Source: Alphaproteobacteria bacterium
Lineage (GTDB): Bacteria > Pseudomonadota > Alphaproteobacteria > UBA828
Length of the DNA: 64,000 nt
Direction of reading: 5' to 3'
Assembly (NCBI GenBank): GCA_963422645.2
Contig: CAXXVO010000004.1
Coordinates: 416,001-480,000, forward strand
In this document: one piece after another, positions 1-64,000 of the stretch
Layout: each line of letters opens with the position of its first letter
How positions within the stretch are numbered: the first letter of the stretch is position 1
The notes under the pieces: model-generated
Database searches by the model: none
Told to the model about the DNA's origin: nothing
What the model saw: only the letters and a program-made list of their open reading frames with translations
Program-made: the position numbers and the translations under genes

Positions 1-1996
1 TGACCTGGGCGATCCGGTCCACCGCGACGCCCAGCGCATCCGCGCATATCTGCGCGAGGATCGTGGTCGAGCCCTGGCCGATATCGACGGCGCCGTTGTA
101 GAGCGTGAGCCGGCCGTCGCGGTCGAGCTTGATCCGCATCGCGGACGGGTTGCTGAGCGCGGTGTTGCCGATGCCGTACCACATGCAGCCGATGCCGACG
201 CCGCGCCGCACCGGGCCTTCCTGCGTGTTGAACCGGGCCGCGTCTTCGAGCGCGCGCTGCCAGCGCGGGGCCAGCGCCTCCAGGCAGGGCGCGAGGCCGG
301 CGCTGGCTTCCAGCACCTGGCCGGTCGCAGTGGCATCGCCGACGCGAATCGCGTTCTTCAGGCGAATTTCCAGCCGGTCCATGCCGAGCCCGCCCGCGAG
401 GTCGTCCATCAGCGCCTCATGGGCGATGGCGGCCTGCGGCACGCCGAAGCCGCGAAATGCGCCGGCGGGTGGCCCGTTGGTGTAGAAGGCCCGGCCGCGC
501 GCGGAGACGTGAGGCACGGCGTAGGGGCCCGAGGCGTGAATCGGCACACGGCTCGCCACCGTCGGCCCCCAGGAGGCGTAGGCTCCGGTATCGAAGGTCG
601 CGTCGAACTCCACCGCTTGGAGTCTGCCCTCGGCATTGCATCCGAAGCGCGCCTCGATTACCGAAGGATGGCGCTTGGGGCTTGCCATCATGCTCTCGGG
701 CCGCTCGTAGACGCAGGCGACCGGCGTGCCGGTGAGCCACGCGGCGAGCGCCGTGAGCGGCTGAACCGAGACGTCGAGCTTGCTGCCGAAGCCGCCACCG
801 CAGGCGCTCGGCACGATCCGCACCTGCGTCGGCGCGAGGTCCAGCACCTCGGCCGTCGTGTCGCGGTTCATCACCGGCGTCTGGGTCGAGACGAAGAGCT
901 CCACCCGCTCGCCGACCCGCCGCGCCCAGCCGGCTTCGGGCTCGATGTAGGCGTGCTCGACGAAGGCGGTCTCGAAGCGCCCTTGCGCCGTCGCCGCGCA
1001 GCCGGCGAGCGCCGCCCGGGCATCGCCACTCTCGACCCCGCCCTCGATGAGCTTGTTGCCCTCGGTCTCTTCGTGGACCAGGGGGGCGCCCGGCGCGCGC
1101 GCCTCGTCGAGGCCGCGTACGGGTGGCAGCGGCTCGTAGCGGATCGGCAGGTCCTCGTCGCGGACGGCCGTGACCGCCGCGCGCGTGCCCAGGAGCGCCA
1201 CCACCGAATCGCCCCGGTAGCGCACGACGCCGTCCGCCAGCACCGGCTGGTCGTGCAGGTCCGGATAGATGCCGAAGCGGTTGGATGGCACGTCTGCGGC
1301 GGTGAGTATCCGCTCCAGGCCGGGCCGGGCGGCGACGACTGCCTCCAGGTCGCCGAGCACGACGCTCGCCGAGTCATGGGGCGAGCGGACGATGCGGAGC
1401 CAGAGCGCGTCCGCCGGCACGGCATCGGCGCCGTAGCGCTCGGCACCGGTGAGCTTGGGCTTGCCGTCGAGCTTGGCGAGACGGGTGCCGACGGCCGCAC
1501 CCGCCGGGGGCGCTTCCAGGGGCAGCGGGGCGTCGCCCGCCGCGTCGAGCACCGCGGCCACGATCTTGCGATAGCCGGTGCAGCGGCAGAGCACGCCGCC
1601 GAGCCCGTCCATCACCTCTGCCGGGCGGGGGCGCGGAGAGGCGCGCAGCAGTTCGGTCGCGGCAATCAGCATGCCCGGCGTGCACGCGCCGCACTGGGCC
1701 GCGCCGTGGCGCAGGAAGGCCCGCTGCAGGCGGTTGAGGCTTCCCTTCCGGGCGAGGCCCTCCACGGTTTCCACGCGGCGCCCTGCGGCCTGGGCCACGG
1801 GCACCATGCAGCTGCACACCTGGGCGCCGTCGAGCAGCACCGTGCAGGCGCCGCAGTCGCCGGCGTTGCAGCCCACCTTGGTGCCCGTTAGCCCGAGATC
1901 GTCGCGGAGCGCGTCGGCGAGGCGGCGAAGCGGCGGCGCCGCGACCGAGACCGATTCTCCGTTCACCGTGAAGGCGATGGCGCCGTTTTCGCTCAC
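1..1996 (-). CDS. Xanthine dehydrogenase/aldehyde oxidase family protein, [2Fe-2S] domain fused to molybdopterin-binding subunit (partial, runs off left edge)
   Basis: Manual translation from GTG at 1996: MSENGAIAFTVNG...GTKVGCNAGDCGACTV...AQCGACTPG...LCRCTGY, then Mo-subunit motifs (HAYIEPE, GGGFGSK, AFRGFG, DIGQGS). Absent from ORF track because no stop lies in the window. Confidence 0.9.
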   Translation of the reverse strand, partial: MSENGAIAFTVNGESVSVAAPPLRRLADALRDDLGLTGTKVGCNAGDCGACTVLLDGAQVCSCMVPVAQAAGRRVETVEGLARKGSLNRLQRAFLRHGAAQCGACTPGMLIAATELLRASPRPRPAEVMDGLGGVLCRCTGYRKIVAAVLDAAGDAPLPLEAPPAGAAVGTRLAKLDGKPKLTGAERYGADAVPADALWLRIVRSPHDSASVVLGDLEAVVAARPGLERILTAADVPSNRFGIYPDLHDQPVLADGVVRYRGDSVVALLGTRAAVTAVRDEDLPIRYEPLPPVRGLDEARAPGAPLVHEETEGNKLIEGGVESGDARAALAGCAATAQGRFETAFVEHAYIEPEAGWARRVGERVELFVSTQTPVMNRDTTAEVLDLAPTQVRIVPSACGGGFGSKLDVSVQPLTALAAWLTGTPVACVYERPESMMASPKRHPSVIEARFGCNAEGRLQAVEFDATFDTGAYASWGPTVASRVPIHASGPYAVPHVSARGRAFYTNGPPAGAFRGFGVPQAAIAHEALMDDLAGGLGMDRLEIRLKNAIRVGDATATGQVLEASAGLAPCLEALAPRWQRALEDAARFNTQEGPVRRGVGIGCMWYGIGNTALSNPSAMRIKLDRDGRLTLYNGAVDIGQGSTTILAQICADALGVAVDRIAQV

Positions 1997-2838
1997 ATCA
2001 TGCTCCCGAGCTCGGCCAGCGTGCGCGCGGTCAGTGTCCGCGCCGCGTCGAGGCGGTAGGCGGCGGACCCCCGCGCATCGTCCATTGGTGCCAACGGCGC
2101 CATATGCGCGTCCGTCACGGCATCGCCCAGGGCCGCGTCGCAGGGGCGCCCGACGAGCGCCTGCTCCAGCGCAGGCAGCCTCCGGGCAACCGGCGAGCAG
2201 GCGCCGACCGAGACGGCGGCGCGGACGACCCGGCCCGCCACGTCGGCCTCCAGCGCTGCCGACACCATCACGATGGAGATCACCAGGTAGCGCCGCGCGC
2301 CGAGCTTGAGGAAGTGCCCGCGCGCATTCTCGGCCCGCGGCTTGGGCACGCGCACCGCGACCAAGAGCTGGTCGGGGGCGAGCGCGGTCGCCCGATTGCC
2401 GCGAATGAAATTGGCGAGCGGCATCGTCTCGCGCCGCTCCAGCGAGGCGAGCTCCACCTCGGCGTCGAGGCTGAGCAGCACCGGCACGCCGTCGGCGGCG
2501 GGTGAGGCGTTGCACAGATTGCCACAGAGGGTGCCGGCGTTCTGCACCTGCCGGCCGCCGATCTCGCGGGCGGCGAGCTTGAGGCCGTCGAACCAGGGCG
2601 GCAGGTCGGCCCCGACGATATCGGTCCAGGTCGCGAGCGCCGGAATGCGCCAATGATCGGCATGCTCCTCGATCGCGCGCATCGACTGCAGCGCGGTGAT
2701 GTCGAGCACGTCGTCGTCGAGCGGCGCACCCACTCTCGCCGGGTAGAAGTCGGTGCCGCCGGCCAGCACCGTGAGCCGACGGCTGTGCAACGCCGCAAGC
2801 GCGTCGTCGAGGGCGGTGGGTCGCAGATACTCCGGCAT
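1993..2838 (-). CDS. Xanthine dehydrogenase family FAD-binding subunit (CoxM/XdhB-like)
   Basis: MPEYLRPTALDDAL..LAGGTD, QVQNAGTLCGNLCNASPAADG, RGSAAYR motifs; ATG at 2838; stop overlaps the next gene's start. Confidence 0.9.
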   Translation of the reverse strand: MPEYLRPTALDDALAALHSRRLTVLAGGTDFYPARVGAPLDDDVLDITALQSMRAIEEHADHWRIPALATWTDIVGADLPPWFDGLKLAAREIGGRQVQNAGTLCGNLCNASPAADGVPVLLSLDAEVELASLERRETMPLANFIRGNRATALAPDQLLVAVRVPKPRAENARGHFLKLGARRYLVISIVMVSAALEADVAGRVVRAAVSVGACSPVARRLPALEQALVGRPCDAALGDAVTDAHMAPLAPMDDARGSAAYRLDAARTLTARTLAELGSMM

Positions 2839-2902
2839 CACGGCAGCCTCATTTCCGCGCCCATGATACCGGAGAGGCCCACGCAAGGCGCGGGCGCTCG
2901 AA

Positions 2903-3538
2903 TCAGCCGGCGGAGGCGGGAGGCTCGCCCTCGTAGAGCCACGGTTGGGCGGCCTTTTGCGCGGCCTCGAAGGCGCCGATCTCACCGGACTTGCTCATGG
3001 TAATGCCGATGTCGTCGAGCCCGTTGAGCAGGCGGTGCTTGCGGAAGGGCTCGATCTCGAAGCTCACAACCTCGCCGTTCGACCGCGTGATGGTCTGGGC
3101 CTCCAGATCGACCGCCATCCGGCAGGTCTGGGAGTTCCCGGCGTCGTCCATCAGCAGGTTCACGCCGTCTTCCGGCAGCGGGATCAGCAGGACCCCGTTC
3201 TTGACGCAGTTGTTGAAGAAGATGTCGGCGAAGCTCGGTGCGATCACGCAGCGAATGCCGAAATCCTCCAGCGCCCAGGGGGCATGCTCGCGGCTGGAGC
3301 CGCAGCCGAAGTTCTCGCCCGCAATGAGGATACGGGCCTCGCGCCAAGGCTCCCGGTTGAGGACGAAGTCCGGAAGCTCCTTGTCCTCCATGTCGTAGCG
3401 GAAGTCGTGGAAGAGGCCCTTGCCGAGCCCGGCGCGGCTGATCGCGGTGAGGTACTGCTTGGGGATCAGCTGGTCGGTATCGACGTTAATCATCGGCAGC
3501 GCCGCCGCCGGGCCGGAGAGGGTCGTGAATGTCTGCAT
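2903..3538 (-). CDS. leuD: 3-isopropylmalate dehydratase small subunit
   Basis: NVDTDQLIPKQYL, NFGCGSSREHAPWAL, SFADIFFNN, NGLDDIG motifs. Confidence 0.97.
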   Translation of the reverse strand: MQTFTTLSGPAAALPMINVDTDQLIPKQYLTAISRAGLGKGLFHDFRYDMEDKELPDFVLNREPWREARILIAGENFGCGSSREHAPWALEDFGIRCVIAPSFADIFFNNCVKNGVLLIPLPEDGVNLLMDDAGNSQTCRMAVDLEAQTITRSNGEVVSFEIEPFRKHRLLNGLDDIGITMSKSGEIGAFEAAQKAAQPWLYEGEPPASAG

Positions 3539-3550
3539 GACGGGCCCTCC

Positions 3551-4969
<1,419 letters not shown>

Positions 4970-5000
4970 CGGCGTCCTCCCGCTGCGATGGCCGGCGTGC

Positions 5001-5417
5001 TCAATCGGCGGACGAGGCGGTCTCCTTCGCCTTGGCGGCGGCCTTCTTCGTGCCGCGGTCGTCGCGCTTCTCCCGAATGCGCGCCGACTTGCCGCGCCGG
5101 CCGCGCAGGTAATAGAGCTTGGCGCGGCGCACCGCCCCCCGCTTCATGACCTCGATCTTCGCGATGCGCGGCGAATGCAGCGGGAAGACCCGCTCCACCC
5201 CCTCGCCATAGGAAATCTTGCGGACGGTGAAGGAGGAGTTGAGGCTGCGGTTTCGCCGGGCGATGCAGACGCCCTCGAACACCTGCACCCGCTCGCGCGA
5301 GCCTTCCACCACCTTGACGTGCACGCGGAGGGTATCGCCGGGGCCGAAGGTCGGAACCTCCCGCGCGTCTGCGAGCTTCTCCACGGCCTCGGCATTCAGC
5401 TGCTCGATCATGTTCAC
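5001..5417 (-). CDS. rplS: 50S ribosomal protein L19
   Basis: [52 protein letters not shown]. Confidence 0.97.
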
Positions 5418-5448
5418 GGCACTATCCTCGCGGTCTCAGGCGCGCCAC

Positions 5449-6186
5449 TTATCGACGCGCCTGGTGGCGCGCCCACAGATCGGCGCGCCTCGTTCTGGTT
5501 ACATGTTCCGCCTGGGCACGGCGCCAGGCGTCGATGGCGGCGTGGTCGCCGGAGAGAAGCACCTCCGGCACCGCACGGCCCTCGAAGAGGCGAGGGCGGG
5601 TGTACTGCGGATACTCCAGCAGGTCGTCCTCGAAACTCTCCTCGACCAGCGAGGAGGGCCGGCCGACCACGCCGGGCAGGAGGCGCACGCAGGCGTCGAT
5701 CACCGCCATTGCCGCGATCTCCCCGCCCGACAGGACGTAGTCGCCGACGCTGAGCTCGGTAACGCCTCGGCCTTCCAACACACGCTCGTCGACTCCTTCG
5801 AAACGGCCACAGATCAGCGTGATGCCGGGGCCGTCTGCCAATGCCTTCACCTGCTCCTGGGTCAGCGGGTCACCGCGCGGCGAGAGCAGGAAGCGCTGCG
5901 CGCCACCCTCCGCCGGCACAAACGAATCGATGGCCGCTGCCAGGACATCGGGGCGCATGACCATACCCGCCCCTCCGCCGAACGGGTGACCGTCGACGGT
6001 GCCGTGTTTATCGCGCGCAAAGCGGCGGATGTCCACCGTTTCCAACCGCCAGAGGCCGGAATCGAGGCCGCGGCCGGCGAGCGCGGCGCCAAGCGGCCCG
6101 GGAAAGACCTCGGGGTAGAGGGTGAGTACGTGGACGGTCCAGGGCCGGGCGCCCGATTGCCCGCTTTCGCGCCGGGTCGCACTCAC
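5449..6186 (-). CDS. trmD: tRNA (guanine-N1)-methyltransferase
   Basis: [44 protein letters not shown]; conserved operon position. Confidence 0.97.
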
Positions 6187-6773
6187 GGATCTTCCTCCTG
6201 TGCGGCAACGACCATGCGGCCGGCCTCGATGTCGACGGCCGGCACGCGCTCCCGCGTGAAGGGAACGAAGGTGGAGGGGCCCTCGGGCGGCTGAATCTCG
6301 ACGATGGGCCCGGCGCCGTGGTCGTGAACTGCGATCACTTGACCCAACACGCTGCCATCCTCGCTTTCCACCCGGAGGCCCAGCAGGTCGACGTGGTAGT
6401 ACTCCTCGCCCTCGGTTGGCGGCAGTGCCGCGCGCGAGACGTGGAGATCCGTCCCGCGCAGCGCCTCCGCCGCGTCACGGTCGTCGACGCCCTCTACGCG
6501 GGCGAGCAGCAGGCCCTTCACGTGCCCGGTGACCGTGAGCGCGAAGCGCCGGGTGCCGGCCTCGTCGCTGAGCGCGCCGTAAGCGGTGAGGTCGTCGGGG
6601 TTCGCCGTGTGGCTCCTGATGCGCAGGATGCCGCGCACGCCGTGGGCGCCGACGATCCGCCCGAGGCAGACCGTCTCCGCCCGCCGCGCCGCAGCCGGCT
6701 CTACGGGTGCAGCAGACCCGTCAGGCGCGCTGTATGCGGCCCGAGTCGGCGGCTTTCTCTTCGCCCTCGCCAT
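6183..6773 (-). CDS. rimM: 16S rRNA processing protein RimM (start uncertain)
   Basis: [37 protein letters not shown]; lies between rpsP and trmD; nearest in-frame ATG at 6773 overlaps rpsP. Confidence 0.9.
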
Positions 6774-7239
6774 CGCCTGTACCGGCCTCCTCGGACGCGG
6801 CCTCGTCGGCAGCGGACTCCTCGGGAGCCATCTCCTCAGACGCGGTTTCCTTAGCGGCGGGCGCCTCTGCGGGCGCGTTGGCCTCAGCTTCGGCGGCGGC
6901 CGCCGCCTTCTCCGCGCGCGCTGCTTGACGCTCCACGGCCTTGGCCTTGGGCTGGCTCTTCTGAGGATTGTTACGCTGAGCCGGCATCGGGATGATCTCG
7001 GCGGCGCCAAGGAAGCGCGCCACGCGATCCGAGGGCAGCGCGCCGACGCCGAGCCAGTGGCGAATGCGCTCCTCCTTGAGGCGTACGCGCTCGGGATGGT
7101 CCTTGGGCAGCATCGGGTCGTAAGTCCCGAGACGCTCCAGGAAGCGGCCGTCGCGCGGGCTGCGAGTGTCGACCACGACCAAGCGGTAGAAGGGGCGCTT
7201 CTTGGCGCCGGCGCGGGATAGGCGAATTTTCAGTGACAT
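6721..7239 (-). CDS. rpsP: 30S ribosomal protein S16 with long acidic C-terminal tail
   Basis: [42 protein letters not shown]. Confidence 0.97.
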
Positions 7240-7272
7240 GCTTTCTCCAGTCTCCTTGTGGGCTAGGTGTCG

Positions 7273-8628
7273 TCAGCGGGGCGGCATGATGCCGGGCATC
7301 CCGGCGCGCATGAGGCCCTTCTCGCCCAGCTTGCCGGCCCGCTTCATCATGACGTTCATCTGCTTGACCTGCTTGAGCAGGCGGTTGATGTCCTGCACGG
7401 TGGTGCCCGAGCCGCCCGCGATGCGCCGCTTGCGCGAGCTGTTGAGCAGCTTGGGGTTGCTCCGCTCGATCGGCGTCATCGAATCGATGATCGCCTGCTG
7501 GCGGTCGAGCATCTTGATATCGACGTTGGCCTCGGCGAGCTGGCGCTTGACCTTGCCCACCCCTGGCAGCATGCCGAGCAGACCCTCCATGCCGCCCATC
7601 TTCCGGACCTGCTGAATCTGCTTCGAAAGATCGTTCAGGTCGAAGCCGCCCTTCTTGGCCTTGCGGACGAGGCGTTCGGCTTCGTCCTGCTCGATGGTCT
7701 CTTGCGCCCTCTCGACCAGGGAAACCACGTCGCCCATGCCGAGGATGCGCGACGCGATTCGGTCCGGGTGGAAGGGCTCGATGGCGTCGAGCTTCTCGCC
7801 GACGCCGATCAGCTTGATCGGGCAGCCGGTGACCGCGCGCATGCTGAGCGCCGCGCCGCCGCGTCCGTCGCCATCGACGCGGGTCAGCGCAATCCCGGTG
7901 AGGCCGATCCGCTCGTGGAAGGCGCCGGCGACATTGACCGCGTCCTGGCCGGTCAGCGCATCGGCGACCAGCAGGGTTTCCGCCGGCACGGCCACGTCAC
8001 GCACCGCCGCGCACTCGGCCATCAGCTCCTCGTCCACGTGGAGCCGGCCGGCGGTGTCCAGCAGGACAACGTCGTGGCCCTCTTGCGCGCCGGTCTTCAT
8101 GGCGCGCCGGGCGATCGCGACCGCGCGCTCGCCGGGGATGACCGGCAGCACCTCCACCTCCGCTTGCACGCCGAGCGTCGCGAGCTGCTCCATGGCCGCA
8201 GGCCGGCTGGTATCGAGCGAGGCCATCAGCACCCACTTCTTGTGGCTCACACGCAGGAAACGGCCGAGCTTGGCGGTGGTGGTGGTCTTGCCGGAGCCCT
8301 GCAGGCCAACCATGAGAACCGCCGCCGGCGGGGTCGCTGCGGCGATGCCGATCTCGGCGGTCTCGCCGCCCAGCATCTCGACCAGGTGATCGTTCACGAT
8401 CTTGATCACCTGCTGGCCTGGTGCCACGCTCTTCAGCACGTCGGCGCCGACCGCCTTCTCGCGCACGCCCGCGATGAAGTCCTTGACGACGGGGAGTGCG
8501 ACATCGGCCTCGAGCAGGGCGATCCGCACGTCGCGGAGCGCGGCGCCCACGTCGGCCTCGCTCAGCGCGCCGCGGCGCGTCAGCGTCTCGAAGACCCCGC
8601 TCAGCCTGCCGGACAGACTATCGAACAC
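7273..8628 (-). CDS. ffh: Signal recognition particle protein
   Basis: GLQGSGKTTT, DTAGR, DGDGRGGAALS, RILGMGDV, RRIAGGSG; likely GTG start at 8628. Confidence 0.97.
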   Translation of the reverse strand: MFDSLSGRLSGVFETLTRRGALSEADVGAALRDVRIALLEADVALPVVKDFIAGVREKAVGADVLKSVAPGQQVIKIVNDHLVEMLGGETAEIGIAAATPPAAVLMVGLQGSGKTTTTAKLGRFLRVSHKKWVLMASLDTSRPAAMEQLATLGVQAEVEVLPVIPGERAVAIARRAMKTGAQEGHDVVLLDTAGRLHVDEELMAECAAVRDVAVPAETLLVADALTGQDAVNVAGAFHERIGLTGIALTRVDGDGRGGAALSMRAVTGCPIKLIGVGEKLDAIEPFHPDRIASRILGMGDVVSLVERAQETIEQDEAERLVRKAKKGGFDLNDLSKQIQQVRKMGGMEGLLGMLPGVGKVKRQLAEANVDIKMLDRQQAIIDSMTPIERSNPKLLNSSRKRRIAGGSGTTVQDINRLLKQVKQMNVMMKRAGKLGEKGLMRAGMPGIMPPR

Positions 8629-8816
8629 GCGCTTCCCCCGCCCCAACAAACGACGCGCCGGCGCGCGACACTCGCGGACCGGCGTCCCTCCTCGAAGGGT
8701 GGCCTGTTACAACCTCTCGAAGCGCGCGGACCCTAAGCCCACCCTTGCACCGGGTCAAGCTGCTACGCTGGCCCGGAAGAGCCCTGCACCGCACCGCACA
8801 CCGCTGCAGCCTGCTG

Positions 8817-9644
8817 TCATCTCTTCGCGGCCCTGACCGGCACGCTCAGCGGCGAGGCAGCCGGCTTCTCCCGCCCGCGCGTCACACGATGGAAGACCTC
8901 GAGGTAGTTCGGATGCTCCGTGCCTGCCAGGCGATCCCACCAGGTAAAGTAGAGGCCGTAATTGGACCCCCTGGAGCTGTGATGAAGGTCGTGATGTGTG
9001 TTCGTGGTCAAGACACCGAGCACGGCATGCGCCGGCATGCCCCGTGGAAACAGCTCGAAGCCGCTGTGGCCGACAACGTTCCGAACGATCATGTGAATCA
9101 TGAACAGGTATATGACCGTGACGTGCAGCGGCAGGACAAATATGAGGATTGTCAGGAACATCGCCTGAACGACAGCCTCCATGGGCGCAAAGGCATACGC
9201 CGCCCAGGGCGACGGGCTGTGCGATTCATGATGCAGCCGGTGAAACCGGTCGAACAGGCGCGGATGGTGCATCAGGCGATGCGTCCAATAGAAGTAGGCA
9301 TCGTGAAGCACGATGGTCACCGCCAGACTGAATCCGCCGTAAAACCAGCCGTAATCCGCGAAATCCGTGTAGATCAGCGTCCAGCCCTTCGCCATCGAGA
9401 CGTAGATGAAGACGCCGTTGAGCGCGAAGATGAACGCTGTGAGAAGCGAATAGAACACCTCGCGCCGGATCGCGTGGGAGGGTGCGAAGCCGGGCTGGAT
9501 CTTGCGCCCGCGGAAGGGATGACCCTTCCAAACATAGAGAGCGAAATACGCGACGCCCGCCGGAACGACGATGAGCAGAAGGTGCGCACCGAAAATCGTG
9601 GGCCACGCTGGCCAGGCCGCGATCAGATCGTCGAAAGCGGCCAT
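8817..9644 (-). CDS. Sterol desaturase / fatty acid hydroxylase family membrane protein
   Basis: Histidine boxes HRLMH, HRLHH, HHDLHH plus NYGLYFTWWDRLAGT; hydrophobic segments. Confidence 0.88.
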   Translation of the reverse strand: MAAFDDLIAAWPAWPTIFGAHLLLIVVPAGVAYFALYVWKGHPFRGRKIQPGFAPSHAIRREVFYSLLTAFIFALNGVFIYVSMAKGWTLIYTDFADYGWFYGGFSLAVTIVLHDAYFYWTHRLMHHPRLFDRFHRLHHESHSPSPWAAYAFAPMEAVVQAMFLTILIFVLPLHVTVIYLFMIHMIVRNVVGHSGFELFPRGMPAHAVLGVLTTNTHHDLHHSSRGSNYGLYFTWWDRLAGTEHPNYLEVFHRVTRGREKPAASPLSVPVRAAKR

Positions 9645-9890
9645 GGCTGTCCTGCTTCTTGGGGTCTGGAAGCCGCATCGTGCGCGGCGCGGGCGGCGGA
9701 CGTGCCTTCCCCGGCGACGAGGTTGGCCGGCGGAACCTTAGCTTACGCGTCGGCGCTTAGCCATGCGACGACAACGAGAGTGACGCAGGGAACACTGTGT
9801 CACACGGGATAGCGGTGCTCCCCGCGGTTACCCAAGGGCCACGTTGAGGGGCACTGCATTCTTCCCTGACGCAAATCTCGCGACGTGGTC

Positions 9891-10106
9891 TCACGCGCCC
9901 AGGAAGAGGCGGCCGACCTCCGGGTCCTCGAGCAAGGCATCGCCGGGGCCGGCCATGGCCAGCCGGCCGGAGACAAGTACGTAGCCGATATCGGCGAACT
10001 CCAGCCCTTTCTTGGCGTTCTGCTCGACCATCACGATGGTCTTGCCCTCGCGCCGCTGCAGGTCCGCCAGAATCTCGAACACCTTGTCGCGCACCCTCGG
10101 TGCTAA
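9891..10106 (-). pseudogene. C-terminal fragment of a LivF/UrtE-type ABC ATPase
   Basis: LAPRVRDKVFEIL...MVEQNAKKGL..ADIGYVLVSG...LFLGA; similarity ends just before the LAP that follows Walker B, adjacent to the integrase leader. Confidence 0.8.
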
Positions 10107-10210
10107 CTGACTGATACGGCGTTGCTGTTTCCCTCCTGATTCGGCCGCTGGAGGCGAAGTCGATCCCCGATTTCGCCCCGGCTGCAACACAGAGCGCAGG
10201 AGGATCACAA

Positions 10211-11338
10211 ATGGCGACGCACCACCTCAACGACCGCCGCGTCGACGCGCTCAGGACCCGCAAGTCAGCCTACGACGTGCGCGACCGCGAACTGAAGGGC
10301 TTCGGCGTAAGGGTCATACCCTCGGGCACCAAGCGCTACTTCATACACATCCAGCAGCACCAGGGACGGCGAGTCTGGAAGATCGTCGGCGATGCCGACA
10401 CCATCGGCACAGACGAGGCCCGCGGCCGGGCGAAGACCCAGATGGCCGCGATCCGGGAAGGCAGCGACGCGCACGCCGCAACGCCGCCCGACATCGCCTT
10501 CGAGACGGTCGCCGAAGAAGTCTTCCGGCGCTATGCCCGAAACTGGAAGCCGTCCGCGCTCTACGTGAACCAGGGCTACTACCGCAACCAGATTCTGCCT
10601 TGGTTCGAGGGGCACCCGATTGCCGCCATCACCGTGAGTGACGTTCGGCGCTGGTTCGCGTCCCTTCACGAGACGCCGGCGGCGGCCGACCGCTCGGCCC
10701 CCATCCTCTCGGTCATCATGCGCCAGGCCGAGGTCTACGGCTACCGGCCGGAGGGAACCAATCCGTGTGCGGGCATCAGGCGGTACAGGCGCCGGGGACG
10801 GGAGCGCTTCCTCTCGGCGGCGGAGCTCCGCCGGCTGGGCGAAGTGCTGGCACGCCATGAGGCCGATCAGCCGCAGTTCGTGGCGATCATACGCCTGCTG
10901 CTGCTCACCGGATGCCGCAAGAGCGAGATCGTCACGCTCAAATGGCGCCACTACCGCGAGGGCAAGCTGTTCCTGCCGGACAGCAAGGTGGGGCCGCGCA
11001 CGGTCTGGCTCTCGTCCGCCGCGCGCGCGCTTCTGGACGGCCTGCCCCGCAGCGCGGTCTGGGTCTTCCCCTCGCCGCAGACCCGCAGCTGCTTGAGCGT
11101 GGCGACGCTCGACCGGGCCTGGCGATGCATGAGGGCGGAGGCGTACCTGTGCGACGTCCGCCTTCACGATTGTCGACACACGTACGCCAGCATGGCCCTG
11201 GCGCAGGGTGAGACAGTGCTGACCATCGGCCGGCTGCTCGGGCACCGCAATCCGGCGACCACACTGAAATACACACACATGTCCGATCTTGCGGTGCGCG
11301 AGGCGGCCGACGCCGTCGGCGCCGTCCTTGAGGGTTAA
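10211..11338 (+). CDS. Tyrosine recombinase/integrase with N-terminal arm-binding domain
   Basis: N-terminal DRELKGFGVRV; catalytic motifs TGCRKSE, HDCRH, LLGH, KYTH; AGGAGG RBS. Confidence 0.9.
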   Translation: MATHHLNDRRVDALRTRKSAYDVRDRELKGFGVRVIPSGTKRYFIHIQQHQGRRVWKIVGDADTIGTDEARGRAKTQMAAIREGSDAHAATPPDIAFETVAEEVFRRYARNWKPSALYVNQGYYRNQILPWFEGHPIAAITVSDVRRWFASLHETPAAADRSAPILSVIMRQAEVYGYRPEGTNPCAGIRRYRRRGRERFLSAAELRRLGEVLARHEADQPQFVAIIRLLLLTGCRKSEIVTLKWRHYREGKLFLPDSKVGPRTVWLSSAARALLDGLPRSAVWVFPSPQTRSCLSVATLDRAWRCMRAEAYLCDVRLHDCRHTYASMALAQGETVLTIGRLLGHRNPATTLKYTHMSDLAVREAADAVGAVLEG

Positions 11339-11341
11339 GGC

Positions 11342-12300
11342 ATGACCGCGAAGAGGCGACGCCTGACCGACGCCAACGTGGCAAAGCTGACGCCGGCGGC
11401 CCGCGAGTATACGGTCTGGGACACGCGCCATGCGGGTCTCGGCGTGCGCGTCCGCCCGTCGGGGCACCGCAGCTTCGTCTATTAGCGCAAAGGCAAGAAC
11501 GGAGCACGCAGGATCACGCTCGGTCCTGCGGCGTTGACGGGCGTCGATGAGGCGCGCACCAAGTGTCTCGCCATTGAGACCGGAGAGCGATTCGACCCGG
11601 CAAAGCGCTGTCGGGTCATCACGTTCGGGGATTTCATCTCGGGCCCGGGGCGGGCGTGTATCGACCGATGCAAGCCCTCGACGCAAAAAGCCGTAAGTTG
11701 GACCCTGAGAGCGCGCCTGCTTCCGGCCTTCGGCCCGATGCCTTTGGACCGGATCACCCATGCCAGTGTGACACGCTGGTTCGACGAATACAGCCAGACC
11801 GCGCCCGGCGGGGCCAATCACGCCTTGAGCGTGCTTCTCCGAATACTCAACCACGCAGTCCTTTGCGGTCATCTCGACACGAACCCAGCCCGCGGCATCA
11901 AGCCCAACCCGCGTCCGAAGCTCACCCGCTTTCTGTCGCGCGAGGAAGTCCACCGACTTCGCCGCGCGCTGGACCGCCACGCCGACGCGCCGCAGGCTGA
12001 CATCATCCGCCTGCTTCTGCTGACCGGCTGCCGGAGGGACGAGATCCTGACCCTGCGCTGGCAGGACTTGGACGGCAACATGCTCAATCTGGCCGACGCC
12101 AAGGCCGGACCGAGAAGAGTGTTCCTGAGCGCGCAGGCCCGCGCCGTCCTCGAGCGCCAGCCGAGAACCGGAAGCGCCTGGATCTTTCCCTCGCCGCTCG
12201 ATCCGGGGAGGCCGCGTTCGCCTCACCTGCCGCTCTGGTACTCGGTACGCAGGGAAGCCGGGATCGAGGACGTGCGGATCCACGACCTCAGGCACAGTTC
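11342..12300 (+). pseudogene. Second tandem tyrosine integrase with in-frame amber stop and missing C-terminus
   Basis: ATG at 11342 (MTAKRRRLTDANVAKL..WDTRHAGLGVRV); TAG at 11483-11485; same frame continues through TGCRRDE and HDLRH, then similarity stops before the catalytic Tyr. Confidence 0.8.
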
Positions 12301-12474
12301 TGCGGGCTACCAGAAATATCCAGCGCCAATCAGCGTTCCAAATGACAATAACCCACTGATAAAACGAAATTTCTTTCATTCAGTGCAGGCTGTCCGAATT
12401 CACTCCCAAGATTTGCGGAAGCAATCCGTAACCGGAGTTGGCTGTCTCGCCGTCACCTCCTGCCAGCCATGCCG

Positions 12475-12515
12475 GTAAGCGTTCCGGCGTAACCGTTCGG
12501 GTTCCGTAATCGTTC
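12475..12515 (+). repeat. Three stacked GTAANCGTTC motifs resembling IS66-type termini
   Basis: GTAAGCGTTC at 12475, GTAACCGTTC at 12489, GTAATCGTTC at 12506. Confidence 0.5.
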
Positions 12516-12586
12516 GTTCGGGCCGTGGAGACGCTATCTGCTTGATGCCTAGCTTTGGCGTGCCCTGGATGGCGTTGGCTGGGATT

Positions 12587-12760
12587 CTAGCGGTTTAGGG
12601 TGCGCTGCCAATCCCTTCTGAGGGGCCGGAGCCAGACGTCCTTGCAGGGTTTGTTTTGGAGCTTGCCGCGGTCGTAGCGTCCGCCCGACCCGTATCCAGC
12701 CTGATGCCCGGTAGACGGCTCCGGTGTAGCGCGGGGTCTCGACAAAGGTCTCCACGAACG
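12587..12760 (-). pseudogene. 3' fragment of a DUF4338 (DruA-like) gene, downstream of the LSR insertion
   Basis: TFVETPRYTGAVYRASGWIRVG, then a frameshifted GRYDR..KPCKDVWLRPLRRDWQRTLNR*; continues the PVLIE end of the fragment at 15578. Confidence 0.8.
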
Positions 12761-13207
12761 TCACAGACTACTATCTTGCAGGCTTCCGAGGCTCCTGAGC
12801 CCGTTCGCATTCGACGCTACAAGCATCCTTTCGACGGTGAGGCGATCGAGATTCTCGATCGGCGCAAAGGAGGTTACGGGGGCCGGACTCTGAAGGTTCG
12901 GATGCCGGACGGCAGCTGTTGTTGGATACCAGCGGCATGGACGAGCCTTGGAGCCCGTCCCGAGGATGCACCACGCCTGATCGGAGAGTTGTCTGATTTC
13001 CTCACCCTCCTTAATCTTCTGAATGACCTTGATGAGAGGGAACTCAGGCGCGATGGATGCGGAGCAGGAGTTGGCGCTGATCGCGCTGATGGAGTGGGAG
13101 GAGCGCCGGGACCGGTGGCTGGCGTTTCCGGCTCCGGACCGGGATCGCGTCGTGCAGGGTCTGGCCGATCTGATGGTTCGGATTGCGGATCGGGAGGCGG
13201 CCGATGA
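12761..13207 (+). CDS. DUF5372/Y4bD-like accessory ORF body with no start codon at its 5' end in the integrated state
   Basis: VRIRRYKHPFDGEAIE...PDGSCCWIPAAWTS...DFLTLLNLL resembles the HP..G / DG..IP..WT pattern; no in-frame ATG precedes the HP..G motif; TGA overlaps the recombinase ATG (ATGA). Confidence 0.6.
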   Translation, partial: SQTTILQASEAPEPVRIRRYKHPFDGEAIEILDRRKGGYGGRTLKVRMPDGSCCWIPAAWTSLGARPEDAPRLIGELSDFLTLLNLLNDLDERELRRDGCGAGVGADRADGVGGAPGPVAGVSGSGPGSRRAGSGRSDGSDCGSGGGR

Positions 13208-13244
13208 CGGTCGATCCGTCGAAGATCACCCAGCGTCATCTTGA
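13053..13244 (+). CDS. Small hypothetical protein upstream of the recombinase (63 aa)
   Basis: MDAEQELALIALMEWEERRDRWLAFPAPDRDRVVQGLADLMVRIA; helical; present in both element copies; overlaps the DUF5372-like frame. Confidence 0.45.
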   Translation: MDAEQELALIALMEWEERRDRWLAFPAPDRDRVVQGLADLMVRIADREAADDGRSVEDHPASS

Positions 13245-15386
13245 GCGTCTTGCAGTTGTCTACGTTCGCCAGTCGACACCCTTGCAAGTGAACGCGCACC
13301 AGGAATCGCAGCTGCGCCAATACGCGCTTGGCGAGCGTGCCCGGGAGATTGGCTGGCCGGCCGAGCGGATACGGACGATCGACGCCGATCTTGGCGAGAG
13401 CGCAAGCGAGAAGGCGCGCGGCGAGCGTGGCGGCTTTCGGGAGATGTGCGACCTGATCGCCCGGGACCATGTCGGGGGCATCTTCGGGATTGAGGTTTCG
13501 CGGCTCGCCAGGAACACGATGGAATGGTTTCAGCTTCTCGATCTATGTCGCAGGCACGACACGGTTCTGGTTGAGGACTGCCACATCTACTGCCCGAGCC
13601 GGGACGACGACTCCCTTGTCCTGGGGATCAAGGGAACCGTGAGCGCCGCTGAGCTGTCTCTTATTCGCGCCCGGATGGAGGGCGGAAAGCGGAACAAGGC
13701 GCTTCGTGGCGAGTTGTACTCGCGCGTTCCGATCGGATTTGTGCGGGATGGCTCGACTTTGCGGAAGGATCCGGATGCCCGGGTTCAGGCGGCGATTGCA
13801 ACGGTCTTTGCGCGTTTTCGGCAAGCCGGTTCGGCCCGCCAGGCGACGATGCTGCTGCGTGAGGCGGGCGAGGATGTTCCCTCTCGCCGGCACCCGGGGG
13901 CAGCATTGGAATGGGGCCCGGCGCGCTATGAACGGGTGTACCGCATCCTCACCAACCCGGCGATGGGCGGCGCCTATGCCTACGGCTTCAAACGCGGCGT
14001 TGGTCACGGTGCGCCGCTGCGGCCGGTCCAGGAGCGCTGGGATATTCTTCAGCCGGAGAAGCATGAGGGATATGTCAGTTGGGCAGAATGGCTTGAAGTA
14101 CAGGAGCAGCTGGCCCGCAACCACATGGCTCCGGACGGAGCCCGCGGCGCGGCGCGGGAAGGGTCGGCTCTGCTCCAGGGTCTCGCGGTCTGCGGCGGCT
14201 GCGGATTGCCGATGACCGTCTACTACAGCAAGACGGGCTGGGGGTATGAGTGCCGCAAGCGCGATGCTGCGCGCCGGCGCGGCGGTTGTTGGTCGACAGG
14301 CGGCAAGCGCGTTGATGCGGAAGTTGCCCGTCTGTTTCTCGATGCGGTCACGCCGGCGGGGGTGGAGGCGGCCCGGCAGGCGGCTTGTGATGTTGCTGAA
14401 CGCGGCCTGCGCGCGTTGCGCCGTTGGGAGCTGGATCTTGAGCACTGCCGGTACGAGGCGCGGCTTGCCGAGCGGCGCTACAAGCAGGTCGATCCCGACA
14501 ACCGTCTGATTGCGGCAACGCTGGAGCGCGAGTGGGAGAAGGCGCTTCGCGCCGAGAAGGCTGCACAGGAAGCGCTTGAGGCGGCACGGGCGCGTCAGCC
14601 CGCGGCCCCTGCCCCGGCGCGGTTTTCGAGGGTCTCGGCGCGCGCCTGTCGCAGGTCTGGGGGGCGTCGTCGACGACCATGCGCGAGCGCAAGCGCCTGC
14701 TCGCCTGCCTCCTCGACGAGGTGACGATCGAGCTTGCGCGACAGGAGCGTGAGATCATGGCAACATTGCGCTGGCGTGGCGGGCAGATCGACGAGATCAC
14801 TTTGCCGATGCTCGCGGGCTCTCCGACACCCCGGCGCGATGAGCGCAGCACGGTCGAGCTCGTGCGCAAGCTGTCATGCTTTTACAACGACCGGGAGACC
14901 GCGAAGGTTCTCACCCGCCAGGGACGGCGCACAGCACGGGGTCTGGATTTCACGGCCGAGCTTGTTGGCAGCCTGCGTCGCCGCCATGGCATTGCGCCCT
15001 ACCAGCCCGACGGGGACGAGCCGGTGCTCATGGGCGTTGCCGATGTGGCGAAGGAGATCGGAGTCTCGGATGACACCATCTATCGCTGGATCCGCGAGGG
15101 GCTGGTTCCGGTTGCCCAGCCCGATATCGAAGGTGCTCCTCTTCGGATCCGGATGACCCCGACCTTGCGCGAGCGCTTTCGTGAGGCGCCTCCGGAGGGG
15201 TTTGTTCCCCTCGCTGTGGCAATGGATCGTCTGGGTGTCACGCGGCAGACGGTCTGGGAACGGATCAAGGCGGGCAGGCTGGACAGCTGCCATGTGACCC
15301 GCGGCAAGACGCGCGGACTGTATGTGCGTTTGCCGGTCGAGGACGAACTGCCGCTGCTGCGCGGGCTCAACGGTGATGGGGGGTGA
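13204..15386 (+). pseudogene. Large serine recombinase (~726 aa if repaired) with 2-bp frameshift near 14618
   Basis: YVRQST catalytic Ser, EVSRLARN, recombinase domain, zinc ribbon CGGCG..YEC..C, coiled coil VDPDNRL, two C-terminal HTHs; reads GGCGCGGTTT where copy 2 reads GGCGGTTT. Confidence 0.88.
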
Positions 15387-15577
15387 CCATGCCCGGACCG
15401 TCAGGCAAAACGCCCGATGCAGATCCGCACCTCCAACGTGCGATACTGGAAAATCACGTCCGGCACGATGTAAAGGTCGCCGCGGCGGCAACAACGGAAT
15501 CCAAACCGCCTTTTCTATCAATGCGGTAGAAACGCCCGCCCACCTGCACAACGGAGAAGCATTATGAAGCCTTCATC

Positions 15578-16023
15578 TCGATGAGCACCGGGGTGATGTT
15601 GTAGCGCTCGGTCCAGTCCCCGGGCAGGCGGCAGCGGACGATGGCGAGGATGTGTGAGCCGAGGTTGGGGATCTCGATCCAGGGCAGGATCAGGAACCGC
15701 GGGTTGTCGACCACCAGGGGGAGGTTCTTCTCGCGCTTCTCGGGCGTCCATCCAATGAACCTGTAGCGCGGTGCAAGCCTCCAGGCGGCGGTGGAGAAGC
15801 CGAGCATGGTCAGCGGCCAGCCGTTTCGGTCGTAGACGGCGTAGCGCATCTGGGCGCCGACCAGGGTCTTGAAGCCGAGATAGTGGTAGCGGGCGACGAA
15901 CTCGTTCCACAGCCTGCCGTCGCGGGTCTCGCGCACGACGGGGCGCATCTCCAGCGGGCGGACCTCGGCGAGGGTGGTCGGGGCCGGGAACAACGGCGGT
16001 CTCGTCTTCTCAGAGAGCGCCAA
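15578..16023 (-). pseudogene. DUF4338 (DruA-like) gene fragment A, interrupted after PVLIE
   Basis: WNEFVARYHYLG..LVGAQMRY..LGFSTAAW..FIGW..RFLILPW..NLGSHIL..DW..RY..PVLIE. Confidence 0.85.
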
Positions 16024-16140
16024 GGCTGAGGTGGCCCGGGAAAATCGGACAGGTCGCTAAGTGTCTGGCCTGGAATGAATTGATTGATTTCAGTGTGTTG
16101 TGATTCACTGTTTGTGTCCAAGCAATCAGCGAGGCACGAC

Positions 16141-16674
16141 ATGTGGACTGAAATCACTCGCCTGAAGTATGAGCGCAAGGGGTTGCGTTATGGAAGCGAC
16201 CTGACGGATGCAGAGTGGGCCGTTCTCAAGCCCTTGCTGCCCCCGGCCCGAGTTCTGGGGCGCCCGCGGACGACGGACCTGCGCGAGGTCGTGAATGCGA
16301 TCCTGTATGTGCTGCGCAGCGTTTGTCCGTGGCGACTGCTGCCGAAGCACTTTCCGCCGCGTTCGACGGTGCAGCGCTATTTCTACGCTTGGCGCGATGA
16401 CGGGCTCTGGCAACGGATCAACCGCACCCTGCTGACGGCGACACGCGTGGCCGAGGGCCGACAGGCCGGCATCATCGACAGCCAATCGGTCAAGACCACC
16501 GAAAGCGGCGGCCCACGGGGCTTCGACGCGGGCAAGAAGGTCAAGGGCCGCAAGCGCCACATCCTGACCGACACCGGCGGCCTGCTGGTCACCGCCCGGG
16601 TCCATGCCGCCGATATCCAGGACGGCGACGGTGCTCCGGCCGTGCTTGCCGGCGTCTGCGACGGCTTCCCCCGG
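16141..16674 (+). pseudogene. IS5-family transposase, 3' truncated
   Basis: RYGSDLTDAEW, PWRLLPKHFPPRSTVQRYF, IIDSQSVKT, DAGKKVKGRKRH..DTGG; ends at an IS21-like terminus before the remaining catalytic residues. Confidence 0.88.
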
Positions 16675-16708
16675 TGTTGATCGGCGTGGAATATTGACCC
16701 CCTATTGG
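16675..16708 (+). mobile_element. Isolated IS21-like terminus
   Basis: TGTTGATCGGCGTGGAATATTGACCCCCTATTGG resembles the IS21 left end at 20288 (TGTTAAGCGTGGAAAAGTGACCCCCTATTGG). Confidence 0.65.
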
Positions 16709-17422
16709 ACCGGGCCCGCCGACCTGTGCGGGCCCCCAAGAACGCCCACGAACGCGTTCAGCCCGGCGACGTCATGCCCGCCGGCGAGCGCCCGGTCTGC
16801 AACGCCTCCGCAATGTTCCAGGAGGCCCCCCAGGTCCCTCCAGCCCGCCCCGGCCACTATCCGCTCGACATGGCAATCCCGCGCGCCTTCCAGCGCGCCC
16901 TCGTGGCCCTCGCCAACATCTCCGCCTCGATCGCCAACGTCGCGGAGTACACCGTCGCCTTCGATCCCGCCATCGCCGCAGACAACATGCGCCGCGACGC
17001 CGCGGCCGGCCTCGAGAAAGCCGCCGCGCGCTACGACAACCGTACCTCCTGACCGTCGGAGCCATCCATGCACCTGACCGACATCCACATCGACGAAATC
17101 GTCAAGATCGACAATCTCCCATGCAACGCCGTCGGACGCGCCACCTTCTCCAACGCACGCCAGTACCGCCAGCCGAATTCTTCCGGCAGCCCAACGCCAC
17201 AAACGGGCACTGACATGCTGCCGGCTGTTGGAGATCCAGTTCCTGCGCAGGAAGTACGTCAGGGACAACCGCATCAAGCTACGGGACAGCAATACCGGGG
17301 GCCGGATCGGCCCGCTTAAGCCCGACACTCGTGCGGTTCTCGACGGCTTTCGCCGCCAAAAGTACAAGCCTCCGTCCCCTAGCGTTCCAAGGCAATGTGA
17401 AATCGCCTCGCGCGGTCCCTGA
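16705..17422 (+). other. Unassigned ORF remnants (hypothetical, probably degraded)
   Basis: Short ORFs 16705-17052, 17068-17319 and 17228-17422 with no recognisable motif. Confidence 0.25.
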
Positions 17423-20287
17423 ACGCTTCCTCTCCACCTTCCAGGATGTCGCACACGACCTTGCGGATTTCCGCCTCGTCCAGGCCGCCGCTCCTGTACG
17501 TGATGGCCGGAAGACCCTCCGCCGACTGAGGGCCGACATGTGCGACAATAATCTGGTCCGCATCGGTGTTGACCACAAGGTTCGCGTTATGCGTAACAAT
17601 GATGACCTGCCGCTTCTTCTTGGCCTCCTCGAACAACGGCACCAGCTCGTCGAAAATGGACTTCGGATCGAGATTCTCTTCGGGTTGGTCGATAATCAAC
17701 GGTCGGTCATCGGCATCGTCGAGCGCAAGGTAGAGAAGCACCAGAACTATTCCCCGCGTGCCAGGTGACAGTTTTTGTATCTCGATTCCATCGTACTTGA
17801 TGCCATACTTGAGGGAAATGTGGCTTGTACTGTACAGCCATTGCGCGAAACGCCTCGACCAGGGTCGATATTTCAACCGGTCTGTACGCGGGTACGGGGC
17901 CTTTTCGAGAAGCGCCTCCTGATGCTTCTCCTGAAACGCATTCATGGCCTTGGAAACCGCAGCAGAATCACCCTCCCGCCAAGCGTCCCTCAGCATCCGG
18001 TTCGCTTCCTTCTCAAGTGAGCCTATGCCCTTGAACGGGCCTCCCCTGAGGTCGAACAGCTCATCTTCACCCTGCTTTGCCCACGTACCCACGTCGGCCA
18101 CCCTGGAGACAGAGAACGAGAGCTTCCCCAGCGTACCGCCGGCTTCCCGCAGGCGCCGGATCAGCGGACCGTACAACTCGTTGAGCACGCGCTCTTCCGC
18201 AAGCAGGGCATCGAAGACGCGAACGTAACCGTCCGCCCGCTCCGCAACGAGGCTCCTCGCCCTGTCATGCGCCCTCTTGCAATCTGCGAGCCTTTCTTTC
18301 AGTCCGGCAAGCTCATTTCCTTCTTCGGCGATCCGTTTGGAGACGGCAGCAACCTTGCGCGCGCTTTCCCTGTCCGCTGCGACCAGTTTTTCCATCCTCT
18401 CGATCTCTGCTTCGAGGACGCCGAGCGGGGTCCTCGCAAGATTGGCACCTTTGGGAAGGAACGTCCCGCTGGCATCCACTGCAACAGAAGGCTTCTCCCC
18501 TTTCCATGCCTTCGTGCTCTTCTCCACTTCCTCGGACTTCGCCGCTACGACCCCATCGACATCACCCACGTATTCGAGAAGAAAACGCCCCCACTCGCCC
18601 TCATCGAGAGAAAGATTCCTATAGTTCTCCCTCATGCCCCGCAGCATCTCGGGTGCCCGATTCTGTCTCAGGTCCCTGATTTCGTTCCTGACCCCGACGA
18701 TAGATGCCCTTCGATTGCCGAGCTTCCTTAGGTGGCCGCGTACCCGTTCGGCAGCGGCGATCAGTTCCCGGAGCCGCTCGCCCGTCTTCTTCCCATCTTT
18801 GGGCAACAAGGCCGTGCGATCCTTCTCGTAGCGCGCAATCAGCTTCTCTTTCGCGGCGATCTTCGCCTCCAGCGGTTTGACCTCACGCGTCTTCTCCATC
18901 TCGATGCCGATCTGGTCAGAAATGTTCGCCAGCGCCACCTCTTCCCGGACCCGCGCATCGCGATGGCCTCCCGCCCGCAGTTCAAGGAGCTCGCCGAAGT
19001 CGACCGCGCCGTCGCGTTCGAGTGACGGGTGCGCTTCGAAGATAACCCGCTCGATTTCCGCGATTAGTGTGGGCATGCCCTCTATGGAGCAGAGATCCTC
19101 CACGAATTGCTGCGACAGATACCTAGCACGGGGATAGGCGTCCGCTGAACTATCCACGGGTGCGTCGAGCGGCTGCGCTTGCGAAAGCTCGCCACTCGAC
19201 CATTTCACAACAACACTTGATTCCGACAGATGTTCCCTCGCCCGCGCAAGGAAGGACGGATTCTCCTCCGACTCCATGTACGAGCTGCAACCAGCCGCGA
19301 TCATGTCCACCAGCGCAGTCTTGCCCGATCCCCGCCCACCAATGACCGCCGTCAAGCCCGCATTCAGCTCCACAACGGGTGTCATGACCCACGACGCGTT
19401 TTCGACACGCACCTCGTCGATGATCTGGGAACCCGCCGACCATGACGGCGGGGCCGAACCGACGTACGCACGTTCCGGCACGCGACACGCGTGGCGGAAC
19501 GTATCGAAGGACGCTCGCCCCTTTATCCAGCAATACCGGTCTTCCGCGGGCTTGGCGACGCGCTCCAGACCATGCGCATCGCTGCCCCAAAGACACGGCT
19601 TCGGGCCGCGATATCTCTCCTGAAGTTCGGCCACACTCGCCGCCCCGCTCCCAAGCCAGAAATCCCTCTGCCTCAAACTCGAGGCAAAGATGGCGTGCGC
19701 GGCCTTTTCGATTTCTTCTCGCAGTGTCGTATCGGCCGCATCCCTCACGCCCGAAGTGCCATCCGCGCTTCCGGCGACCGCGATAATGATGTTTTCCTGG
19801 GCCCAGTCGATGCTGCGGTACATGTCGAGCAGATTGTCAAGCGATACCTTGAACTGCGTGACGCCGTGTTTCAGCGCAGCTTCTTCGCTGATATCGCCAC
19901 CGCGCGCGCGCCTCCCCAGCCGCGCCAGCTCGGAGGGTGTACATGCGAACTTGTCGTCAAAAGCGGAGAACCAGAGCCGACCCAGAAATCGGTTCAATTC
20001 GTCCACGTGATTCGGGTCCTCCGGACTGACAAGGAGGTGAATGTTGACAAAATTTCCCTTTACGGTCCCAGTGTTGAGTCGCAGCTCAATATTGGGAAAG
20101 AGCAGGTCGCATTCTTTCAGCCGACCCTTTGCTTTCTCCTCACACATGCGCTCGTAGGATCTCGTGATACAATAATCCGTAATCCCGATCGCCTGCAGCA
20201 CAGGCGACGCCGCTTCGACGGCATCGAGGTACAATTTCCAGCCATTTTCCTTGGGGAAGTTGTCCCCCAACACCGTCCCTGGCGTGT
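17379..20287 (-). pseudogene. PHP-domain/SMC-like ATPase fusion (Ppl/TrlF-like, putative defence protein), 5' end removed by IS21
   Basis: (H)TPGT, GITDY, NIELR, GSDAH PHP motifs; Walker A GGRGSGKT; long coiled coil; LSPGTRG, IIDQPEENLD, VTHN; lower GC than core genes. Confidence 0.8.
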
Positions 20288-20403
20288 TGTTAAGCGTGGA
20301 AAAGTGACCCCCTATTGGGGGTGATCGGCGTCCAAAATTGACCCCCTTGGATTTGTGTCCATGAACACACCTCGTCGTTTGGACGGACGGGGTGGTGGGG
20401 GAG

Positions 20404-21918
20404 ATGCTGGTTGTGGAAACGATCGCGAAGATCCGTCGGGATCATCTGGTGAAGGGCGTTCCGATCAAGAAGCTCGCCCGGGATTTGAGGGTTTCCAAGA
20501 ACACGATACGCAAGGTGGTGCGGGGCGATGCGACCTCGCACAGCTACGAGCGCAAGATCCAGCCGATGCCGAAGCTTGGGCTGTGGGTGGAGGAGCTTGA
20601 GCGCCAGCTGAAGGCCAACGAGAAGAAGGCACGCAAGGATCGGCTGTCTCTTCTGCGGATTCATGAAGACCTTGTGTCGCTGGGCTACAAGGGCGGCTAT
20701 GACGCGGTTCGCCGCTATGCCAGGGCCTGGCGGCGCCGGTGGCGGCTGTTGTCGCCGGCGCAGGCCTATGTGCCGCTGATCTTCGATCCCGGCGAGGCCT
20801 ACCAGTTCGACTGGAGCCACGAGTACGCGCGTCTGTCGGGCGCGACGACCAGGGTGAAGGCGGCGCACATGCGGCTGTGCCACAGCCGGATGTATCTGGT
20901 CCAGATCTTTCCCCGCGAGAGCCAGGAGATGGTCTTCGAGGCGCACGAGCGTGCCTTCCGCTTCTTCGGCGGGGTCTGCCGGCGGGGCATCTACGACAAC
21001 ATGAAGACGGCGGTGAGCACGATCTTCGTGGGCAAGAAGCGGGACTACAACCGCCGCTTCCAGGAGCTGTGCTCGCACCATCTGGTGGAGCCTGTGGCGT
21101 GCACGCCAGGGGCTGGCTGGGAGAAGGGGCAGGTCGAGAAGCAGGTGGGTGACCTTCGCGGCCGCCTGTTCGTGCCCATCCCGCGGGGCCGCTCCTACGC
21201 CGAGATCAACGAGTGGCTGATGGATCGGTGCATCGAGGACGCCAAGAAGCATCCGCATCCGACAATCCCGGGCAAGACGGTGTGGCAGGTGTTCGAGGAG
21301 GAGCAGCCCTTCCTGATGGCGTATCGCGGCCCCTTCGACGGCTTCCATGCCAGCGAGGTGTCGGTCTCGAAGACCTGTCTGGTGCGCTTCGACAACAACC
21401 AGTACAGCGTCGCGGCCCGCGCCGTCGGCCGGCCGGTGGACGTGCGGGCCTATGCCGATCGGATCGTCATCCGCCAGGACGGCGAGACCGTTGCCGAGCA
21501 CCCCCGCAGCTTCGGGCGCGGCCGGTTCGTCTACGATCCGTGGCATTACGTGCCGATCCTGACGCGGAAGCCCGGCGCGCTACGCAATGGCGCGCCCTTC
21601 AAGGACTGGCAGTTGCCCAACGCGCTCGGCCGCCTGCGAACCCGGCTCGCGGGCCACGACGACGGCGACCGGCAGTTCGTCAAGGTGCTCGCGGCGGTGC
21701 TGGAGGACGGACTGGAGGCGGTTGAGGCGGCCTGTGCCGAGACGCTCGACTGCGGTGCCTGCAGCGCCGACGTGGTGCTCAACATCCTCGCCCGGCAGCG
21801 CCAGCCGGCACCGCCGGCAATCATCCCGACGCCCGAGGGCCTGCAGCTTCGCCACAAGCCGGTAGCCGACTGTCAGCGCTACGACAGCCTGAGGGAGGCC
21901 GGTCATGGAGCGTCATGA
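20404..21918 (+). CDS. istA: IS21 transposase IstA
   Basis: N-terminal [38 protein letters not shown]. Confidence 0.93.
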
Positions 21919-22633
21919 TGTGCTGGAGATGATGACCCAGCTGAAGCTCGCAGGTATGCGCGCCGCTTACGACGACATCCTTGCCGACGGGCTCAAGCGC
22001 CGCCATCCGGTGCAACAGATCATCGGTACGCTGCTGCAGGTCGAGATCGCCGACAAGAGGGCCCGCTCGATCAAGTACCAGATGGCCTCCGCCAAGCTGC
22101 CGACGGTCAAGGAGCTGGCCGACTTCGACTTCGCCGCCTCGCCGGTCAACGAGCCCCTGATCCAGGAGCTCGCCGGCGGCGGCTTCCTCGAGGGCAAACG
22201 CAACATCGTGCTGGTCGGCGGCACCGGTACCGGCAAGACCCATCTCGCCGTCGCCATCGCGCGGTCCTGCATCCGCAAGGGCGCGCGCGGCCGGTGCTAC
22301 AACGTCGTCGACCTGGTCAACCTCCTCGAGGCCGAGCTTCGCGCCGGACGCCAGGGCCGCACTGCAGACCAGCTCGTCCGCCGCGACTTCGTCATCCTCG
22401 ACGAGCTCGGCTACCTGCCCTTCGCCCAGGCCGGTGGGCAGCTGCTCTTCCATCTGATGAGCCGGCTCTACGAGCGCACCTCGATCGTCATCACCACAAA
22501 CCTCGCCTTCGGCGAATGGCCATCCGTCTTCGGCGACCCCAAGATGACCACAGCGCTGCTCGATCGCCTCACCCATCATTGCGAGATCATCGAGACCGGC
22601 AACGAGAGCTGGCGCTTCAAGAACCGCTCCTGA
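21905..22633 (+). CDS. istB: IS21 helper ATPase IstB
   Basis: [43 protein letters not shown]. Confidence 0.95.
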
Positions 22634-22835
22634 CCCGCCGCCGGCCTCCCTTGCGGCCCGGTTGCCCCGGTGGGCCAACAGGGACCCCCCACGCGGCTTC
22701 GCTCCGCGTAGCGCAGGGCGCCACACGAAGCCGCGCGGGTCCCCCCTATTGGCTACCGGGACAACCTCCGCCGTGCCACTCAGGGGGGTCAATTTTGCAC
22801 GCCGATCGGGGGTCAGTATTGAAAGCCGATTGACA

Positions 22836-25323
22836 GGCTGTTCTGGGCAGCGTGCCGGGAACTCCTTGAATTCTGATACATTTCGGTTGTTTCAGGCGGT
22901 TTTTCGCTGGGTGTCGCGCCCGAGGTCTGATAGTATAATTTGATACCAATTGCACGGTCTCAACCATGCCCAGTACCCTCCCAATGTGCCCTCCAGAGGC
23001 GGTCTCGATCGGCAACAGCTGCTTCGCCGTCCTGATCTCGGACGACACCTTCACCTACTTTTCCAACCTCATTCCCTTTGACAGCCACGCCGCCGATGAC
23101 CGCACGGCCATGCTCTTGCGGATCGGCCGCCTCGCGGCGATCAGCGCGGTCTCGCCGCAGGAACTGGCTGACGCTTTCGCTGTCTCGCGCGCGACGGTGC
23201 AGCGCGCACGACGGCGCTACCTGGCCGAGGGCGAAGCGGGGTTCATGAAGCCCCGGCGCGGTCGCGGGCCGTCGGTGTTCACTCCGGAGTTGGCGGAGAA
23301 GGCGACGGCGTTGCTGGCATCGGGCCTGAGCGGCTCTGCGGCGGCCCGGGTTCTCGGCGTGTCAGCGCCATCGGTCAACAAGTGGCGCCGTCAGGGACTG
23401 ATCGGCAACACGGAGGCGGATGGGGAGCCCGGACGCTCAGCGCTGGCTGCGCCGCCTGACGCGGGTGCGGCTCCTGAAGGCCGTGTCGATGAAGAGAGTA
23501 CCGGTGCCCCGGGGCCGGAGACGGCGCCGGGGCTGGAAGCGCAGCCGCAAACGGATCGCAGCGCGCGCGATCGGCGGGACCGGCAGGCGCCGATGGGGCG
23601 TGCGACTTGCGATGTTCCGGCTCGGGTTCTGGCCAGTTGTGGACAGGCGGGGCCGGTCGAACCGCAGTTCGCCGCCGCCGCCCGCGGTGTCCGCTTCGGC
23701 GGCGTGCTCGCCGCCCTGCCGGCCCTGCTGAAGGAAGGTCTTCTCTCCGAGACCGGTCTCCTGCCATTGCTGCCGAAGGGCTATTACGGCTTGCCTACGA
23801 TCCTGCTCTTCCTGGCCTTCATGACCTTGGCGCGGGTGCGCAACCCCGAGAGCCTGCGCTACCAGGCGCCGGGCGAATGGGGCGCCATTCTCGGCCTCGA
23901 TCGCTGCCCCGAGGTCAAGACGCTGCGCCGCAAGATCGCTCTCATCGCCGACGACGAGGCCGGCGTGCGGGCGTGGCAGCTCGCCCTTGCCAGGCGCTGG
24001 CAAGGCCGACGAGCCGGAGCTCTGGGCGACGCTGGCCATCGACGGGCACGTCAAGGTCTACTCCGGCCGCAAGGGGCGCTTGCCCAAGCACTTCGTCTCG
24101 CGCGAGAAGCTGTGCCTGCCGGCGAGCGCCAGCTACTGGATCAACGCTCTGGGCGGCAAGCCGCTGCTCTGTCTGCACAAGCCGCTGGACCCGAAGATGG
24201 TCGCGGCCATCGAAGCCGACGTGGTGCCGGCGCTGCAGGAGCTTGGGATCGTTGGCGCCGGGGCGCCGGACCTGACCGCCGAGCATCCCGGCCAGCCGGC
24301 GCTCACCCTGGTCTTCGACCGCGAGGGCTGGAGCCCGGATCTGTTCCGCCGGCTGGCGAGGCGCGGCGTCGCCTGCCTGACCTGGCACAAGAACTTCAGG
24401 GGCGAGGACTGGCCGGCCGAGGACTTCGGCGCGATGACCGTTCCCATTCACGGACCGGCGGCGGACGGCAGCGCCACCATGCGGCTGGCTGAGAAGCCGG
24501 TGACGTTGCCGAACGGCTTCAGGGTGCGCCAGATCCGCCGCCTGCTCGACAACGGCCGTCAGGTGCCGCTGATCACCACCGATCCGCACAAGCCGATGGC
24601 TGAGGTTGCGGGCGCCATGTTCTCGCGCTGGTCGCAGGAGAACTTCTTCAAGTACATGCGTGACGAGTTCAATCTCGACGCCCTGCCGACCCACGAGCTC
24701 GAGCCTCTCGATCCCGCCGCCATGGTCGTCAACCCGCTGCGGCGGGCCTATGACAAGGCAATCCATCGCCTCGACCGCCAGCTTGGCCGCCTGCGCAACC
24801 GCATCGCCGACACGGCCCGGAAGAAGCAGCCGACGGCGGAACTCAGGAGGGAAGTCAGGGACCTCCAGGATGTCCGCGACATCGTCAGGGCCAGCCGCAG
24901 GGAGACGCCCAAGCACTGCCGGGCCGGCGACCTCGACGAAGCCGAGCAGCTCGATGCCTTGCCCGCGCGCGAGCGCCTCCTCCTCGACGTCATCCGGATG
25001 ATCGCCTACCGCGCCGAAACCCGCATGATGCTTCCCGTCATGCAGGCGCAGGGCCACAAGCCCCATCCCCGGAAACTGCTTCAAGCGCTGCTCACCGCCG
25101 ATGCCGACATCCTGCCGGATCCTGGCAATGGCCTCCTGCGGGTCCACATTCTTGGCCTCGCAAACGACGCCTGCGACCGTTGGATCGATGCGGTTCTGAG
25201 CGACCTGAACGCCACCGAAACGGTCTTCCCCGGCACCCGTCTGCGCATAGTCTACGACATCGACGGGGCCTCGGAATCCGCGCGGCTCGTGTCACCTAAA
25301 ATCAGCAGAGGTCAGGAAGTCTG
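22836..25323 (+). mobile_element. Unclassified DDE-type IS, copy 1 (first 24 bp lost at IS21 junction)
   Basis: Matches 57028-59515 (offset 34192); right TIR GAGGTCAGGAAGTCTG followed by AACCT. Confidence 0.88.
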
Positions 25324-25324
25324 A
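22966..25324 (+). pseudogene. Putative transposase split by a +1 frameshift near 24002
   Basis: ORF1: HTHs and PGEWGAILGLDRCPEVKTLR; ORF2: IDGHVKVY, VFDREGWS, RWSQENFFK (DDE-like triad). Confidence 0.75.
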
Positions 25325-25761
25325 ACCTCGCGCGCCGCCTTCAAAAGCATAAGGAGGGCTGCCTGCGCTTCCTCACCGACCTGCGCACGCCGTTCACGAA
25401 TAACGAGGCGGAGCGTGACATCCGTATGAACAAAGTGCATGAGAAGATCTCAGGCGGCTTCCGCTCCCTGCAAGGCGCCTGCAACTTCGCCGGAATGCGC
25501 AGCGTCATCGTCACCGCTCGAAAGCAAGGCTGGAACATCCTGCAAATCCTGGCGCACCCGGAACCGATGCAGCTGATCCCTATACTGCGCTCCTGAACTT
25601 CTCCGGCTCATCCTGAGTATCGCTGTCCTCTCATCTTGTTCGCGACGCGGCGTTCATCATCCTCTCGCGCTCAAGAGAGTAGGCACCCCCGCGGCGTGGG
25701 GGCGTTGACGCAAAAGGAACTGGCTTGTTCCATAAGAGAGAGGGGGTACCTGGGCAGTTAC
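25324..25761 (+). mobile_element. IS66-family remnant: transposase 3' end (stop 25596) and right TIR
   Basis: NLARRL..FLTDL..PFTNNEAERDIRM.K..KISGGFRS..TARKQGWN; ends ACCTGGGCAGTTAC. Confidence 0.85.
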
Positions 25762-26110
25762 CCTTAATCTTCTGAATGACCTTGATGAGAGGGAACTCAG
25801 GCGCGATGGATGCGGAGCAGGAGTTGGCGCTGATCGCGCTGATGGAGTGGGAGGAGCGCCGGGACCGGTGGCTGGCGTTTCCGGCTCCGGACCGGGATCG
25901 CGTCGTGCAGGGTCTGGCCGATCTGATGGTTCGGATTGCGGATCGGGAGGCGGCCGATGACGGTCGATCCGTCGAAGATCACCCAGCGTCATCTTGAGCG
26001 TCTTGCAGTTGTCGTAACTGCCCAGGTCGTCTGATTTGTCATTTTGGGCCAGTGGATTGAGGCGTTTCTCGTTCGGAGTTGGTGGAAAGGGCTTGACGGG
26101 AATTTCGGGA

Positions 26111-27161
26111 ACCGCTTATGCACATGGCTCCGGTCGCGAGAGTTTGCCACCAGATGTTGAGGTTGAGGTTAGGGCGGGAGAACGGGTAGAATGTTGCCTA
26201 TACGTTCCTGCCGACGGAGCCACCACATGAAACAGGTCGCCGACAGCCTCCTCGCCTTCCAGCACATGTTCCCGGACGATGACGCCTGCGCCGCCTGGCT
26301 GATCGAAATGCGCTGGCCGGACGGCTTCGTCTGTCCCGCGTGCGGCCATGAAAAGGGATGGGCGCTGCGCAGAAAAGCACACACCTTCGAGTGCGCCGGC
26401 TGCCGCCGGCAGACCTCGGTGACGGCCGGGACGATCCTGCACGCCAGCAAGCTGCCGCTCACCGTCTGGTTCTGGGCCGCCTACCTGATGGCGACCCACT
26501 CCAACGGCATCTCTGCCCTGCAGCTCCAGAAACAGCTCGGTATCGGCTCTTACCGCAGCGCTTGGCTGCTCGCCCACAAGCTGCGCGCCAGCATGGTCGA
26601 CCCCGAGCGCAACCCGTTGTCGGGCCTGGTGGAAATCGACGAGGCCAGCCTTCCATTCCGGACCAAAGACGATCCTCCCACCGGAGGGCAAGGACGCAGC
26701 CACGACGGCAAGATGCTCATCGTCGGCGCCATCGAACTGGGGGATGGAACCATCCCGGGCCGCCTGCGGCTGGCCGAAATCTCCTCCTACGGCGCCGCCG
26801 ACCTCGGACACTTCGTCGAAACCGCCGCCGATCCCGACGCCATCGCGAAAACCGACGGCTGGTCCGGCTACGCTGCGGTCCCCGCCGATCGCCACAATGT
26901 CCATGTCGTCGGGAAGACCGCCGCTCACCTCGTCCTGCCGTGGATCCACCAAGTCTTCTCCAACCTCAAAGGATGGGCGCGAGGCGTCTACCACGGGCTG
27001 CGCCGCAAGCATCTGCAGGCCTATCTCGATGAGTTCGCCTTTCGCTTCAACCGCCGCAAAACCCGCCACGCTGCTTTCCGCTCGCTCTTCCGCATCGCCA
27101 CCAATGCAAAACCCCTTACCTACAGCATGTTGATCGAACCGGAGCCATGTGCATAAGCGGT
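26111..27161 (+). mobile_element. IS1595-family element (1051 bp) nested in the IS66 leader
   Basis: Perfect 24-bp TIR ACCGCTTATGCACATGGCTCCGGT; 8-bp TSD TTTCGGGA at 26103-26110 and 27162-27169. Confidence 0.93.
26227..27156 (+). CDS. IS1595-family transposase
   Basis: RWPDGFVCPACG zinc ribbon, VEIDEA, TDGWSGY, HLQAYLDEFAFRFNRR; stop lies inside the right TIR. Confidence 0.93.
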   Translation: MKQVADSLLAFQHMFPDDDACAAWLIEMRWPDGFVCPACGHEKGWALRRKAHTFECAGCRRQTSVTAGTILHASKLPLTVWFWAAYLMATHSNGISALQLQKQLGIGSYRSAWLLAHKLRASMVDPERNPLSGLVEIDEASLPFRTKDDPPTGGQGRSHDGKMLIVGAIELGDGTIPGRLRLAEISSYGAADLGHFVETAADPDAIAKTDGWSGYAAVPADRHNVHVVGKTAAHLVLPWIHQVFSNLKGWARGVYHGLRRKHLQAYLDEFAFRFNRRKTRHAAFRSLFRIATNAKPLTYSMLIEPEPCA

Positions 27162-27186
27162 TTTCGGGAAATGACTCAACAACGAC

Positions 27187-28693
27187 ATGAGCAATCCCGA
27201 GTCGCCGCGCGGCCCTTCGACGGGAGCAGCGCCCGAAACGCCCGCGCAGAAGATCGCCCGCCTGGAGGAGGAGAACGCCCGGCTTCGGGAGGAAAATGCC
27301 TGGCTTCGGCAGCAGAACGCGCGGCTGGAAGAGCAAGTCGCGCGTCTCGTCGAGCGCATCGAGGAGTTGGAGCGCCGTCTCGGCCTCAACAGCGGCAACA
27401 GCGGCAAGCCGCCTTCGAGCGATGGGCTGAGGAAGCCGAATTCGAAGCGGCGAACCCGAAGCCTGCGCGGCAAATCGGGCCGCAAGCCCGGTGGCCAGCC
27501 CGGCCACAAGGGCAAGACGCTGCGCCGCGCCGATCACCCGGATCGGGTGAAGGATCACGTCCCGGCTTCCTGCAAGGGATGCGGTTCGCCGCTTTCGGAC
27601 GCGGCCAGGGCGGGAACGCCCGTCGCCCGCCAGGTGTTCGATCTGCCCGAGCCGAGCCCCCTGGAGGTGACCGAGCACCGGGCGCATGCCAAGTGCTGCG
27701 GGCATTGCGGGACGGTGACCCGGGCGGCGTTCCCCGACGGGGTGTCGGCGCCGGTGCAGTACGGCCCGCGCATTGCCGGGGTGGCGGTCTACCTTCAGCA
27801 CGCTCACTTCCTGCCGGAGGATCGGCTGTCGCAGGTGATGGCCGAGCTCTTCGGCGCGCCGGTGACGGCTGCGACGTTGGCGACGATGAGCGAGAGGGCG
27901 GCCGAGCGGCTTGCGGGACGCGGCCTTGCACATACAGGACCTGGCGGCGGGCACGGCGCGGGTGAAACACATGGACGAGACCGGCTTGCGGATCGGCGGT
28001 CAGACGCAGTGGCTTCATGTGATCTGCACGCCGCTGCTGGCGGCGTACCGGGTCAGCGGCAAGCGCGGCGCCCTGCTCTCGGGTGTCTCCGGCATCGTCG
28101 TGCACGATCACTGGAAGCCGTACTTCGCGATGGAAGGGGTGGAGCACGGCCTGTGCAACGCCCATCACCTGCGGGAGTTGCAGGCGCTGGTGGACATCGA
28201 AGGGGAGGCTTGGGCCCGGCGGATGCAGCAGCTCCTGCGCCGAGCCAATCGCGCCGCCCGCATCGCGCTGGACAAGGATATCGCCGTTCCGGCGAGGCTT
28301 GTGGCGCTGATCGAGCGCCGATACGACGAGATCATCGCCGATGCGCTGGCCTTTCACGAGAGCCAACCACCGTTCTCGCCTGGCAAGAGGAAGAAGCGCC
28401 GGAAGCGAAGGATCGGTCACAATCTGGCCTTGAGGCTGCGCGACCACAAATGCGCGGTGCTCCGGTTCCTGATCGACCTCGAGGTCGGGTTCACGAACAA
28501 CGAGGCCGAGCGCGACCTTCGGATGATGAAGCTGCGCCAGAAGATCTCCGGGGGCTTCCGGTCCGCGCAGGGGGCCGAGAACTTCGCCATCCTGCGCAGC
28601 GTCATCACCACCGCCAGAAAGCAGGGCTGGAATATCATCGAAGCCCTGACCAGCCCATCGGATCGGCTCATCGCCACCGTCAAGTGCGCGTAA
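27187..28693 (+). pseudogene. IS66 transposase with frameshift near 27910
   Basis: Coiled coil, NSGNSGKPPSSDG, GGQPGHKG, zinc finger; second frame HMDETG, HDHW, CNAHHLREL, FTNNEAERDLR. Confidence 0.88.
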
Positions 28694-31284
28694 GCTCACC
28701 TGGCACGGGTTCTCCAACAGCGGAGCCATTCTCATAAACGATCATGGTCGACGCCGTGCTGGACCACCCCATAGAATGAAAATCGGTGCCCGTCGCGCGG
28801 GCGGACTTCGGGCCACATCGGGGTAGCTTACCGGTCGCAGTCCGCAAGAGGGGCATCGTGAGCTGTGAAACCCGGCGACCACAGAGGAGCACACGGGCGT
28901 CGCGTGGGTAGCGTTGTGCCGAATCCCAGAGAATTTTCACAGCAAGAACCTGGGCAGTTACCAGTTGTCTACGTTCGCCAGTCGACACCCTTGCAAGTGA
29001 ACGCGCACCAGGAATCGCAGCTGCGCCAATACGCGCTTGGCGAGCGTGCCCGGGAGATTGGCTGGCCGGCCGAGCGGATACGGACGATCGACGCCGATCT
29101 TGGCGAGAGCGCAAGCGAGAAGGCGCGCGGCGAGCGTGGCGGCTTTCGGGAGATGTGCGACCTGATCGCCCGGGACCATGTCGGGGGCATCTTCGGGATT
29201 GAGGTTTCGCGGCTCGCCAGGAACACGATGGAATGGTTTCAGCTTCTCGATCTATGTCGCAGGCACGACACGGTTCTGGTTGAGGACTGCCACATCTACT
29301 GCCCGAGCCGGGACGACGACTCCCTTGTCCTGGGGATCAAGGGAACCGTGAGCGCCGCTGAGCTGTCTTTTATTCGCGCCCGGATGGAGGGCGGAAAGCG
29401 GAACAAGGCGCTTCGTGGCGAGTTGTACTCGCGCGTTCCGATCGGATTTGTGCGGGATGGCTCGACTTTGCGGAAGGATCCGGATGCCCGGGTTCAGGCG
29501 GCGATTGCAACGGTCTTTGCGCGTTTTCGGCAAGCCGGTTCGGCCCGCCAGGCGACGATGCTGCTGCGTGAGGCGGGCGAGGATGTTCCCTCTCGCCGGC
29601 ACCCGGGGGCAGCATTGGAATGGGGCCCGGCGCGCTATGAACGGGTGTACCGCATCCTCACCAACCCGGCGATGGGCGGCGCCTATGCCTACGGCTTCAA
29701 ACGCGGCGTTGGTCACGGTGCGCCGCTGCGGCCGGTCCAGGAGCGCTGGGATATTCTTCAGCCGGAGAAGCATGAGGGATATGTCAGTTGGGCAGAATGG
29801 CTTGAAGTACAGGAGCAGCTGGCCCGCAACCACATGGCTCCGGACGGAGCCCGCGGCGCGGCGCGGGAAGGGTCGGCTCTGCTCCAGGGTCTCGCGGTCT
29901 GCGGCGGCTGCGGATTGCCGATGACCGTCTACTACAGCAAGACGGGCTGGGGGTATGAGTGCCGCAAGCGCGATGCTGCGCGCCGGCGCGGCGGTTGTTG
30001 GTCGACAGGCGGCAAGCGCGTTGATGCGGAAGTTGCCCGTCTGTTTCTCGATGCGGTCACGCCGGCGGGGGTGGAGGCGGCCCGGCAGGCGGCTTGTGAT
30101 GTTGCTGAACGCGGCCTGCGCGCGTTGCGCCGTTGGGAGCTGGATCTTGAGCACTGCCGGTACGAGGCGCGGCTTGCCGAGCGGCGCTACAAGCAGGTCG
30201 ATCCCGACAACCGTCTGATTGCGGCAACGCTGGAGCGCGAGTGGGAGAAGGCGCTTCGCGCCGAGAAGGCTGCACAGGAAGCGCTTGAGGCGGCACGGGC
30301 GCGTCAGCCCGCGGCCCCTGCCCCGGCGGTTTTCGAGGGTCTCGGCGCGCGCCTGTCGCAGGTCTGGGGGGCGTCGTCGACGACCATGCGCGAGCGCAAG
30401 CGCCTGCTCGCCTGCCTCCTCGACGAGGTGACGATCGAGCTTGCGCGACAGGAGCGTGAGATCATGGCAACATTGCGCTGGCGTGGCGGGCAGATCGACG
30501 AGATCACTTTGCCGATGCTCGCGGGCTCTCCGACACCCCGGCGCGATGAGCGCAGCACGGTCGAGCTCGTGCGCAAGCTGTCATGCTTTTACAACGACCG
30601 GGAGACCGCGAAGGTTCTCACCCGCCAGGGACGGCGCACAGCACGGGGTCTGGATTTCACGGCCGAGCTTGTTGGCAGCCTGCGTCGCCGCCATGGCATT
30701 GCGCCCTACCAGCCCGACGGGGACGAGCCGGTGCTCATGGGCGTTGCCGATGTGGCGAAGGAGATCGGAGTCTCGGATGACACCATCTATCGCTGGATCC
30801 GCGAGGGGCTGGTTCCGGTTGCCCAGCCCGATATCGAAGGTGCTCCTCTTCGGATCCGGATGACCCCGACCTTGCGCGAGCGCTTTCGTGAGGCGCCTCC
30901 GGAGGGGTTTGTTCCCCTCGCTGTGGCAATGGATCGTCTGGGTGTCACGCGGCAGACGGTCTGGGAACGGATCAAGGCGGGCAGGCTGGACAGCTGCCAT
31001 GTGACCCGCGGCAAGACGCGCGGACTGTATGTGCGTTTGCCGGTCGAGGACGAACTGCCGCTGCTGCGCGGGCTCAACGGTGATGGGGGGTGACCATGCC
31101 CGGACCGTCAGGCAAAACGCCCGATGCAGATCCGCACCTCCAACGTGCGATACTGGAAAATCACGTCCGGCACGATGTAAAGGTCGCCGCGGCGGCAACA
31201 ACGGAATCCAAACCGCCTTTTCTATCAATGCGGTAGAAACGCCCGCCCACCTGCACAACGGAGAAGCATTATGAAGCCTTCATC

Positions 31285-31745
31285 TCGATGAGCACCGGGG
31301 TGATGTTGTAGCGCTCGGTCCAGTCGTCGGGCAGGCGGCGGCGGACGAGGGCGAGGATGTGCGAGCCCAGGTTGGGGATGGTGATCCAGGGCAGGATCAG
31401 GAACCTCGGATTGTCGACGACGAGCGGGAGGTTCTTCTCGCGCGATCGTGGCGTCCAGCCGATGAAGTTGTCGCGCGGAGCGAGCTTCCATGCGGCGGTT
31501 GAGAAGCCGAGCATGGCGATGGGCCAGCCGTTTCGGTCGTGGACGGCGTAGAGCATCTGGGCGCCGACGAGGGTCTTGTAACCGAGATAGTGGTAACGGG
31601 CGACGAACTCGTTCCACAACCTGCCCTCGCGGGTCTCGCGGACGACGGGGCGCAGGTCGATCGGGCGAACCTCGTCGAGGGTTGTCGGGGCCGGAAGCAG
31701 CGGCGGCTCGGTGTCCGGCCCGAAGACGACTGGCTTTGGCCGGTG
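31285..31745 (-). pseudogene. DUF4338 (DruA-like) gene fragment B, interrupted after PVLIE
   Basis: Diverged paralog of 15578-16023 ending at the identical junction. Confidence 0.85.
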
Positions 31746-32338
31746 ACCTCGTCATACTGTCGGCGTATGGTCTCCTTGTGCCTCTCCGACGCCTGCTCCT
31801 CGCGGGCCAGCCGCTTCCCCAGACGGGCGACCTCCCTGTTCAGCCGGGTCACCTCCTTGCGCAGCTCGCCTCGTTCCGCGCGTAGCGACTCGATCGTGGC
31901 CTTCTGGTTCTCCGCTCGCTCCAGGGTCGCACGCAGCCGGCGCCCCTCCCTGCCCGCCGTTGAGGTCGGCCTGCGCTTGGCCTGCTCGATGCTGGCTTCG
32001 GAAAGGAGCTTCTCCAGGCGCGTCACTTCAGCCTGCAGGGAAAGCGCGTCCTTCGCCGTGCGGCGGACTTCCCGCGTCTCCTCAACCGCCGCCTTCAGCT
32101 TGCTCCGGCTCCTGTCGAGCTGCCACTTCAGGGAACCCGCCCGGGCACGGGAACCCACCTCCGCCCAGCGCAACTCTTCGCAGCGCGCTTCGGCCGCGTC
32201 CGCACGCGCCCGTTCCCGCTCCGCGCGGGCGTGCTCCCGCTCGTACTCCGAACGCCAGTCTCGCGGCGCGCACGCCGGTGCTGCATCGGAGGGCGACCAG
32301 ATCCCGTCGCCACCTTCAACCAGCGTCAGGTTGCGCAA
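31746..32338 (-). pseudogene. Coiled-coil N-terminal fragment joined out of frame to DUF4338 fragment B; possible internally deleted transposase
   Basis: Heptad-rich E/R/A sequence; GTAAC on the minus strand at 32395 resembles an IS66-like end. Confidence 0.4.
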
Positions 32339-32457
32339 GAATCCTCGTCGCGAACCGCCATGCGCTCGACGATAGCGCGTGGCGTTCCGTGTTACCAGCC
32401 CCCTCCGAATACCGGCAGACTCGGACCCACCGGCGAGTCGTAATCCAGGAGGCCCCG

Positions 32458-33426
32458 ATGCACGAAGACGTGCTCCGCAGCTTCAATCGAGTACTTGGCC
32501 CTGGCTTGGCGGCGGTACAGCAGCACTTCATCCATGTCCTCATGCTCAGGGCGTGGCGCGAAGATAGTGCCGCAGATCGGATAGCTTCGATTGATGCGGT
32601 CGATCTGCCCAATGCGATGCGTATCGTGGACTACCTGGTGTCGGCCAGATACGTACCGAGGCTGGCGAGCGACCGTCGGACCCTCGCAGACAACATGCCC
32701 GGAGCCGGGGAAAGTCCGAAGGCGGTATATGCCGCCGAAGAGCGGCTCGATTGCAAGCTGAGAGACGTGCTCAGGTCGGTGGAGCGGGAGCTGACACCAT
32801 ACGAGAGGAACGTGCCGATCGAGTTCATCTCCGCTCCGCTCGAGGGCAGGGCCGCCTATCAGGACTGGCTACGACAACAGCTCGAACACCCATGCGACCC
32901 GGTGAAGCGAGAGGAATTGGCAGAACCGGCAAAGCTCAGCCTCGACTCGCTCTTCGCAAACCTCATGGTAATGATCGATCAGACACTCGTGCACGCCTTC
33001 GTCCATTGGCACGGAGGCGAACGCGGTCTGGCGGACTCGGTATGGGAGATGAGTGGTGCAGCCATGATGCACGCGGCCGGTATAGCCAACTCGCTGGCGC
33101 ACCGCCATGTTGCGCCCGATCCGACTCGTGCGGTGAACGAGGACAACGTGGCGTTGCCCTGCGTGGCTACGGCACCATCCAACGCATTGGTAAGTGATCA
33201 TTTGCTTGCCGAGCGGTGTTTCGCCGCGGCGAAACGGGCCGCCATCGCCCAACCGGAAGCGGACCTCGAGGACGCTTGCCGCGAAATCGAGACCTACTAT
33301 GGTGAACTCGTCTGCTGGCGACCGGGCCGGAAGCTTCCCCGGCTCGACAACCCCTGTGTCGACTTCAAGCGGGTTCTTCGCAAGTACGTATGGAGTGGGT
33401 GCAGCGGGTCGGCATCGTCGGCGTAG
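32458..33426 (+). CDS. Tandem degenerate bacterioferritin-like protein (322 aa)
   Basis: AGGAGG RBS; two repeats of the Bfr helix A/B pattern: AVQQHFIHVLMLRAW and MIDQTLVHAFVHWHGG..MSGAAMMHA. Confidence 0.6.
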   Translation: MHEDVLRSFNRVLGPGLAAVQQHFIHVLMLRAWREDSAADRIASIDAVDLPNAMRIVDYLVSARYVPRLASDRRTLADNMPGAGESPKAVYAAEERLDCKLRDVLRSVERELTPYERNVPIEFISAPLEGRAAYQDWLRQQLEHPCDPVKREELAEPAKLSLDSLFANLMVMIDQTLVHAFVHWHGGERGLADSVWEMSGAAMMHAAGIANSLAHRHVAPDPTRAVNEDNVALPCVATAPSNALVSDHLLAERCFAAAKRAAIAQPEADLEDACREIETYYGELVCWRPGRKLPRLDNPCVDFKRVLRKYVWSGCSGSASSA

Positions 33427-33771
33427 CCAGTTGGCCGGAGATCTTGCCAAGCGATTCCAGCCCCGGTCTGGGCGGGTCCGGCCCTGCGACGGAGTGACGG
33501 ACGGGCATGGGCGGGCGTGCACGGGGCCCCGAAGCCCCAGACTCTTCCCAAAGAGGTCTGGATCATCCCGCCGGCCACAGCAACGACCCCACGGCCTGAT
33601 CACAAAATCCCAACCGTCGCTGTCTCAATGTCGTTGACAGGTTCCGACTTGCCGGCATCCATCACGACGTGAAGCGTGATGCCGATGGTGCGCCCGTCAC
33701 GGGCTGACGGAACATTTACCGAGCCGGAGCGACGCGCAGGTGGAAGCTTAACAACAGCCGGGGCTGCACGG

Positions 33772-36245
33772 CAATGGCATTCATTTGGCGCGAAGATTGT
33801 TCCGGGGTTTTTTTGGTGGTGTCGTAACGAGTTGATTTCTTGTGTGGATTGTCGGTCTCGGCGTTTCCCGCACGAGGGGGATTGACCGGCGGCGTGTGCT
33901 TTGGCACACTGTGGCTGTCCCCCTGTCAGTGGAGCCGGCCCATGGACCCCCGCATCACCGCGCTGAAGTCGACGACCTTTTTCGGCAGACGTCTGACCCG
34001 CCGGCAGATTGCCGACATCCAGGAGACGGTGGCGCTGTTTCCGGCGATCAGCCGCAACGAGCTCGGGCACACGATCTGCGAGCATTTGAACTGGCGCGCG
34101 CCGAGCGGGCGGAACCGTGTCGCGGTCTGCCTGCGGATGCTGGAGGAGTTGGAGCGGCTGGGCATCCTGACCCTGCCGGCGCGGGACGAGGCGCAGGTGC
34201 GGGGGCCGCAGGAGGCGATGGCCCGGAGCGAGCGGACGGCGCCGGCCGCGGCGATCGCGGAGGACCTGGCCGCGCTGATGCCGCTGCGCCTGTCGATTGC
34301 GGCGGGCAAGGAGGAGGGCGGGCTGTGGAACGAGTTCGTCGCGCGCCACCACTATCTCGGGCTGCATCGTCTGGTCGGCGCGCATCTGCGCTATTTTCTC
34401 CTGGACCGCCACGGGCGGCCTCTGGGCTGCCTTCTGTTTGCCCGGGCGTCGCGCACGCTGCCCTGCCGCGACGAGTGGATCGGGTGGCCGGCGGAAGGCT
34501 TCCGCAAGCACCTCGATCTGGTCGTGGGTCACACGCGTTTCCTGATCTTTCCCTGGGTCCGGGTCGACAACCTGGCGTCGAAAGCGCTGTCGATGGCGCT
34601 GCGCCAGCTGCCCGGCGACTGGGAGGCGCGCTTCGGAGCGCGCCCGGTTCTGGTGGAGACCTTCGTGGACCCCAGCCTCTTCGACGGCGCCTGCTACCGC
34701 GCGGCCAACTGGCGCTGTCTCGGCGAGACCGGGGGCGGCAAGGGCAAGACCCGCAAAAGCGTCTACGTCTACCCGCTGACGCCGGACTTCCGCTCGATCC
34801 TGCTCGAAGGCCCGCGGCCGGCGCGGCGCGGGAACAGGACACGGCCGGCAGCGCTGGCGCCGGACGATCCCTTCGTGGCGCTGTGGCAGGACCTGATCGG
34901 TGCACTGGCGGCGGTGGCCGCCGATCACGACCGGGTGTGGCAGAGCCGCCGGCGGGTCCTCGACACCCTTCTCGTCATGCTCTTCATCTTCCGGCTGGCG
35001 TTCTCGAACGGCCGCGCGGGCTACGCCACGACGCTGGCCGGGCTGTGGGAGCAGTGCCGGGTCCTGGGCGTCGCACTGCCGCAGCCGGCGCCGGTCTCGG
35101 CCTCGGCGATGTGCATGGCGCGGGCCAAGGTCGACGAGGCGGTGTTCAAGACGCTGCACGCCGAGATCCTCAAGCGCGCCGACGGCCCGGCCTGGAAGGG
35201 CCACCGCGTGTTCGCGGTCGACGGCTCCAGGCTCAACCTGCCGCGGCCGCTGCTCAAGGCCGGCTACCGCACGCCCTCCGAGGCGGCCCACTACCCGCAG
35301 GGCCTGCTGAGTTGCCTCTACCGGCTGCACGCGAACATCCCGGTGGACTTCGACCTGGTCGCGCACGGCGACGAAAGAAGGGCCGCCCTCGCCCACCTCA
35401 AGGCGCTCTCGGCCAACGACATCGTGGTCTATGACCGCGGCTACTACTCTTGGGAGATGCTGCACGCCCATGTCGCCCGCGGCCTGCACCCCGTGTTCCG
35501 GATCAAGAAGAAGGCAGGCGCCGCCCTCGACGCCTTCATCGCCGACGGCCGCACGGACGCGCCGATCACCGTCGCTCCCGGAAAGGACACCCTGAGAAAG
35601 CTGCGCCGCAAGACGCCGCACGTCGACGCCACCCCGCTGCGCCTGCGACTGGTCCGCTACCGCATCGGCAGCACGGTCTTCATCCTCGCCACCACCCTCC
35701 TCGACCCCAAGGCCTGGAGCGTCGCGGAACTGGCCGAGCTCTATCACGCGCGCTGGGGAATCGAGGAACTCTACAAGACCTCGAAACAGGCCATGGCCGT
35801 CGAGGCCTTCCACAGCCAGACCGAGCGCGGCGTCCGCCAGGAGCTCTTCGCCCACTTCAACCTCATCGCCATGACCCGGCTCTTCACCAACCGCAGCAAC
35901 GCAAGCCTCGACGCCGAGCGCCCTGCCGACGGCAAGCCGGCGATGAAAGCCAACTTCAGCAACGGCCTCGCCACCGTCGCGCGCAACCTCGAAGCGCTGC
36001 TGCTGCGCCATACGGCGATGGTCGCCGAAACCCTCAGCCATGTCCTCTCCTGCATCAACCAGGCGCGTCAGCGCCCGCGCCCCGGCCGGTCCTGCGAACG
36101 CAGGTCGCGCAAACCCCGCGGCAAGTGGGCACGCGCAAAGCGGGCCGTCGCCTGAACACCTGAACGACAGAAACGCACGCAACCGACAGCGCAAGAACAC
36201 GACTCCTTAAGTGAACAGTCGAAAACCGCTAAGTGAATGCCATTG
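33772..36245 (+). mobile_element. IS4-family element (2474 bp) with 10-bp TSD
   Basis: TIR CAATGGCATTCATTTGGCG vs CAATGGCATTCACTTAGCG (17/19); TSD GGCTGCACGG at 33762-33771 and 36246-36255. Confidence 0.93.
33942..36155 (+). CDS. DUF4338 domain fused to IS4-family DDE transposase (737 aa)
   Basis: N-half WNEFVARHHYLG..RFLIFPW..NLASKAL..PVLVETFVD..GACYRAANW; C-half AVDGS, YDRGYYS, YHARWGIEELYK (YREK motif). Confidence 0.9.
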   Translation: MDPRITALKSTTFFGRRLTRRQIADIQETVALFPAISRNELGHTICEHLNWRAPSGRNRVAVCLRMLEELERLGILTLPARDEAQVRGPQEAMARSERTAPAAAIAEDLAALMPLRLSIAAGKEEGGLWNEFVARHHYLGLHRLVGAHLRYFLLDRHGRPLGCLLFARASRTLPCRDEWIGWPAEGFRKHLDLVVGHTRFLIFPWVRVDNLASKALSMALRQLPGDWEARFGARPVLVETFVDPSLFDGACYRAANWRCLGETGGGKGKTRKSVYVYPLTPDFRSILLEGPRPARRGNRTRPAALAPDDPFVALWQDLIGALAAVAADHDRVWQSRRRVLDTLLVMLFIFRLAFSNGRAGYATTLAGLWEQCRVLGVALPQPAPVSASAMCMARAKVDEAVFKTLHAEILKRADGPAWKGHRVFAVDGSRLNLPRPLLKAGYRTPSEAAHYPQGLLSCLYRLHANIPVDFDLVAHGDERRAALAHLKALSANDIVVYDRGYYSWEMLHAHVARGLHPVFRIKKKAGAALDAFIADGRTDAPITVAPGKDTLRKLRRKTPHVDATPLRLRLVRYRIGSTVFILATTLLDPKAWSVAELAELYHARWGIEELYKTSKQAMAVEAFHSQTERGVRQELFAHFNLIAMTRLFTNRSNASLDAERPADGKPAMKANFSNGLATVARNLEALLLRHTAMVAETLSHVLSCINQARQRPRPGRSCERRSRKPRGKWARAKRAVA

Positions 36246-36758
36246 GGCTGCACGGAGGACGGCACAGCATTTCGCATCTGATACGTCGCTTACGTCGCGA
36301 CGTTGGTCAGCGCGCAGATTGGACGCTGGTAAGCATCATAACCCTTTGAGTTTACTGAAGTTGATGGGGTCAAGGTTGAGCGCGGAACAACACCCAGACA
36401 GACAAGGGGCCATAGGTGGCGCATTTTTTTGCACCGCCGCGACCGGACCGCCCGGCCGCTCCGCGTGGTGCATTATTCCAACGCCGGTAACAGGCGCGGC
36501 GAGGAAAACCCGGCATCGGCTCGATCGGCACGACCAGGATACCGACGGGCGTGGTGTGGCGCGGGCTCTCTTGATTGAATGACATCGCCCTCGGTACAAC
36601 ACTGCAAATCGGCAATGTGGACACTTGAAAGGCCGCAGGTGCGAGGAAGGCGTCACCCAGTCTGGTCAACTAAAGCCTGGCTTGACAACGCCTCGCGCCG
36701 ACGTGCGACCGGCACCGAGCACAATCCGTACAACCACAAACGAATGTGGGACCCTACG

Positions 36759-39238
36759 ATGAGAATAATCCTCATAGCGCTCGCCGTGGCTGCCATGCTC
36801 GCGGCGGGTCAGGTCCGTGCCGGCGCGCTGGCGCCGGCCCCGCAGATCATCGCCGAGTACGACCGCAGCTTCATTGAGCGCTCCGGCGCCCAGACGTTCG
36901 GCGAGATGCTCGACACGGGCATCATCCGCTACTTCTTCACCGGAGGGCGCGACCTGCTCATCATGTTGAACGGTCGGCCCTACGCGACGACCGCGCACAA
37001 TCTGGACTCCCTCCCGCTCTCGGCGGTCGAGCGCATCGAGGTGCTGAGAGGCGAGAGCCTGGGGACGATCGGCGGCCACGCCGCGGTACGTGGCGCATTC
37101 AACCTCGTGCTGAGAAAGGATCTGGACGGCTTCGACGTGCGCTCGGTCGCCAGGATGCCGAGCCAAGACGGCGGCGACGCGCGTCAGGGCAGCGTCGTAT
37201 GGGGCGGCGCGATCGGCGATGGCGGACACATGACCATCGGCGTCGACATCCTCGACCGCCAGGAGATCACGGGCAGCACCCGCGAGCACAGCCGCTCGGA
37301 TTGGACGGAGGGCGGGAGCTTCGCCGAGGCGAAAAACGTGAGCGTCGGCGGCAACACGGTCTACGTCTTCGATAGAAGTGAAGGCGCGCTGAGGACGGTG
37401 CCGCTCGGCACATGCGACCCGGCGCACGGCTACACCGGCCCGCTCAGCAACCCGCCGGGGATCGACTCGGGCGACAAGGGCTGCGGGTTCGCCTACGGCG
37501 ACTTCTGGTGGGACAGCGCGAGCTACGACCAGAGAAACGCAATCCTGAGCCTCGACCACCCGCTCGGAGAGCACACCGAGCTCCACGTGGACGCAAACGT
37601 CACGGACGGAAGCTCGGCCTTCCGCTACGCACCGTCGGTCGATGTCTTCTCCGCCTCCCCGAGCGAGAGCCTGCTCAACGCAATCAACGCATCGGCGCGC
37701 AACGCCGACCCGGTGTTCGAGGCGACGGGAGAGGATGTCTTCGCGGTCGGGCACCGTTTCATCGGACATGGCAACCGGGATTGGAGGACGAGCACCGAGG
37801 AGTACGACGTCTCGGCAAGCGTCAAGGGCCGGTTCAGCGAAGGCCTTGGCTACGACGCCCTCGTCAGCGCCTTCAGGTTCGACGGCGCGGTGAGAGGCGA
37901 TACCTTCGTGGACGCCGCGAAATCATCGGGCAAGAGATCGAGGCCGGAAGGTACGACCTGACCGATCCGCTGTCGGTGGAATCGGACCACCTCGAAGCGA
38001 TCAAGAGGAGCAGCCTACGCGAGGAGGAGGACCTCGGTTCGCGATATCTGGGCGCGCGTCTCGCGCTCGAGGGCGCCGGGCCGGGCATCGGCGGGCGCGA
38101 CTCGGCATGGACTGCGGGGGTCGAACTCGCCGACGTGGAGGCCCACAGCCGGCTGGCGTTCCGGGCGAGAGACGGCCGGACCCTCGACGTAAATGGCGTG
38201 CTCGGGTCGGGCGGCACCAGCTACGCCGGCGAGCGCAATGCGGCTGGAGCCTTCGCCGAGGCGTCCCTGCCCCTCGCCGACCGCGTGGATGTGAGAGCCG
38301 CAGCACGGGCCGACGAGTACGACGACGTCGGCGGGCTGCGCGCGTGGCGCCTCGGGGCCGAGTACCGCCCGATGGACATCGTGACGCTGCGCGGCTCGTT
38401 GAGCACGGGCGATAAAGCGCCCTCGATGCACCATCTGCACAGCACCGCATCGCAGGACCACCCCTATGTCCGTTGCGTCCCGGAGAGTGGACCGCCGCCT
38501 CGCACGTGCGACACGGCGAACTACCGGCAGGTGACCCGTCTTACGAGCGGCAACCCCGAACTCGAGCCGTCGGGATCGGGGAGGCGCTCCATCGGCGCCG
38601 AGGTCCGCAGGGGGCCATTCTACCTCGTCGCCGACTGGTACTGGCTCACGACCTCGGAGCTGCCGGGGCAGCACGATGCCACCTGGGCGATACTCAACCA
38701 CCCCGAGTGTCCGCCGGGCGGCGGCGGCAGCTGCATCGCGCGCGCGGCCGGAGACATCACCATCCACGATAGCTTCGCGAACATCGTCAAGACCGAGATC
38801 TCGGGAGTTAACACCAGGTTCGGAGCCCGCGCGGAGACCGGCTGGGGCTTCGTCGCAATGCGTGGGTTCTGGCGCTACGTCACCAGCAGCGAGGAGCACA
38901 TCGCAGGCGAGGAACGGCCGTACCCGCTCCCGCGCAACGCCGTGCGCATCGTGACCTCGGTCGGGCGCGGCGACCTCACCGCTTTCTGGGCCGTGAACTA
39001 CCGCGATGAGATCGAGAGCCGGTGGGGCGACGGACGGTTCAAGTCCTGGACCGGCCACGACCTGACCCTCGACTGGAGAGCACCGCTTGGCCTCGAAGAC
39101 ACGCGGGTAACCGCGGGCGTGTACAACGTCACCGACGCGAAGCTCTCCACCAACACCGCGAACCCCTCCGCGACCGACGGACCCACCGCAGCCGGCTGGG
39201 GGCGCACCTTCTTCCTCACATTCAACATGAGGTTCTAA
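36759..39238 (+). pseudogene. TonB-dependent receptor with frameshift near 37918
   Basis: Signal peptide, plug LPLSAVERIEVLR..G..N.VLRK, barrel strands, SGNPELEP, GVYNVTD, C-terminal TFNMRF. Confidence 0.85.
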
Positions 39239-39350
39239 GCAGGGAGCGCGCCCACCCACTTATCCCCGCCAGCTCTGTCCCGTTTCCGAAGTTTATTCCC
39301 AAATTGTCGGGCCGGTGGGAGGTCTTTCCGACCGAGCCTCTCTTACACGT

Positions 39351-39445
39351 CGTCATGCCCGGACTGGTTCCGGGCATCTCCTTCCGTCAGGCCAGCCCGT
39401 CGCTGGGCAAACGCGTGGATGGCCGCAACAAGTGCGGCCATGACG
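39351..39445. repeat. Palindromic REP-like intergenic element (double hairpin)
   Basis: CGTCATG...CATGACG outer inverted repeat with internal hairpins ATGCCCGG/CCGGGCAT and ATGGCCGCA/TGCGGCCAT; resembles alphaproteobacterial interspersed repeats. Confidence 0.7.
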
Positions 39446-39481
39446 TGGTCGGGGAGTCGTAGGCGTGGTGCAAGTTGCGGG

Positions 39482-40111
39482 CTAATCTCCCCCGCCGCCG
39501 CCGTCGACCGAAGGCACGGCCTCGGCCGGCTCGACGAAGCTCGGCTCGGCCTCAGGCGGCCGGGCCTCGGCGCCGACGGCTTCGTCCGCTTGCGCCTGAG
39601 CCTGCGCCGCCTGCTGCTGGCGGTTGCGATAGAGGGCCATGAAGTCGATCGGCGCGAGCATGAGCGGCGGGAAGCCGCCGTCGCGGGTGACATCGGCGAC
39701 GATGCGCCGCGCAAAGGGGAAGAGCAGTCGCGGGCACTCGATCAGCAGCGCCGGCTGCATCGCATCCTGGGGGATGCCGATGAAGGTGAAGACCCCGGCA
39801 TAGCTGAGCTCCACCAGGAAGACGGGCCGCCCCTCGTGCTGCGCGTGGGCTGTAATCTGGAGGACGACCTCGAACTCGGTCTCGCTCTGCCTGCGCGCCT
39901 CGACCTGAACGTTGATCGTGATCTGCGGCGAGCGCTCCGCCTCGGCGGACCGGTTTGCCCCGGTCGGATTCTCGAACGAGAGGTCCTTCACGTATTGGGT
40001 TTGGATTCCGAGCTGCGGCCGTACGTCCTGCGCGCCTTGGGTGCTGCCTGCGCCCGCGGCGCCGGCCGGCGCGGGTGTGGGGGTTCCTGTGCCGGTCTCG
40101 TCAGCCGTCAT
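39482..40111 (-). CDS. secB: Protein export chaperone SecB
   Basis: QYVKDLSFENP, FLVELSYAGVF, CPRLLFPFAR, DGGFPPLML.PIDF. Confidence 0.95.
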   Translation of the reverse strand: MTADETGTGTPTPAPAGAAGAGSTQGAQDVRPQLGIQTQYVKDLSFENPTGANRSAEAERSPQITINVQVEARRQSETEFEVVLQITAHAQHEGRPVFLVELSYAGVFTFIGIPQDAMQPALLIECPRLLFPFARRIVADVTRDGGFPPLMLAPIDFMALYRNRQQQAAQAQAQADEAVGAEARPPEAEPSFVEPAEAVPSVDGGGGGD

Positions 40112-40596
40112 CGCTCTTCTCCTTGGGGGCGCACGTGGGGGGGCCCGGGTTTGGGTGTCTCGTCGAGCACCGTGTATTCGCCGTCGATGACCCGCCCGTC
40201 CCCGGCAGCCGATGCCGGGCCGGCATCGGAATCGCCGTAGCGGGCCTGAGGCGCAAAACGGGCCAGCAGGCGGCGCAGGAGACTACGGCGAAGCGGCGGC
40301 AGCAACAACAGGGTCCCCAGCGCGTCGGTGAAGAAGCCGGGCGTCAGCAGCAGCACCGCCGCCATTGCCAGCGCCGCGCCCTCGGCCATCTCGGCCACCG
40401 GAAGCCGGTTCGCCGCGAGCTGCTGGCGCGCCCGCGCCAGAGTCTGCAGGCCCTGCCAGCGCAGGATCAAGCCGCCCACCACGGCGGTGCCGACGATCAG
40501 CCCAATCGTCGGCCACGTTCCTATGACGCTCCCGACTTCGAGGAAGATGAAGATCTCGCCGACGGGAATCGCCAACAAAAGCAGCAGGAGGGGCAT
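40108..40596 (-). CDS. fxsA: FxsA family membrane protein
   Basis: P..EI..F..VG..IG.WPT, LLLTPGFFTD.LG, VIDGEY. Confidence 0.92.
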   Translation of the reverse strand: MPLLLLLLAIPVGEIFIFLEVGSVIGTWPTIGLIVGTAVVGGLILRWQGLQTLARARQQLAANRLPVAEMAEGAALAMAAVLLLTPGFFTDALGTLLLLPPLRRSLLRRLLARFAPQARYGDSDAGPASAAGDGRVIDGEYTVLDETPKPGPPHVRPQGEER

Positions 40597-40796
40597 AAAG
40601 GCGGTGTGCTCCGTGCTTGCGCTCGCGCGGCGCTCTACCTATCTTGCATTGTGTCGGCTCCCCGCGCCGTGCTTCGGCGGGACCGTCGCTCGCGCCGGGG
40701 TCGCCGGCGAGCGCCGCTGACGGGGACCCGAGATTCGGTGGCCGTATTCGGCAGCCATTGTGCGACGGAACGCCGCCTGCCCACAAGGTTCGGGAC

Positions 40797-41603
40797 ATGT
40801 CCGACGGATTTCAGTTCTACGACATCATTTTCTTCGCGCTGATCGCGATCTTCATCATCCTGCGGTTACGCGGCGTTCTCGGGCGGCGGACCGGCCAGCA
40901 GCGCCAGCGCCATCCCGACCGCTTCGCCCGAACCGAGCAGCCCCCCGAGGAAAGCCAGGGCCAGGGGCCGAGCCAAGGCCAGGGCGAAGTCGTCCAGCTG
41001 CCGGATCGCACCCGGCCCGCGCGCGAGGCGCCCCAGGACGTGATGGCGGAAGACGTGATGGCGGAAGACGTGGCGCCCGAGCCCGCCGCGCCGCACCCGA
41101 TGCGGGCCGCGAAGCACGAGGCGGCGCCGGAACAGGACGATGCGATCGGCGGCCTCAGAGCAAGCCTCGAGCAGATCAAGCGGGCGGACCACGAATTCTC
41201 GCCGCGCCAATTCGCAACCGGTGCGCAGGCAGCCTTCGAGATGGTGGTGGAGGCCTTTGCCAACGGCGATACGGCGACGCTCCGCCCCCTGCTGGGCGAC
41301 GATGTGTATGACGAGTTCGCGGCGGCCATCCGCGACCGCATGGCGGAGGGGCACAGTCAGGAGACCACCATCGTGGCCCTCGACGCGGCCGAGATCATCA
41401 GCGCCGAGATGCGCTCCAGCACCGCACGGGTGACGGTGAAGTTCGTGAGCCAGCAGATCAACGTGGTCCGCGACAAGGATGGCGAGGAGGTCGGCGGCGG
41501 TTCCAGCCTGATCGAGCGGGTTACCGACATCTGGACCTTCGCCCGCAACACCCGCTCGTCCGATCCCAACTGGGCGCTGATCGAGACCAGCATCCCCAAT
41601 TGA
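40797..41603 (+). CDS. Tim44/TimA family protein
   Basis: DIIFFALIAIFIILRLRGVLGRRTG, DIWTFAR..S.DPNW.L; conserved position between fxsA and mltA. Confidence 0.9.
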   Translation: MSDGFQFYDIIFFALIAIFIILRLRGVLGRRTGQQRQRHPDRFARTEQPPEESQGQGPSQGQGEVVQLPDRTRPAREAPQDVMAEDVMAEDVAPEPAAPHPMRAAKHEAAPEQDDAIGGLRASLEQIKRADHEFSPRQFATGAQAAFEMVVEAFANGDTATLRPLLGDDVYDEFAAAIRDRMAEGHSQETTIVALDAAEIISAEMRSSTARVTVKFVSQQINVVRDKDGEEVGGGSSLIERVTDIWTFARNTRSSDPNWALIETSIPN

Positions 41604-42811
41604 GGGCTCTGATTCGGCGCTGGCCGTGGGTGCCGGCGGCCGTCGTGATCCTCATGCAAGGCTGCGCCCCCGGACCCGATCGACCCGAGCCGGACCGGCT
41701 GGTGCTGCGGCCCGTCTCGTTCCAGGACCTGCCCGGCTGGCAAGCCGACGACCAGAGTGCGGCACTCCAGGCGCTGCGGCGTTCGTGCGCGGCTCTTGAG
41801 GACCGGGCCGACGACGAGCCGCTGGATATCGCAGCGCCGGGCGGCCGCGTCGGCGATTGGCGCGCGATCTGCAGGGCCTCCGCCGGGCTGGAGGGCGTTG
41901 ACCGGGCTCGCGGGTTTTTCGAAGCGCACTTCACGCCCTATGAGGCGCGCAACGGTGCGCAGGCCGCGGGCCTCTTCACTGGCTACTTCGAGCCGGAACT
42001 GCGCGGCGCCACGCGGGCAGGCGGGCGCTATGGCGTGCCGCTCTACGGCCGCCCGGACGATCTGGTGACGGTCGATCTCGGCCTGTTTCGGCCTTCGCTC
42101 GCCGGCGAGCGGGTCGCCGGGCGGGTGGCGAACGCCGCGCTGGAGCCCTATGCGACGCGGGCCGAAATCGACGGCGGCGTGCTGGCGGCGCAGGGGCTGG
42201 AGCTCGTCTGGGTGGACGACCCCGTCGACGCCTTCTTTCTGCACATCCAGGGCTCCGGCCGGATCTCCTTCGAGGACGGTACGACCCGTCGCGTCGCCTA
42301 CGCCGCCACCAACGGGCACAACTACTTCGCGATCGGCCGGCGGCTGGTCGATCTCGGCGTGCTCGACCGCGAGGACGTGACGATGCCGGCGATTCGGGAC
42401 TGGCTGGCAGCGAACCCCGAGCGGGCGTCCGAGGTTATGCGCGAGAACGCGTCCTACGTGTTCTTCCGCTGGCTTGAGGAGGAGCAGGCGACGGAAGGCC
42501 CGGTCGGCGCGCAGGGCGTGGCGCTCACCGCCGGTCGCTCTCTCGCGGTCGACCGACGCTTCGTGCCGATGACCGTGCCGATCTGGCTGGAGAGCGCGGC
42601 ACCCGACCCCGATCCAGCCAGGGAGGATCGCCCGCTCAGGCGCCTGATGGTGGCACAGGATACCGGCAGCGCGATCCGCGGCCCGGTGCGCGGCGACGTC
42701 TTCTGGGGTACGGGTGCCGAGGCCGGCGCGGTCGCCGGCCGCATGAGGCACGAGGGCCGCTACTGGCTGCTCCTGCCCCACGGTCTCGACGTAAGGGCGT
42801 ACCTCGATTAG
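41600..42811 (+). CDS. mltA: Membrane-bound lytic murein transglycosylase A
   Basis: Lipobox-like QGC, TGYFEP, HIQGSG, SYVFF, AQDTGSAIRGPVRGDVFWG. Confidence 0.93.
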   Translation: MRALIRRWPWVPAAVVILMQGCAPGPDRPEPDRLVLRPVSFQDLPGWQADDQSAALQALRRSCAALEDRADDEPLDIAAPGGRVGDWRAICRASAGLEGVDRARGFFEAHFTPYEARNGAQAAGLFTGYFEPELRGATRAGGRYGVPLYGRPDDLVTVDLGLFRPSLAGERVAGRVANAALEPYATRAEIDGGVLAAQGLELVWVDDPVDAFFLHIQGSGRISFEDGTTRRVAYAATNGHNYFAIGRRLVDLGVLDREDVTMPAIRDWLAANPERASEVMRENASYVFFRWLEEEQATEGPVGAQGVALTAGRSLAVDRRFVPMTVPIWLESAAPDPDPAREDRPLRRLMVAQDTGSAIRGPVRGDVFWGTGAEAGAVAGRMRHEGRYWLLLPHGLDVRAYLD

Positions 42812-42847
42812 TCTCTCGGTTCCTTTTCCCAGGTTGTAGAGCCGTCC

Positions 42848-43621
42848 ATGCCCGCAACGCCTCGCCGGGTCGGCCTCTTCGTGACATGCCTCGTCGACCT
42901 GTTCCGGCCGACCGTGGGCTTCGCCGCGGCGAAGCTGCTGGAGCGCGCCGGCTGCGAGGTGGTCGTGCCGAAGGCGCAGGTCTGCTGCGGCCAGCCCGCC
43001 TACAACTCCGGCGACCGCGCCGATACCAAGGCGATCGCGCGCAACGTGATCGATGCCTTCGAGCCCTTCGATGCGACCGTGGCGCCGTCGGGCTCCTGCG
43101 CCGGCATGATCAAGCGCCACTATCCGGCGCTCTTCGCCGGTGACCCGGTCTGGGAGGCGCGCGCCCAGCGCCTCGCCGAGCGCACCTTCGAGCTTGTCTC
43201 GTTCCTGACCGATCAGTGCGGCGTCGAGTCCGTGGACGCGCGCCATAGGGGAAGGGTCACCTACCACGACTCCTGTTCGAGCTTGCGCGAGCTTGGGGTC
43301 CGGGCGCAGCCGCGGCGGCTGCTCGCGAGCGTCGATGGGCTTGAGCTTGCCGAGCTCTCGGCGCCCGATGTCTGCTGCGGCTTCGGCGGAACCTTCTGCG
43401 TCAAGTACCCCGACATCTCGGGCCGCATGGTGACGGACAAGGCGAAGGACATCGCCGCCACCGGCGCGGACACGGTGCTCGCCAGCGACATGGGCTGCCT
43501 GCTCAACATCGCGGGCCGGCTGAGCCGCGAGGGCTCGGGCGTGAAGGTGCGCCACGTCGCCGAGGTGCTTGCCGGCATGGACGACCGCCCCGCCATCGGC
43601 GAGCCGGCGCGGGGCGGTTGA
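42848..43621 (+). CDS. lutA: L-lactate utilization Fe-S protein LutA/LldE
   Basis: Two CCG domains (QVCCGQP, CCGFGGTF), YHDSC. Confidence 0.9.
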   Translation: MPATPRRVGLFVTCLVDLFRPTVGFAAAKLLERAGCEVVVPKAQVCCGQPAYNSGDRADTKAIARNVIDAFEPFDATVAPSGSCAGMIKRHYPALFAGDPVWEARAQRLAERTFELVSFLTDQCGVESVDARHRGRVTYHDSCSSLRELGVRAQPRRLLASVDGLELAELSAPDVCCGFGGTFCVKYPDISGRMVTDKAKDIAATGADTVLASDMGCLLNIAGRLSREGSGVKVRHVAEVLAGMDDRPAIGEPARGG

Positions 43622-43644
43622 AGGCCGCGTAAGGGCGCTGAGCC

Positions 43645-45063
43645 ATGGACGCCACCAGCCGCACCTTCGTCGCCAACGCCCGCGCCGGACTGCAGGACGC
43701 CGATCTGCAAACCTCGCTCGCGCGCTTCCAGGGCGGCTTTCAGGTCAAGCGTCTGGAGGCAGCCGAGCGCCTGCCGGAGTTCGAGGCGCTGCGCGACGAG
43801 GCGCGCGCGATCAAGGACCACACCCTCGCCCATCTCGACCATTACCTGGAGCGCTACGAAGAGCAGGTGAGGGCGAGTGGTGGGACCGTGCATTGGTGCC
43901 AGACGCCCGAGGATGCGCGCCAGGTCATCCTCTCCCTCTGCCGGGAGGCCGGCGCGAAGACGGTGACCAAGAGCAAGTCCATGATCGCCGAGGAGATGGA
44001 GCTCAACCCCTTCCTCGAAGAGCATGGCATCGAGCCGGTGGAAACCGACCTCGGCGAGTACGTCGTGCAGCTTGCCGAAGAACGGCCGAGCCACATCATC
44101 GCGCCGGCGGTGCACAAGACCCGGGATCAGGTCGCCGATCTCTTTCACGAGAAGCACACACCCCTCGGCCGCACCCGCCGGCTCGACCGCGTGGAGGAGC
44201 TGGTGGAGGAGGCGCGCGAGGTGCTGCGCCCGCGCTATTTCGCCGCCGACGTCGGCATCACGGGCGCGAACTTCCTGATCGCGGAGACAGGCTCGTCCAC
44301 CATCGTCACCAACGAAGGCAACGGGGACCTCACCCAGATCCTGCCGCGCGTCCACATCGTGATTGCGACGCTCGAGAAGGTGGTGCCGACGCTGGAGGAC
44401 GCGACCACGATCATGCGCGTGCTCGCGCGCTCGGCGACGGGGCAGGAGTTTTCCACCTACACGACGGTCTCGACCGGCCCCCGCAGGCCCGACGATTCCG
44501 ACGGGCCCGAGGCCTATCACGTGGTGCTGCTCGACAACGGGCGCTCGCGGATTCTGGGCTCCGAGTTCCGGGAGGTGCTCCGCTGCATCAAGTGCGGGGC
44601 CTGCATGAACCACTGCCCGGTGTACGGCACGGTGGGCGGCCACGCCTACGGCTGGGTCTATCCCGGGCCGGTCGGTGCCGTGCTGACGCCCAACCTGATC
44701 GGCCTCGAAGAGGCGCGCCACTTGCCCAACGCTTCGAGCTTCTGCGGCCGTTGCGAGGAGGTCTGCCCCATGCGCATCCCGCTGCCGGGGCTGATGCGCA
44801 AGCTCCGGGAGCAGGAGTTCGAGCGGCGGCTCAACCCGGCGGCCGTCCGCAGCGGGATCGGCGCCTGGGCCTGGCTCGTCCGGCGGCCGGCGCTCTATCG
44901 TTGCCTGACCGGCCTCGGCATCCGCGTGCTTGGCATGCTCGGTCGGCGGCGCGGGCACTTCACGCGGCTGCCGCTCGCCGGCGGCTGGACCGCCGCGCGC
45001 GACCTGCCGGCGCCCGAGGGGGCGACCTTTCACGCGCTCTGGCGCAAGGGGCGGCGGGCATGA
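43645..45063 (+). CDS. lutB: L-lactate utilization Fe-S protein LutB/LldF
   Basis: KSKSM, ETDLGEY, PSHIIAPAVH, CIKCGACMNHCP, CGRCEEVCP. Confidence 0.92.
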   Translation: MDATSRTFVANARAGLQDADLQTSLARFQGGFQVKRLEAAERLPEFEALRDEARAIKDHTLAHLDHYLERYEEQVRASGGTVHWCQTPEDARQVILSLCREAGAKTVTKSKSMIAEEMELNPFLEEHGIEPVETDLGEYVVQLAEERPSHIIAPAVHKTRDQVADLFHEKHTPLGRTRRLDRVEELVEEAREVLRPRYFAADVGITGANFLIAETGSSTIVTNEGNGDLTQILPRVHIVIATLEKVVPTLEDATTIMRVLARSATGQEFSTYTTVSTGPRRPDDSDGPEAYHVVLLDNGRSRILGSEFREVLRCIKCGACMNHCPVYGTVGGHAYGWVYPGPVGAVLTPNLIGLEEARHLPNASSFCGRCEEVCPMRIPLPGLMRKLREQEFERRLNPAAVRSGIGAWAWLVRRPALYRCLTGLGIRVLGMLGRRRGHFTRLPLAGGWTAARDLPAPEGATFHALWRKGRRA

Positions 45064-45764
45064 GCGCGGCAAGCGGACGCGACGCCATCCTTGGCTCGAT
45101 CCGCCGCTCGCTCGGCCGCGGAGCGCTGGACGAGACGGCACGCGCCGCGCTCGACGAGCGCATGGCGAAGCCCGCGCCGAACCTCGTGCCGGCGCGAACC
45201 GATATTTCCCAGGACGAGAGGGTCGCGCTTTTCACCTCGATGGCCGAGGCTGTGTTCGCGACCGTGGACCGCGTCTCCGGTCCCGACGCGGTGCCGGGCG
45301 CGGTTGCCGACTACCTGGCGCAGCACAACCTGCCGCCGGCGCTGGTGATGGCGCCGGATCCCGCGCTCGACGCCTATCCCTGGGGCGAGCGGCCGATGCT
45401 CGCCATCCGCCGAGGCCGGGCGGAGGAGGCCGACCGCGTCGGCGTGACCGGCGCCGTGATGGGCTTCGCCGAGACCGGCACCCTGATGATGACCTCCGGC
45501 CCGGACCATCCCTCCACGCTCAACTTCGTGCCCGAGAACCATGTCGTCGTGCTGCCGGCGGAGAAGATCGGCGGCGCCTACGAGGAGGGCTGGGCGCATC
45601 TGCGGTCTGAAGGCGGGTCGAATGCAGACGCCAACTTCATGCCGCGCACGGTCAACCTCGTCACCGGCCCGTCGCGCACCGCCGACATCGAGCAGACCAT
45701 CGCGCTCGGCGCCCACGGGCCGCGCCGCCTGCACATCGTGATCGTGGAAGGCGACGGGTCATGA
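45060..45764 (+). CDS. lutC: L-lactate utilization protein LutC/LldG
   Basis: AETGTL, TGPSRTADIEQ..GAHGP; ATG at 45060 overlaps lutB stop. Confidence 0.9.
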   Translation: MSAASGRDAILGSIRRSLGRGALDETARAALDERMAKPAPNLVPARTDISQDERVALFTSMAEAVFATVDRVSGPDAVPGAVADYLAQHNLPPALVMAPDPALDAYPWGERPMLAIRRGRAEEADRVGVTGAVMGFAETGTLMMTSGPDHPSTLNFVPENHVVVLPAEKIGGAYEEGWAHLRSEGGSNADANFMPRTVNLVTGPSRTADIEQTIALGAHGPRRLHIVIVEGDGS

Positions 45765-46357
45765 GCGAGAACGGCCGTCGTATACGGGACGAGGAGGCGG
45801 CGCTCTGGCAGCGCATCTCCCGCGACGTGACGCCGCTCCCGCGCGGCATCGTGGCGCTGGAAGAGGCGGAGACACTGGAGGAGGAGGCCCCACCGCCGCC
45901 AGCGCCAAAGAAGATCAAGAAGCCTCGCCGGGCGGCGCCCGCGGCGACCCCGCCGCCGCCGCGCCCGCCGGCGCTCCCCGAGCTCGACCCGGTGGCGCCT
46001 GTGGGCGTCGACCGGCGCACGGTGCGGCGGCTGAAGCGGGGGCAACTCACGGCCGAGGCGCGGCTCGATCTCCACGGCAGGACGCAGGACCAGGCGCACG
46101 ACGCGCTCCAGAGCTTCATCCAGGAAAGCCGCATGGCGCGCCGCCGCTGCGTGCTGGTCATCACCGGCAAGGGCTCGGTCGCGAGCGGCAAGGGCGGCGT
46201 GCTGCGCCAGATGGTGCCGCGCTGGCTCAACGAGCCGGCGCTGCGCCGGCACATCATCGCCATCACCAACGCGCCCCAGAGCAGCGGCGGCGCCGGCGCG
46301 CTCTACGTGCTGCTCAAGAGCCGGGAGCCGCTCGACCCCGATCGTGGCGCCGGCTAA
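45761..46357 (+). CDS. Smr/MutS2 domain protein
   Basis: LDLHG, VLVITGKG, GVLR..VPRWL, GGAGALYV. Confidence 0.9.
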   Translation: MSENGRRIRDEEAALWQRISRDVTPLPRGIVALEEAETLEEEAPPPPAPKKIKKPRRAAPAATPPPPRPPALPELDPVAPVGVDRRTVRRLKRGQLTAEARLDLHGRTQDQAHDALQSFIQESRMARRRCVLVITGKGSVASGKGGVLRQMVPRWLNEPALRRHIIAITNAPQSSGGAGALYVLLKSREPLDPDRGAG

Positions 46358-46748
46358 CCCGGACAAGCCAGAGGCCAGCGAGGTCGCCGACGGGCTGATC
46401 GCCTTCCTGGACCGGCTGACGCGGCGCCTTGCGCTGGAGGTCCACACCCTCTGGCTGGTGTTCCGCCACCGGGAGACCCCCTGGCCGGTCAAGGCGGTGC
46501 TGATCCTCCTGCTGGCCTATCTCGCGAGCCCCATCGACCTGATCCCCGACGTCATTCCCGTGCTCGGGATGCTCGACGACCTCGTGGTGGCCACGTTCGC
46601 TCTCTGGCTCGCCTATCGGCTGACGCCGCGCCACGTGATGGAGGAGTGCCGTGCCAAGGCCAGTGAGGCGGCTGCGGGGAAGGAGGGCTGGATCTCGAAG
46701 CTCTGGCGCAAGCTCACCGGGCAGGAACGTCCCGACCACATGGGCTGA
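46344..46748 (+). CDS. YkvA/DUF1232 family membrane protein
   Basis: AYLASPIDLIPDVIPVLGMLDD. Confidence 0.88.
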   Translation: MAPANPDKPEASEVADGLIAFLDRLTRRLALEVHTLWLVFRHRETPWPVKAVLILLLAYLASPIDLIPDVIPVLGMLDDLVVATFALWLAYRLTPRHVMEECRAKASEAAAGKEGWISKLWRKLTGQERPDHMG

Positions 46749-46900
46749 GGGCCGACCCCACGCGCCGCGAAATTCACAAAAGAGTCATATTGGTAGCCAC
46801 GCTTGTCATGGCCGATGTCATCGGGCAATTTGCCGGCGCTTCCGTCGGCCGTCCTGCCTCTAGCGGCTGAGGGAGAGGCGGGACGCGCGTTAGGGAGGAA

Positions 46901-47332
46901 ATGATGCGACCGAATATCCCCGAAGAAACCGGCATTCAGCTCGATCAGGGCCGGGCCTCGACCGATGACTTCATTACCCGCACCTACGTGTTGCCGCTGC
47001 TCTCCGATCCGGAGACGCGGGCGCGGCTGATCGAGGAGCACCGCAACAATCCGGTCGGCAAGCCCGGCAAGGCCGGAAAGGCCGGCGTCGGCCACAGCCC
47101 CGATCTGATTACCGTGATCGACAAGCTGCGCCGCGCGCCGATGACGGGCAAGTACGTGCGGATCTGCACCAAGCCCCACGAGGAATACCGCATCGGTATC
47201 ACCTCCGGCGTGCGCGGGGAGCCGGTCAAGATCCTGGAGGACGAGGCGTATCCGAGCGAGGACGCGTGCGAGCACGCGATCTTCGTGAAGCGCGTCAACG
47301 ACCTGCTCGCGCTCTACGGCTATGGCTCGTAG
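46901..47332 (+). CDS. N,N-dimethylformamidase small-subunit-like protein
   Basis: LIEEH..NPVG..HSPDL..RRAP..GKY..EHAIFVKR; directly upstream of the large subunit. Confidence 0.75.
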   Translation: MMRPNIPEETGIQLDQGRASTDDFITRTYVLPLLSDPETRARLIEEHRNNPVGKPGKAGKAGVGHSPDLITVIDKLRRAPMTGKYVRICTKPHEEYRIGITSGVRGEPVKILEDEAYPSEDACEHAIFVKRVNDLLALYGYGS

Positions 47333-47376
47333 ACGCCACCTCTGAATTCGACGAACACACGGTTGGGAGACACGAC

Positions 47377-49725
47377 ATGCTGCGGATCACCGGATACAGC
47401 GACTGCTACTCGATCCGTCCGGGCGATGACATCACCTTCTATGTGAACTCCGAGAACGACGAAGACTACGAGGCCAAGCTCGTCCGCCTCATCCACGGCG
47501 ACACCAATCCCGACGGGCCGGGCTACAAGGAAGAAGAGATCGACGCGCCCTTCGACGGCAACCACACGGGGCGCAACCAAGAGATCCACGGCGGCTCTTA
47601 CGTAATCGTGCCGCACGACGAGCGCATGTCCGTGTCGAGCTTCACCATTCAGGCCTTCATCTTCCCGACGACGCCGACAAAGGGCCGCCAGGGCATCCTC
47701 ACCAAGTGGGTGAACGACACCGGCTACGGGCTCTTCGTCGACGACGACGGCAGCCTCGCGTTCTGCATCGGCGACGGCAACCACGTGCACAAGCTTTCCA
47801 GCGGCAAGCCGCTGCTGCGCAAGGTCTGGTACCTCGCAGCCGCCTCGTATGACGCGGAGAGCGGCGAGATGCACCTCTATCAGGAGCCGGTGGTGACGTC
47901 CGCCAACGGCGGCCTCGGCATGGCGCTGCTGCATCCGGCGGAGGAGACCACGGCCGAGGTCTCGGACAGCTGCAGCACCGGACCCGGCGCCAACGACGCG
48001 CCCTTCCTCATGGCGGCATCGACGAAGGTCTCGGATTCGGGCCGCTCGATCTGCGGCGCGCACTACAGGGAGGCGCTGACCCCGGTGGGGCTGCCGGAGC
48101 AGTGCGACACCTACAACGGCAAGATCGACCGCCCCAGGCTCACCGCCGCCGCACTCGGCAAGCATGAGATCGATGCGCTGGCGCGGGGTTTCAAGGGCTG
48201 CCCGGCGGACCTGCGGCGCAGCGTGGTCGGCGCCTGGGACTTCCAGGCCAACATCACCAAGAGCATCGCATCCACCTACATCATCGATACCTCGCCCAAC
48301 GTGCTGAACGGCTTTGCGATCAACCTGCCGGCGCGCGGCATGACCGGCTACAACTGGACAGGCGACGAGATCGTCTACCACCACGCGCCGGAGGAATACG
48401 GAGCGATCCACTTCCACGACGACGATATCGACGACGCCAGGTGGGACGCGGACTTCGGCTTCACCGCGCCCGAGGGGCTGAAGAGCGGCTTCTACGCCGC
48501 GCGGCTCCGCATCGGCGGTGAGGAGTCGTCGGCCACCGAGGACTACATCCCCTTCGTCGTGCGCCCGCCCAAGGACCAGCCCACGGCAAAGGTCGCGGTG
48601 ATCATCCCGACCAACAGCTACCTCGCCTATTCCAACGACAACCTGGCCACCAACTCGGTGGTGGCGCAGCTGCTGGCCGGCAAGGTGCCGCTGATGCAGG
48701 CCTCCGACCTCTACCTCAACGAGCATCGCGAGTACGGCCTCTCGACCTACTCGCTGCACTCGGACGGCAGCGGCGTCTGCTACTCGTCGAGGCTGCGGCC
48801 GATCCTCAACATGCGGCCGAAGTACCGGCACTGGCTCTCGCCCTCGCTCTGGCAGCTCAACGGCGACCTGCACCTCACCGACTGGCTGGAGGCCGTGGGC
48901 TTCGACTACGACCTGCACACCGACGAGGACCTGGATCGCGAGGGCGTCGCTCTGCTCAACCAGTACCGCGTGGTGCTGACGGGCTCGCATCCCGAGTACT
49001 CGTCCGAGGCCATGATCGACGCCTACGAGGCCTACCAGCACCAGGGCGGCCGTTGGCTCTACCTCGGCGCCGACGGCTTTTACTGGTGCAGCCAGTACCA
49101 CCCGGACAACGGGAACATCATCGAGGTGCGCAAGGGCGAGGCGGGCACCCGCGCCTGGACCGCCAACCCCGGCGAGTACAACAACGCCTTCGACGGCAAG
49201 TTCGGCGGCATGTGGCGGGCGCGGGGGCGGATCCCGAGCAAGGTCTGCGGCCTCACCTTCACGGCCTACGGTTTCGACGTGTCGTCCTACTACCGGCGCG
49301 AGGCCGACAGCTTCCGCTCGGAGTGCGAGTGGATCTTCAAGGGCATCGGCGATGACGAGATTATCGGCGACTTCGGGCTGGTGGGCGGCGGCGCCGCGGG
49401 GCTGGAGCTCGACCGCTACGACCTCGAGTTCGGCACGCCGCACCACGGCTATCTGCTCGCCCGCTCGGAAGGCCACACCGACCTGATGCTCCAGGTCAAC
49501 GAGGAGATCCACTTCGCCTGCCGGGGATATTACGGTGGCGGGCACGAGAACCCGCAGATCCGGGCCGATATGATCTACTACAAGACGCCCAACGACGGCG
49601 CGGTGTTCGGGCCCGGCTCTCTGGTCTGGTGCGGCAGCCTTTCGCACAACGACTACGACAACAACGTCTCCAAGATCATGGAGAACGTGATCAACGGCTT
49701 CCTCCAGGACGGGCCGCTGCCCTGA
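47377..49725 (+). CDS. N,N-dimethylformamidase large (beta) subunit family protein
   Basis: LIHGDTNPDGPG, IHFHDDD..DA.W, YLAYSN, HSDGSGV.YSSRLRP, HPEY, GGGAAGLELDR, WCGSL. Confidence 0.88.
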   Translation: MLRITGYSDCYSIRPGDDITFYVNSENDEDYEAKLVRLIHGDTNPDGPGYKEEEIDAPFDGNHTGRNQEIHGGSYVIVPHDERMSVSSFTIQAFIFPTTPTKGRQGILTKWVNDTGYGLFVDDDGSLAFCIGDGNHVHKLSSGKPLLRKVWYLAAASYDAESGEMHLYQEPVVTSANGGLGMALLHPAEETTAEVSDSCSTGPGANDAPFLMAASTKVSDSGRSICGAHYREALTPVGLPEQCDTYNGKIDRPRLTAAALGKHEIDALARGFKGCPADLRRSVVGAWDFQANITKSIASTYIIDTSPNVLNGFAINLPARGMTGYNWTGDEIVYHHAPEEYGAIHFHDDDIDDARWDADFGFTAPEGLKSGFYAARLRIGGEESSATEDYIPFVVRPPKDQPTAKVAVIIPTNSYLAYSNDNLATNSVVAQLLAGKVPLMQASDLYLNEHREYGLSTYSLHSDGSGVCYSSRLRPILNMRPKYRHWLSPSLWQLNGDLHLTDWLEAVGFDYDLHTDEDLDREGVALLNQYRVVLTGSHPEYSSEAMIDAYEAYQHQGGRWLYLGADGFYWCSQYHPDNGNIIEVRKGEAGTRAWTANPGEYNNAFDGKFGGMWRARGRIPSKVCGLTFTAYGFDVSSYYRREADSFRSECEWIFKGIGDDEIIGDFGLVGGGAAGLELDRYDLEFGTPHHGYLLARSEGHTDLMLQVNEEIHFACRGYYGGGHENPQIRADMIYYKTPNDGAVFGPGSLVWCGSLSHNDYDNNVSKIMENVINGFLQDGPLP

Positions 49726-49793
49726 CCCGGAGGAGTCGACACAAGCGGCGGCAGGGGTAAGGCCGCCGCAGCCTGGACGGAGAGAGACTGCGG

Positions 49794-50180
49794 ATGAGCA
49801 TTTCGGACAAGACCCGCAGCTCTCTCATGCCCATGATCATGCCCCCGCCGGGCAAGAAGATGCTGCCCACCCGCGCGCAGGCGACCGCGCTGGAGGAGGC
49901 GTTGCTCGGCGGCCTCGATCCCGACAAGCTCAACGATCTCTCCGAGGTGCTCTTCGCGCTGAACGCCCACAAGCTGGGGCCGATCCCCGGCTTCTACGTG
50001 GTGGTCTGCACCAAGCCGGACGAGGAGTGGTGCGTGGGCCAGCTCGCCGCCGACCGCGCCAAGCCGCTGATCATGTTCGAGGACATGCGTTTCGATAAGC
50101 CGGAGGCGGCGCTGGCTGCGGCCGAGAAGCTCAAGGCCGAGGACGACGCCGCCGGCCGCAGCCCCATCGTCACCGGCTGA
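49794..50180 (+). CDS. Second DMFase small-subunit-like protein
   Basis: Shares Y...CTKP.EE...G.....R..P....ED with the 46901 protein. Confidence 0.6.
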   Translation: MSISDKTRSSLMPMIMPPPGKKMLPTRAQATALEEALLGGLDPDKLNDLSEVLFALNAHKLGPIPGFYVVVCTKPDEEWCVGQLAADRAKPLIMFEDMRFDKPEAALAAAEKLKAEDDAAGRSPIVTG

Positions 50181-50209
50181 TGCGGAACGGGTACCAGACG
50201 ACGCGGGCG

Positions 50210-50422
50210 TCACAGATCGTCAGGTGTCAATCCCGTCCGCTTCGCAATACGGGCCAGCATGCGAGGCCCGATCTCTTCTTTGTCATGGAACGCAAAGATG
50301 AAGTCCGGGTATCCCTCTCGCGACAGGGTTCGGTGAGACCCCGACGAACGCTTGATCTTCCATCCGATGCGCTCTAAAGCAGCGAGCACGCGGCGCGCTC
50401 GCGCGCTACCCCATCGGCTCAT
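50210..50422 (-). CDS. hicA: HicA family toxin
   Basis: LERIGW..KR.SGSHR, HD.EEIG...LARIAK.TGL; 70 aa. Confidence 0.85.
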   Translation of the reverse strand: MSRWGSARARRVLAALERIGWKIKRSSGSHRTLSREGYPDFIFAFHDKEEIGPRMLARIAKRTGLTPDDL

Positions 50423-50625
50423 GCGGCGGCGAAGGTGATCCTGATCGGCTCGGCAGGCTGCTCTCCCGCTTCGATCCTTTCCGCCAGGACCCGAAGTGCC
50501 AGGGCCTCGACCCGGGCGATCGCCTCGCCCCGGCTCTCCCCATACGTCATCGCACCCGGGATCTCGGCGATCTCGGCGATCCAGCGCCCGTCCTCTTCCC
50601 GCTCGACTTCTATCGTAAACCGCAT
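50419..50625 (-). CDS. hicB: Short HicB family antitoxin
   Basis: IEVEREEDGRWIAEI.EIPG...YGESR.EAI; 68 aa; ATGA overlap with hicA. Confidence 0.85.
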   Translation of the reverse strand: MRFTIEVEREEDGRWIAEIAEIPGAMTYGESRGEAIARVEALALRVLAERIEAGEQPAEPIRITFAAA

Positions 50626-50781
50626 CCGCCTGTCGCCCGCTCGTGGAGCACCTACTGCCGAATTCGCGCGGCACTCTCGAATGCGAGTGTCACCGAGCGC
50701 GGGCATGTTGTCCAGCCGCGGGCCGGAGCCCCATCGTCGCGGGCTGATGCGGAAGCGCCCGACTCAACCGCCCCTTAGCCG

Positions 50782-51561
50782 ATGACCGCGACAGAGCGCC
50801 TCGCCAGCCTGCCGATGTACTGTGAGGCCGAGCTGCGCCCTGCGACGGAGCGCTGGTGGGCGGGCCTCGCCCGGCACCTGCGGGATCACGGGGTGCGGGA
50901 CGTTCCCGATGCGCTGACGTGGCCGGACGACTATCACGGTCATTGGCGCGCGCCCGGGCTGCTCTTCAGCCAGACCTGCGGCTATCCCCTGGTACACCTC
51001 ATCGGGCCGGCGGTGAAGCTCATCGCGACTCCCAGCTACGATGCGCCGGGATGCGAAGTCGCCGGGTATGCGGCGCACGTCGTCGTCCGCGAGAGTGCCG
51101 AGGCTGGGGGCGTCGGCGACCTGCGGGGCTGCCGGCTGGCCGTCAACGGCGTGACCTCCTTTTCGGGCTACCACGTCTGGCGGCGCATCCTGGCGGCCGG
51201 CGACGACGTGCAGTCCTTCTTCGGGGACATCGAGACATCTGGCTCCCACCGCGCCAGCATCCGCTGCGTTGCCGCGGGGGAGGCCGACGCCTGCGCGGTC
51301 GATTGCGTCACCCACGCGCTGCTCTCCGACCAGTCCGCAGACGAGCTGCGCGGCACCCGGATCCTGGCCTCGTCGCCGTCCGCGCCGGGCATGCCCTACG
51401 TCACCAGCGCTGCGACGCCGGACGAAGATATCGAGCGGTTGCGGGCGGGGCTCCTCGCCGCCATCGCCGACCCGTCGTTGACACCCGCACGCAAGGAACT
51501 TCGCCTCACCGGCGCGAGCGTCCTGAGCGACGAGGAGTACCGCAACGCGTTCCAGGATTAG
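50782..51561 (+). CDS. PhnD/SsuA/transferrin-family substrate-binding-like protein
   Basis: ASLPMY, SQTCGYP, SGSHRASI..V..G.AD..AVDCVT. Confidence 0.75.
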   Translation: MTATERLASLPMYCEAELRPATERWWAGLARHLRDHGVRDVPDALTWPDDYHGHWRAPGLLFSQTCGYPLVHLIGPAVKLIATPSYDAPGCEVAGYAAHVVVRESAEAGGVGDLRGCRLAVNGVTSFSGYHVWRRILAAGDDVQSFFGDIETSGSHRASIRCVAAGEADACAVDCVTHALLSDQSADELRGTRILASSPSAPGMPYVTSAATPDEDIERLRAGLLAAIADPSLTPARKELRLTGASVLSDEEYRNAFQD

Positions 51562-52280
51562 CGCGGTGCGGAGGCCGCACGGCCGCTCGCGGGGCGTTCG
51601 CGCATGTGGCCGGAGAGGCGGTGCTCGATGAAGCGCGAGAGTAGGATAAAGAAGTAGCTCATCGCCAGGTACATCAGCCCCGCCGTGATGTAGAGCTTAT
51701 AGGGCTCGAAGCTGCGGGCGACGATGATGCGGGCGACCCCGGTGAGGTCCAGCAGCGTGATGATCGAGACCAGCGAGGTCGCCTGGAGCAGGAACACGAC
51801 CTCGTTGGTGTAGGCCGGCAGCGCAATGCGGAAGGCCTTGGGCAGCACGATGCGGCGGTAGAGCAGGGTGCCCGACATGCCAACCGCCCGCGCCGCCTCG
51901 ATATCGCCACGCGGTACGCCCTGGATCGCGCCACGCAGAATCTCGGCGGTATAGGCGGCGGTGTTGAGGGTGAGCGTGAGCAGGGCGCAGAAGTAGGCCT
52001 CGCGGAACAGCACCCAGAGCCCGATCGAATCGAGGAAGGGCCGGAACTGACCCGAGCCGTAATAGATCAGGAAGAGCTGCACCAGGAGCGGGGTGCCGCG
52101 GAAATAGAGGATGTAAGCGTAGACCGGCATCCACAGCAGCGGGTTGGGCGAAAGCCGCATGATCGCGAGCGGCACCGCGAGCGTGAGGCCGATGATCACG
52201 CTGATGACGGTGATCTCCAGGGTGAGAGCCGCGCCGTCCAGCAGACGGGGCAGGCTCTCCCAGATGATCGCGAGGTCCAT
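51558..52280 (-). CDS. Polar amino acid ABC transporter permease (HisM-like)
   Basis: FRGTPLLVQL, LNTAAYTAEILRG, EAARAVG. Confidence 0.9.
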   Translation of the reverse strand: MDLAIIWESLPRLLDGAALTLEITVISVIIGLTLAVPLAIMRLSPNPLLWMPVYAYILYFRGTPLLVQLFLIYYGSGQFRPFLDSIGLWVLFREAYFCALLTLTLNTAAYTAEILRGAIQGVPRGDIEAARAVGMSGTLLYRRIVLPKAFRIALPAYTNEVVFLLQATSLVSIITLLDLTGVARIIVARSFEPYKLYITAGLMYLAMSYFFILLSRFIEHRLSGHMRERPASGRAASAPR

Positions 52281-52291
52281 CGCCGACCGCC

Positions 52292-52981
52292 TCAGGCTCG
52301 CCGCACGCCGCGGTTGGCCCACACCTCGGCGCGCCGCTGCACCACCATCGAGACGATGGTGATGCCGAGGTAGAAGAGCGAGGCCACGAAGAAGAAGGTG
52401 AAGGGCAGCTTGGTGGCGCGGGCTGCGATGTCGGCGTTGCGCATGAGCTCTTCGAGCTGGATCACCGAGATCAGCGCCGTGGCCTTGATCAGCACCATCC
52501 AGACGTTGCCGAGGCCGGGGAGCGCGAAGCGCCACATCTGCGGCATCACGATGCGGCGGAAGGTGAGCGCGCGGCCCATGCCGTGAGCCCGCGCCGCTTC
52601 GATCTGGCCGCGCGGCACGGCGAGGAAGGCGCCGCGAAGGACCTCGGTCGTGAAGGCGCCGTAGATGAAGCCGATGGTGATGACGCCGGCGATGAAGGGG
52701 TTGATGTCGATGATGATGTCGTGGCCGGCGCCTTCCGCGATGTCCTGAATCAGCGTCGGCACGCCGTAGTAGACCAGCAGGATCAGCAGCAGCTCCGGCA
52801 CGCCGCGGATGACGGTGGTGTAGGTGCCGGCGGCCCAGCGGCCGGCGCGCCCGCGCGAGAGCTTGCCCCAAGCGCCGAGCAGGCCGAGAGCGAGCGCCAG
52901 CACCATGGCCCCGAGCCCGACCAGGATGGTGAGCTCGAGGCCCTGCCACAGCATCCAGCCATAGCCCTTGAGATCGAGCAT
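52292..52981 (-). CDS. Polar amino acid ABC transporter permease (HisQ-like)
   Basis: IRGVPEL, EVLRGAF..VPRGQIEAA, LIKATALISVI. Confidence 0.9.
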   Translation of the reverse strand: MLDLKGYGWMLWQGLELTILVGLGAMVLALALGLLGAWGKLSRGRAGRWAAGTYTTVIRGVPELLLILLVYYGVPTLIQDIAEGAGHDIIIDINPFIAGVITIGFIYGAFTTEVLRGAFLAVPRGQIEAARAHGMGRALTFRRIVMPQMWRFALPGLGNVWMVLIKATALISVIQLEELMRNADIAARATKLPFTFFFVASLFYLGITIVSMVVQRRAEVWANRGVRRA

Positions 52982-53051
52982 CGGCCCGACCCGCTAGCTC
53001 AATGGGGAGCGGGCGGCCGGGAACAGCCGCCCGCCCATGCGTCTTTGGCGT

Positions 53052-53828
53052 TCAGTCGCCGTAGACGTCGAAATCGAAATACTTGTCGTTGATCGCCTTG
53101 TAGGTGCCGTCGGCGCGGATGGCCGCGATGGCGCCGTTGAGTGCGTCGAGAAGCTCGGTCTCGCCCTTGCGGACGGCGATTCCGGCGCCGTCGCCGAACC
53201 AGCGCGGATCGGTGAAATCGGGACCGACGAATTCGGCGCTCTCGCCCTCCGGCGTGTCGAGGAAGCCCCCCTGCAGGGCCATCGAATCCGCCAGCAGCAG
53301 GTCAACGCGGCCTGCGACAAAGTCGAGGTTGGCCTCGTCCTGGGTGGCGTATGCCTTGATGGTGACGATGTCGCCGTAGTTGTCGCGCAGGAAATTCTCG
53401 TGGATGGTCGCGCGCTGCACGCCGACGGCCTTGCCCTCCAGGCCCTCGTCCGTGATCTCGATGCCCGAGCCCTTCATGCGGACGAACTTGGCCGGCGTGG
53501 TGTAGTACTTGCCCGTGAAGTCGACCTTCTTCCTGCGCTCCTCGGTGATCGACATCGAGGCGACGATGGCGTCGTACTTCTTGGCCAGCAGGCCGGGGAT
53601 GATGCCGTCCCAGTCCTGAACCGCCCAGGTGCACTCCAGGTTGGCAGCAGCGCAGAGCGCGTTGCCGATCTCGACGTCGAAGCCCTGGAGATCGCCGTTC
53701 TCGTCGATCCAGTTGAAGGGCGGGTAGGCGCCTTCTGTGCCGAACGTGACCTTCTTCATGTCGGCCGCCGCCGTGCCGGCCGCGAGCGCGAGCGCCGCGA
53801 ACACACCTAAGAATGTGAGTTTCTTCAT
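53052..53828 (-). CDS. Polar amino acid ABC substrate-binding protein (HisJ/ArgT-like)
   Basis: Signal peptide, TEGAYPPFN, GFDVEIG, QDWDGIIPGL, SMSITEER. Confidence 0.92.
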   Translation of the reverse strand: MKKLTFLGVFAALALAAGTAAADMKKVTFGTEGAYPPFNWIDENGDLQGFDVEIGNALCAAANLECTWAVQDWDGIIPGLLAKKYDAIVASMSITEERRKKVDFTGKYYTTPAKFVRMKGSGIEITDEGLEGKAVGVQRATIHENFLRDNYGDIVTIKAYATQDEANLDFVAGRVDLLLADSMALQGGFLDTPEGESAEFVGPDFTDPRWFGDGAGIAVRKGETELLDALNGAIAAIRADGTYKAINDKYFDFDVYGD

Positions 53829-53869
53829 CTTTCCGTTCTCCCTCGTTGGTGGTGGGTGGTTTGCATGGG

Positions 53870-54694
53870 CTAGGCGTCGCCGCGCTCGCCCGAGAGGAAT
53901 CGCCTGAGCGTCGGCGATTGTGGATCGTCGAGCAGCGCCTTTGACGCGCCTTCCTCCTCGATCTGACCCTCGTGCAGGAACACGGTCCGCGACGAGACAT
54001 CGCGGGCGAAGCCGATCTCGTGGGTTACGATCAGCATGGTCCGCCCTTCTTCGGCGAGATCGCGGATGACCTTCAGCACCTCGCCGACAAGCTCCGGGTC
54101 GAGCGCCGAGGTGGGCTCGTCGAAGAGCATGACGTCGGGCTCCATGGCGAGCGCGCGGGCGATCGCGGCGCGCTGCTCCTGCCCGCCCGAGAGGTGGGCG
54201 GGGAAGTAGTCGTGCTTGTCCGCGAGGCCGACCTTGTCGAGGAGTGCGTGGGCGCGGTCGACCGCCTCGCGCCGGGGCAGCTTGAGCACGTGGATGGGCG
54301 CCTCGACGACGTTCTGCACCACGGTGAGGTGAGACCACAGGTTGAACTGCTGGAACACCATGCCGAGGCGGGCGCGGATGCGATCGACCTGGCGACGGTC
54401 CGCCGGCAGCGCTTGGCTGCGCCGGTCGCGCTTCATGCGGATCAGCTCGCCGCCAACGTGGACCTCGCCGGCGTCGGGGACCTCCAGCAGGTTGATGCAG
54501 CGGAGCAGCGTGCTCTTGCCGGAGCCGCTCGCGCCCAGGATGGCGATGACGTCGTGCTCGTAGGCGGTCAGCGAGACGCCCTTGAGCACCTCCAGGTCGC
54601 CGAAGCTCTTGTAGAGGTCTTCGACGCGGAGCGCGGCGCCGGGTTCTGCCCGCGGCTCGTCGTGTGGGCTTGCGACTTCAAGCGCCTGCGCCAC
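53870..54694 (-). CDS. Polar amino acid ABC ATP-binding protein (HisP-like)
   Basis: GASGSGKST, LSGGQEQR, FDEPTSALDPE. Confidence 0.92.
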   Translation of the reverse strand: MAQALEVASPHDEPRAEPGAALRVEDLYKSFGDLEVLKGVSLTAYEHDVIAILGASGSGKSTLLRCINLLEVPDAGEVHVGGELIRMKRDRRSQALPADRRQVDRIRARLGMVFQQFNLWSHLTVVQNVVEAPIHVLKLPRREAVDRAHALLDKVGLADKHDYFPAHLSGGQEQRAAIARALAMEPDVMLFDEPTSALDPELVGEVLKVIRDLAEEGRTMLIVTHEIGFARDVSSRTVFLHEGQIEEEGASKALLDDPQSPTLRRFLSGERGDA

Positions 54695-54713
54695 CCGACC
54701 GGCCCGTTCGCAA

Positions 54714-56078
54714 CTACGAGGTGTAGGTGCGGCGCTTGACCAGCTTGCCGCGGCCGGGCTCCGCGTTGACCTTGCCGTTCTCCACGATGATGTCGCCGCG
54801 GGAGATCGTCATGGTCGGCCAGCCGGTGACCTCGAAGCCCTCATGCAGCTCCCAGTCCTGCTTGGAGTGCATGTCGCTCTGGCGAATGGTGACGGGCTTC
54901 TCCGGGTCGAACACCATGACGTCGGCGTCGGAGCCGACGGCGATGGTCCCCTTCTGCGGATACATGCCCATGAGCTTGGCCGGTTTGGTCGAGCTCACAT
55001 CGACGAAGCGATGGGGCGAGAGCCGGCCCTGGCGCACGCCCTCGGAATAGAGCATGGGCAGCACCGTCTCCAGGTTCGACATGCCGGGCAGAAGCTCGTC
55101 CACGGTCACGCTCGCCTTCTTCTGCTTCATATTCCAGCCGACATGGTCGGTGGCGACGGTCTGGAGCACGTTGCTGTCCAGCGCCTGCCACATCACCTCC
55201 ATCTGGTCGGCCTCGCGCAGCGGCGGCCAGCCGACATAGCGCTCAGGGTCCACCTCCTCGTTGAAGCGCTCGCGCGAGAGGTGGAGGTAAATCGGCCGGG
55301 TCTCGCCGTAGCAGGTCTGGCCACGGCCGCGCGCGTCGTTCAGCGCGTCCAGCCCCTCCTGGCACGAGAGGTGGACGAGGTAGGCCGGAACGTCGGCCAT
55401 GTGGGCCATCCAGAGCGCGCGGCGGGCGGCAAGCCCTTCCGAGATGCGCGGCCTGGAATCGGGGAAGGTGCGGACGTTGGAGTTGTTCTCCTCCTCCAGC
55501 TTCTGGGTCATGTAGGAGATGCAGCACTGGTCTTCGCAATGAATGTTGACCATCGCGCCGAGCTTGCCGGCCTCCTCCATGCAGCGCAGGTACTGGGGCG
55601 CGTACTTGTCGAACTCGGAGAAGCCGATCATGAAGATCTTGAAGCTGGTGTAGCCGTCGGCGACGCAGTCCCGCATCTCGGAGAGCGTGTGCTCGCCGGG
55701 CTGGAAGATCGTCGGGTGCAGGCCGTAGTCGATCACCGACTTGTCGCCGCGCTGGTTCCAGCGGACGAGGCAGTCCTGGAGAGACTGGCCGGGCTCCGGG
55801 AAGGCGTAGTCGCAGATCGTCGTGATGCCGCCGCAGGCGGCGGCCAACGTGGACGAGTGGAAGTCGTCGGCAGTCTCCTGCCCCATCAGCTCGAACTCGA
55901 CGTGGGTATGCACGTCGACGCCGCCGGGGAACAGAATCTTGCCGCTGCAATCGACCGTGCGGCCTGCCGGCCCGAGGCCGTGGCCGATCTGCTTGATGAC
56001 GCCGTCCTCGATTCCGACATCGGCGTCGTAGCTCTCGTGGGCGGTCACGATCTTGCCGTTCGCCAGAACTAGATCCAT
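54714..56078 (-). CDS. Dihydropyrimidinase / D-hydantoinase family amidohydrolase
   Basis: PGGVDVHTH, SFKIF, IHCED, VHLS, ATDH, KGTIAVGSDAD; GGAGG RBS before ATG 56078. Confidence 0.88.
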   Translation of the reverse strand: MDLVLANGKIVTAHESYDADVGIEDGVIKQIGHGLGPAGRTVDCSGKILFPGGVDVHTHVEFELMGQETADDFHSSTLAAACGGITTICDYAFPEPGQSLQDCLVRWNQRGDKSVIDYGLHPTIFQPGEHTLSEMRDCVADGYTSFKIFMIGFSEFDKYAPQYLRCMEEAGKLGAMVNIHCEDQCCISYMTQKLEEENNSNVRTFPDSRPRISEGLAARRALWMAHMADVPAYLVHLSCQEGLDALNDARGRGQTCYGETRPIYLHLSRERFNEEVDPERYVGWPPLREADQMEVMWQALDSNVLQTVATDHVGWNMKQKKASVTVDELLPGMSNLETVLPMLYSEGVRQGRLSPHRFVDVSSTKPAKLMGMYPQKGTIAVGSDADVMVFDPEKPVTIRQSDMHSKQDWELHEGFEVTGWPTMTISRGDIIVENGKVNAEPGRGKLVKRRTYTS

Positions 56079-57003
56079 CGTCGCCTCCATTCCCTGTCGT
56101 GATCGTTATTTCTTAACCTCGAAGTATGGGCGCGATCATGCCGGAGGGTCCAGCGTCTCGTTGGTGTGGTTGCATTTCCTTCACCAGGGCAAAGGCCATC
56201 GGTAGACACGCAATCGTCGCAGCGCGCCCTGGCATCGGGGTGCTCCTGTTCGTGGCTGTTGGCTGAGCGCGGGGAGTGCCCCTTTCCCCACTGACACATA
56301 ATCCCGTGCGTCGCCCGGGGAGCGCTGCTGCTTGACGGTGGCTAGGGGCACCCATACGATACTCACGACATTTCTAGGCGGCATGCCGTGAGCCACCCTG
56401 TTCTCTGCATTTGGATCGAGGGTGGAAGCGGCAGGTCTATGAAGACCGCCAGGGAGAAAGAGGTGGGACCACTCCGTTCAGTTTTGCTTGTCCAACCCAC
56501 CTTTGCGGCCGCGCTGAAAGGCGGCCAGAGATCGTCCATCAATCACACAAACGACAAGCGTAGATCGCCCTTTGTGCTTGCACAAATCTTGGGGAGGAGG
56601 GAGCTATGAGACGTCGAGATTTCTTGAAGAAATCCGGTATCGCACTCGGTGCGGCTGGAGTGACTACGTTCCCGCATGTCTGGGTGAAGGACTATCAATT
56701 TGCCTGGGCCGACGATGACGAGATCGAAGTCGGCGTTCTTTACTCGCTGACGGGTACGACAGCGATCGTCGAGAAGCAGTTGAGTAAAGTCACCGAGATG
56801 GCCATCGATCAGATCAATGCGAACGGTGGCGTACTCGGCAAACAGGTAGTGCCGATCATCGAAGATCCGGCCTCCGACCCGCGCACCTTCAACGAGAAGG
56901 CCAACAAGCTCGTTGTGCGGGACCGGGTGCCGTCCGTCTTCGGCTCCTATACGTCGGCGAGCCGGAAGGCAGTGTTGCCGGTATTCGAGAAGCGCAAGAA
57001 CCT

Positions 57004-59515
57004 CAGACTTCCTGACCTCGTGATGCTGGCTGTTCTGGGCAGCGTGCCGGGAACTCCTTGAATTCTGATACATTTCGGTTGTTTCAGGCGGTTTTTCGCT
57101 GGGTGTCGCGCCCGAGGTCTGATAGTATAATTTGATACCAATTGCACGGTCTCAACCATGCCCAGTACCCTCCCAATGTGCCCTCCAGAGGCGGTCTCGA
57201 TCGGCAACAGCTGCTTCGCCGTCCTGATCTCGGACGACACCTTCACCTACTTTTCCAACCTCATTCCCTTTGACAGCCACGCCGCCGATGACCGCACGGC
57301 CATGCTCTTGCGGATCGGCCGCCTCGCGGCGATCAGCGCGGTCTCGCCGCAGGAACTGGCTGACGCTTTCGCTGTCTCGCGCGCGACGGTGCAGCGCGCA
57401 CGACGGCGCTACCTGGCCGAGGGCGAAGCGGGGTTCATGAAGCCCCGGCGCGGTCGCGGGCCGTCGGTGTTCACTCCGGAGTTGGCGGAGAAGGCGACGG
57501 CGTTGCTGGCATCGGGCCTGAGCGGCTCTGCGGCGGCCCGGGTTCTCGGCGTGTCAGCGCCATCGGTCAACAAGTGGCGCCGTCAGGGACTGATCGGCAA
57601 CACGGAGGCGGATGGGGAGCCCGGACGCTCAGCGCTGGCTGCGCCGCCTGACGCGGGTGCGGCTCCTGAAGGCCGTGTCGATGAAGAGAGTACCGGTGCC
57701 CCGGGGCCGGAGACGGCGCCGGGGCTGGAAGCGCAGCCGCAAACGGATCGCAGCGCGCGCGATCGGCGGGACCGGCAGGCGCCGATGGGGCGTGCGACTT
57801 GCGATGTTCCGGCTCGGGTTCTGGCCAGTTGTGGACAGGCGGGGCCGGTCGAACCGCAGTTCGCCGCCGCCGCCCGCGGTGTCCGCTTCGGCGGCGTGCT
57901 CGCCGCCCTGCCGGCCCTGCTGAAGGAAGGTCTTCTCTCCGAGACCGGTCTCCTGCCATTGCTGCCGAAGGGCTATTACGGCTTGCCTACGATCCTGCTC
58001 TTCCTGGCCTTCATGACCTTGGCGCGGGTGCGCAACCCCGAGAGCCTGCGCTACCAGGCGCCGGGCGAATGGGGCGCCATTCTCGGCCTCGATCGCTGCC
58101 CCGAGGTCAAGACGCTGCGCCGCAAGATCGCTCTCATCGCCGACGACGAGGCCGGCGTGCGGGCGTGGCAGCTCGCCCTTGCCAGGCGCTGGCAAGGCCG
58201 ACGAGCCGGAGCTCTGGGCGACGCTGGCCATCGACGGGCACGTCAAGGTCTACTCCGGCCGCAAGGGGCGCTTGCCCAAGCACTTCGTCTCGCGCGAGAA
58301 GCTGTGCCTGCCGGCGAGCGCCAGCTACTGGATCAACGCTCTGGGCGGCAAGCCGCTGCTCTGTCTGCACAAGCCGCTGGACCCGAAGATGGTCGCGGCC
58401 ATCGAAGCCGACGTGGTGCCGGCGCTGCAGGAGCTTGGGATCGTTGGCGCCGGGGCGCCGGACCTGACCGCCGAGCATCCCGGCCAGCCGGCGCTCACCC
58501 TGGTCTTCGACCGCGAGGGCTGGAGCCCGGATCTGTTCCGCCGGCTGGCGAGGCGCGGCGTCGCCTGCCTGACCTGGCACAAGAACTTCAGGGGCGAGGA
58601 CTGGCCGGCCGAGGACTTCGGCGCGATGACCGTTCCCATTCACGGACCGGCGGCGGACGGCAGCGCCACCATGCGGCTGGCTGAGAAGCCGGTGACGTTG
58701 CCGAACGGCTTCAGGGTGCGCCAGATCCGCCGCCTGCTCGACAACGGCCGTCAGGTGCCGCTGATCACCACCGATCCGCACAAGCCGATGGCTGAGGTTG
58801 CGGGCGCCATGTTCTCGCGCTGGTCGCAGGAGAACTTCTTCAAGTACATGCGTGACGAGTTCAATCTCGACGCCCTGCCGACCCACGAGCTCGAGCCTCT
58901 CGATCCCGCCGCCATGGTCGTCAACCCGCTGCGGCGGGCCTATGACAAGGCAATCCATCGCCTCGACCGCCAGCTTGGCCGCCTGCGCAACCGCATCGCC
59001 GACACGGCCCGGAAGAAGCAGCCGACGGCGGAACTCAGGAGGGAAGTCAGGGACCTCCAGGATGTCCGCGACATCGTCAGGGCCAGCCGCAGGGAGACGC
59101 CCAAGCACTGCCGGGCCGGCGACCTCGACGAAGCCGAGCAGCTCGATGCCTTGCCCGCGCGCGAGCGCCTCCTCCTCGACGTCATCCGGATGATCGCCTA
59201 CCGCGCCGAAACCCGCATGATGCTTCCCGTCATGCAGGCGCAGGGCCACAAGCCCCATCCCCGGAAACTGCTTCAAGCGCTGCTCACCGCCGATGCCGAC
59301 ATCCTGCCGGATCCTGGCAATGGCCTCCTGCGGGTCCACATTCTTGGCCTCGCAAACGACGCCTGCGACCGTTGGATCGATGCGGTTCTGAGCGACCTGA
59401 ACGCCACCGAAACGGTCTTCCCCGGCACCCGTCTGCGCATAGTCTACGACATCGACGGGGCCTCGGAATCCGCGCGGCTCGTGTCACCTAAAATCAGCAG
59501 AGGTCAGGAAGTCTG
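57004..59515 (+). mobile_element. Unclassified DDE-type IS, copy 2 (complete, 2512 bp)
   Basis: Perfect 16-bp TIR CAGACTTCCTGACCTC; 5-bp TSD AACCT at 56999-57003 and 59516-59520. Confidence 0.93.
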
Positions 59516-59516
59516 A
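57158..59516 (+). pseudogene. Putative transposase with the same +1 frameshift (near 58194) as copy 1
   Basis: ORF translations identical to 22966-25324. Confidence 0.75.
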
Positions 59517-60410
59517 ACCTGTACTGGTATCCCACGTTCTACGAAGGGTTCGAGTGCTCGAAGAACGTCATATACACGGGCGCTGTTCCCAATCAGCAGC
59601 AAGAAAACTTCGTTCCGTGGATCACGAACCAGGGCTACAACAAGTTCTTCATTGTCGGGTCGAACTACATCTACCCGCGTGAGATGGCCAAGGTTTGCAA
59701 GATCCTGGTGGAGAGAGAGGGCGGCTCCTGGGTGGCTGACGAGTACCTGGAACTCGGTCACACAGAATGGGGTTCGATGGTCAACAAGATGAAGACCATG
59801 TGGGAAGCCGGCGAGTGCGACTGCGTCTACTCCAACGTGGTCGGCGATTCGATCGTCGCCTTTAGGCGTGAGTTCATCAACCAGGGCCTGAGCTACGACA
59901 AATTCCCCATCTTTGCCACCGTGTGCTCTGAAATCGAAGTGCAGGCGATGGGTGCCGATTATGCTGCGGGCAGTGTCACGTCCTTCCCCTATTTCCAGTC
60001 GGTGAGCAACCCGGTGAACGAGAAGTTTGTGGAAGACGTGAAGGGGGCGATGGGTGCCGATACCGTCACCTATCACGCCATGGAATGCGCCTATTTCCAG
60101 GTATTCCTGTGGGCGCAATCGGTGGAGAAGGCAGGCGAGGTCGATCCTCTTTCGGTTCGCGAAGCCTCCAAGGGACAAGAGGTCGATGCACCGGAAGGGC
60201 GCGTGAGAATCGAGCCCGAGAACCTGCATTGCTGGCTGACGCCGCGCATCGGCGTGTGGGGCTCGGACGGGCAGGCCGAGATCGTCGACGAGTACGCGGA
60301 GCCGCTGATACCGCTCCCCTACTCGGCGTACGGCGAGGCGCCCGACAATCTCTTCTGCACGCAAGCGGGCCTGGATTCCAGCAAGCTCAAGACCTGAGCG
60401 CTGACGCTAA

Positions 60411-60438
60411 GGGGGTCGGCGTCTCGACGCCGGCCCCC
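60411..60438 (+). terminator. GC-rich intercistronic hairpin after the binding-protein gene
   Basis: GGGGGTCGGCGTC-TC-GACGCCGGCCCCC; no U-tract, so it may be an mRNA-stabilising stem rather than a terminator. Confidence 0.5.
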
Positions 60439-60485
60439 CTCAGCCTGGAGTCACGCATCGTCGGAACCGAAACGGCTCACATAGA

Positions 60486-60525
60486 ATGGCCGACGTATTC
60501 TTCATCGGACTGAGTCTTTCGTCCA
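60486..60525 (+). pseudogene. 5' end of a probable UrtB-like permease interrupted by IS110
   Basis: MADVFFIGLSLSSI resembles the F.GLSLGS start of UrtB/LivH permeases; expected operon position. Confidence 0.55.
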
Positions 60526-62294
60526 TTTGCCGTGAAACAGATTCTGGCGAGGGACGCGCGGTGACGCTCCAACCCCGAGGTCACGGCGTTGGCTGAGACC
60601 GCCAGGGTCGGCGCGGCGGAGACGAGCGGTGGACTTCCCCGATGTGGTCCGAAGCGGTCCCGCGTAGCCGGCTGACGAGATGCGGGCCGCTCAGGCGGCC
60701 TTGAGTTCCGCGCCTACGGGCTCGATGTAGCCGTAGCGGCGGAGCATGCGGATCCACCGAGGAGCGTTGCGCTTGACCATCAGAGCGTCGTAGTCGGCCG
60801 TGCGGTCGTAGTAGGGCCTGCCGGTCTTGAGCACCACATAGATGATGCGCAGCATCTTGTGAGCGCCGGCGACGATGGCGCGCTTGTAGCCGCGCCGGGC
60901 GGCGAGGGCGCGGTGATGAGCCTCGAACTGGCACCCCTTGGTTCGGGCCGCGCCGTGGGCACACTCGACGAGGCAGGCGCGCAGGGTCTTGGAGCCCATG
61001 CGGGTGCGTGCGTTGCGGCGCTTGCCCCCGCTCTCGTTGTTGCCGGGGCAGAGCCCGGCCCAGGCGGCGAAGTGCTCCTTGGAGGCGAACACGCCGATGT
61101 CGGGGCCGATCTCGATGAGGATGGTCGAGGCGGCGGTGCGGTCGATGCCGGGGATGGTGGTCAGCAGACGGAGCTGCTCCTCCCACGGTGTCATCTGCCC
61201 GTCGATCTTCCTGGTGTAGGACGCGATGCGCGCCTCAAGCGCGTCATGCTCCTCCAGCAGGTCGTTGAGCATGAAGCGGTCGTTGTCGCCCAGGCTCAGG
61301 GTGAGCGCCTCGCCGAGCCCCTCCAGCTTGTTCGCAACGTGGCTGGTGAGCGAGGCGAGGATGACCTCGCGCGCCGTCCCCTGCGCCAGGCCGTCGAGGA
61401 TCTTCCGGCCGTTGACGCCGAAGACGTCGGAGAGGATGCCGCCGATGCGCGCACCGGCGCGGTCGATGATCTTCTGCACGCGGTTGCGCACGGCGGAGCG
61501 CTGCCTGACCAGGACGCGGCGCTGGCGGCTCAGTGCGCGCAGCTCCCGGAACGGCTCAGGCGGAACGTGGGAAGGCGTGCAGAGCCCGAACTGGCACACG
61601 CAGGCCAGCCACACGCTGTCCGCCACGTCGGTCTTGCGCCCCTTCAACTGCTTCACCTGACGCGCATGCACCAGGATCGCCTCGAGCCCGGCCGCCTCCA
61701 GGGCCGCGAAGGGCGCCTGCCAGTAGACCCCGGTCCCTTCCATCACCGCAGCCTCGACGCCGTGACCGGTCAGCCACGCGACCATCTCCTCCAGACCGCT
61801 CGGCAGCGTGCCGAAGCAGCGCGTCTCCACCACCGGCTCACCCTCGCCCTCACAGAGGCGAACCGTCGCGGTGATCTCCATCTTGTGCACGTCCAGACCC
61901 GCCGCGCGCGGCCGGACGACGTGCAAGCCTTCCGTCTTCATCGCCTTCCTCCTCATTTGCGCTCTCGCCACGGCGGCGTACGATCACGCCGTGGCATCGC
62001 CACGGTGGAGGCGGGGACAGCGGTCGGAAGAACACGCATCCGACGAGCGGGTGCGGTGCAATTTGCCGCGCGTCCACGGCCACGGGCCGGGTACAATACG
62101 GGGTGCGGAGCCGGCCGCCGGAAGCAGTTTTGTCATCGGGAACTACGTCACCGATATAACGACGCTCACACGTCCCCACCTCCGCCAATACCCATCCTGA
62201 CACGGCAAATGGGTGCAAGCGCAAGGAAAACGTCAGCCGAACCGCTCCTGTTTCATGCCACGGGGTGGCTCAGAACCGCGGGGACCATGACTGT
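60526..62294 (-). mobile_element. IS110-family element, copy 1 (1769-bp repeat unit)
   Basis: Direct tandem repeat with period 1769; TTT shared at both junctions; no TSD visible. Confidence 0.9.
60691..61941 (-). CDS. IS110-family DEDD recombinase
   Basis: GLDVHK, MEGTGVYW, RKTDVADS, WAGLCPGNNESGGK; GAGGAGG RBS before ATG 61941. Confidence 0.93.
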   Translation of the reverse strand: MKTEGLHVVRPRAAGLDVHKMEITATVRLCEGEGEPVVETRCFGTLPSGLEEMVAWLTGHGVEAAVMEGTGVYWQAPFAALEAAGLEAILVHARQVKQLKGRKTDVADSVWLACVCQFGLCTPSHVPPEPFRELRALSRQRRVLVRQRSAVRNRVQKIIDRAGARIGGILSDVFGVNGRKILDGLAQGTAREVILASLTSHVANKLEGLGEALTLSLGDNDRFMLNDLLEEHDALEARIASYTRKIDGQMTPWEEQLRLLTTIPGIDRTAASTILIEIGPDIGVFASKEHFAAWAGLCPGNNESGGKRRNARTRMGSKTLRACLVECAHGAARTKGCQFEAHHRALAARRGYKRAIVAGAHKMLRIIYVVLKTGRPYYDRTADYDALMVKRNAPRWIRMLRRYGYIEPVGAELKAA

Positions 62295-64000
62295 TTTGCC
62301 GTGAAACAGATTCTGGCGAGGGACGCGCGGTGACGCTCCAACCCCGAGGTCACGGCGTTGGCTGAGACCGCCAGGGTCGGCGCGGCGGAGACGAGCGGTG
62401 GACTTCCCCGATGTGGTCCGAAGCGGTCCCGCGTAGCCGGCTGACGAGATGCGGGCCGCTCAGGCGGCCTTGAGTTCCGCGCCTACGGGCTCGATGTAGC
62501 CGTAGCGGCGGAGCATGCGGATCCACCGAGGAGCGTTGCGCTTGACCATCAGAGCGTCGTAGTCGGCCGTGCGGTCGTAGTAGGGCCTGCCGGTCTTGAG
62601 CACCACATAGATGATGCGCAGCATCTTGTGAGCGCCGGCGACGATGGCGCGCTTGTAGCCGCGCCGGGCGGCGAGGGCGCGGTGATGAGCCTCGAACTGG
62701 CACCCCTTGGTTCGGGCCGCGCCGTGGGCACACTCGACGAGGCAGGCGCGCAGGGTCTTGGAGCCCATGCGGGTGCGTGCGTTGCGGCGCTTGCCCCCGC
62801 TCTCGTTGTTGCCGGGGCAGAGCCCGGCCCAGGCGGCGAAGTGCTCCTTGGAGGCGAACACGCCGATGTCGGGGCCGATCTCGATGAGGATGGTCGAGGC
62901 GGCGGTGCGGTCGATGCCGGGGATGGTGGTCAGCAGACGGAGCTGCTCCTCCCACGGTGTCATCTGCCCGTCGATCTTCCTGGTGTAGGACGCGATGCGC
63001 GCCTCAAGCGCGTCATGCTCCTCCAGCAGGTCGTTGAGCATGAAGCGGTCGTTGTCGCCCAGGCTCAGGGTGAGCGCCTCGCCGAGCCCCTCCAGCTTGT
63101 TCGCAACGTGGCTGGTGAGCGAGGCGAGGATGACCTCGCGCGCCGTCCCCTGCGCCAGGCCGTCGAGGATCTTCCGGCCGTTGACGCCGAAGACGTCGGA
63201 GAGGATGCCGCCGATGCGCGCACCGGCGCGGTCGATGATCTTCTGCACGCGGTTGCGCACGGCGGAGCGCTGCCTGACCAGGACGCGGCGCTGGCGGCTC
63301 AGTGCGCGCAGCTCCCGGAACGGCTCAGGCGGAACGTGGGAAGGCGTGCAGAGCCCGAACTGGCACACGCAGGCCAGCCACACGCTGTCCGCCACGTCGG
63401 TCTTGCGCCCCTTCAACTGCTTCACCTGACGCGCATGCACCAGGATCGCCTCGAGCCCGGCCGCCTCCAGGGCCGCGAAGGGCGCCTGCCAGTAGACCCC
63501 GGTCCCTTCCATCACCGCAGCCTCGACGCCGTGACCGGTCAGCCACGCGACCATCTCCTCCAGACCGCTCGGCAGCGTGCCGAAGCAGCGCGTCTCCACC
63601 ACCGGCTCACCCTCGCCCTCACAGAGGCGAACCGTCGCGGTGATCTCCATCTTGTGCACGTCCAGACCCGCCGCGCGCGGCCGGACGACGTGCAAGCCTT
63701 CCGTCTTCATCGCCTTCCTCCTCATTTGCGCTCTCGCCACGGCGGCGTACGATCACGCCGTGGCATCGCCACGGTGGAGGCGGGGACAGCGGTCGGAAGA
63801 ACACGCATCCGACGAGCGGGTGCGGTGCAATTTGCCGCGCGTCCACGGCCACGGGCCGGGTACAATACGGGGTGCGGAGCCGGCCGCCGGAAGCAGTTTT
63901 GTCATCGGGAACTACGTCACCGATATAACGACGCTCACACGTCCCCACCTCCGCCAATACCCATCCTGACACGGCAAATGGGTGCAAGCGCAAGGAAAAC
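62295..64000 (-). mobile_element. IS110-family element, copy 2 (runs off right edge)
   Basis: Matches copy 1 at offset 1769. Confidence 0.9.
62460..63710 (-). CDS. IS110-family DEDD recombinase, copy 2
   Basis: Translation identical to 60691-61941. Confidence 0.93.
   Translation of the reverse strand: MKTEGLHVVRPRAAGLDVHKMEITATVRLCEGEGEPVVETRCFGTLPSGLEEMVAWLTGHGVEAAVMEGTGVYWQAPFAALEAAGLEAILVHARQVKQLKGRKTDVADSVWLACVCQFGLCTPSHVPPEPFRELRALSRQRRVLVRQRSAVRNRVQKIIDRAGARIGGILSDVFGVNGRKILDGLAQGTAREVILASLTSHVANKLEGLGEALTLSLGDNDRFMLNDLLEEHDALEARIASYTRKIDGQMTPWEEQLRLLTTIPGIDRTAASTILIEIGPDIGVFASKEHFAAWAGLCPGNNESGGKRRNARTRMGSKTLRACLVECAHGAARTKGCQFEAHHRALAARRGYKRAIVAGAHKMLRIIYVVLKTGRPYYDRTADYDALMVKRNAPRWIRMLRRYGYIEPVGAELKAA

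What the first reader, a model, noticed from the sequence alone, without database searches (positions are those of the whole stretch)
12761..15577. LSR element with a gene that appears complete only after excision and circularisation
Seen: the right end reads GGAGA-AGCATT-ATG AAG CCT TCA TC| (ATG at 15564, core TC at 15576-15577). The left end reads |TC A CAG ACT ACT ATC TTG CAG GCT... (core TC at 12761-12762) and opens a 149-codon frame with no start at its 5' end. Joining the ends across one TC gives an in-frame 152-aa protein, MKPSSQTTILQASEAPEPVRIRRYKHPFDGE...IPAAWTS..., whose TGA (13205-13207) overlaps the recombinase ATG (13204). Established: serine integrases cross over at a 2-bp core. 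Inference: excision acts as a translational switch that creates a DUF5372/Y4bD-like accessory protein and may couple its translation to the recombinase, so the protein could be a directionality, targeting or reintegration factor.
Basis: partly seen in the sequence, partly recalled or inferred. Interest (0 to 1): 0.9.

Follow-up and report, generated by a model that had tools for sequence, protein, structure and literature searches.

The report
Recombinase element gene split across its ends
A small multi-copy mobile element keeps the ribosome-binding site and start codon of one of its genes at its right end and the rest of that gene at its left end, so the gene is whole only when the element has cut itself out as a circle, and related elements in many bacteria share this layout.

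Summary
The element is a 2.8-kb insertion-sequence-like unit carrying a large serine recombinase (LSR). Because 12 bp is four codons, the right-end GGAG + ATG (15564) is still in frame with the start-less DUF5372-like ORF. That ORF's TGA overlaps the LSR ATG at 13204. The window copy has a 2-bp frameshift in its LSR; 5 of 7 full copies in the genome are intact.

In 15 of 15 related elements with ends defined to 2-6 bp, the two ends share a core. These span seven lineages, including pNGR234a y4bD/y4pK and an Aromatoleum plasmid, with LSRs 35-39% identical in the nine aligned. In every one a start codon (ATG in 14, GTG in 1) lies 13-19 nt from the right end, follows a Shine-Dalgarno-like word, and is in frame with the left-end ORF. 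Internal starts are absent or not conserved.

No circle junction and no RNA evidence were found. A co-fold puts the protein at the base of the LSR coiled coil (0.70 against 0.00 for controls). Function is inferred: a recombinase cofactor made only in the excised state.

The parts
12549..12748 (-). Left flank: the C-terminal part of the interrupted DruA/DUF4338-like target gene.
   Evidence: ORF 12549..12764 (-) continues the gene whose N-terminal part lies right of the element. Uninterrupted paralogues join the two flanks.
12749..12752 (+). Left copy of the 4 bases (TCTC) shared by both ends. The 2-bp crossover core lies inside it.
   Evidence: 10 of 10 left ends in the genome abut TCTC. The empty sites overlap by 4 bp. 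Contig joint 12748->15576 has 'both = 4'.
12752..13207 (+). Body of the DUF5372-like ORF, including its stop. It has no Shine-Dalgarno word or conserved start of its own. The conserved domain ends near 13050. The tail overlaps orfB in another frame and stops on the LSR start.
   Evidence: alignment A1: H25, G29 and L86 invariant. AlphaFold2 model, mean pLDDT 77.9.
13023..13244 (+). orfB, a second small gene (ATG at 13023 or 13053). It overlaps the tail of the DUF5372 ORF and the first 40 nt of the LSR gene.
   Evidence: The codon-position GC pattern of 13020-13240 fits this frame. The ORF has GC3 0.74 against GC2 0.47, and analogous ORFs occur in lineages C, D and E. It is alignable in relative L032. 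Pfam finds no family.
13204..15386 (+). Large serine recombinase gene. It is frameshifted in this copy by an extra GC at 14617-14618, leaving pieces 13204-14724 and 14679-15386.
   Evidence: Pfam finds Resolvase, Recombinase and Zn_ribbon_recom domains, plus HTH_17 in the C-terminal piece. Five of 7 full copies lack the 2 bp and give a 726-aa protein. All 4 runs laid show the 2-bp-shorter form.
15387..15552 (+). Non-coding right-end region between the LSR stop and the Shine-Dalgarno word. A promoter may lie here, but none was shown.
   Evidence: The consensus scan finds no sigma-70-like site in 12600-15700.
15553..15575 (+). GGAG (15553-15556), a 7-nt spacer, ATG (15564) and three further codons. 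These are the translation start signals and first codons of the DUF5372 ORF, facing out of the element.
   Evidence: The last 31 nt are identical in the 90-92% identical relatives L009 and L010.
15576..15579 (+). Right copy of TCTC.
   Evidence: 11 of 11 right ends in the genome.
15580..16023 (-). Right flank: the N-terminal part of the DruA/DUF4338-like target gene.
   Evidence: Pfam PF14236 DruA, E 7.5e-29.

Best explanation
The element is an insertion-sequence-like unit moved by a large serine recombinase. It inserts at a fixed site in DruA/DUF4338-like genes.

Its genes form a ring that the attachment site cuts open. The recombination core lies about five codons into the DUF5372-family gene. 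In the integrated state, the Shine-Dalgarno word, the start codon and the first four or five codons therefore sit at the right end and point outwards. The rest of the gene sits at the left end without a start.

When the recombinase joins the two ends (an excised circle, or any head-to-tail junction), a complete cistron appears. It lies directly downstream of the recombinase gene and runs, through orfB, up to the recombinase start codon. So the DUF5372 protein can be made only from the excised form.

Shown: the anatomy and its conservation.

Inferred: the protein marks the excised state and acts on the recombinase. It is predicted to bind at the base of the coiled coil and on the clade-specific region behind it. 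There it most likely biases the enzyme towards re-insertion, or blocks renewed excision. Its translation through orfB to the ATGA overlap may also raise recombinase synthesis and lower orfB synthesis in the circle.
For: Ends: TCTC at both ends in 10 left and 11 right ends, plus 3 empty paralogous sites. A contig joint skips 2827 bp in 3 of the 4 runs laid.

Frame: the junction ORF has 156 codons and begins at the ATG 16 nt from the right end, behind GGAG.

Conservation across 15 of 15 elements with ends defined to 2-6 bp:
- The elements are own; G009 and G195 (A'); G020, G008, G013, G014, G011, G009 and G231 (B); G005 (C); G013 (D); G017 (E); NGR234 and EbN1 (F).
- Both ends carry the same core, and the start codon is 13-19 nt from the right end and in frame.
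- In lineage B the core differs between elements (CG, AC, TG, TG, TT, CG, TT) and matches between the two ends each time. GAGGTG and ATG never vary, while the 11 nt after ATG do.
- The LSRs of the nine aligned elements (lineages A', B, C, D and E) are only 35-39% identical to this one.

Chance rate: 0.0043 per end.

No usable internal start:
- Lineage E has no in-frame ATG, GTG or TTG in its first 40 codons.
- In lineage D the first lies after the HP motif.
- The GTG of lineage B is GTA in G014.
- The window's TTG is CCG in L032.
- The GTG that RefSeq uses in pNGR234a is GCC in the third copy and GCG in EbN1.
- Public gene calls pile up at 101 and 81 aa, which I take to be two different internal starts.

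Operon packing:
- The DUF5372 stop overlaps the LSR ATG in A, C, D and E, as ATGA, TAATG, ATGA and ATGA.
- The LSR stop lies from 8 nt past to 52 nt before the right-end start codon in 13 of 15 elements, and overlaps it (ATGA) in 3.

Binding:
- Co-fold score 0.70, best of 3 controls 0.00. That mark was reached by 58 of 80 solved complexes and 2 of 110 mismatched pairs. These counts hold only roughly here, because my own alignments were used.
- The runs agree in at least 75% of contacts, and the partner's pLDDT is at least 63.
- The interface uses the family's invariant HP motif and its Leu-rich C-terminal helix. On the LSR it uses residues 331-334, 381-394 and 468-528 (with invariant columns).
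Against: - No head-to-tail junction exists in the assembly.
- There is no direct evidence of transcription or translation in either state.
- No promoter was found.
- The LSR genes have Shine-Dalgarno words of their own. The RNA around their starts folds no better than shuffled sequence, with z from -0.94 to +0.65, so strict translational coupling is not indicated.
- The 15 elements share ancestry. The fixed geometry could partly reflect the recombinase's need for its binding sites at the ends.
- In A' of G009 the start is GTG with a weak Shine-Dalgarno word in one copy, and an internal GTG behind AGGA exists there.
- One lineage-E relative (L054) is in frame only if a secondary ~190-bp insertion is disregarded.
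- A protein made only after excision is the opposite of what a classical excision factor would need.
- Six of the own-genome copies share identical flanks, so the copy number overstates the number of independent insertions.
Confidence: 0.72

Rival explanations
1. The small protein is made from the integrated element from an internal start (TTG 12776 here, GTG elsewhere). On this reading the right-end ATG is incidental.
For: An in-frame TTG lies at 12776. A GTG lies just before the HP motif in 6 of 7 lineage-B elements, and a GTG behind AGGA in A' of G009. Homologue P0002 starts only 8 residues before the domain. Gene callers use such starts.
Against: - No Shine-Dalgarno word precedes the TTG or the lineage-B GTG.
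- The codon is CCG in L032, GTA in G014, GCC in the third NGR234 copy and GCG in EbN1.
- Lineage E has no candidate codon, and in D the first lies after the HP motif.
- In EbN1 the RefSeq CDS starts at position 5953, which I read by hand as ATC, not a usual start codon.
- Synonymous changes upstream of the lineage-B GTG (TTT/TTC, CGG/CGT), read, suggest that stretch is coding.
Confidence: 0.1
2. The conserved right-end sequence is only the recombinase's binding site. The Shine-Dalgarno word, the ATG and the frame are by-products of a fixed attachment-site geometry inherited from a common ancestor.
For: All 15 elements are related. The ends of A and B resemble each other around the ATG. Spacing is rigid within lineage B.
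Against: - The end sequences of C, D, E and F are unlike those of A and B, yet each has a Shine-Dalgarno-like word and a start codon at 13-19 nt.
- In lineage B the Shine-Dalgarno word and ATG are invariant, while the bases nearer the core, where the enzyme must bind, vary.
- No in-frame stop occurs between start and domain in 15 of 15.
- The LSR stop abuts the start as in an operon.
Confidence: 0.08
3. The complete gene is formed not in free circles but at head-to-tail tandem copies, or it is served by read-through from the flank. The layout would then have no link to excision.
For: A tandem junction would give the same sequence. In some integrated copies the frame stays open far into the flank: open frames of 122-949 aa for identical G020 copies, and 183 aa here.
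Against: - No tandem junction exists in the assembly.
- The flanks differ between copies and are antisense to the target gene, so any flank-derived start would be accidental.
- Serine recombinases excise circles, which is established for Tn4451 TnpX (title seen).
Confidence: 0.06
4. The small ORF is not a gene. It is an open frame left by chance in GC-rich DNA.
For: The Pfam score is below threshold for this copy. The tail of the ORF is not coding by composition.
Against: - Relatives score 26-82 bits against a cut-off of 25.
- 219 homologues reach E <= 1e-5.
- Invariant H, G and L columns hold across lineages.
- The first 270 nt have a coding codon-position GC pattern.
- The AlphaFold2 model is confident, with mean pLDDT 77.9.
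Confidence: 0.02

Closest known systems
[quoted passage not shown]
   Same: It is a small element moved by a large serine recombinase. Joining the ends in the excised circle switches on expression that serves re-insertion.
   Different: There a promoter is assembled and the recombinase gene itself is the target. Here the Shine-Dalgarno word, the start codon and the first codons of a separate accessory gene are supplied by the other end. No junction promoter has been shown here.
Pcirc of ICEclc and Pjunc of the IS110/IS1111 families (passages read in PMC5812530, and PMC11187229)
   Same: An outward-facing signal at one end acts on genes at the other end only after circularisation. ISEc21 also targets a conserved motif inside another element's transposase gene, as the elements here do.
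   Different: Those are transcriptional switches, driven by tyrosine or DEDD enzymes. Here the coding sequence itself is split by the crossover site.
SSV-type 'suicidal' integrases of archaea (start of the abstract of PMC7253208 seen in the listing)
   Same: The recombination site lies inside an open reading frame. Integration splits the gene, and only the circular form carries it whole.
   Different: There the split gene is the tyrosine integrase itself, cut into two large fragments. Here the host is a bacterium, the enzyme is a serine recombinase that stays whole, and the split gene is a small cofactor-like gene cut about five codons from its start.
Recombination directionality factors of serine integrases (gp3 of phiC31 binds via the zinc domain near the coiled coil: title and start of abstract of PMC5814800; RDFs share no common fold: start of abstract of PMC11795197; both from the listing)
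   Same: It is a small protein encoded beside the recombinase. It is predicted to bind at the zinc-ribbon and coiled-coil base.
   Different: An RDF must be present in the integrated state to drive excision. This protein appears to be makeable only after excision. It has no sequence or fold match to a known RDF: the best Foldseek E-value is 0.05, to SH3/Tudor/KOW-like barrels.
sib retroregulation of phage lambda int (recalled from textbook knowledge, no call)
   Same: The permutation of the genome by the attachment site makes the expression of a recombination gene depend on whether the element is integrated.
   Different: That case works through RNA processing of a 3' site. It is not a split coding sequence.

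Membership tests
Large serine recombinase (LSR) | N-terminal resolvase-type catalytic domain with the serine nucleophile | tested here: met
   PF00239, E 2e-17. R22, Q23 and S24 are invariant in 10 aligned LSRs.
Large serine recombinase (LSR) | Recombinase domain followed by a zinc ribbon with an inserted coiled coil | tested here: met
   PF07508, E 8e-10. Zn_ribbon_recom scores 24.8 bits against a cut-off of 25.3, so it is borderline. The four Cys residues (330, 333, 350, 362) are invariant. The coiled coil was judged by eye only.
Large serine recombinase (LSR) | Crossover at a short core that is identical at both ends of the integrated element, with no target duplication beyond it | tested here: met
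   The shared bases are identical at both ends in 15 of 15 elements. Resolution is 2 bp in the seven lineage-B elements. The empty sites overlap by 4 bp.
DUF5372 / Y4bD-Y4pK family (PF17342) | Match to the Pfam model above its gathering score | tested here: inconclusive
   The window ORF scores 18.3 bits against a cut-off of 25. Relatives used here score 26-82 bits. Alignment A1 shows shared invariant H25, G29 and L86. Its nearest database homologue, P0002, carries PF17342.
Insertion-sequence-like element | Several copies with identical defined ends in different contexts, and only mobility genes inside | tested here: met
   There are 7 full and several broken copies, with at least 4 different left and 5 different right flanks. 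The content is the DUF5372 ORF, orfB and the LSR.
Junction-activated elements (Pjunc / Pcirc / Tn4451 type) | A promoter is formed at, or brought to, the joined ends | tested here: inconclusive
   No sigma-70-like site is found in the linear sequence 12600-15700. The joined sequence was not scanned for promoters. Alphaproteobacterial promoters may not fit the consensus.
Split-gene-by-attachment-site elements (SSV type) | The recombination core lies inside an ORF, so integration separates its parts | tested here: met
   The core lies about codons 5-6 of the junction ORF in 15 of 15 elements. The split gene is not the recombinase.
Recombination directionality factor | Binds its cognate serine integrase | tested here: inconclusive
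   This is a prediction only: score 0.70 against a best control of 0.00.
Recombination directionality factor | Stimulates attL x attR and inhibits attP x attB | not testable with these tools
   This needs recombination assays.

The most novel reading that the evidence does not exclude
The whole DUF5372/Y4bD-Y4pK family is a class of excision-state sensors. Its members would be cofactors of a clade of large serine recombinases that can be translated only from the joined ends of their element, as the last and first cistron of a circular operon. They would set the enzyme's direction (re-insertion rather than excision) by binding at the base of its coiled coil. On this reading the elements are a so far undescribed family of serine-recombinase insertion sequences. 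They home to conserved motifs inside the genes of other mobile elements: the IstB Walker A motif, the IS66 transposase, tyrosine integrases, ssb and DruA-like genes.
Probability: 0.35. Interest if true: 0.85.

Novelty: new variant of a known kind. Interest (0 to 1): 0.78.

Why it matters
Mobile elements need to know whether they are integrated or free. The known solutions are junction promoters (IS110/IS1111, IS911-type, Tn4451, ICEclc) and, in archaea, integrase genes split by their own attachment site.

Here the same problem seems to be solved at the level of translation, for an accessory protein of a serine recombinase. The layout is conserved across proteobacterial lineages, including a plasmid sequenced in the 1990s. 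It gives a first testable function to a protein family named in none of the roughly 8.4 million full texts searched.

It also explains why gene callers disagree on its start. Public calls pile up at 101 aa and 81 aa, and one RefSeq CDS appears to begin on an ATC.

It may point to a new kind of directionality control for serine integrases, which are widely used as genome-engineering tools.

Finally, annotation pipelines that read only the integrated form will systematically mis-call such genes.

Tried and rejected
- **Circle junction in public data.** Logan contigs of 4 runs (X1, X3, X4, X5) were laid on 12650-15680. They showed no 'go back' joint.
- **RNA.** No RNA holder is listed.
- **Junction in the assembly.** The junction 48-mer and 30-mer occur 0 times.
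- **Promoter scan.** 0 sites in 12600-15700.
- **RNA structure hiding the LSR start.** Four folds gave z from -0.94 to +0.65, so no signal.
- **Fold search of the DUF5372 model.** No match at E <= 0.001. The best are SH3/Tudor/KOW-like barrels at E about 0.05. pdb_via_wide was not tried.
- **Search with the window's own ORF.** The search for homologous proteins gave 1 hit.
- **Genome-contig scan with the LSR.** 4 loci: two are truncated relics that keep only the right end (L009, L010), and two are weak, short matches (29% and 41% identity) that I did not pursue.
- **Plasmid megablast with the element.** No match.
- **Elements whose ends I could not resolve.**
  - The G008 7.5-kb repeats and the G009/G231 copies could not be resolved by copy comparison alone. 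They were resolved later by the fixed lineage-B geometry.
  - G013 L053 has lost its right end: an ABC-ATPase gene follows the LSR stop.
  - G195 L069 is broken by IS21.
  - The DUF5372 gene in Streptomyces L081 has no adjacent LSR gene in the same orientation.
  - The G009 'family A' repeat, as first read from L021, began after the DUF5372 gene because of an insertion in that copy.
- **Rows left out of the 15.** L054 (secondary insertion), L053, L069, L081, L032 (left end only), L009 and L010 (right end only), and extra copies of elements already counted.
- **EbN1.** Its ends were placed by alignment to NGR234 and by the shared CCTT, not by independent copies. Its two copies are identical over the whole 4.6-kb query.
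- **Literature.** 9 searches found no paper describing a start codon supplied across the junction of a serine-recombinase element. 'DUF5372' occurs in 0 papers. Subscription journals are not covered, and supplements are closed and were not consulted.
Full report
**1. What is in the window**

GGAG lies at 15553-15556 and ATG at 15564. A long frame opens at the left end and stops at TGA 13205-13207, and that TGA overlaps the recombinase ATG at 13204.

Pfam scans give:
- a resolvase catalytic domain, a recombinase domain and a zinc ribbon in 13204-14622;
- HTH_17 in 14679-15386;
- a sub-threshold DUF5372 match for the small ORF (18.3 bits against a cut-off of 25);
- DruA/DUF4338 for the flank at 15562-16023 on the minus strand.

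The element therefore sits inside a DruA-like gene, antisense to it.

**2. True ends**

The own genome (23 contigs) holds 7 full copies and several broken ones.

- Ten left ends and eleven right ends, in at least four different left and five different right contexts, all abut TCTC.
- Three uninterrupted paralogues of the target gene join left flank to right flank over 4 shared bases.
- Contigs from 3 of the 4 public runs laid bridge 12748 to 15576, skipping 2827 bp.

Because 12 is a multiple of three, the frame relation survives. The junction ORF has 156 codons.

Six copies share identical flanks over the 56 nt compared. They probably ride on a larger repeat, so independent insertions are fewer than copies.

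**3.

- *Frameshifted recombinase.* The window copy and one other carry an extra GC at 14617-14618 that frameshifts the recombinase. Five of 7 full copies encode an intact 726-aa protein, and all four runs laid show the shorter form.
- *A second small gene.* The codon-position GC pattern fits the DUF5372 frame only from about 12780 to 13020. From there to 13240 it fits a second small ORF, orfB, which overlaps both the tail of the first ORF and the start of the recombinase gene. Analogous ORFs exist in the other short elements.
- *What keeps the tail open.* The small ORF's last ~60 codons are therefore kept open by something other than their own protein sequence. They end exactly on the recombinase start.

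**4. The comparative test**

A protein search of 61 related genomes found recombinases 36-43% identical to this one (61% for one short fragment). They often occur in several copies per genome. A search for PF17342 found the small gene in 11 of 21 genomes of the genus, but in only 3 of 401 genomes sampled across the class.

I defined ends in three ways:
- comparing copies within a genome;
- reconstructing the interrupted target gene;
- within lineage B, using a rigid geometry. Counting from the A of the ATG, the layout is 14 nt, a 2-bp core, 10 nt, then a conserved 11-mer.

All junctions were then recomputed from coordinates.

Result for 15 of 15 elements:
- the bases shared by the two ends are identical;
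- a start codon (ATG in 14, GTG in one) lies 13-19 nt from the right end;
- the start codon is preceded by GGAG, GAGGTG, AAGGTG, GGGTG or a similar word;
- it is in frame, without a stop, with the ORF that is open from the left end.

The elements fall into seven lineages:
- A: this genome.
- A': G009 and G195. The target is ssb.
- B: seven genomes. The cores are CG, AC, TG, TG, TT, CG and TT, each matching between the two ends.
- C: G005.
- D: G013. The target is the Walker A motif of IstB.
- E: G017. The target is an IS66 transposase.
- F: pNGR234a y4bD/y4pK, and plasmid 2 of Aromatoleum aromaticum EbN1.

The recombinases of the nine aligned elements (lineages A', B, C, D and E) are 35-39% identical to this one, and the end sequences of C, D, E and F are unlike those of A and B. 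In lineage B the Shine-Dalgarno word and the ATG are invariant in 7 of 7, whereas the 11 nt that follow vary.

At random positions of this genome the same configuration occurs at a rate of 0.0043.

The lineages are related, so this is best read as conservation over deep divergence, not as 15 independent trials.

**5. Internal starts**

- Lineage E has no in-frame ATG, GTG or TTG in its first 40 codons.
- In lineage D the first lies behind the conserved HP motif.
- The GTG before the motif in lineage B is GTA in G014.
- The TTG at 12776 of the window has no Shine-Dalgarno word, and the corresponding codon is CCG in the nearest relative, L032.
- The GTG that RefSeq uses for pNGR234a is GCC in the diverged third copy and GCG in EbN1.
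- In EbN1 the RefSeq CDS starts at position 5953, which I read by hand as ATC.

Among 219 database homologues, the called lengths pile up at 101 and 81 aa. I take these to be two different internal codons. Identical copies in one genome have open frames of 122, 156 and 949 aa, because the frame simply runs into whatever flank is there.

**6. A ring of cistrons**

In the short elements (A, C, D, E) the small ORF's stop overlaps the recombinase ATG, as ATGA, TAATG, ATGA and ATGA.

At the other end, the recombinase stop lies from 8 nt past to 52 nt before the right-end start codon in 13 of 15 elements. It overlaps it as ATGA in three. The exceptions are this element (180 nt) and A' of G009 (110 nt).

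On joined ends the genes therefore follow one another as in a tight operon without a beginning or an end. In the integrated form, the one break falls about five codons into the DUF5372 gene.

**7. What the protein may do**

The lineages' small proteins align with invariant H25, G29 and L86.

An AlphaFold2 model (mean pLDDT 77.9) is a small beta-barrel plus a C-terminal helix. Foldseek finds only weak SH3/Tudor/KOW-like matches, with a best E-value of 0.05.

A co-fold with the recombinase scored 0.70 against 0.00 for the best of three controls.
- That mark was reached by 58 of 80 solved complexes and by 2 of 110 mismatched pairs. These counts hold only roughly, because my own alignments were used.
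- The runs agree in at least 75% of contacts, and the partner's pLDDT is at least 63.
- The HP motif and the Leu-rich helix touch recombinase residues 331-334 (zinc ribbon), 381-394 and 468-528. These flank what I take to be the coiled coil.

Known directionality factors of serine integrases act at that region (PMC5814800, title and start of abstract). The co-fold is a prediction, not a measurement.

A factor that exists only after excision cannot be a classical excision factor. The likeliest roles are to favour re-insertion, to prevent renewed excision, or to tune the ratio of recombinase to orfB through its own translation. I put the anatomy and its meaning for translation at about 0.7, and any specific biochemical role well below that.

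**8. What is missing**

No circle junction was found in contigs or in the assembly. No RNA data are available. No promoter was found. No RNA structure masks the recombinase start.

**9. Comparison with what is known**

- Junction promoters are documented for IS110/IS1111 (PMC11187229, passages), ICEclc (PMC5812530, passages) and Tn4451 TnpX (title only).
- Genes split by their own attachment site are known for archaeal SSV-type integrases (PMC7253208, start of abstract).
- None of my 9 searches turned up a split translation start for an accessory gene of a bacterial serine-recombinase element. 'DUF5372' occurs in none of the texts searched.

I therefore rate this a new variant of a known kind. 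It is well supported as anatomy and untested as mechanism.

Noticed in passing
window 14617-14618: This copy and one other of the 7 full copies (on C8) carry an extra GC that frameshifts the recombinase. Such copies could still move if the enzyme is supplied in trans by the 5 intact copies.
   Followed up: yes
window 25762-26013 and 28962-31286: A second copy of the same element lies in the window. It is broken near the recombinase start by about 2.9 kb that carries ORFs I read, by recall, as IS1595-like and IS66-like transposases. Its right end again abuts TCTC and a DruA-like flank.
   Followed up: partly
L056 (G013), L055 (G017), L054 (G011), L070 (G195), L062 (G009), L071 (pNGR234a): The related elements sit at conserved motifs inside the genes of other mobile elements or of DNA-handling proteins. 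These are the Walker A codons of IstB, an IS66 transposase, a tyrosine integrase just after its HDLRHT motif, and ssb. In pNGR234a and EbN1 an annotated IS21-like istB gene lies in the left flank. The target assignments are my reading of translated flanks.
   Followed up: partly
L054 (G011:C3), about 50 nt inside the left end: An insertion of about 190 bp, with terminal inverted repeats and an 8-bp direct repeat (MITE-like), interrupts the start of the DUF5372 ORF of a lineage-E element.
   Followed up: partly
window 10211-12478: Just left of the finding lie one intact tyrosine integrase gene (10211-11338) and a second one (11534-12478) whose frame leaves the integrase sequence right after HDLRHS. 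This suggests a nest of mobile elements.
   Followed up: no
L056-L058 (G013): In L056 the lineage-D recombinase gene is in two overlapping frames. The genome search shows the same split, with one TGA, at all three loci. They are either three copies of one broken element or something programmed.
   Followed up: no
L080 (Aromatoleum EbN1 plasmid 2) 5953; L071 (pNGR234a) 4989: RefSeq starts the DUF5372 CDS at 5953 in EbN1, which I read by hand as ATC, three bases inside the left end. In pNGR234a it starts the CDS at an internal GTG that is not conserved in the third copy. Public annotations of this family are probably N-terminally wrong.
   Followed up: yes
own genome: Six copies of the element share identical flanks over the 56 nt compared. 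The DruA-like target gene seems to belong to a larger repeat that was copied with the element already inside.
   Followed up: no
P0001 residues about 600-700: This recombinase clade has a C-terminal extension of about 250 residues. It holds an excisionase-type HTH_17 domain, plus a second, weaker helix-turn-helix signal from other HTH families, which is unusual for serine integrases.
   Followed up: no

Follow-up and report, generated by a model that had tools for sequence, protein, structure and literature searches.

The window, a stretch of 64,000 nucleotides, carries two copies of a mobile element inserted in diverged DruA-domain genes, and an unoccupied insertion sequence (IS) of the IS4 family with the homologous site (Table 1). 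At full length the element is 2821 bp, its ends being set by 10 left and 11 right junctions across the genome, and it encodes little besides a small DUF5372-like protein (orfA) and a large serine recombinase (LSR) of 726 amino acids, which are its only conserved genes. The LSR carries a fused excisionase-type HTH (HTH_17) at its C-terminus and is a single protein of ~726 amino acids in the 2821-bp copies, as in homologues of ~725-730 amino acids. OrfA matches DUF5372 in Pfam (E = 0.0035) and has an Atlas value of 0.92, with DUF5372 accounting for 30 of 30 matches; among 80 related loci, 46 have an orfA homologue immediately preceding the LSR.

Table 1. Features of the two element copies, their flanks and the unoccupied IS, in window coordinates
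Feature	Position	Strand	Remarks
3' (C-terminal) fragment of type-A1 DruA-domain gene, left flank of copy 1	12576..12752	-	ends with core TCTC, 12749-12752
Element copy 1	12753..15575	+	2823 bp (2821 + 2-bp insertion)
orfA, DUF5372-like small protein	12776..13207	+	TTG start is a candidate; stop overlaps LSR start codon (ATGA)
LSR N-terminal part, copy 1 (Resolvase, Recombinase, putative Zn ribbon)	13205..14724	+	out of frame after 2-bp insertion at ~14617
LSR C-terminal part, copy 1, HTH_17/excisionase-type	14679..15386	+	Pfam HTH_17 4.8e-11; split off by frameshift
5'-side fragment of type-A1 DruA-domain gene, right flank of copy 1	15576..16004	-	begins with TCTC
Element copy 2, nt 257-508	25762..26013	+	100% identical to 13009-13260 and to reference nt 257-508
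Nested IS insertions splitting copy 2	26014..28961	.	1054-bp IS at 26109-27162 and IS66-family IS at ~27162-28961
Element copy 2, nt 501-2821	28962..31282	+	one SNP, C908T
5'-side fragment of second type-A DruA gene (A4), right flank of copy 2	31283..31710	-	
Unoccupied type-B IS4-family IS	33765..36252	+	26-nt terminal inverted repeats
Intact transposase of the unoccupied IS, 771 aa	33840-36155		DruA aa 122-306, DDE_Tnp_1 aa 452-673
GAGA core of the unoccupied attB	34656..34659	+	within PVLV-ETFV-D, codon ~273 of transposase

Copy 1 is 99.93% identical to the reference copy (C10:178470-181290) with one 2-bp gap, and is defective due to the frameshift caused by this insertion, which is missing from all four other public sequencing runs that contain the element. 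Its left flank (residues 268-318 of a DruA paralog in tblastn) aligns to the uninterrupted paralogs C10:190099-190285, C13:256513-256322 and C16:209176-209371, which run straight on into the right-flank sequence and thereby place the true left junction at 12752/12753. The right flank (residues 123-271) is 88-90% identical to uninterrupted paralogs from exactly 15576, and on the gene strand reads PVLIE, followed by four element-encoded codons and a stop. In copy 2 another multicopy IS, ending at 25761, cuts the left edge, and 25308-25761 is a repeat with hundreds of matches in the genome. Element nt 1-256 are missing, and with them the left junction, as the earlier note had recognised. The nested IS66-family IS carries DUF6444, zf-IS66 and DDE_Tnp_IS66 domains, and element nt 501-508 are duplicated at both edges of the nested block; the sequence before 28962 is, by its translation, not element, and the first ~16 codons of the LSR have been lost to the insertion. 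The right flank of copy 2 covers residues 116-271 of the DruA paralog. Both window copies are therefore defective, copy 1 by its frameshift and copy 2 by IS insertion and loss of its left end. Genome-wide, the LSR reading frame is open in 6 of 11 copies, and the five fully intact copies all lie outside the window.

General properties of large serine recombinases, and a multi-targeting or “transposable” clade of TnpX/TndX enzymes with DUF4368 as its marker, are described in Durrant et al. 2022 (PMC10083194). The LSR of the present element has an N-terminal resolvase/invertase catalytic domain (Resolvase, PF00239, E = 2.4e-16, 60.6 bits against a cutoff of 23.3), followed by the Recombinase domain (PF07508, E = 2.5e-10, 40.9 bits against 21.1), a putative zinc ribbon (Zn_ribbon_recom, PF13408, E = 4.9e-5) that at 24.0-24.9 bits is slightly below its cutoff of 25.3, and HTH_17 (E = 5.3e-10). 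Across 21 homologues, Y20, R22, Q23 and S24 of the catalytic region are invariant, as are the zinc-ribbon cysteines C330, C333 and C362, with C350 nearly so, and PF13408 is present in the precomputed annotation of many homologues. The mode of insertion is also that of serine integrases: a short core is common to the ends and the target, which is not duplicated and which excision would make whole again. Three other assignments can be set aside. The TnpX/TndX-like multi-targeting clade was rejected, as DUF4368 is absent from the Pfam scan of the LSR and 21 of 21 junctions lie at one motif. The IS607 family was rejected on a score of 22.7 bits for NF033518 (cutoff 110), the match spanning the HTH only. 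The best NCBIfam model, XisF (NF041201, to the catalytic half), scores 68 bits against a cutoff of 375, so the LSR is not a member of that family either.

The right junctions of both window copies read GAAGCCTTCA-TCTC-GATGAGCACCGG, with TCTC at 15576-15579 and 31283-31286. The earlier note had placed both LSR copies at the same site in two diverged DUF4338 genes, and this is confirmed with a 4-nt core, TCTC; the cut it drew after 15577 and 31284 falls within that core. All 10 left and 11 right junctions in the genome have the one TCTC/GAGA core, in the ETFV codons of DruA-domain genes, and chance is excluded since 21 of 21 are at the same core and motif. Empty sites consist of the left flank joined to the right flank with a single core: in three uninterrupted type-A genes, window position 12752 abuts 15576 with a 4-nt overlap, and in uninterrupted type-B IS copies the overlap is 7 nt. 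No target duplication is found at the element junctions. The flanks fall into at least four classes (A1, A3, A2/X and IS-type B), plus the A4 right flank, that differ right up to the core, and beside it types A and B have only ~11 nt in common on the left and 4-7 nt on the right. The exact register across classes, together with such scant common sequence next to the core, calls for sequence-specific recombination. Copies at unrelated sites, or one flank in every context, either of which had been named beforehand as contradicting this reading, are not seen among the 10 left and 11 right junctions. The predicted attP junction has no match in the assembly; symmetry around its second TC is weak (11 of 22 positions, background 6.1 +/- 2.2), and there is none in attB.

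The target domain is Pfam PF14236, DruA, formerly DUF4338 (E = 1.4e-31 for the IS transposase, 2.9e-40 for a 329-aa type-A protein and 5.1e-37 for the C13 ORF). The type-B target is the DruA-DDE transposase gene of a 2477-bp IS4-family IS (NF033592, 156 bits against a cutoff of 115; 26-nt inverted repeats, 81% complementary), with at least 13 copies that are empty and 6 that are occupied, all of them 99.6% identical or better. Type-A targets are standalone DruA paralogs, five occupied and three empty. The two types have 37% protein identity over 284 amino acids, and PVL-ETFV is their longest common block. There are thus 16 uninterrupted homologous sites, 13 of them in the near-identical IS copies, most of these full-length, in keeping with the proposal of site-specific insertion into a multicopy gene family. 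That the family is transposon-borne holds for the main target elsewhere in the genome; the targets within the window are truncated standalone paralogs. The unoccupied site in the intact DUF4338-IS4 gene of the window is real, whereas the 21/26 match by which it had been compared rests on a wrong reconstruction, because the supposed left half of the target, CGTTCGTGG, is where the left end of the element itself begins, and every copy has it whatever its target. A Druantia operon was not found at two loci inspected, where the neighbouring genes encode a TrwC relaxase and tyrosine integrases or belong to IS. With the PADLOC model for DruA, type A scores no more than 24.9 bits and the IS transposase has no match.

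In total the genome holds 11 copies of the element and one fragment, 99.93-100% identical and with differing flanks. It is very improbable that they represent a domesticated excision switch restoring a DruA or transposase reading frame in the manner of the fdxN element and its recombinase XisF. XisF is the best NCBIfam match of the LSR, and excision at the 4-nt core would restore the ORF exactly; against this, the score is far below the cutoff, 11 near-identical copies sit in diverged paralogs, many have themselves been disrupted (by IS insertions, by a frameshift or by a stop), and 16 targets are uninterrupted. Near-identical and often broken copies alongside empty targets form the pattern of a spreading element and not that of a fixed developmental switch. 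More improbable still is that the common flank belongs to a bigger repeat unit, or is an artefact of collapsed or duplicated repeats in the assembly. Several copies do have flanks identical over hundreds of bases (the arms of the type-B IS), and the genome bin, in 23 contigs, is 8.5% contaminated; however, empty copies exist for every flank class, the classes diverge right up to the core, homology among IS copies ends where the IS ends and each locus has its own surroundings, and both the element and the flank sequences are found in four other public runs. In those runs the evidence consists of contigs, and as paralogous empty genes may be the source of their 12748>15576 joint, it gives no direct sign of recombinase activity. 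One of the runs, X1, has the element as a separate contig of 2836 nt, at a depth of 104 versus ~9-59 for the flanking pieces and with two SNPs, so other isolates or runs under the same organism label also carry it in multiple copies.

Beyond this genome, 4307 LSR homologues were found, the best of them ~725-730 amino acids long with the same HTH fusion. One metagenome contig (L107) encodes an LSR that is 74% identical over residues 6-203; its first 11 nt are those of the target flank seen here, and a diverged version of the element end comes next. A DruA flank is absent from all 80 loci analysed in more distant relatives (35-51% identity), and relatives from the same genus (36-43%) have unrelated flanks. 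Specificity for DruA targets is not family-wide, and outside this genome it is documented by the 11 nt of L107 only.

The flanks also record exchange between targets. As the earlier note had reported, a single SNP and a single 2-bp indel separate the two window copies; they are C908T in copy 2 and an insertion of GC at element nt ~1864 (window ~14617) in copy 1, with no further difference. The right flanks are identical for 41 nt after the cut of the note, or 43 nt counting from the first T of TCTC, and then 13% divergent (14 differences in the next 100 nt, and 57 in 429 overall). At C6:342645 and C8:597539 the right flank consists of 52 nt of type B, then type A3 and then C13-like sequence, and the DruA paralogs are mosaics. 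The 43-nt identity of A1 and A4 and the 52-nt type-B grafts look like gene-conversion tracts, which justifies the earlier caveat of homologous recombination. Independent insertion is supported for the several target classes of the genome; for the two window copies specifically it is not established, because their 43-nt identical flank reads as gene conversion.

The few-integrations alternative, in which the LSR integrated once or a few times and most of the 11 copies arose by hitchhiking of IS::element composites in trans and by homing-like gene conversion, appears unlikely as a full account. It can explain part of the copy number: the six composites are 5301 bp each and 99.94-99.98% identical, the IS keeps both inverted repeats while 13 copies retain an uninterrupted site, chimeric flanks swap target sequence in register among mosaic paralogs, and conservative site-specific recombination by a serine recombinase does not alone amplify copies. 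Defective lineages are moreover each found in two target classes, the GC insertion in A1 and A3, and a C1729A stop in X and B. It does not explain jumps across classes, as the sequence that A and B have in common by the core is too short for homology-driven copying and the junctions are nonetheless exact in A1, A3, A2/X and B. Occupied IS copies further show at least four combinations of arm haplotypes, which are common to different empty copies (every right-arm haplotype is also found among these), and the 74% identical relative has the same target flank. Two pairs of occupied IS copies have common arm haplotypes, which is compatible with hitchhiking or gene conversion. Together with the chimeric flanks elsewhere, the 43-nt tract points to a contribution from homologous recombination as well, and perhaps from copies being carried along by the IS.

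Insertion at the same four bases of one codon motif in many gene copies looks like the work of a site-specific parasite of a transposon, and we consider it quite probable that this is an autonomous, IS-sized LSR element that is site-specific for the ETFV motif of multicopy DruA genes, with later gene conversion. The LSR would recombine the joined element ends (attP), presumably in a circular intermediate, with attB, crossing over at a dinucleotide somewhere in the TCTC/GAGA core within the conserved codons PV(L)(I/V)-E-T-F-V of genes with a DruA (DUF4338, GNAT-like) domain, and this would yield no target duplication. As the motif lies on a high-copy IS4-family IS and several standalone paralogs, it would offer many targets harmless to the host. 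Each insertion truncates the target protein four codons past the motif, which in the IS is upstream of the DDE domain. Sequence exchange by homologous recombination or gene conversion could then produce chimeric flanks, defective copies may persist or be moved in trans, and IS-borne copies may ride along when intact IS copies transpose the disabled IS. A further step, which we propose tentatively and with some doubt, is that the LSR clade is a dedicated hyperparasite of DruA-domain IS4 transposons that recognises the invariant ETFV codons in the GNAT-like N-terminal domain of the transposase, knocks the transposase out, and moves both by its own integration and by passive IS transposition. If so, the element would be a natural brake on IS expansion, and would supply a compact integrase whose attB is defined yet tolerant of variation. 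The left end of the element puts an in-frame GTG start before the remaining DDE half (a 503-aa ORF), and it might thus make the IS produce a transposase that lacks its N-terminal part and could act, for instance, as a regulator or inhibitor.

In a literature search, no description of an LSR element homing to a transposase gene came to light. With the serine integrases of phages and integrative elements (phiC31, Bxb1, TP901-1) the element has in common the order of Resolvase, Recombinase and, probably, zinc ribbon, insertion in a conserved coding motif, a short common core and the lack of target duplication; it differs in being only 2.8 kb without cargo (orfA and LSR only), in having 11 copies in one genome, in an attB that lies in a multicopy IS and gene family, and in an LSR with a fused C-terminal excisionase-type HTH. 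As in the TnpX/TndX-type transposons Tn4451 and Tn5397, an LSR would be the sole mobility enzyme of a transposon-like element at several sites, but the element described here is multiple because its one specific site is a repeat, and not because specificity is relaxed. Like the fdxN element with XisF it interrupts a gene, although it is multicopy and decaying rather than a single developmental element. IS607-family elements are similarly IS-sized and moved by a serine recombinase, but their transposases are small and have an N-terminal HTH. Other site-specific parasites of repeats, such as R2-type retrotransposons in rDNA, group II introns, and IS110/IS1111-family IS homing to repeats or other mobile elements, likewise find many harmless landing sites at a conserved site in a multicopy, often selfish, sequence; they do so by reverse transcriptase and endonuclease or a DEDD transposase, in contrast to the serine recombinase of the element described here.

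Genome-wide BLAST recovered three uninterrupted genes in which position 12752 of the window abuts 15576, with a 4-nt overlap. Because these genes run straight from the one position into the other, the first copy of the element is delimited as 12753-15575. It is flanked on both sides by TCTC (12749-12752 and 15576-15579), and the right junctions read in the earlier note were reproduced. Within the window (G000:C5:416001-480000, 66.8% G+C) the repeat occurs twice, 13253-16004 matching 28962-31710 at 98% and 13009-13260 equalling 25762-26013; the single SNP and 2-bp indel previously counted between the two element copies were found again. Eleven copies are present genome-wide, and the reference form, represented by five full-length identical copies, is 2821 bp long. 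Public sequencing run X1 (2015) has the element as one 2836-nt contig that differs from the window by two substitutions (13477 and 14054), so a slightly diverged version also exists in a further data set under this organism label.

The element carries two conserved genes, orfA and a large serine recombinase (LSR). orfA is DUF5372-like (Pfam E=0.0035; atlas 0.92), its stop overlaps the following start codon, and 46 of 80 related loci have a homologue directly 5' of the recombinase. The recombinase is a protein of 726 aa with Resolvase, Recombinase, zinc-ribbon and C-terminal HTH_17/excisionase-type domains. It has 4307 homologues, the best of which are ~725-730 aa long with the same Pfam set, and residues of the catalytic region and the zinc-ribbon cysteines are conserved among them. 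The native recombinase is thus this fused form.

The genome-wide tabulation of flanks that had been proposed as a check, made with 25-nt element ends and up to 3 mismatches, bore out the expected target: 10 left and 11 right junctions were found, all at the same TCTC. On the gene strand the interrupted motif reads ...PV-L-(I/V)-E|T-F-V-(E/D)... and lies inside the Pfam DruA domain (PF14236, formerly DUF4338), which is described as GNAT-like in the available text of PMC10853773. The left half of the target as reconstructed in the earlier note proved to be the start of the element itself, a sequence shared unchanged by all copies regardless of target.

The targets form two classes. Type B is a 2477-bp IS4-family IS with 26-nt inverted repeats at its termini and a 771-aa transposase (156 bits against NF033592, cutoff 115), in which DruA occupies residues 122-306 and DDE_Tnp_1 residues 452-673. 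Six copies are occupied, one is a fragment and 13 retain an uninterrupted site, in line with the proposal that a multicopy mobile gene offers many targets; one of the 13 is the IS in the window already noted as an unoccupied homologous site. Type A comprises DruA genes that stand alone or are differently fused (5 occupied, 3 uninterrupted). Protein identity between the two types is 37% over 284 aa, with the motif as their longest common block. Insertion disables the target gene, as had been suggested: the upstream reading frame closes 4 element-encoded codons past the insertion and, in the IS, before the DDE domain.

At the left junction the element-encoded TFVE duplicates the target's own TFV(E/D) codons, and the left element end supplies an in-frame GTG that opens a 503-aa ORF (MTFVE|TFVD...) that covers the interrupted transposase's entire DDE half. 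The type-A paralogues are mosaic with respect to each other. In locus L001 (C13:250325-260325) an uninterrupted type-A DruA domain is the C-terminus of a 1156-aa ORF flanked by a TrwC-type relaxase/helicase and two tyrosine integrases, and this ORF is therefore placed on an integrative or conjugative element.

Coordinates of element copies, target sites and associated features (C, contigs of the same genome; L004, an extracted locus)
Feature	Position	Strand	Remark
Full-length identical 2821-bp copies	C5:335244; C6:283144; C6:345465; C10:178470; C14:20648
Uninterrupted genes joining 12752 to 15576	C10:190099-190709; C13:256513-255898; C16:209176-209795		genome-wide BLAST
Occupied type-A loci	A1, A4 (window); A3 C8:746212; 'X' C6:345465 and C8:601418
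Uninterrupted type-B IS in window	33765-36252		GAGA core 34656-34659
Further unoccupied DruA sites	C3:34893; C9:499949		diverged paralogue (...LAETFVD...); truncated site
503-aa ORF	L004:971-2482 = C10:176970-178481	(-)	equivalent place: left junction of every occupied type-B IS
Examples of high-copy IS	C10:187592-189480; C10:191407-193957; C10:194899-196282

The element copies are 99.93-100% identical to one another, yet the genes that supply their flanks diverge by 10-60% in DNA. Beside the core, sequence common to the target classes extends for only ~11 nt to the left and 4-7 nt to the right, and the junction is exact in A1, A3, A2/X and B. The six occupied IS copies represent at least four combinations of arm haplotypes (positions 170, 1791/1794 and 1876), and every right-arm haplotype among them recurs in empty IS copies. 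Metagenome contig L107, whose recombinase is 74% identical over residues 6-203, starts with the same 11 bases of target and then passes into a clearly diverged element end. Copy identity set against flank divergence, exact junctions across classes, arm haplotypes and L107 together argue for repeated, sequence-specific integration.

The 43 identical bases of the right flank and the 14 differences in 100 nt that follow were confirmed for the window copies, and the caveat attached to them, that such a flank may have spread by homologous recombination, is justified because the flanks at C6, C8 and A4 are chimeric and read as conversion tracts. The right flanks at C6:342645 and C8:597539 begin with ~52 nt of type B and are then 100% identical to A3, the former continuing into further sequence 100% identical to the C13 gene; both switch in register, at a ~15-nt conserved stretch. 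The A4 flank in the window opens with 43 nt from A1 and changes over at that conserved stretch. The type-B tracts at C6 and C8 and the A1 tract in A4 are best taken as conversion tracts. Composites of IS and inserted element (5301 bp) are 99.94-99.98% identical. Being conservative, serine recombination on its own leaves the number of copies unchanged; passive transposition of the disabled IS and gene conversion probably supplied some of the copies. We propose that the LSR element integrates site-specifically within a conserved codon motif carried by a multicopy transposase/gene family, and that gene conversion between copies, with possible hitchhiking on the disabled IS, would add to site-specific insertion.

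A search of the assembly for the attP junction (joined element ends) returned none. The joint 12748>15576, seen in 4 of 4 runs, was discounted as excision, because paralogous uninterrupted genes can give it (shorter side 26 nt, likeness threshold 90%). Symmetry of the attachment sites is weak for attP and was absent from attB, the uninterrupted target site.

Both window copies are defective. In copy 1 a GC insertion at ~14617 divides the recombinase into ORFs of 513 and 235 aa, and these two bases are absent from the element contigs of all four public runs compared. Copy 2, correctly described as having lost its left junction, lacks element nt 1-256, a different multicopy IS adjoining at 25761; it is also interrupted at element nt 501-508 by nested IS (26014-28961, a 1054-bp IS plus an IS66-family IS), which removed the recombinase start. 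Six of the 11 copies keep an open recombinase ORF, the others being two with the copy-1 frameshift, two with a C1729A stop codon and the IS-truncated window copy. Frameshift and C1729A lineages each occur in two different target classes, which fits mobilisation in trans or conversion. The identical 1054-bp IS lies inside three different element copies (window 26109-27162; C8:601176-600122; C5:30455-31508), always within the first ~510 nt (orfA region or LSR start), a region broken in 5 of the 11 copies.

The IS load is extreme genome-wide, with several families of 1.4-2.6 kb numbering from dozens to over 100 near-identical copies apiece; one 454-nt stretch of the window has 442 BLAST matches. 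The window also holds two 100% identical repeats, one of 2493 bp (22836-25328 and 57028-59520) and a near-tandem one of 1706 bp with a spacing of 1769 nt (60526-62231 and 62295-64000). Between the two element copies lies a 964-aa ORF (17379-20273, minus strand) with C-terminal matches to AAA_21 and SMC_N ATPases.

The suggested check of flanks in related genomes had a different outcome. Among 80 loci from GTDB representative genomes with LSRs 35-51% identical, a DruA HMM made with three of this genome's proteins gave no flanking match at E<=1e-3 (noise only at E<=10), and a search for the 12-nt junction motif matched only this genome's own copies and L107. The closer LSR homologues P0003, P0004 and P0005 are 80%, 77% and 65% identical. 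In the genomes of 60 relatives the best LSRs are 36-43% identical; those of sister species are likewise multicopy, at 3.0-3.4 kb, with unrelated flanks (copies in three genomes). Plasmid relatives are at most 41% identical, often several per replicon; one Mesorhizobium plasmid was set aside, its members being diverged paralogues with no identical copies. Comparison of loci L007 and L008 yielded no element ends. In sister-species locus L095, an element with a 39%-identical LSR (702-3669) lies 39 nt from, and not within, a DruA-like ORF (1-663, minus strand, HMM E=2.2e-39), and no DruA gene neighbours the second copy of that genome. The family overall therefore looks like one of IS-sized LSR elements, in which DruA specificity belongs to a narrow clade; beyond this genome, conservation of the target rests on 11 nt of contig L107.

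LSRs are usually presented either as low-specificity transposases or as integrases, each with a single genomic site, of phages and large integrative elements. Site-specific and "multi-targeting" LSRs have been distinguished (Durrant et al. 2022, PMC10083194); according to the available text of that study the multi-targeting clade carries DUF4368, whereas a Pfam scan found none in the element's LSR. Our literature search returned nothing on DUF5372 and no LSR element that targets transposase or DUF4338 genes; the supplementary lists of target-gene Pfam families in Durrant et al. could contain DUF4338 targets. The system points to a large uncharacterised family, given its thousands of homologues and conserved DUF5372-like partner gene, whose members are multicopy ~3 kb elements in many soil and rhizobial genomes. 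Its natural attB variants, occupied and unoccupied, span the divergence of both target types and report on the tolerance of the enzyme, which is of use in integrase engineering. The system further illustrates how insertion at a specific site combines with gene conversion, and possibly with hitchhiking, in an extremely IS-rich genome, and offers a clean natural case of one mobile element parasitising another via site-specific recombination. The chemistry would be that of ordinary serine integrases. The life style is unusual: the element is IS-sized, has no cargo, is multicopy and targets conserved codons in the transposase of a different mobile element. It owes its 11 copies to the fact that this highly specific site lies in a conserved codon motif carried by a multicopy transposase/gene family.
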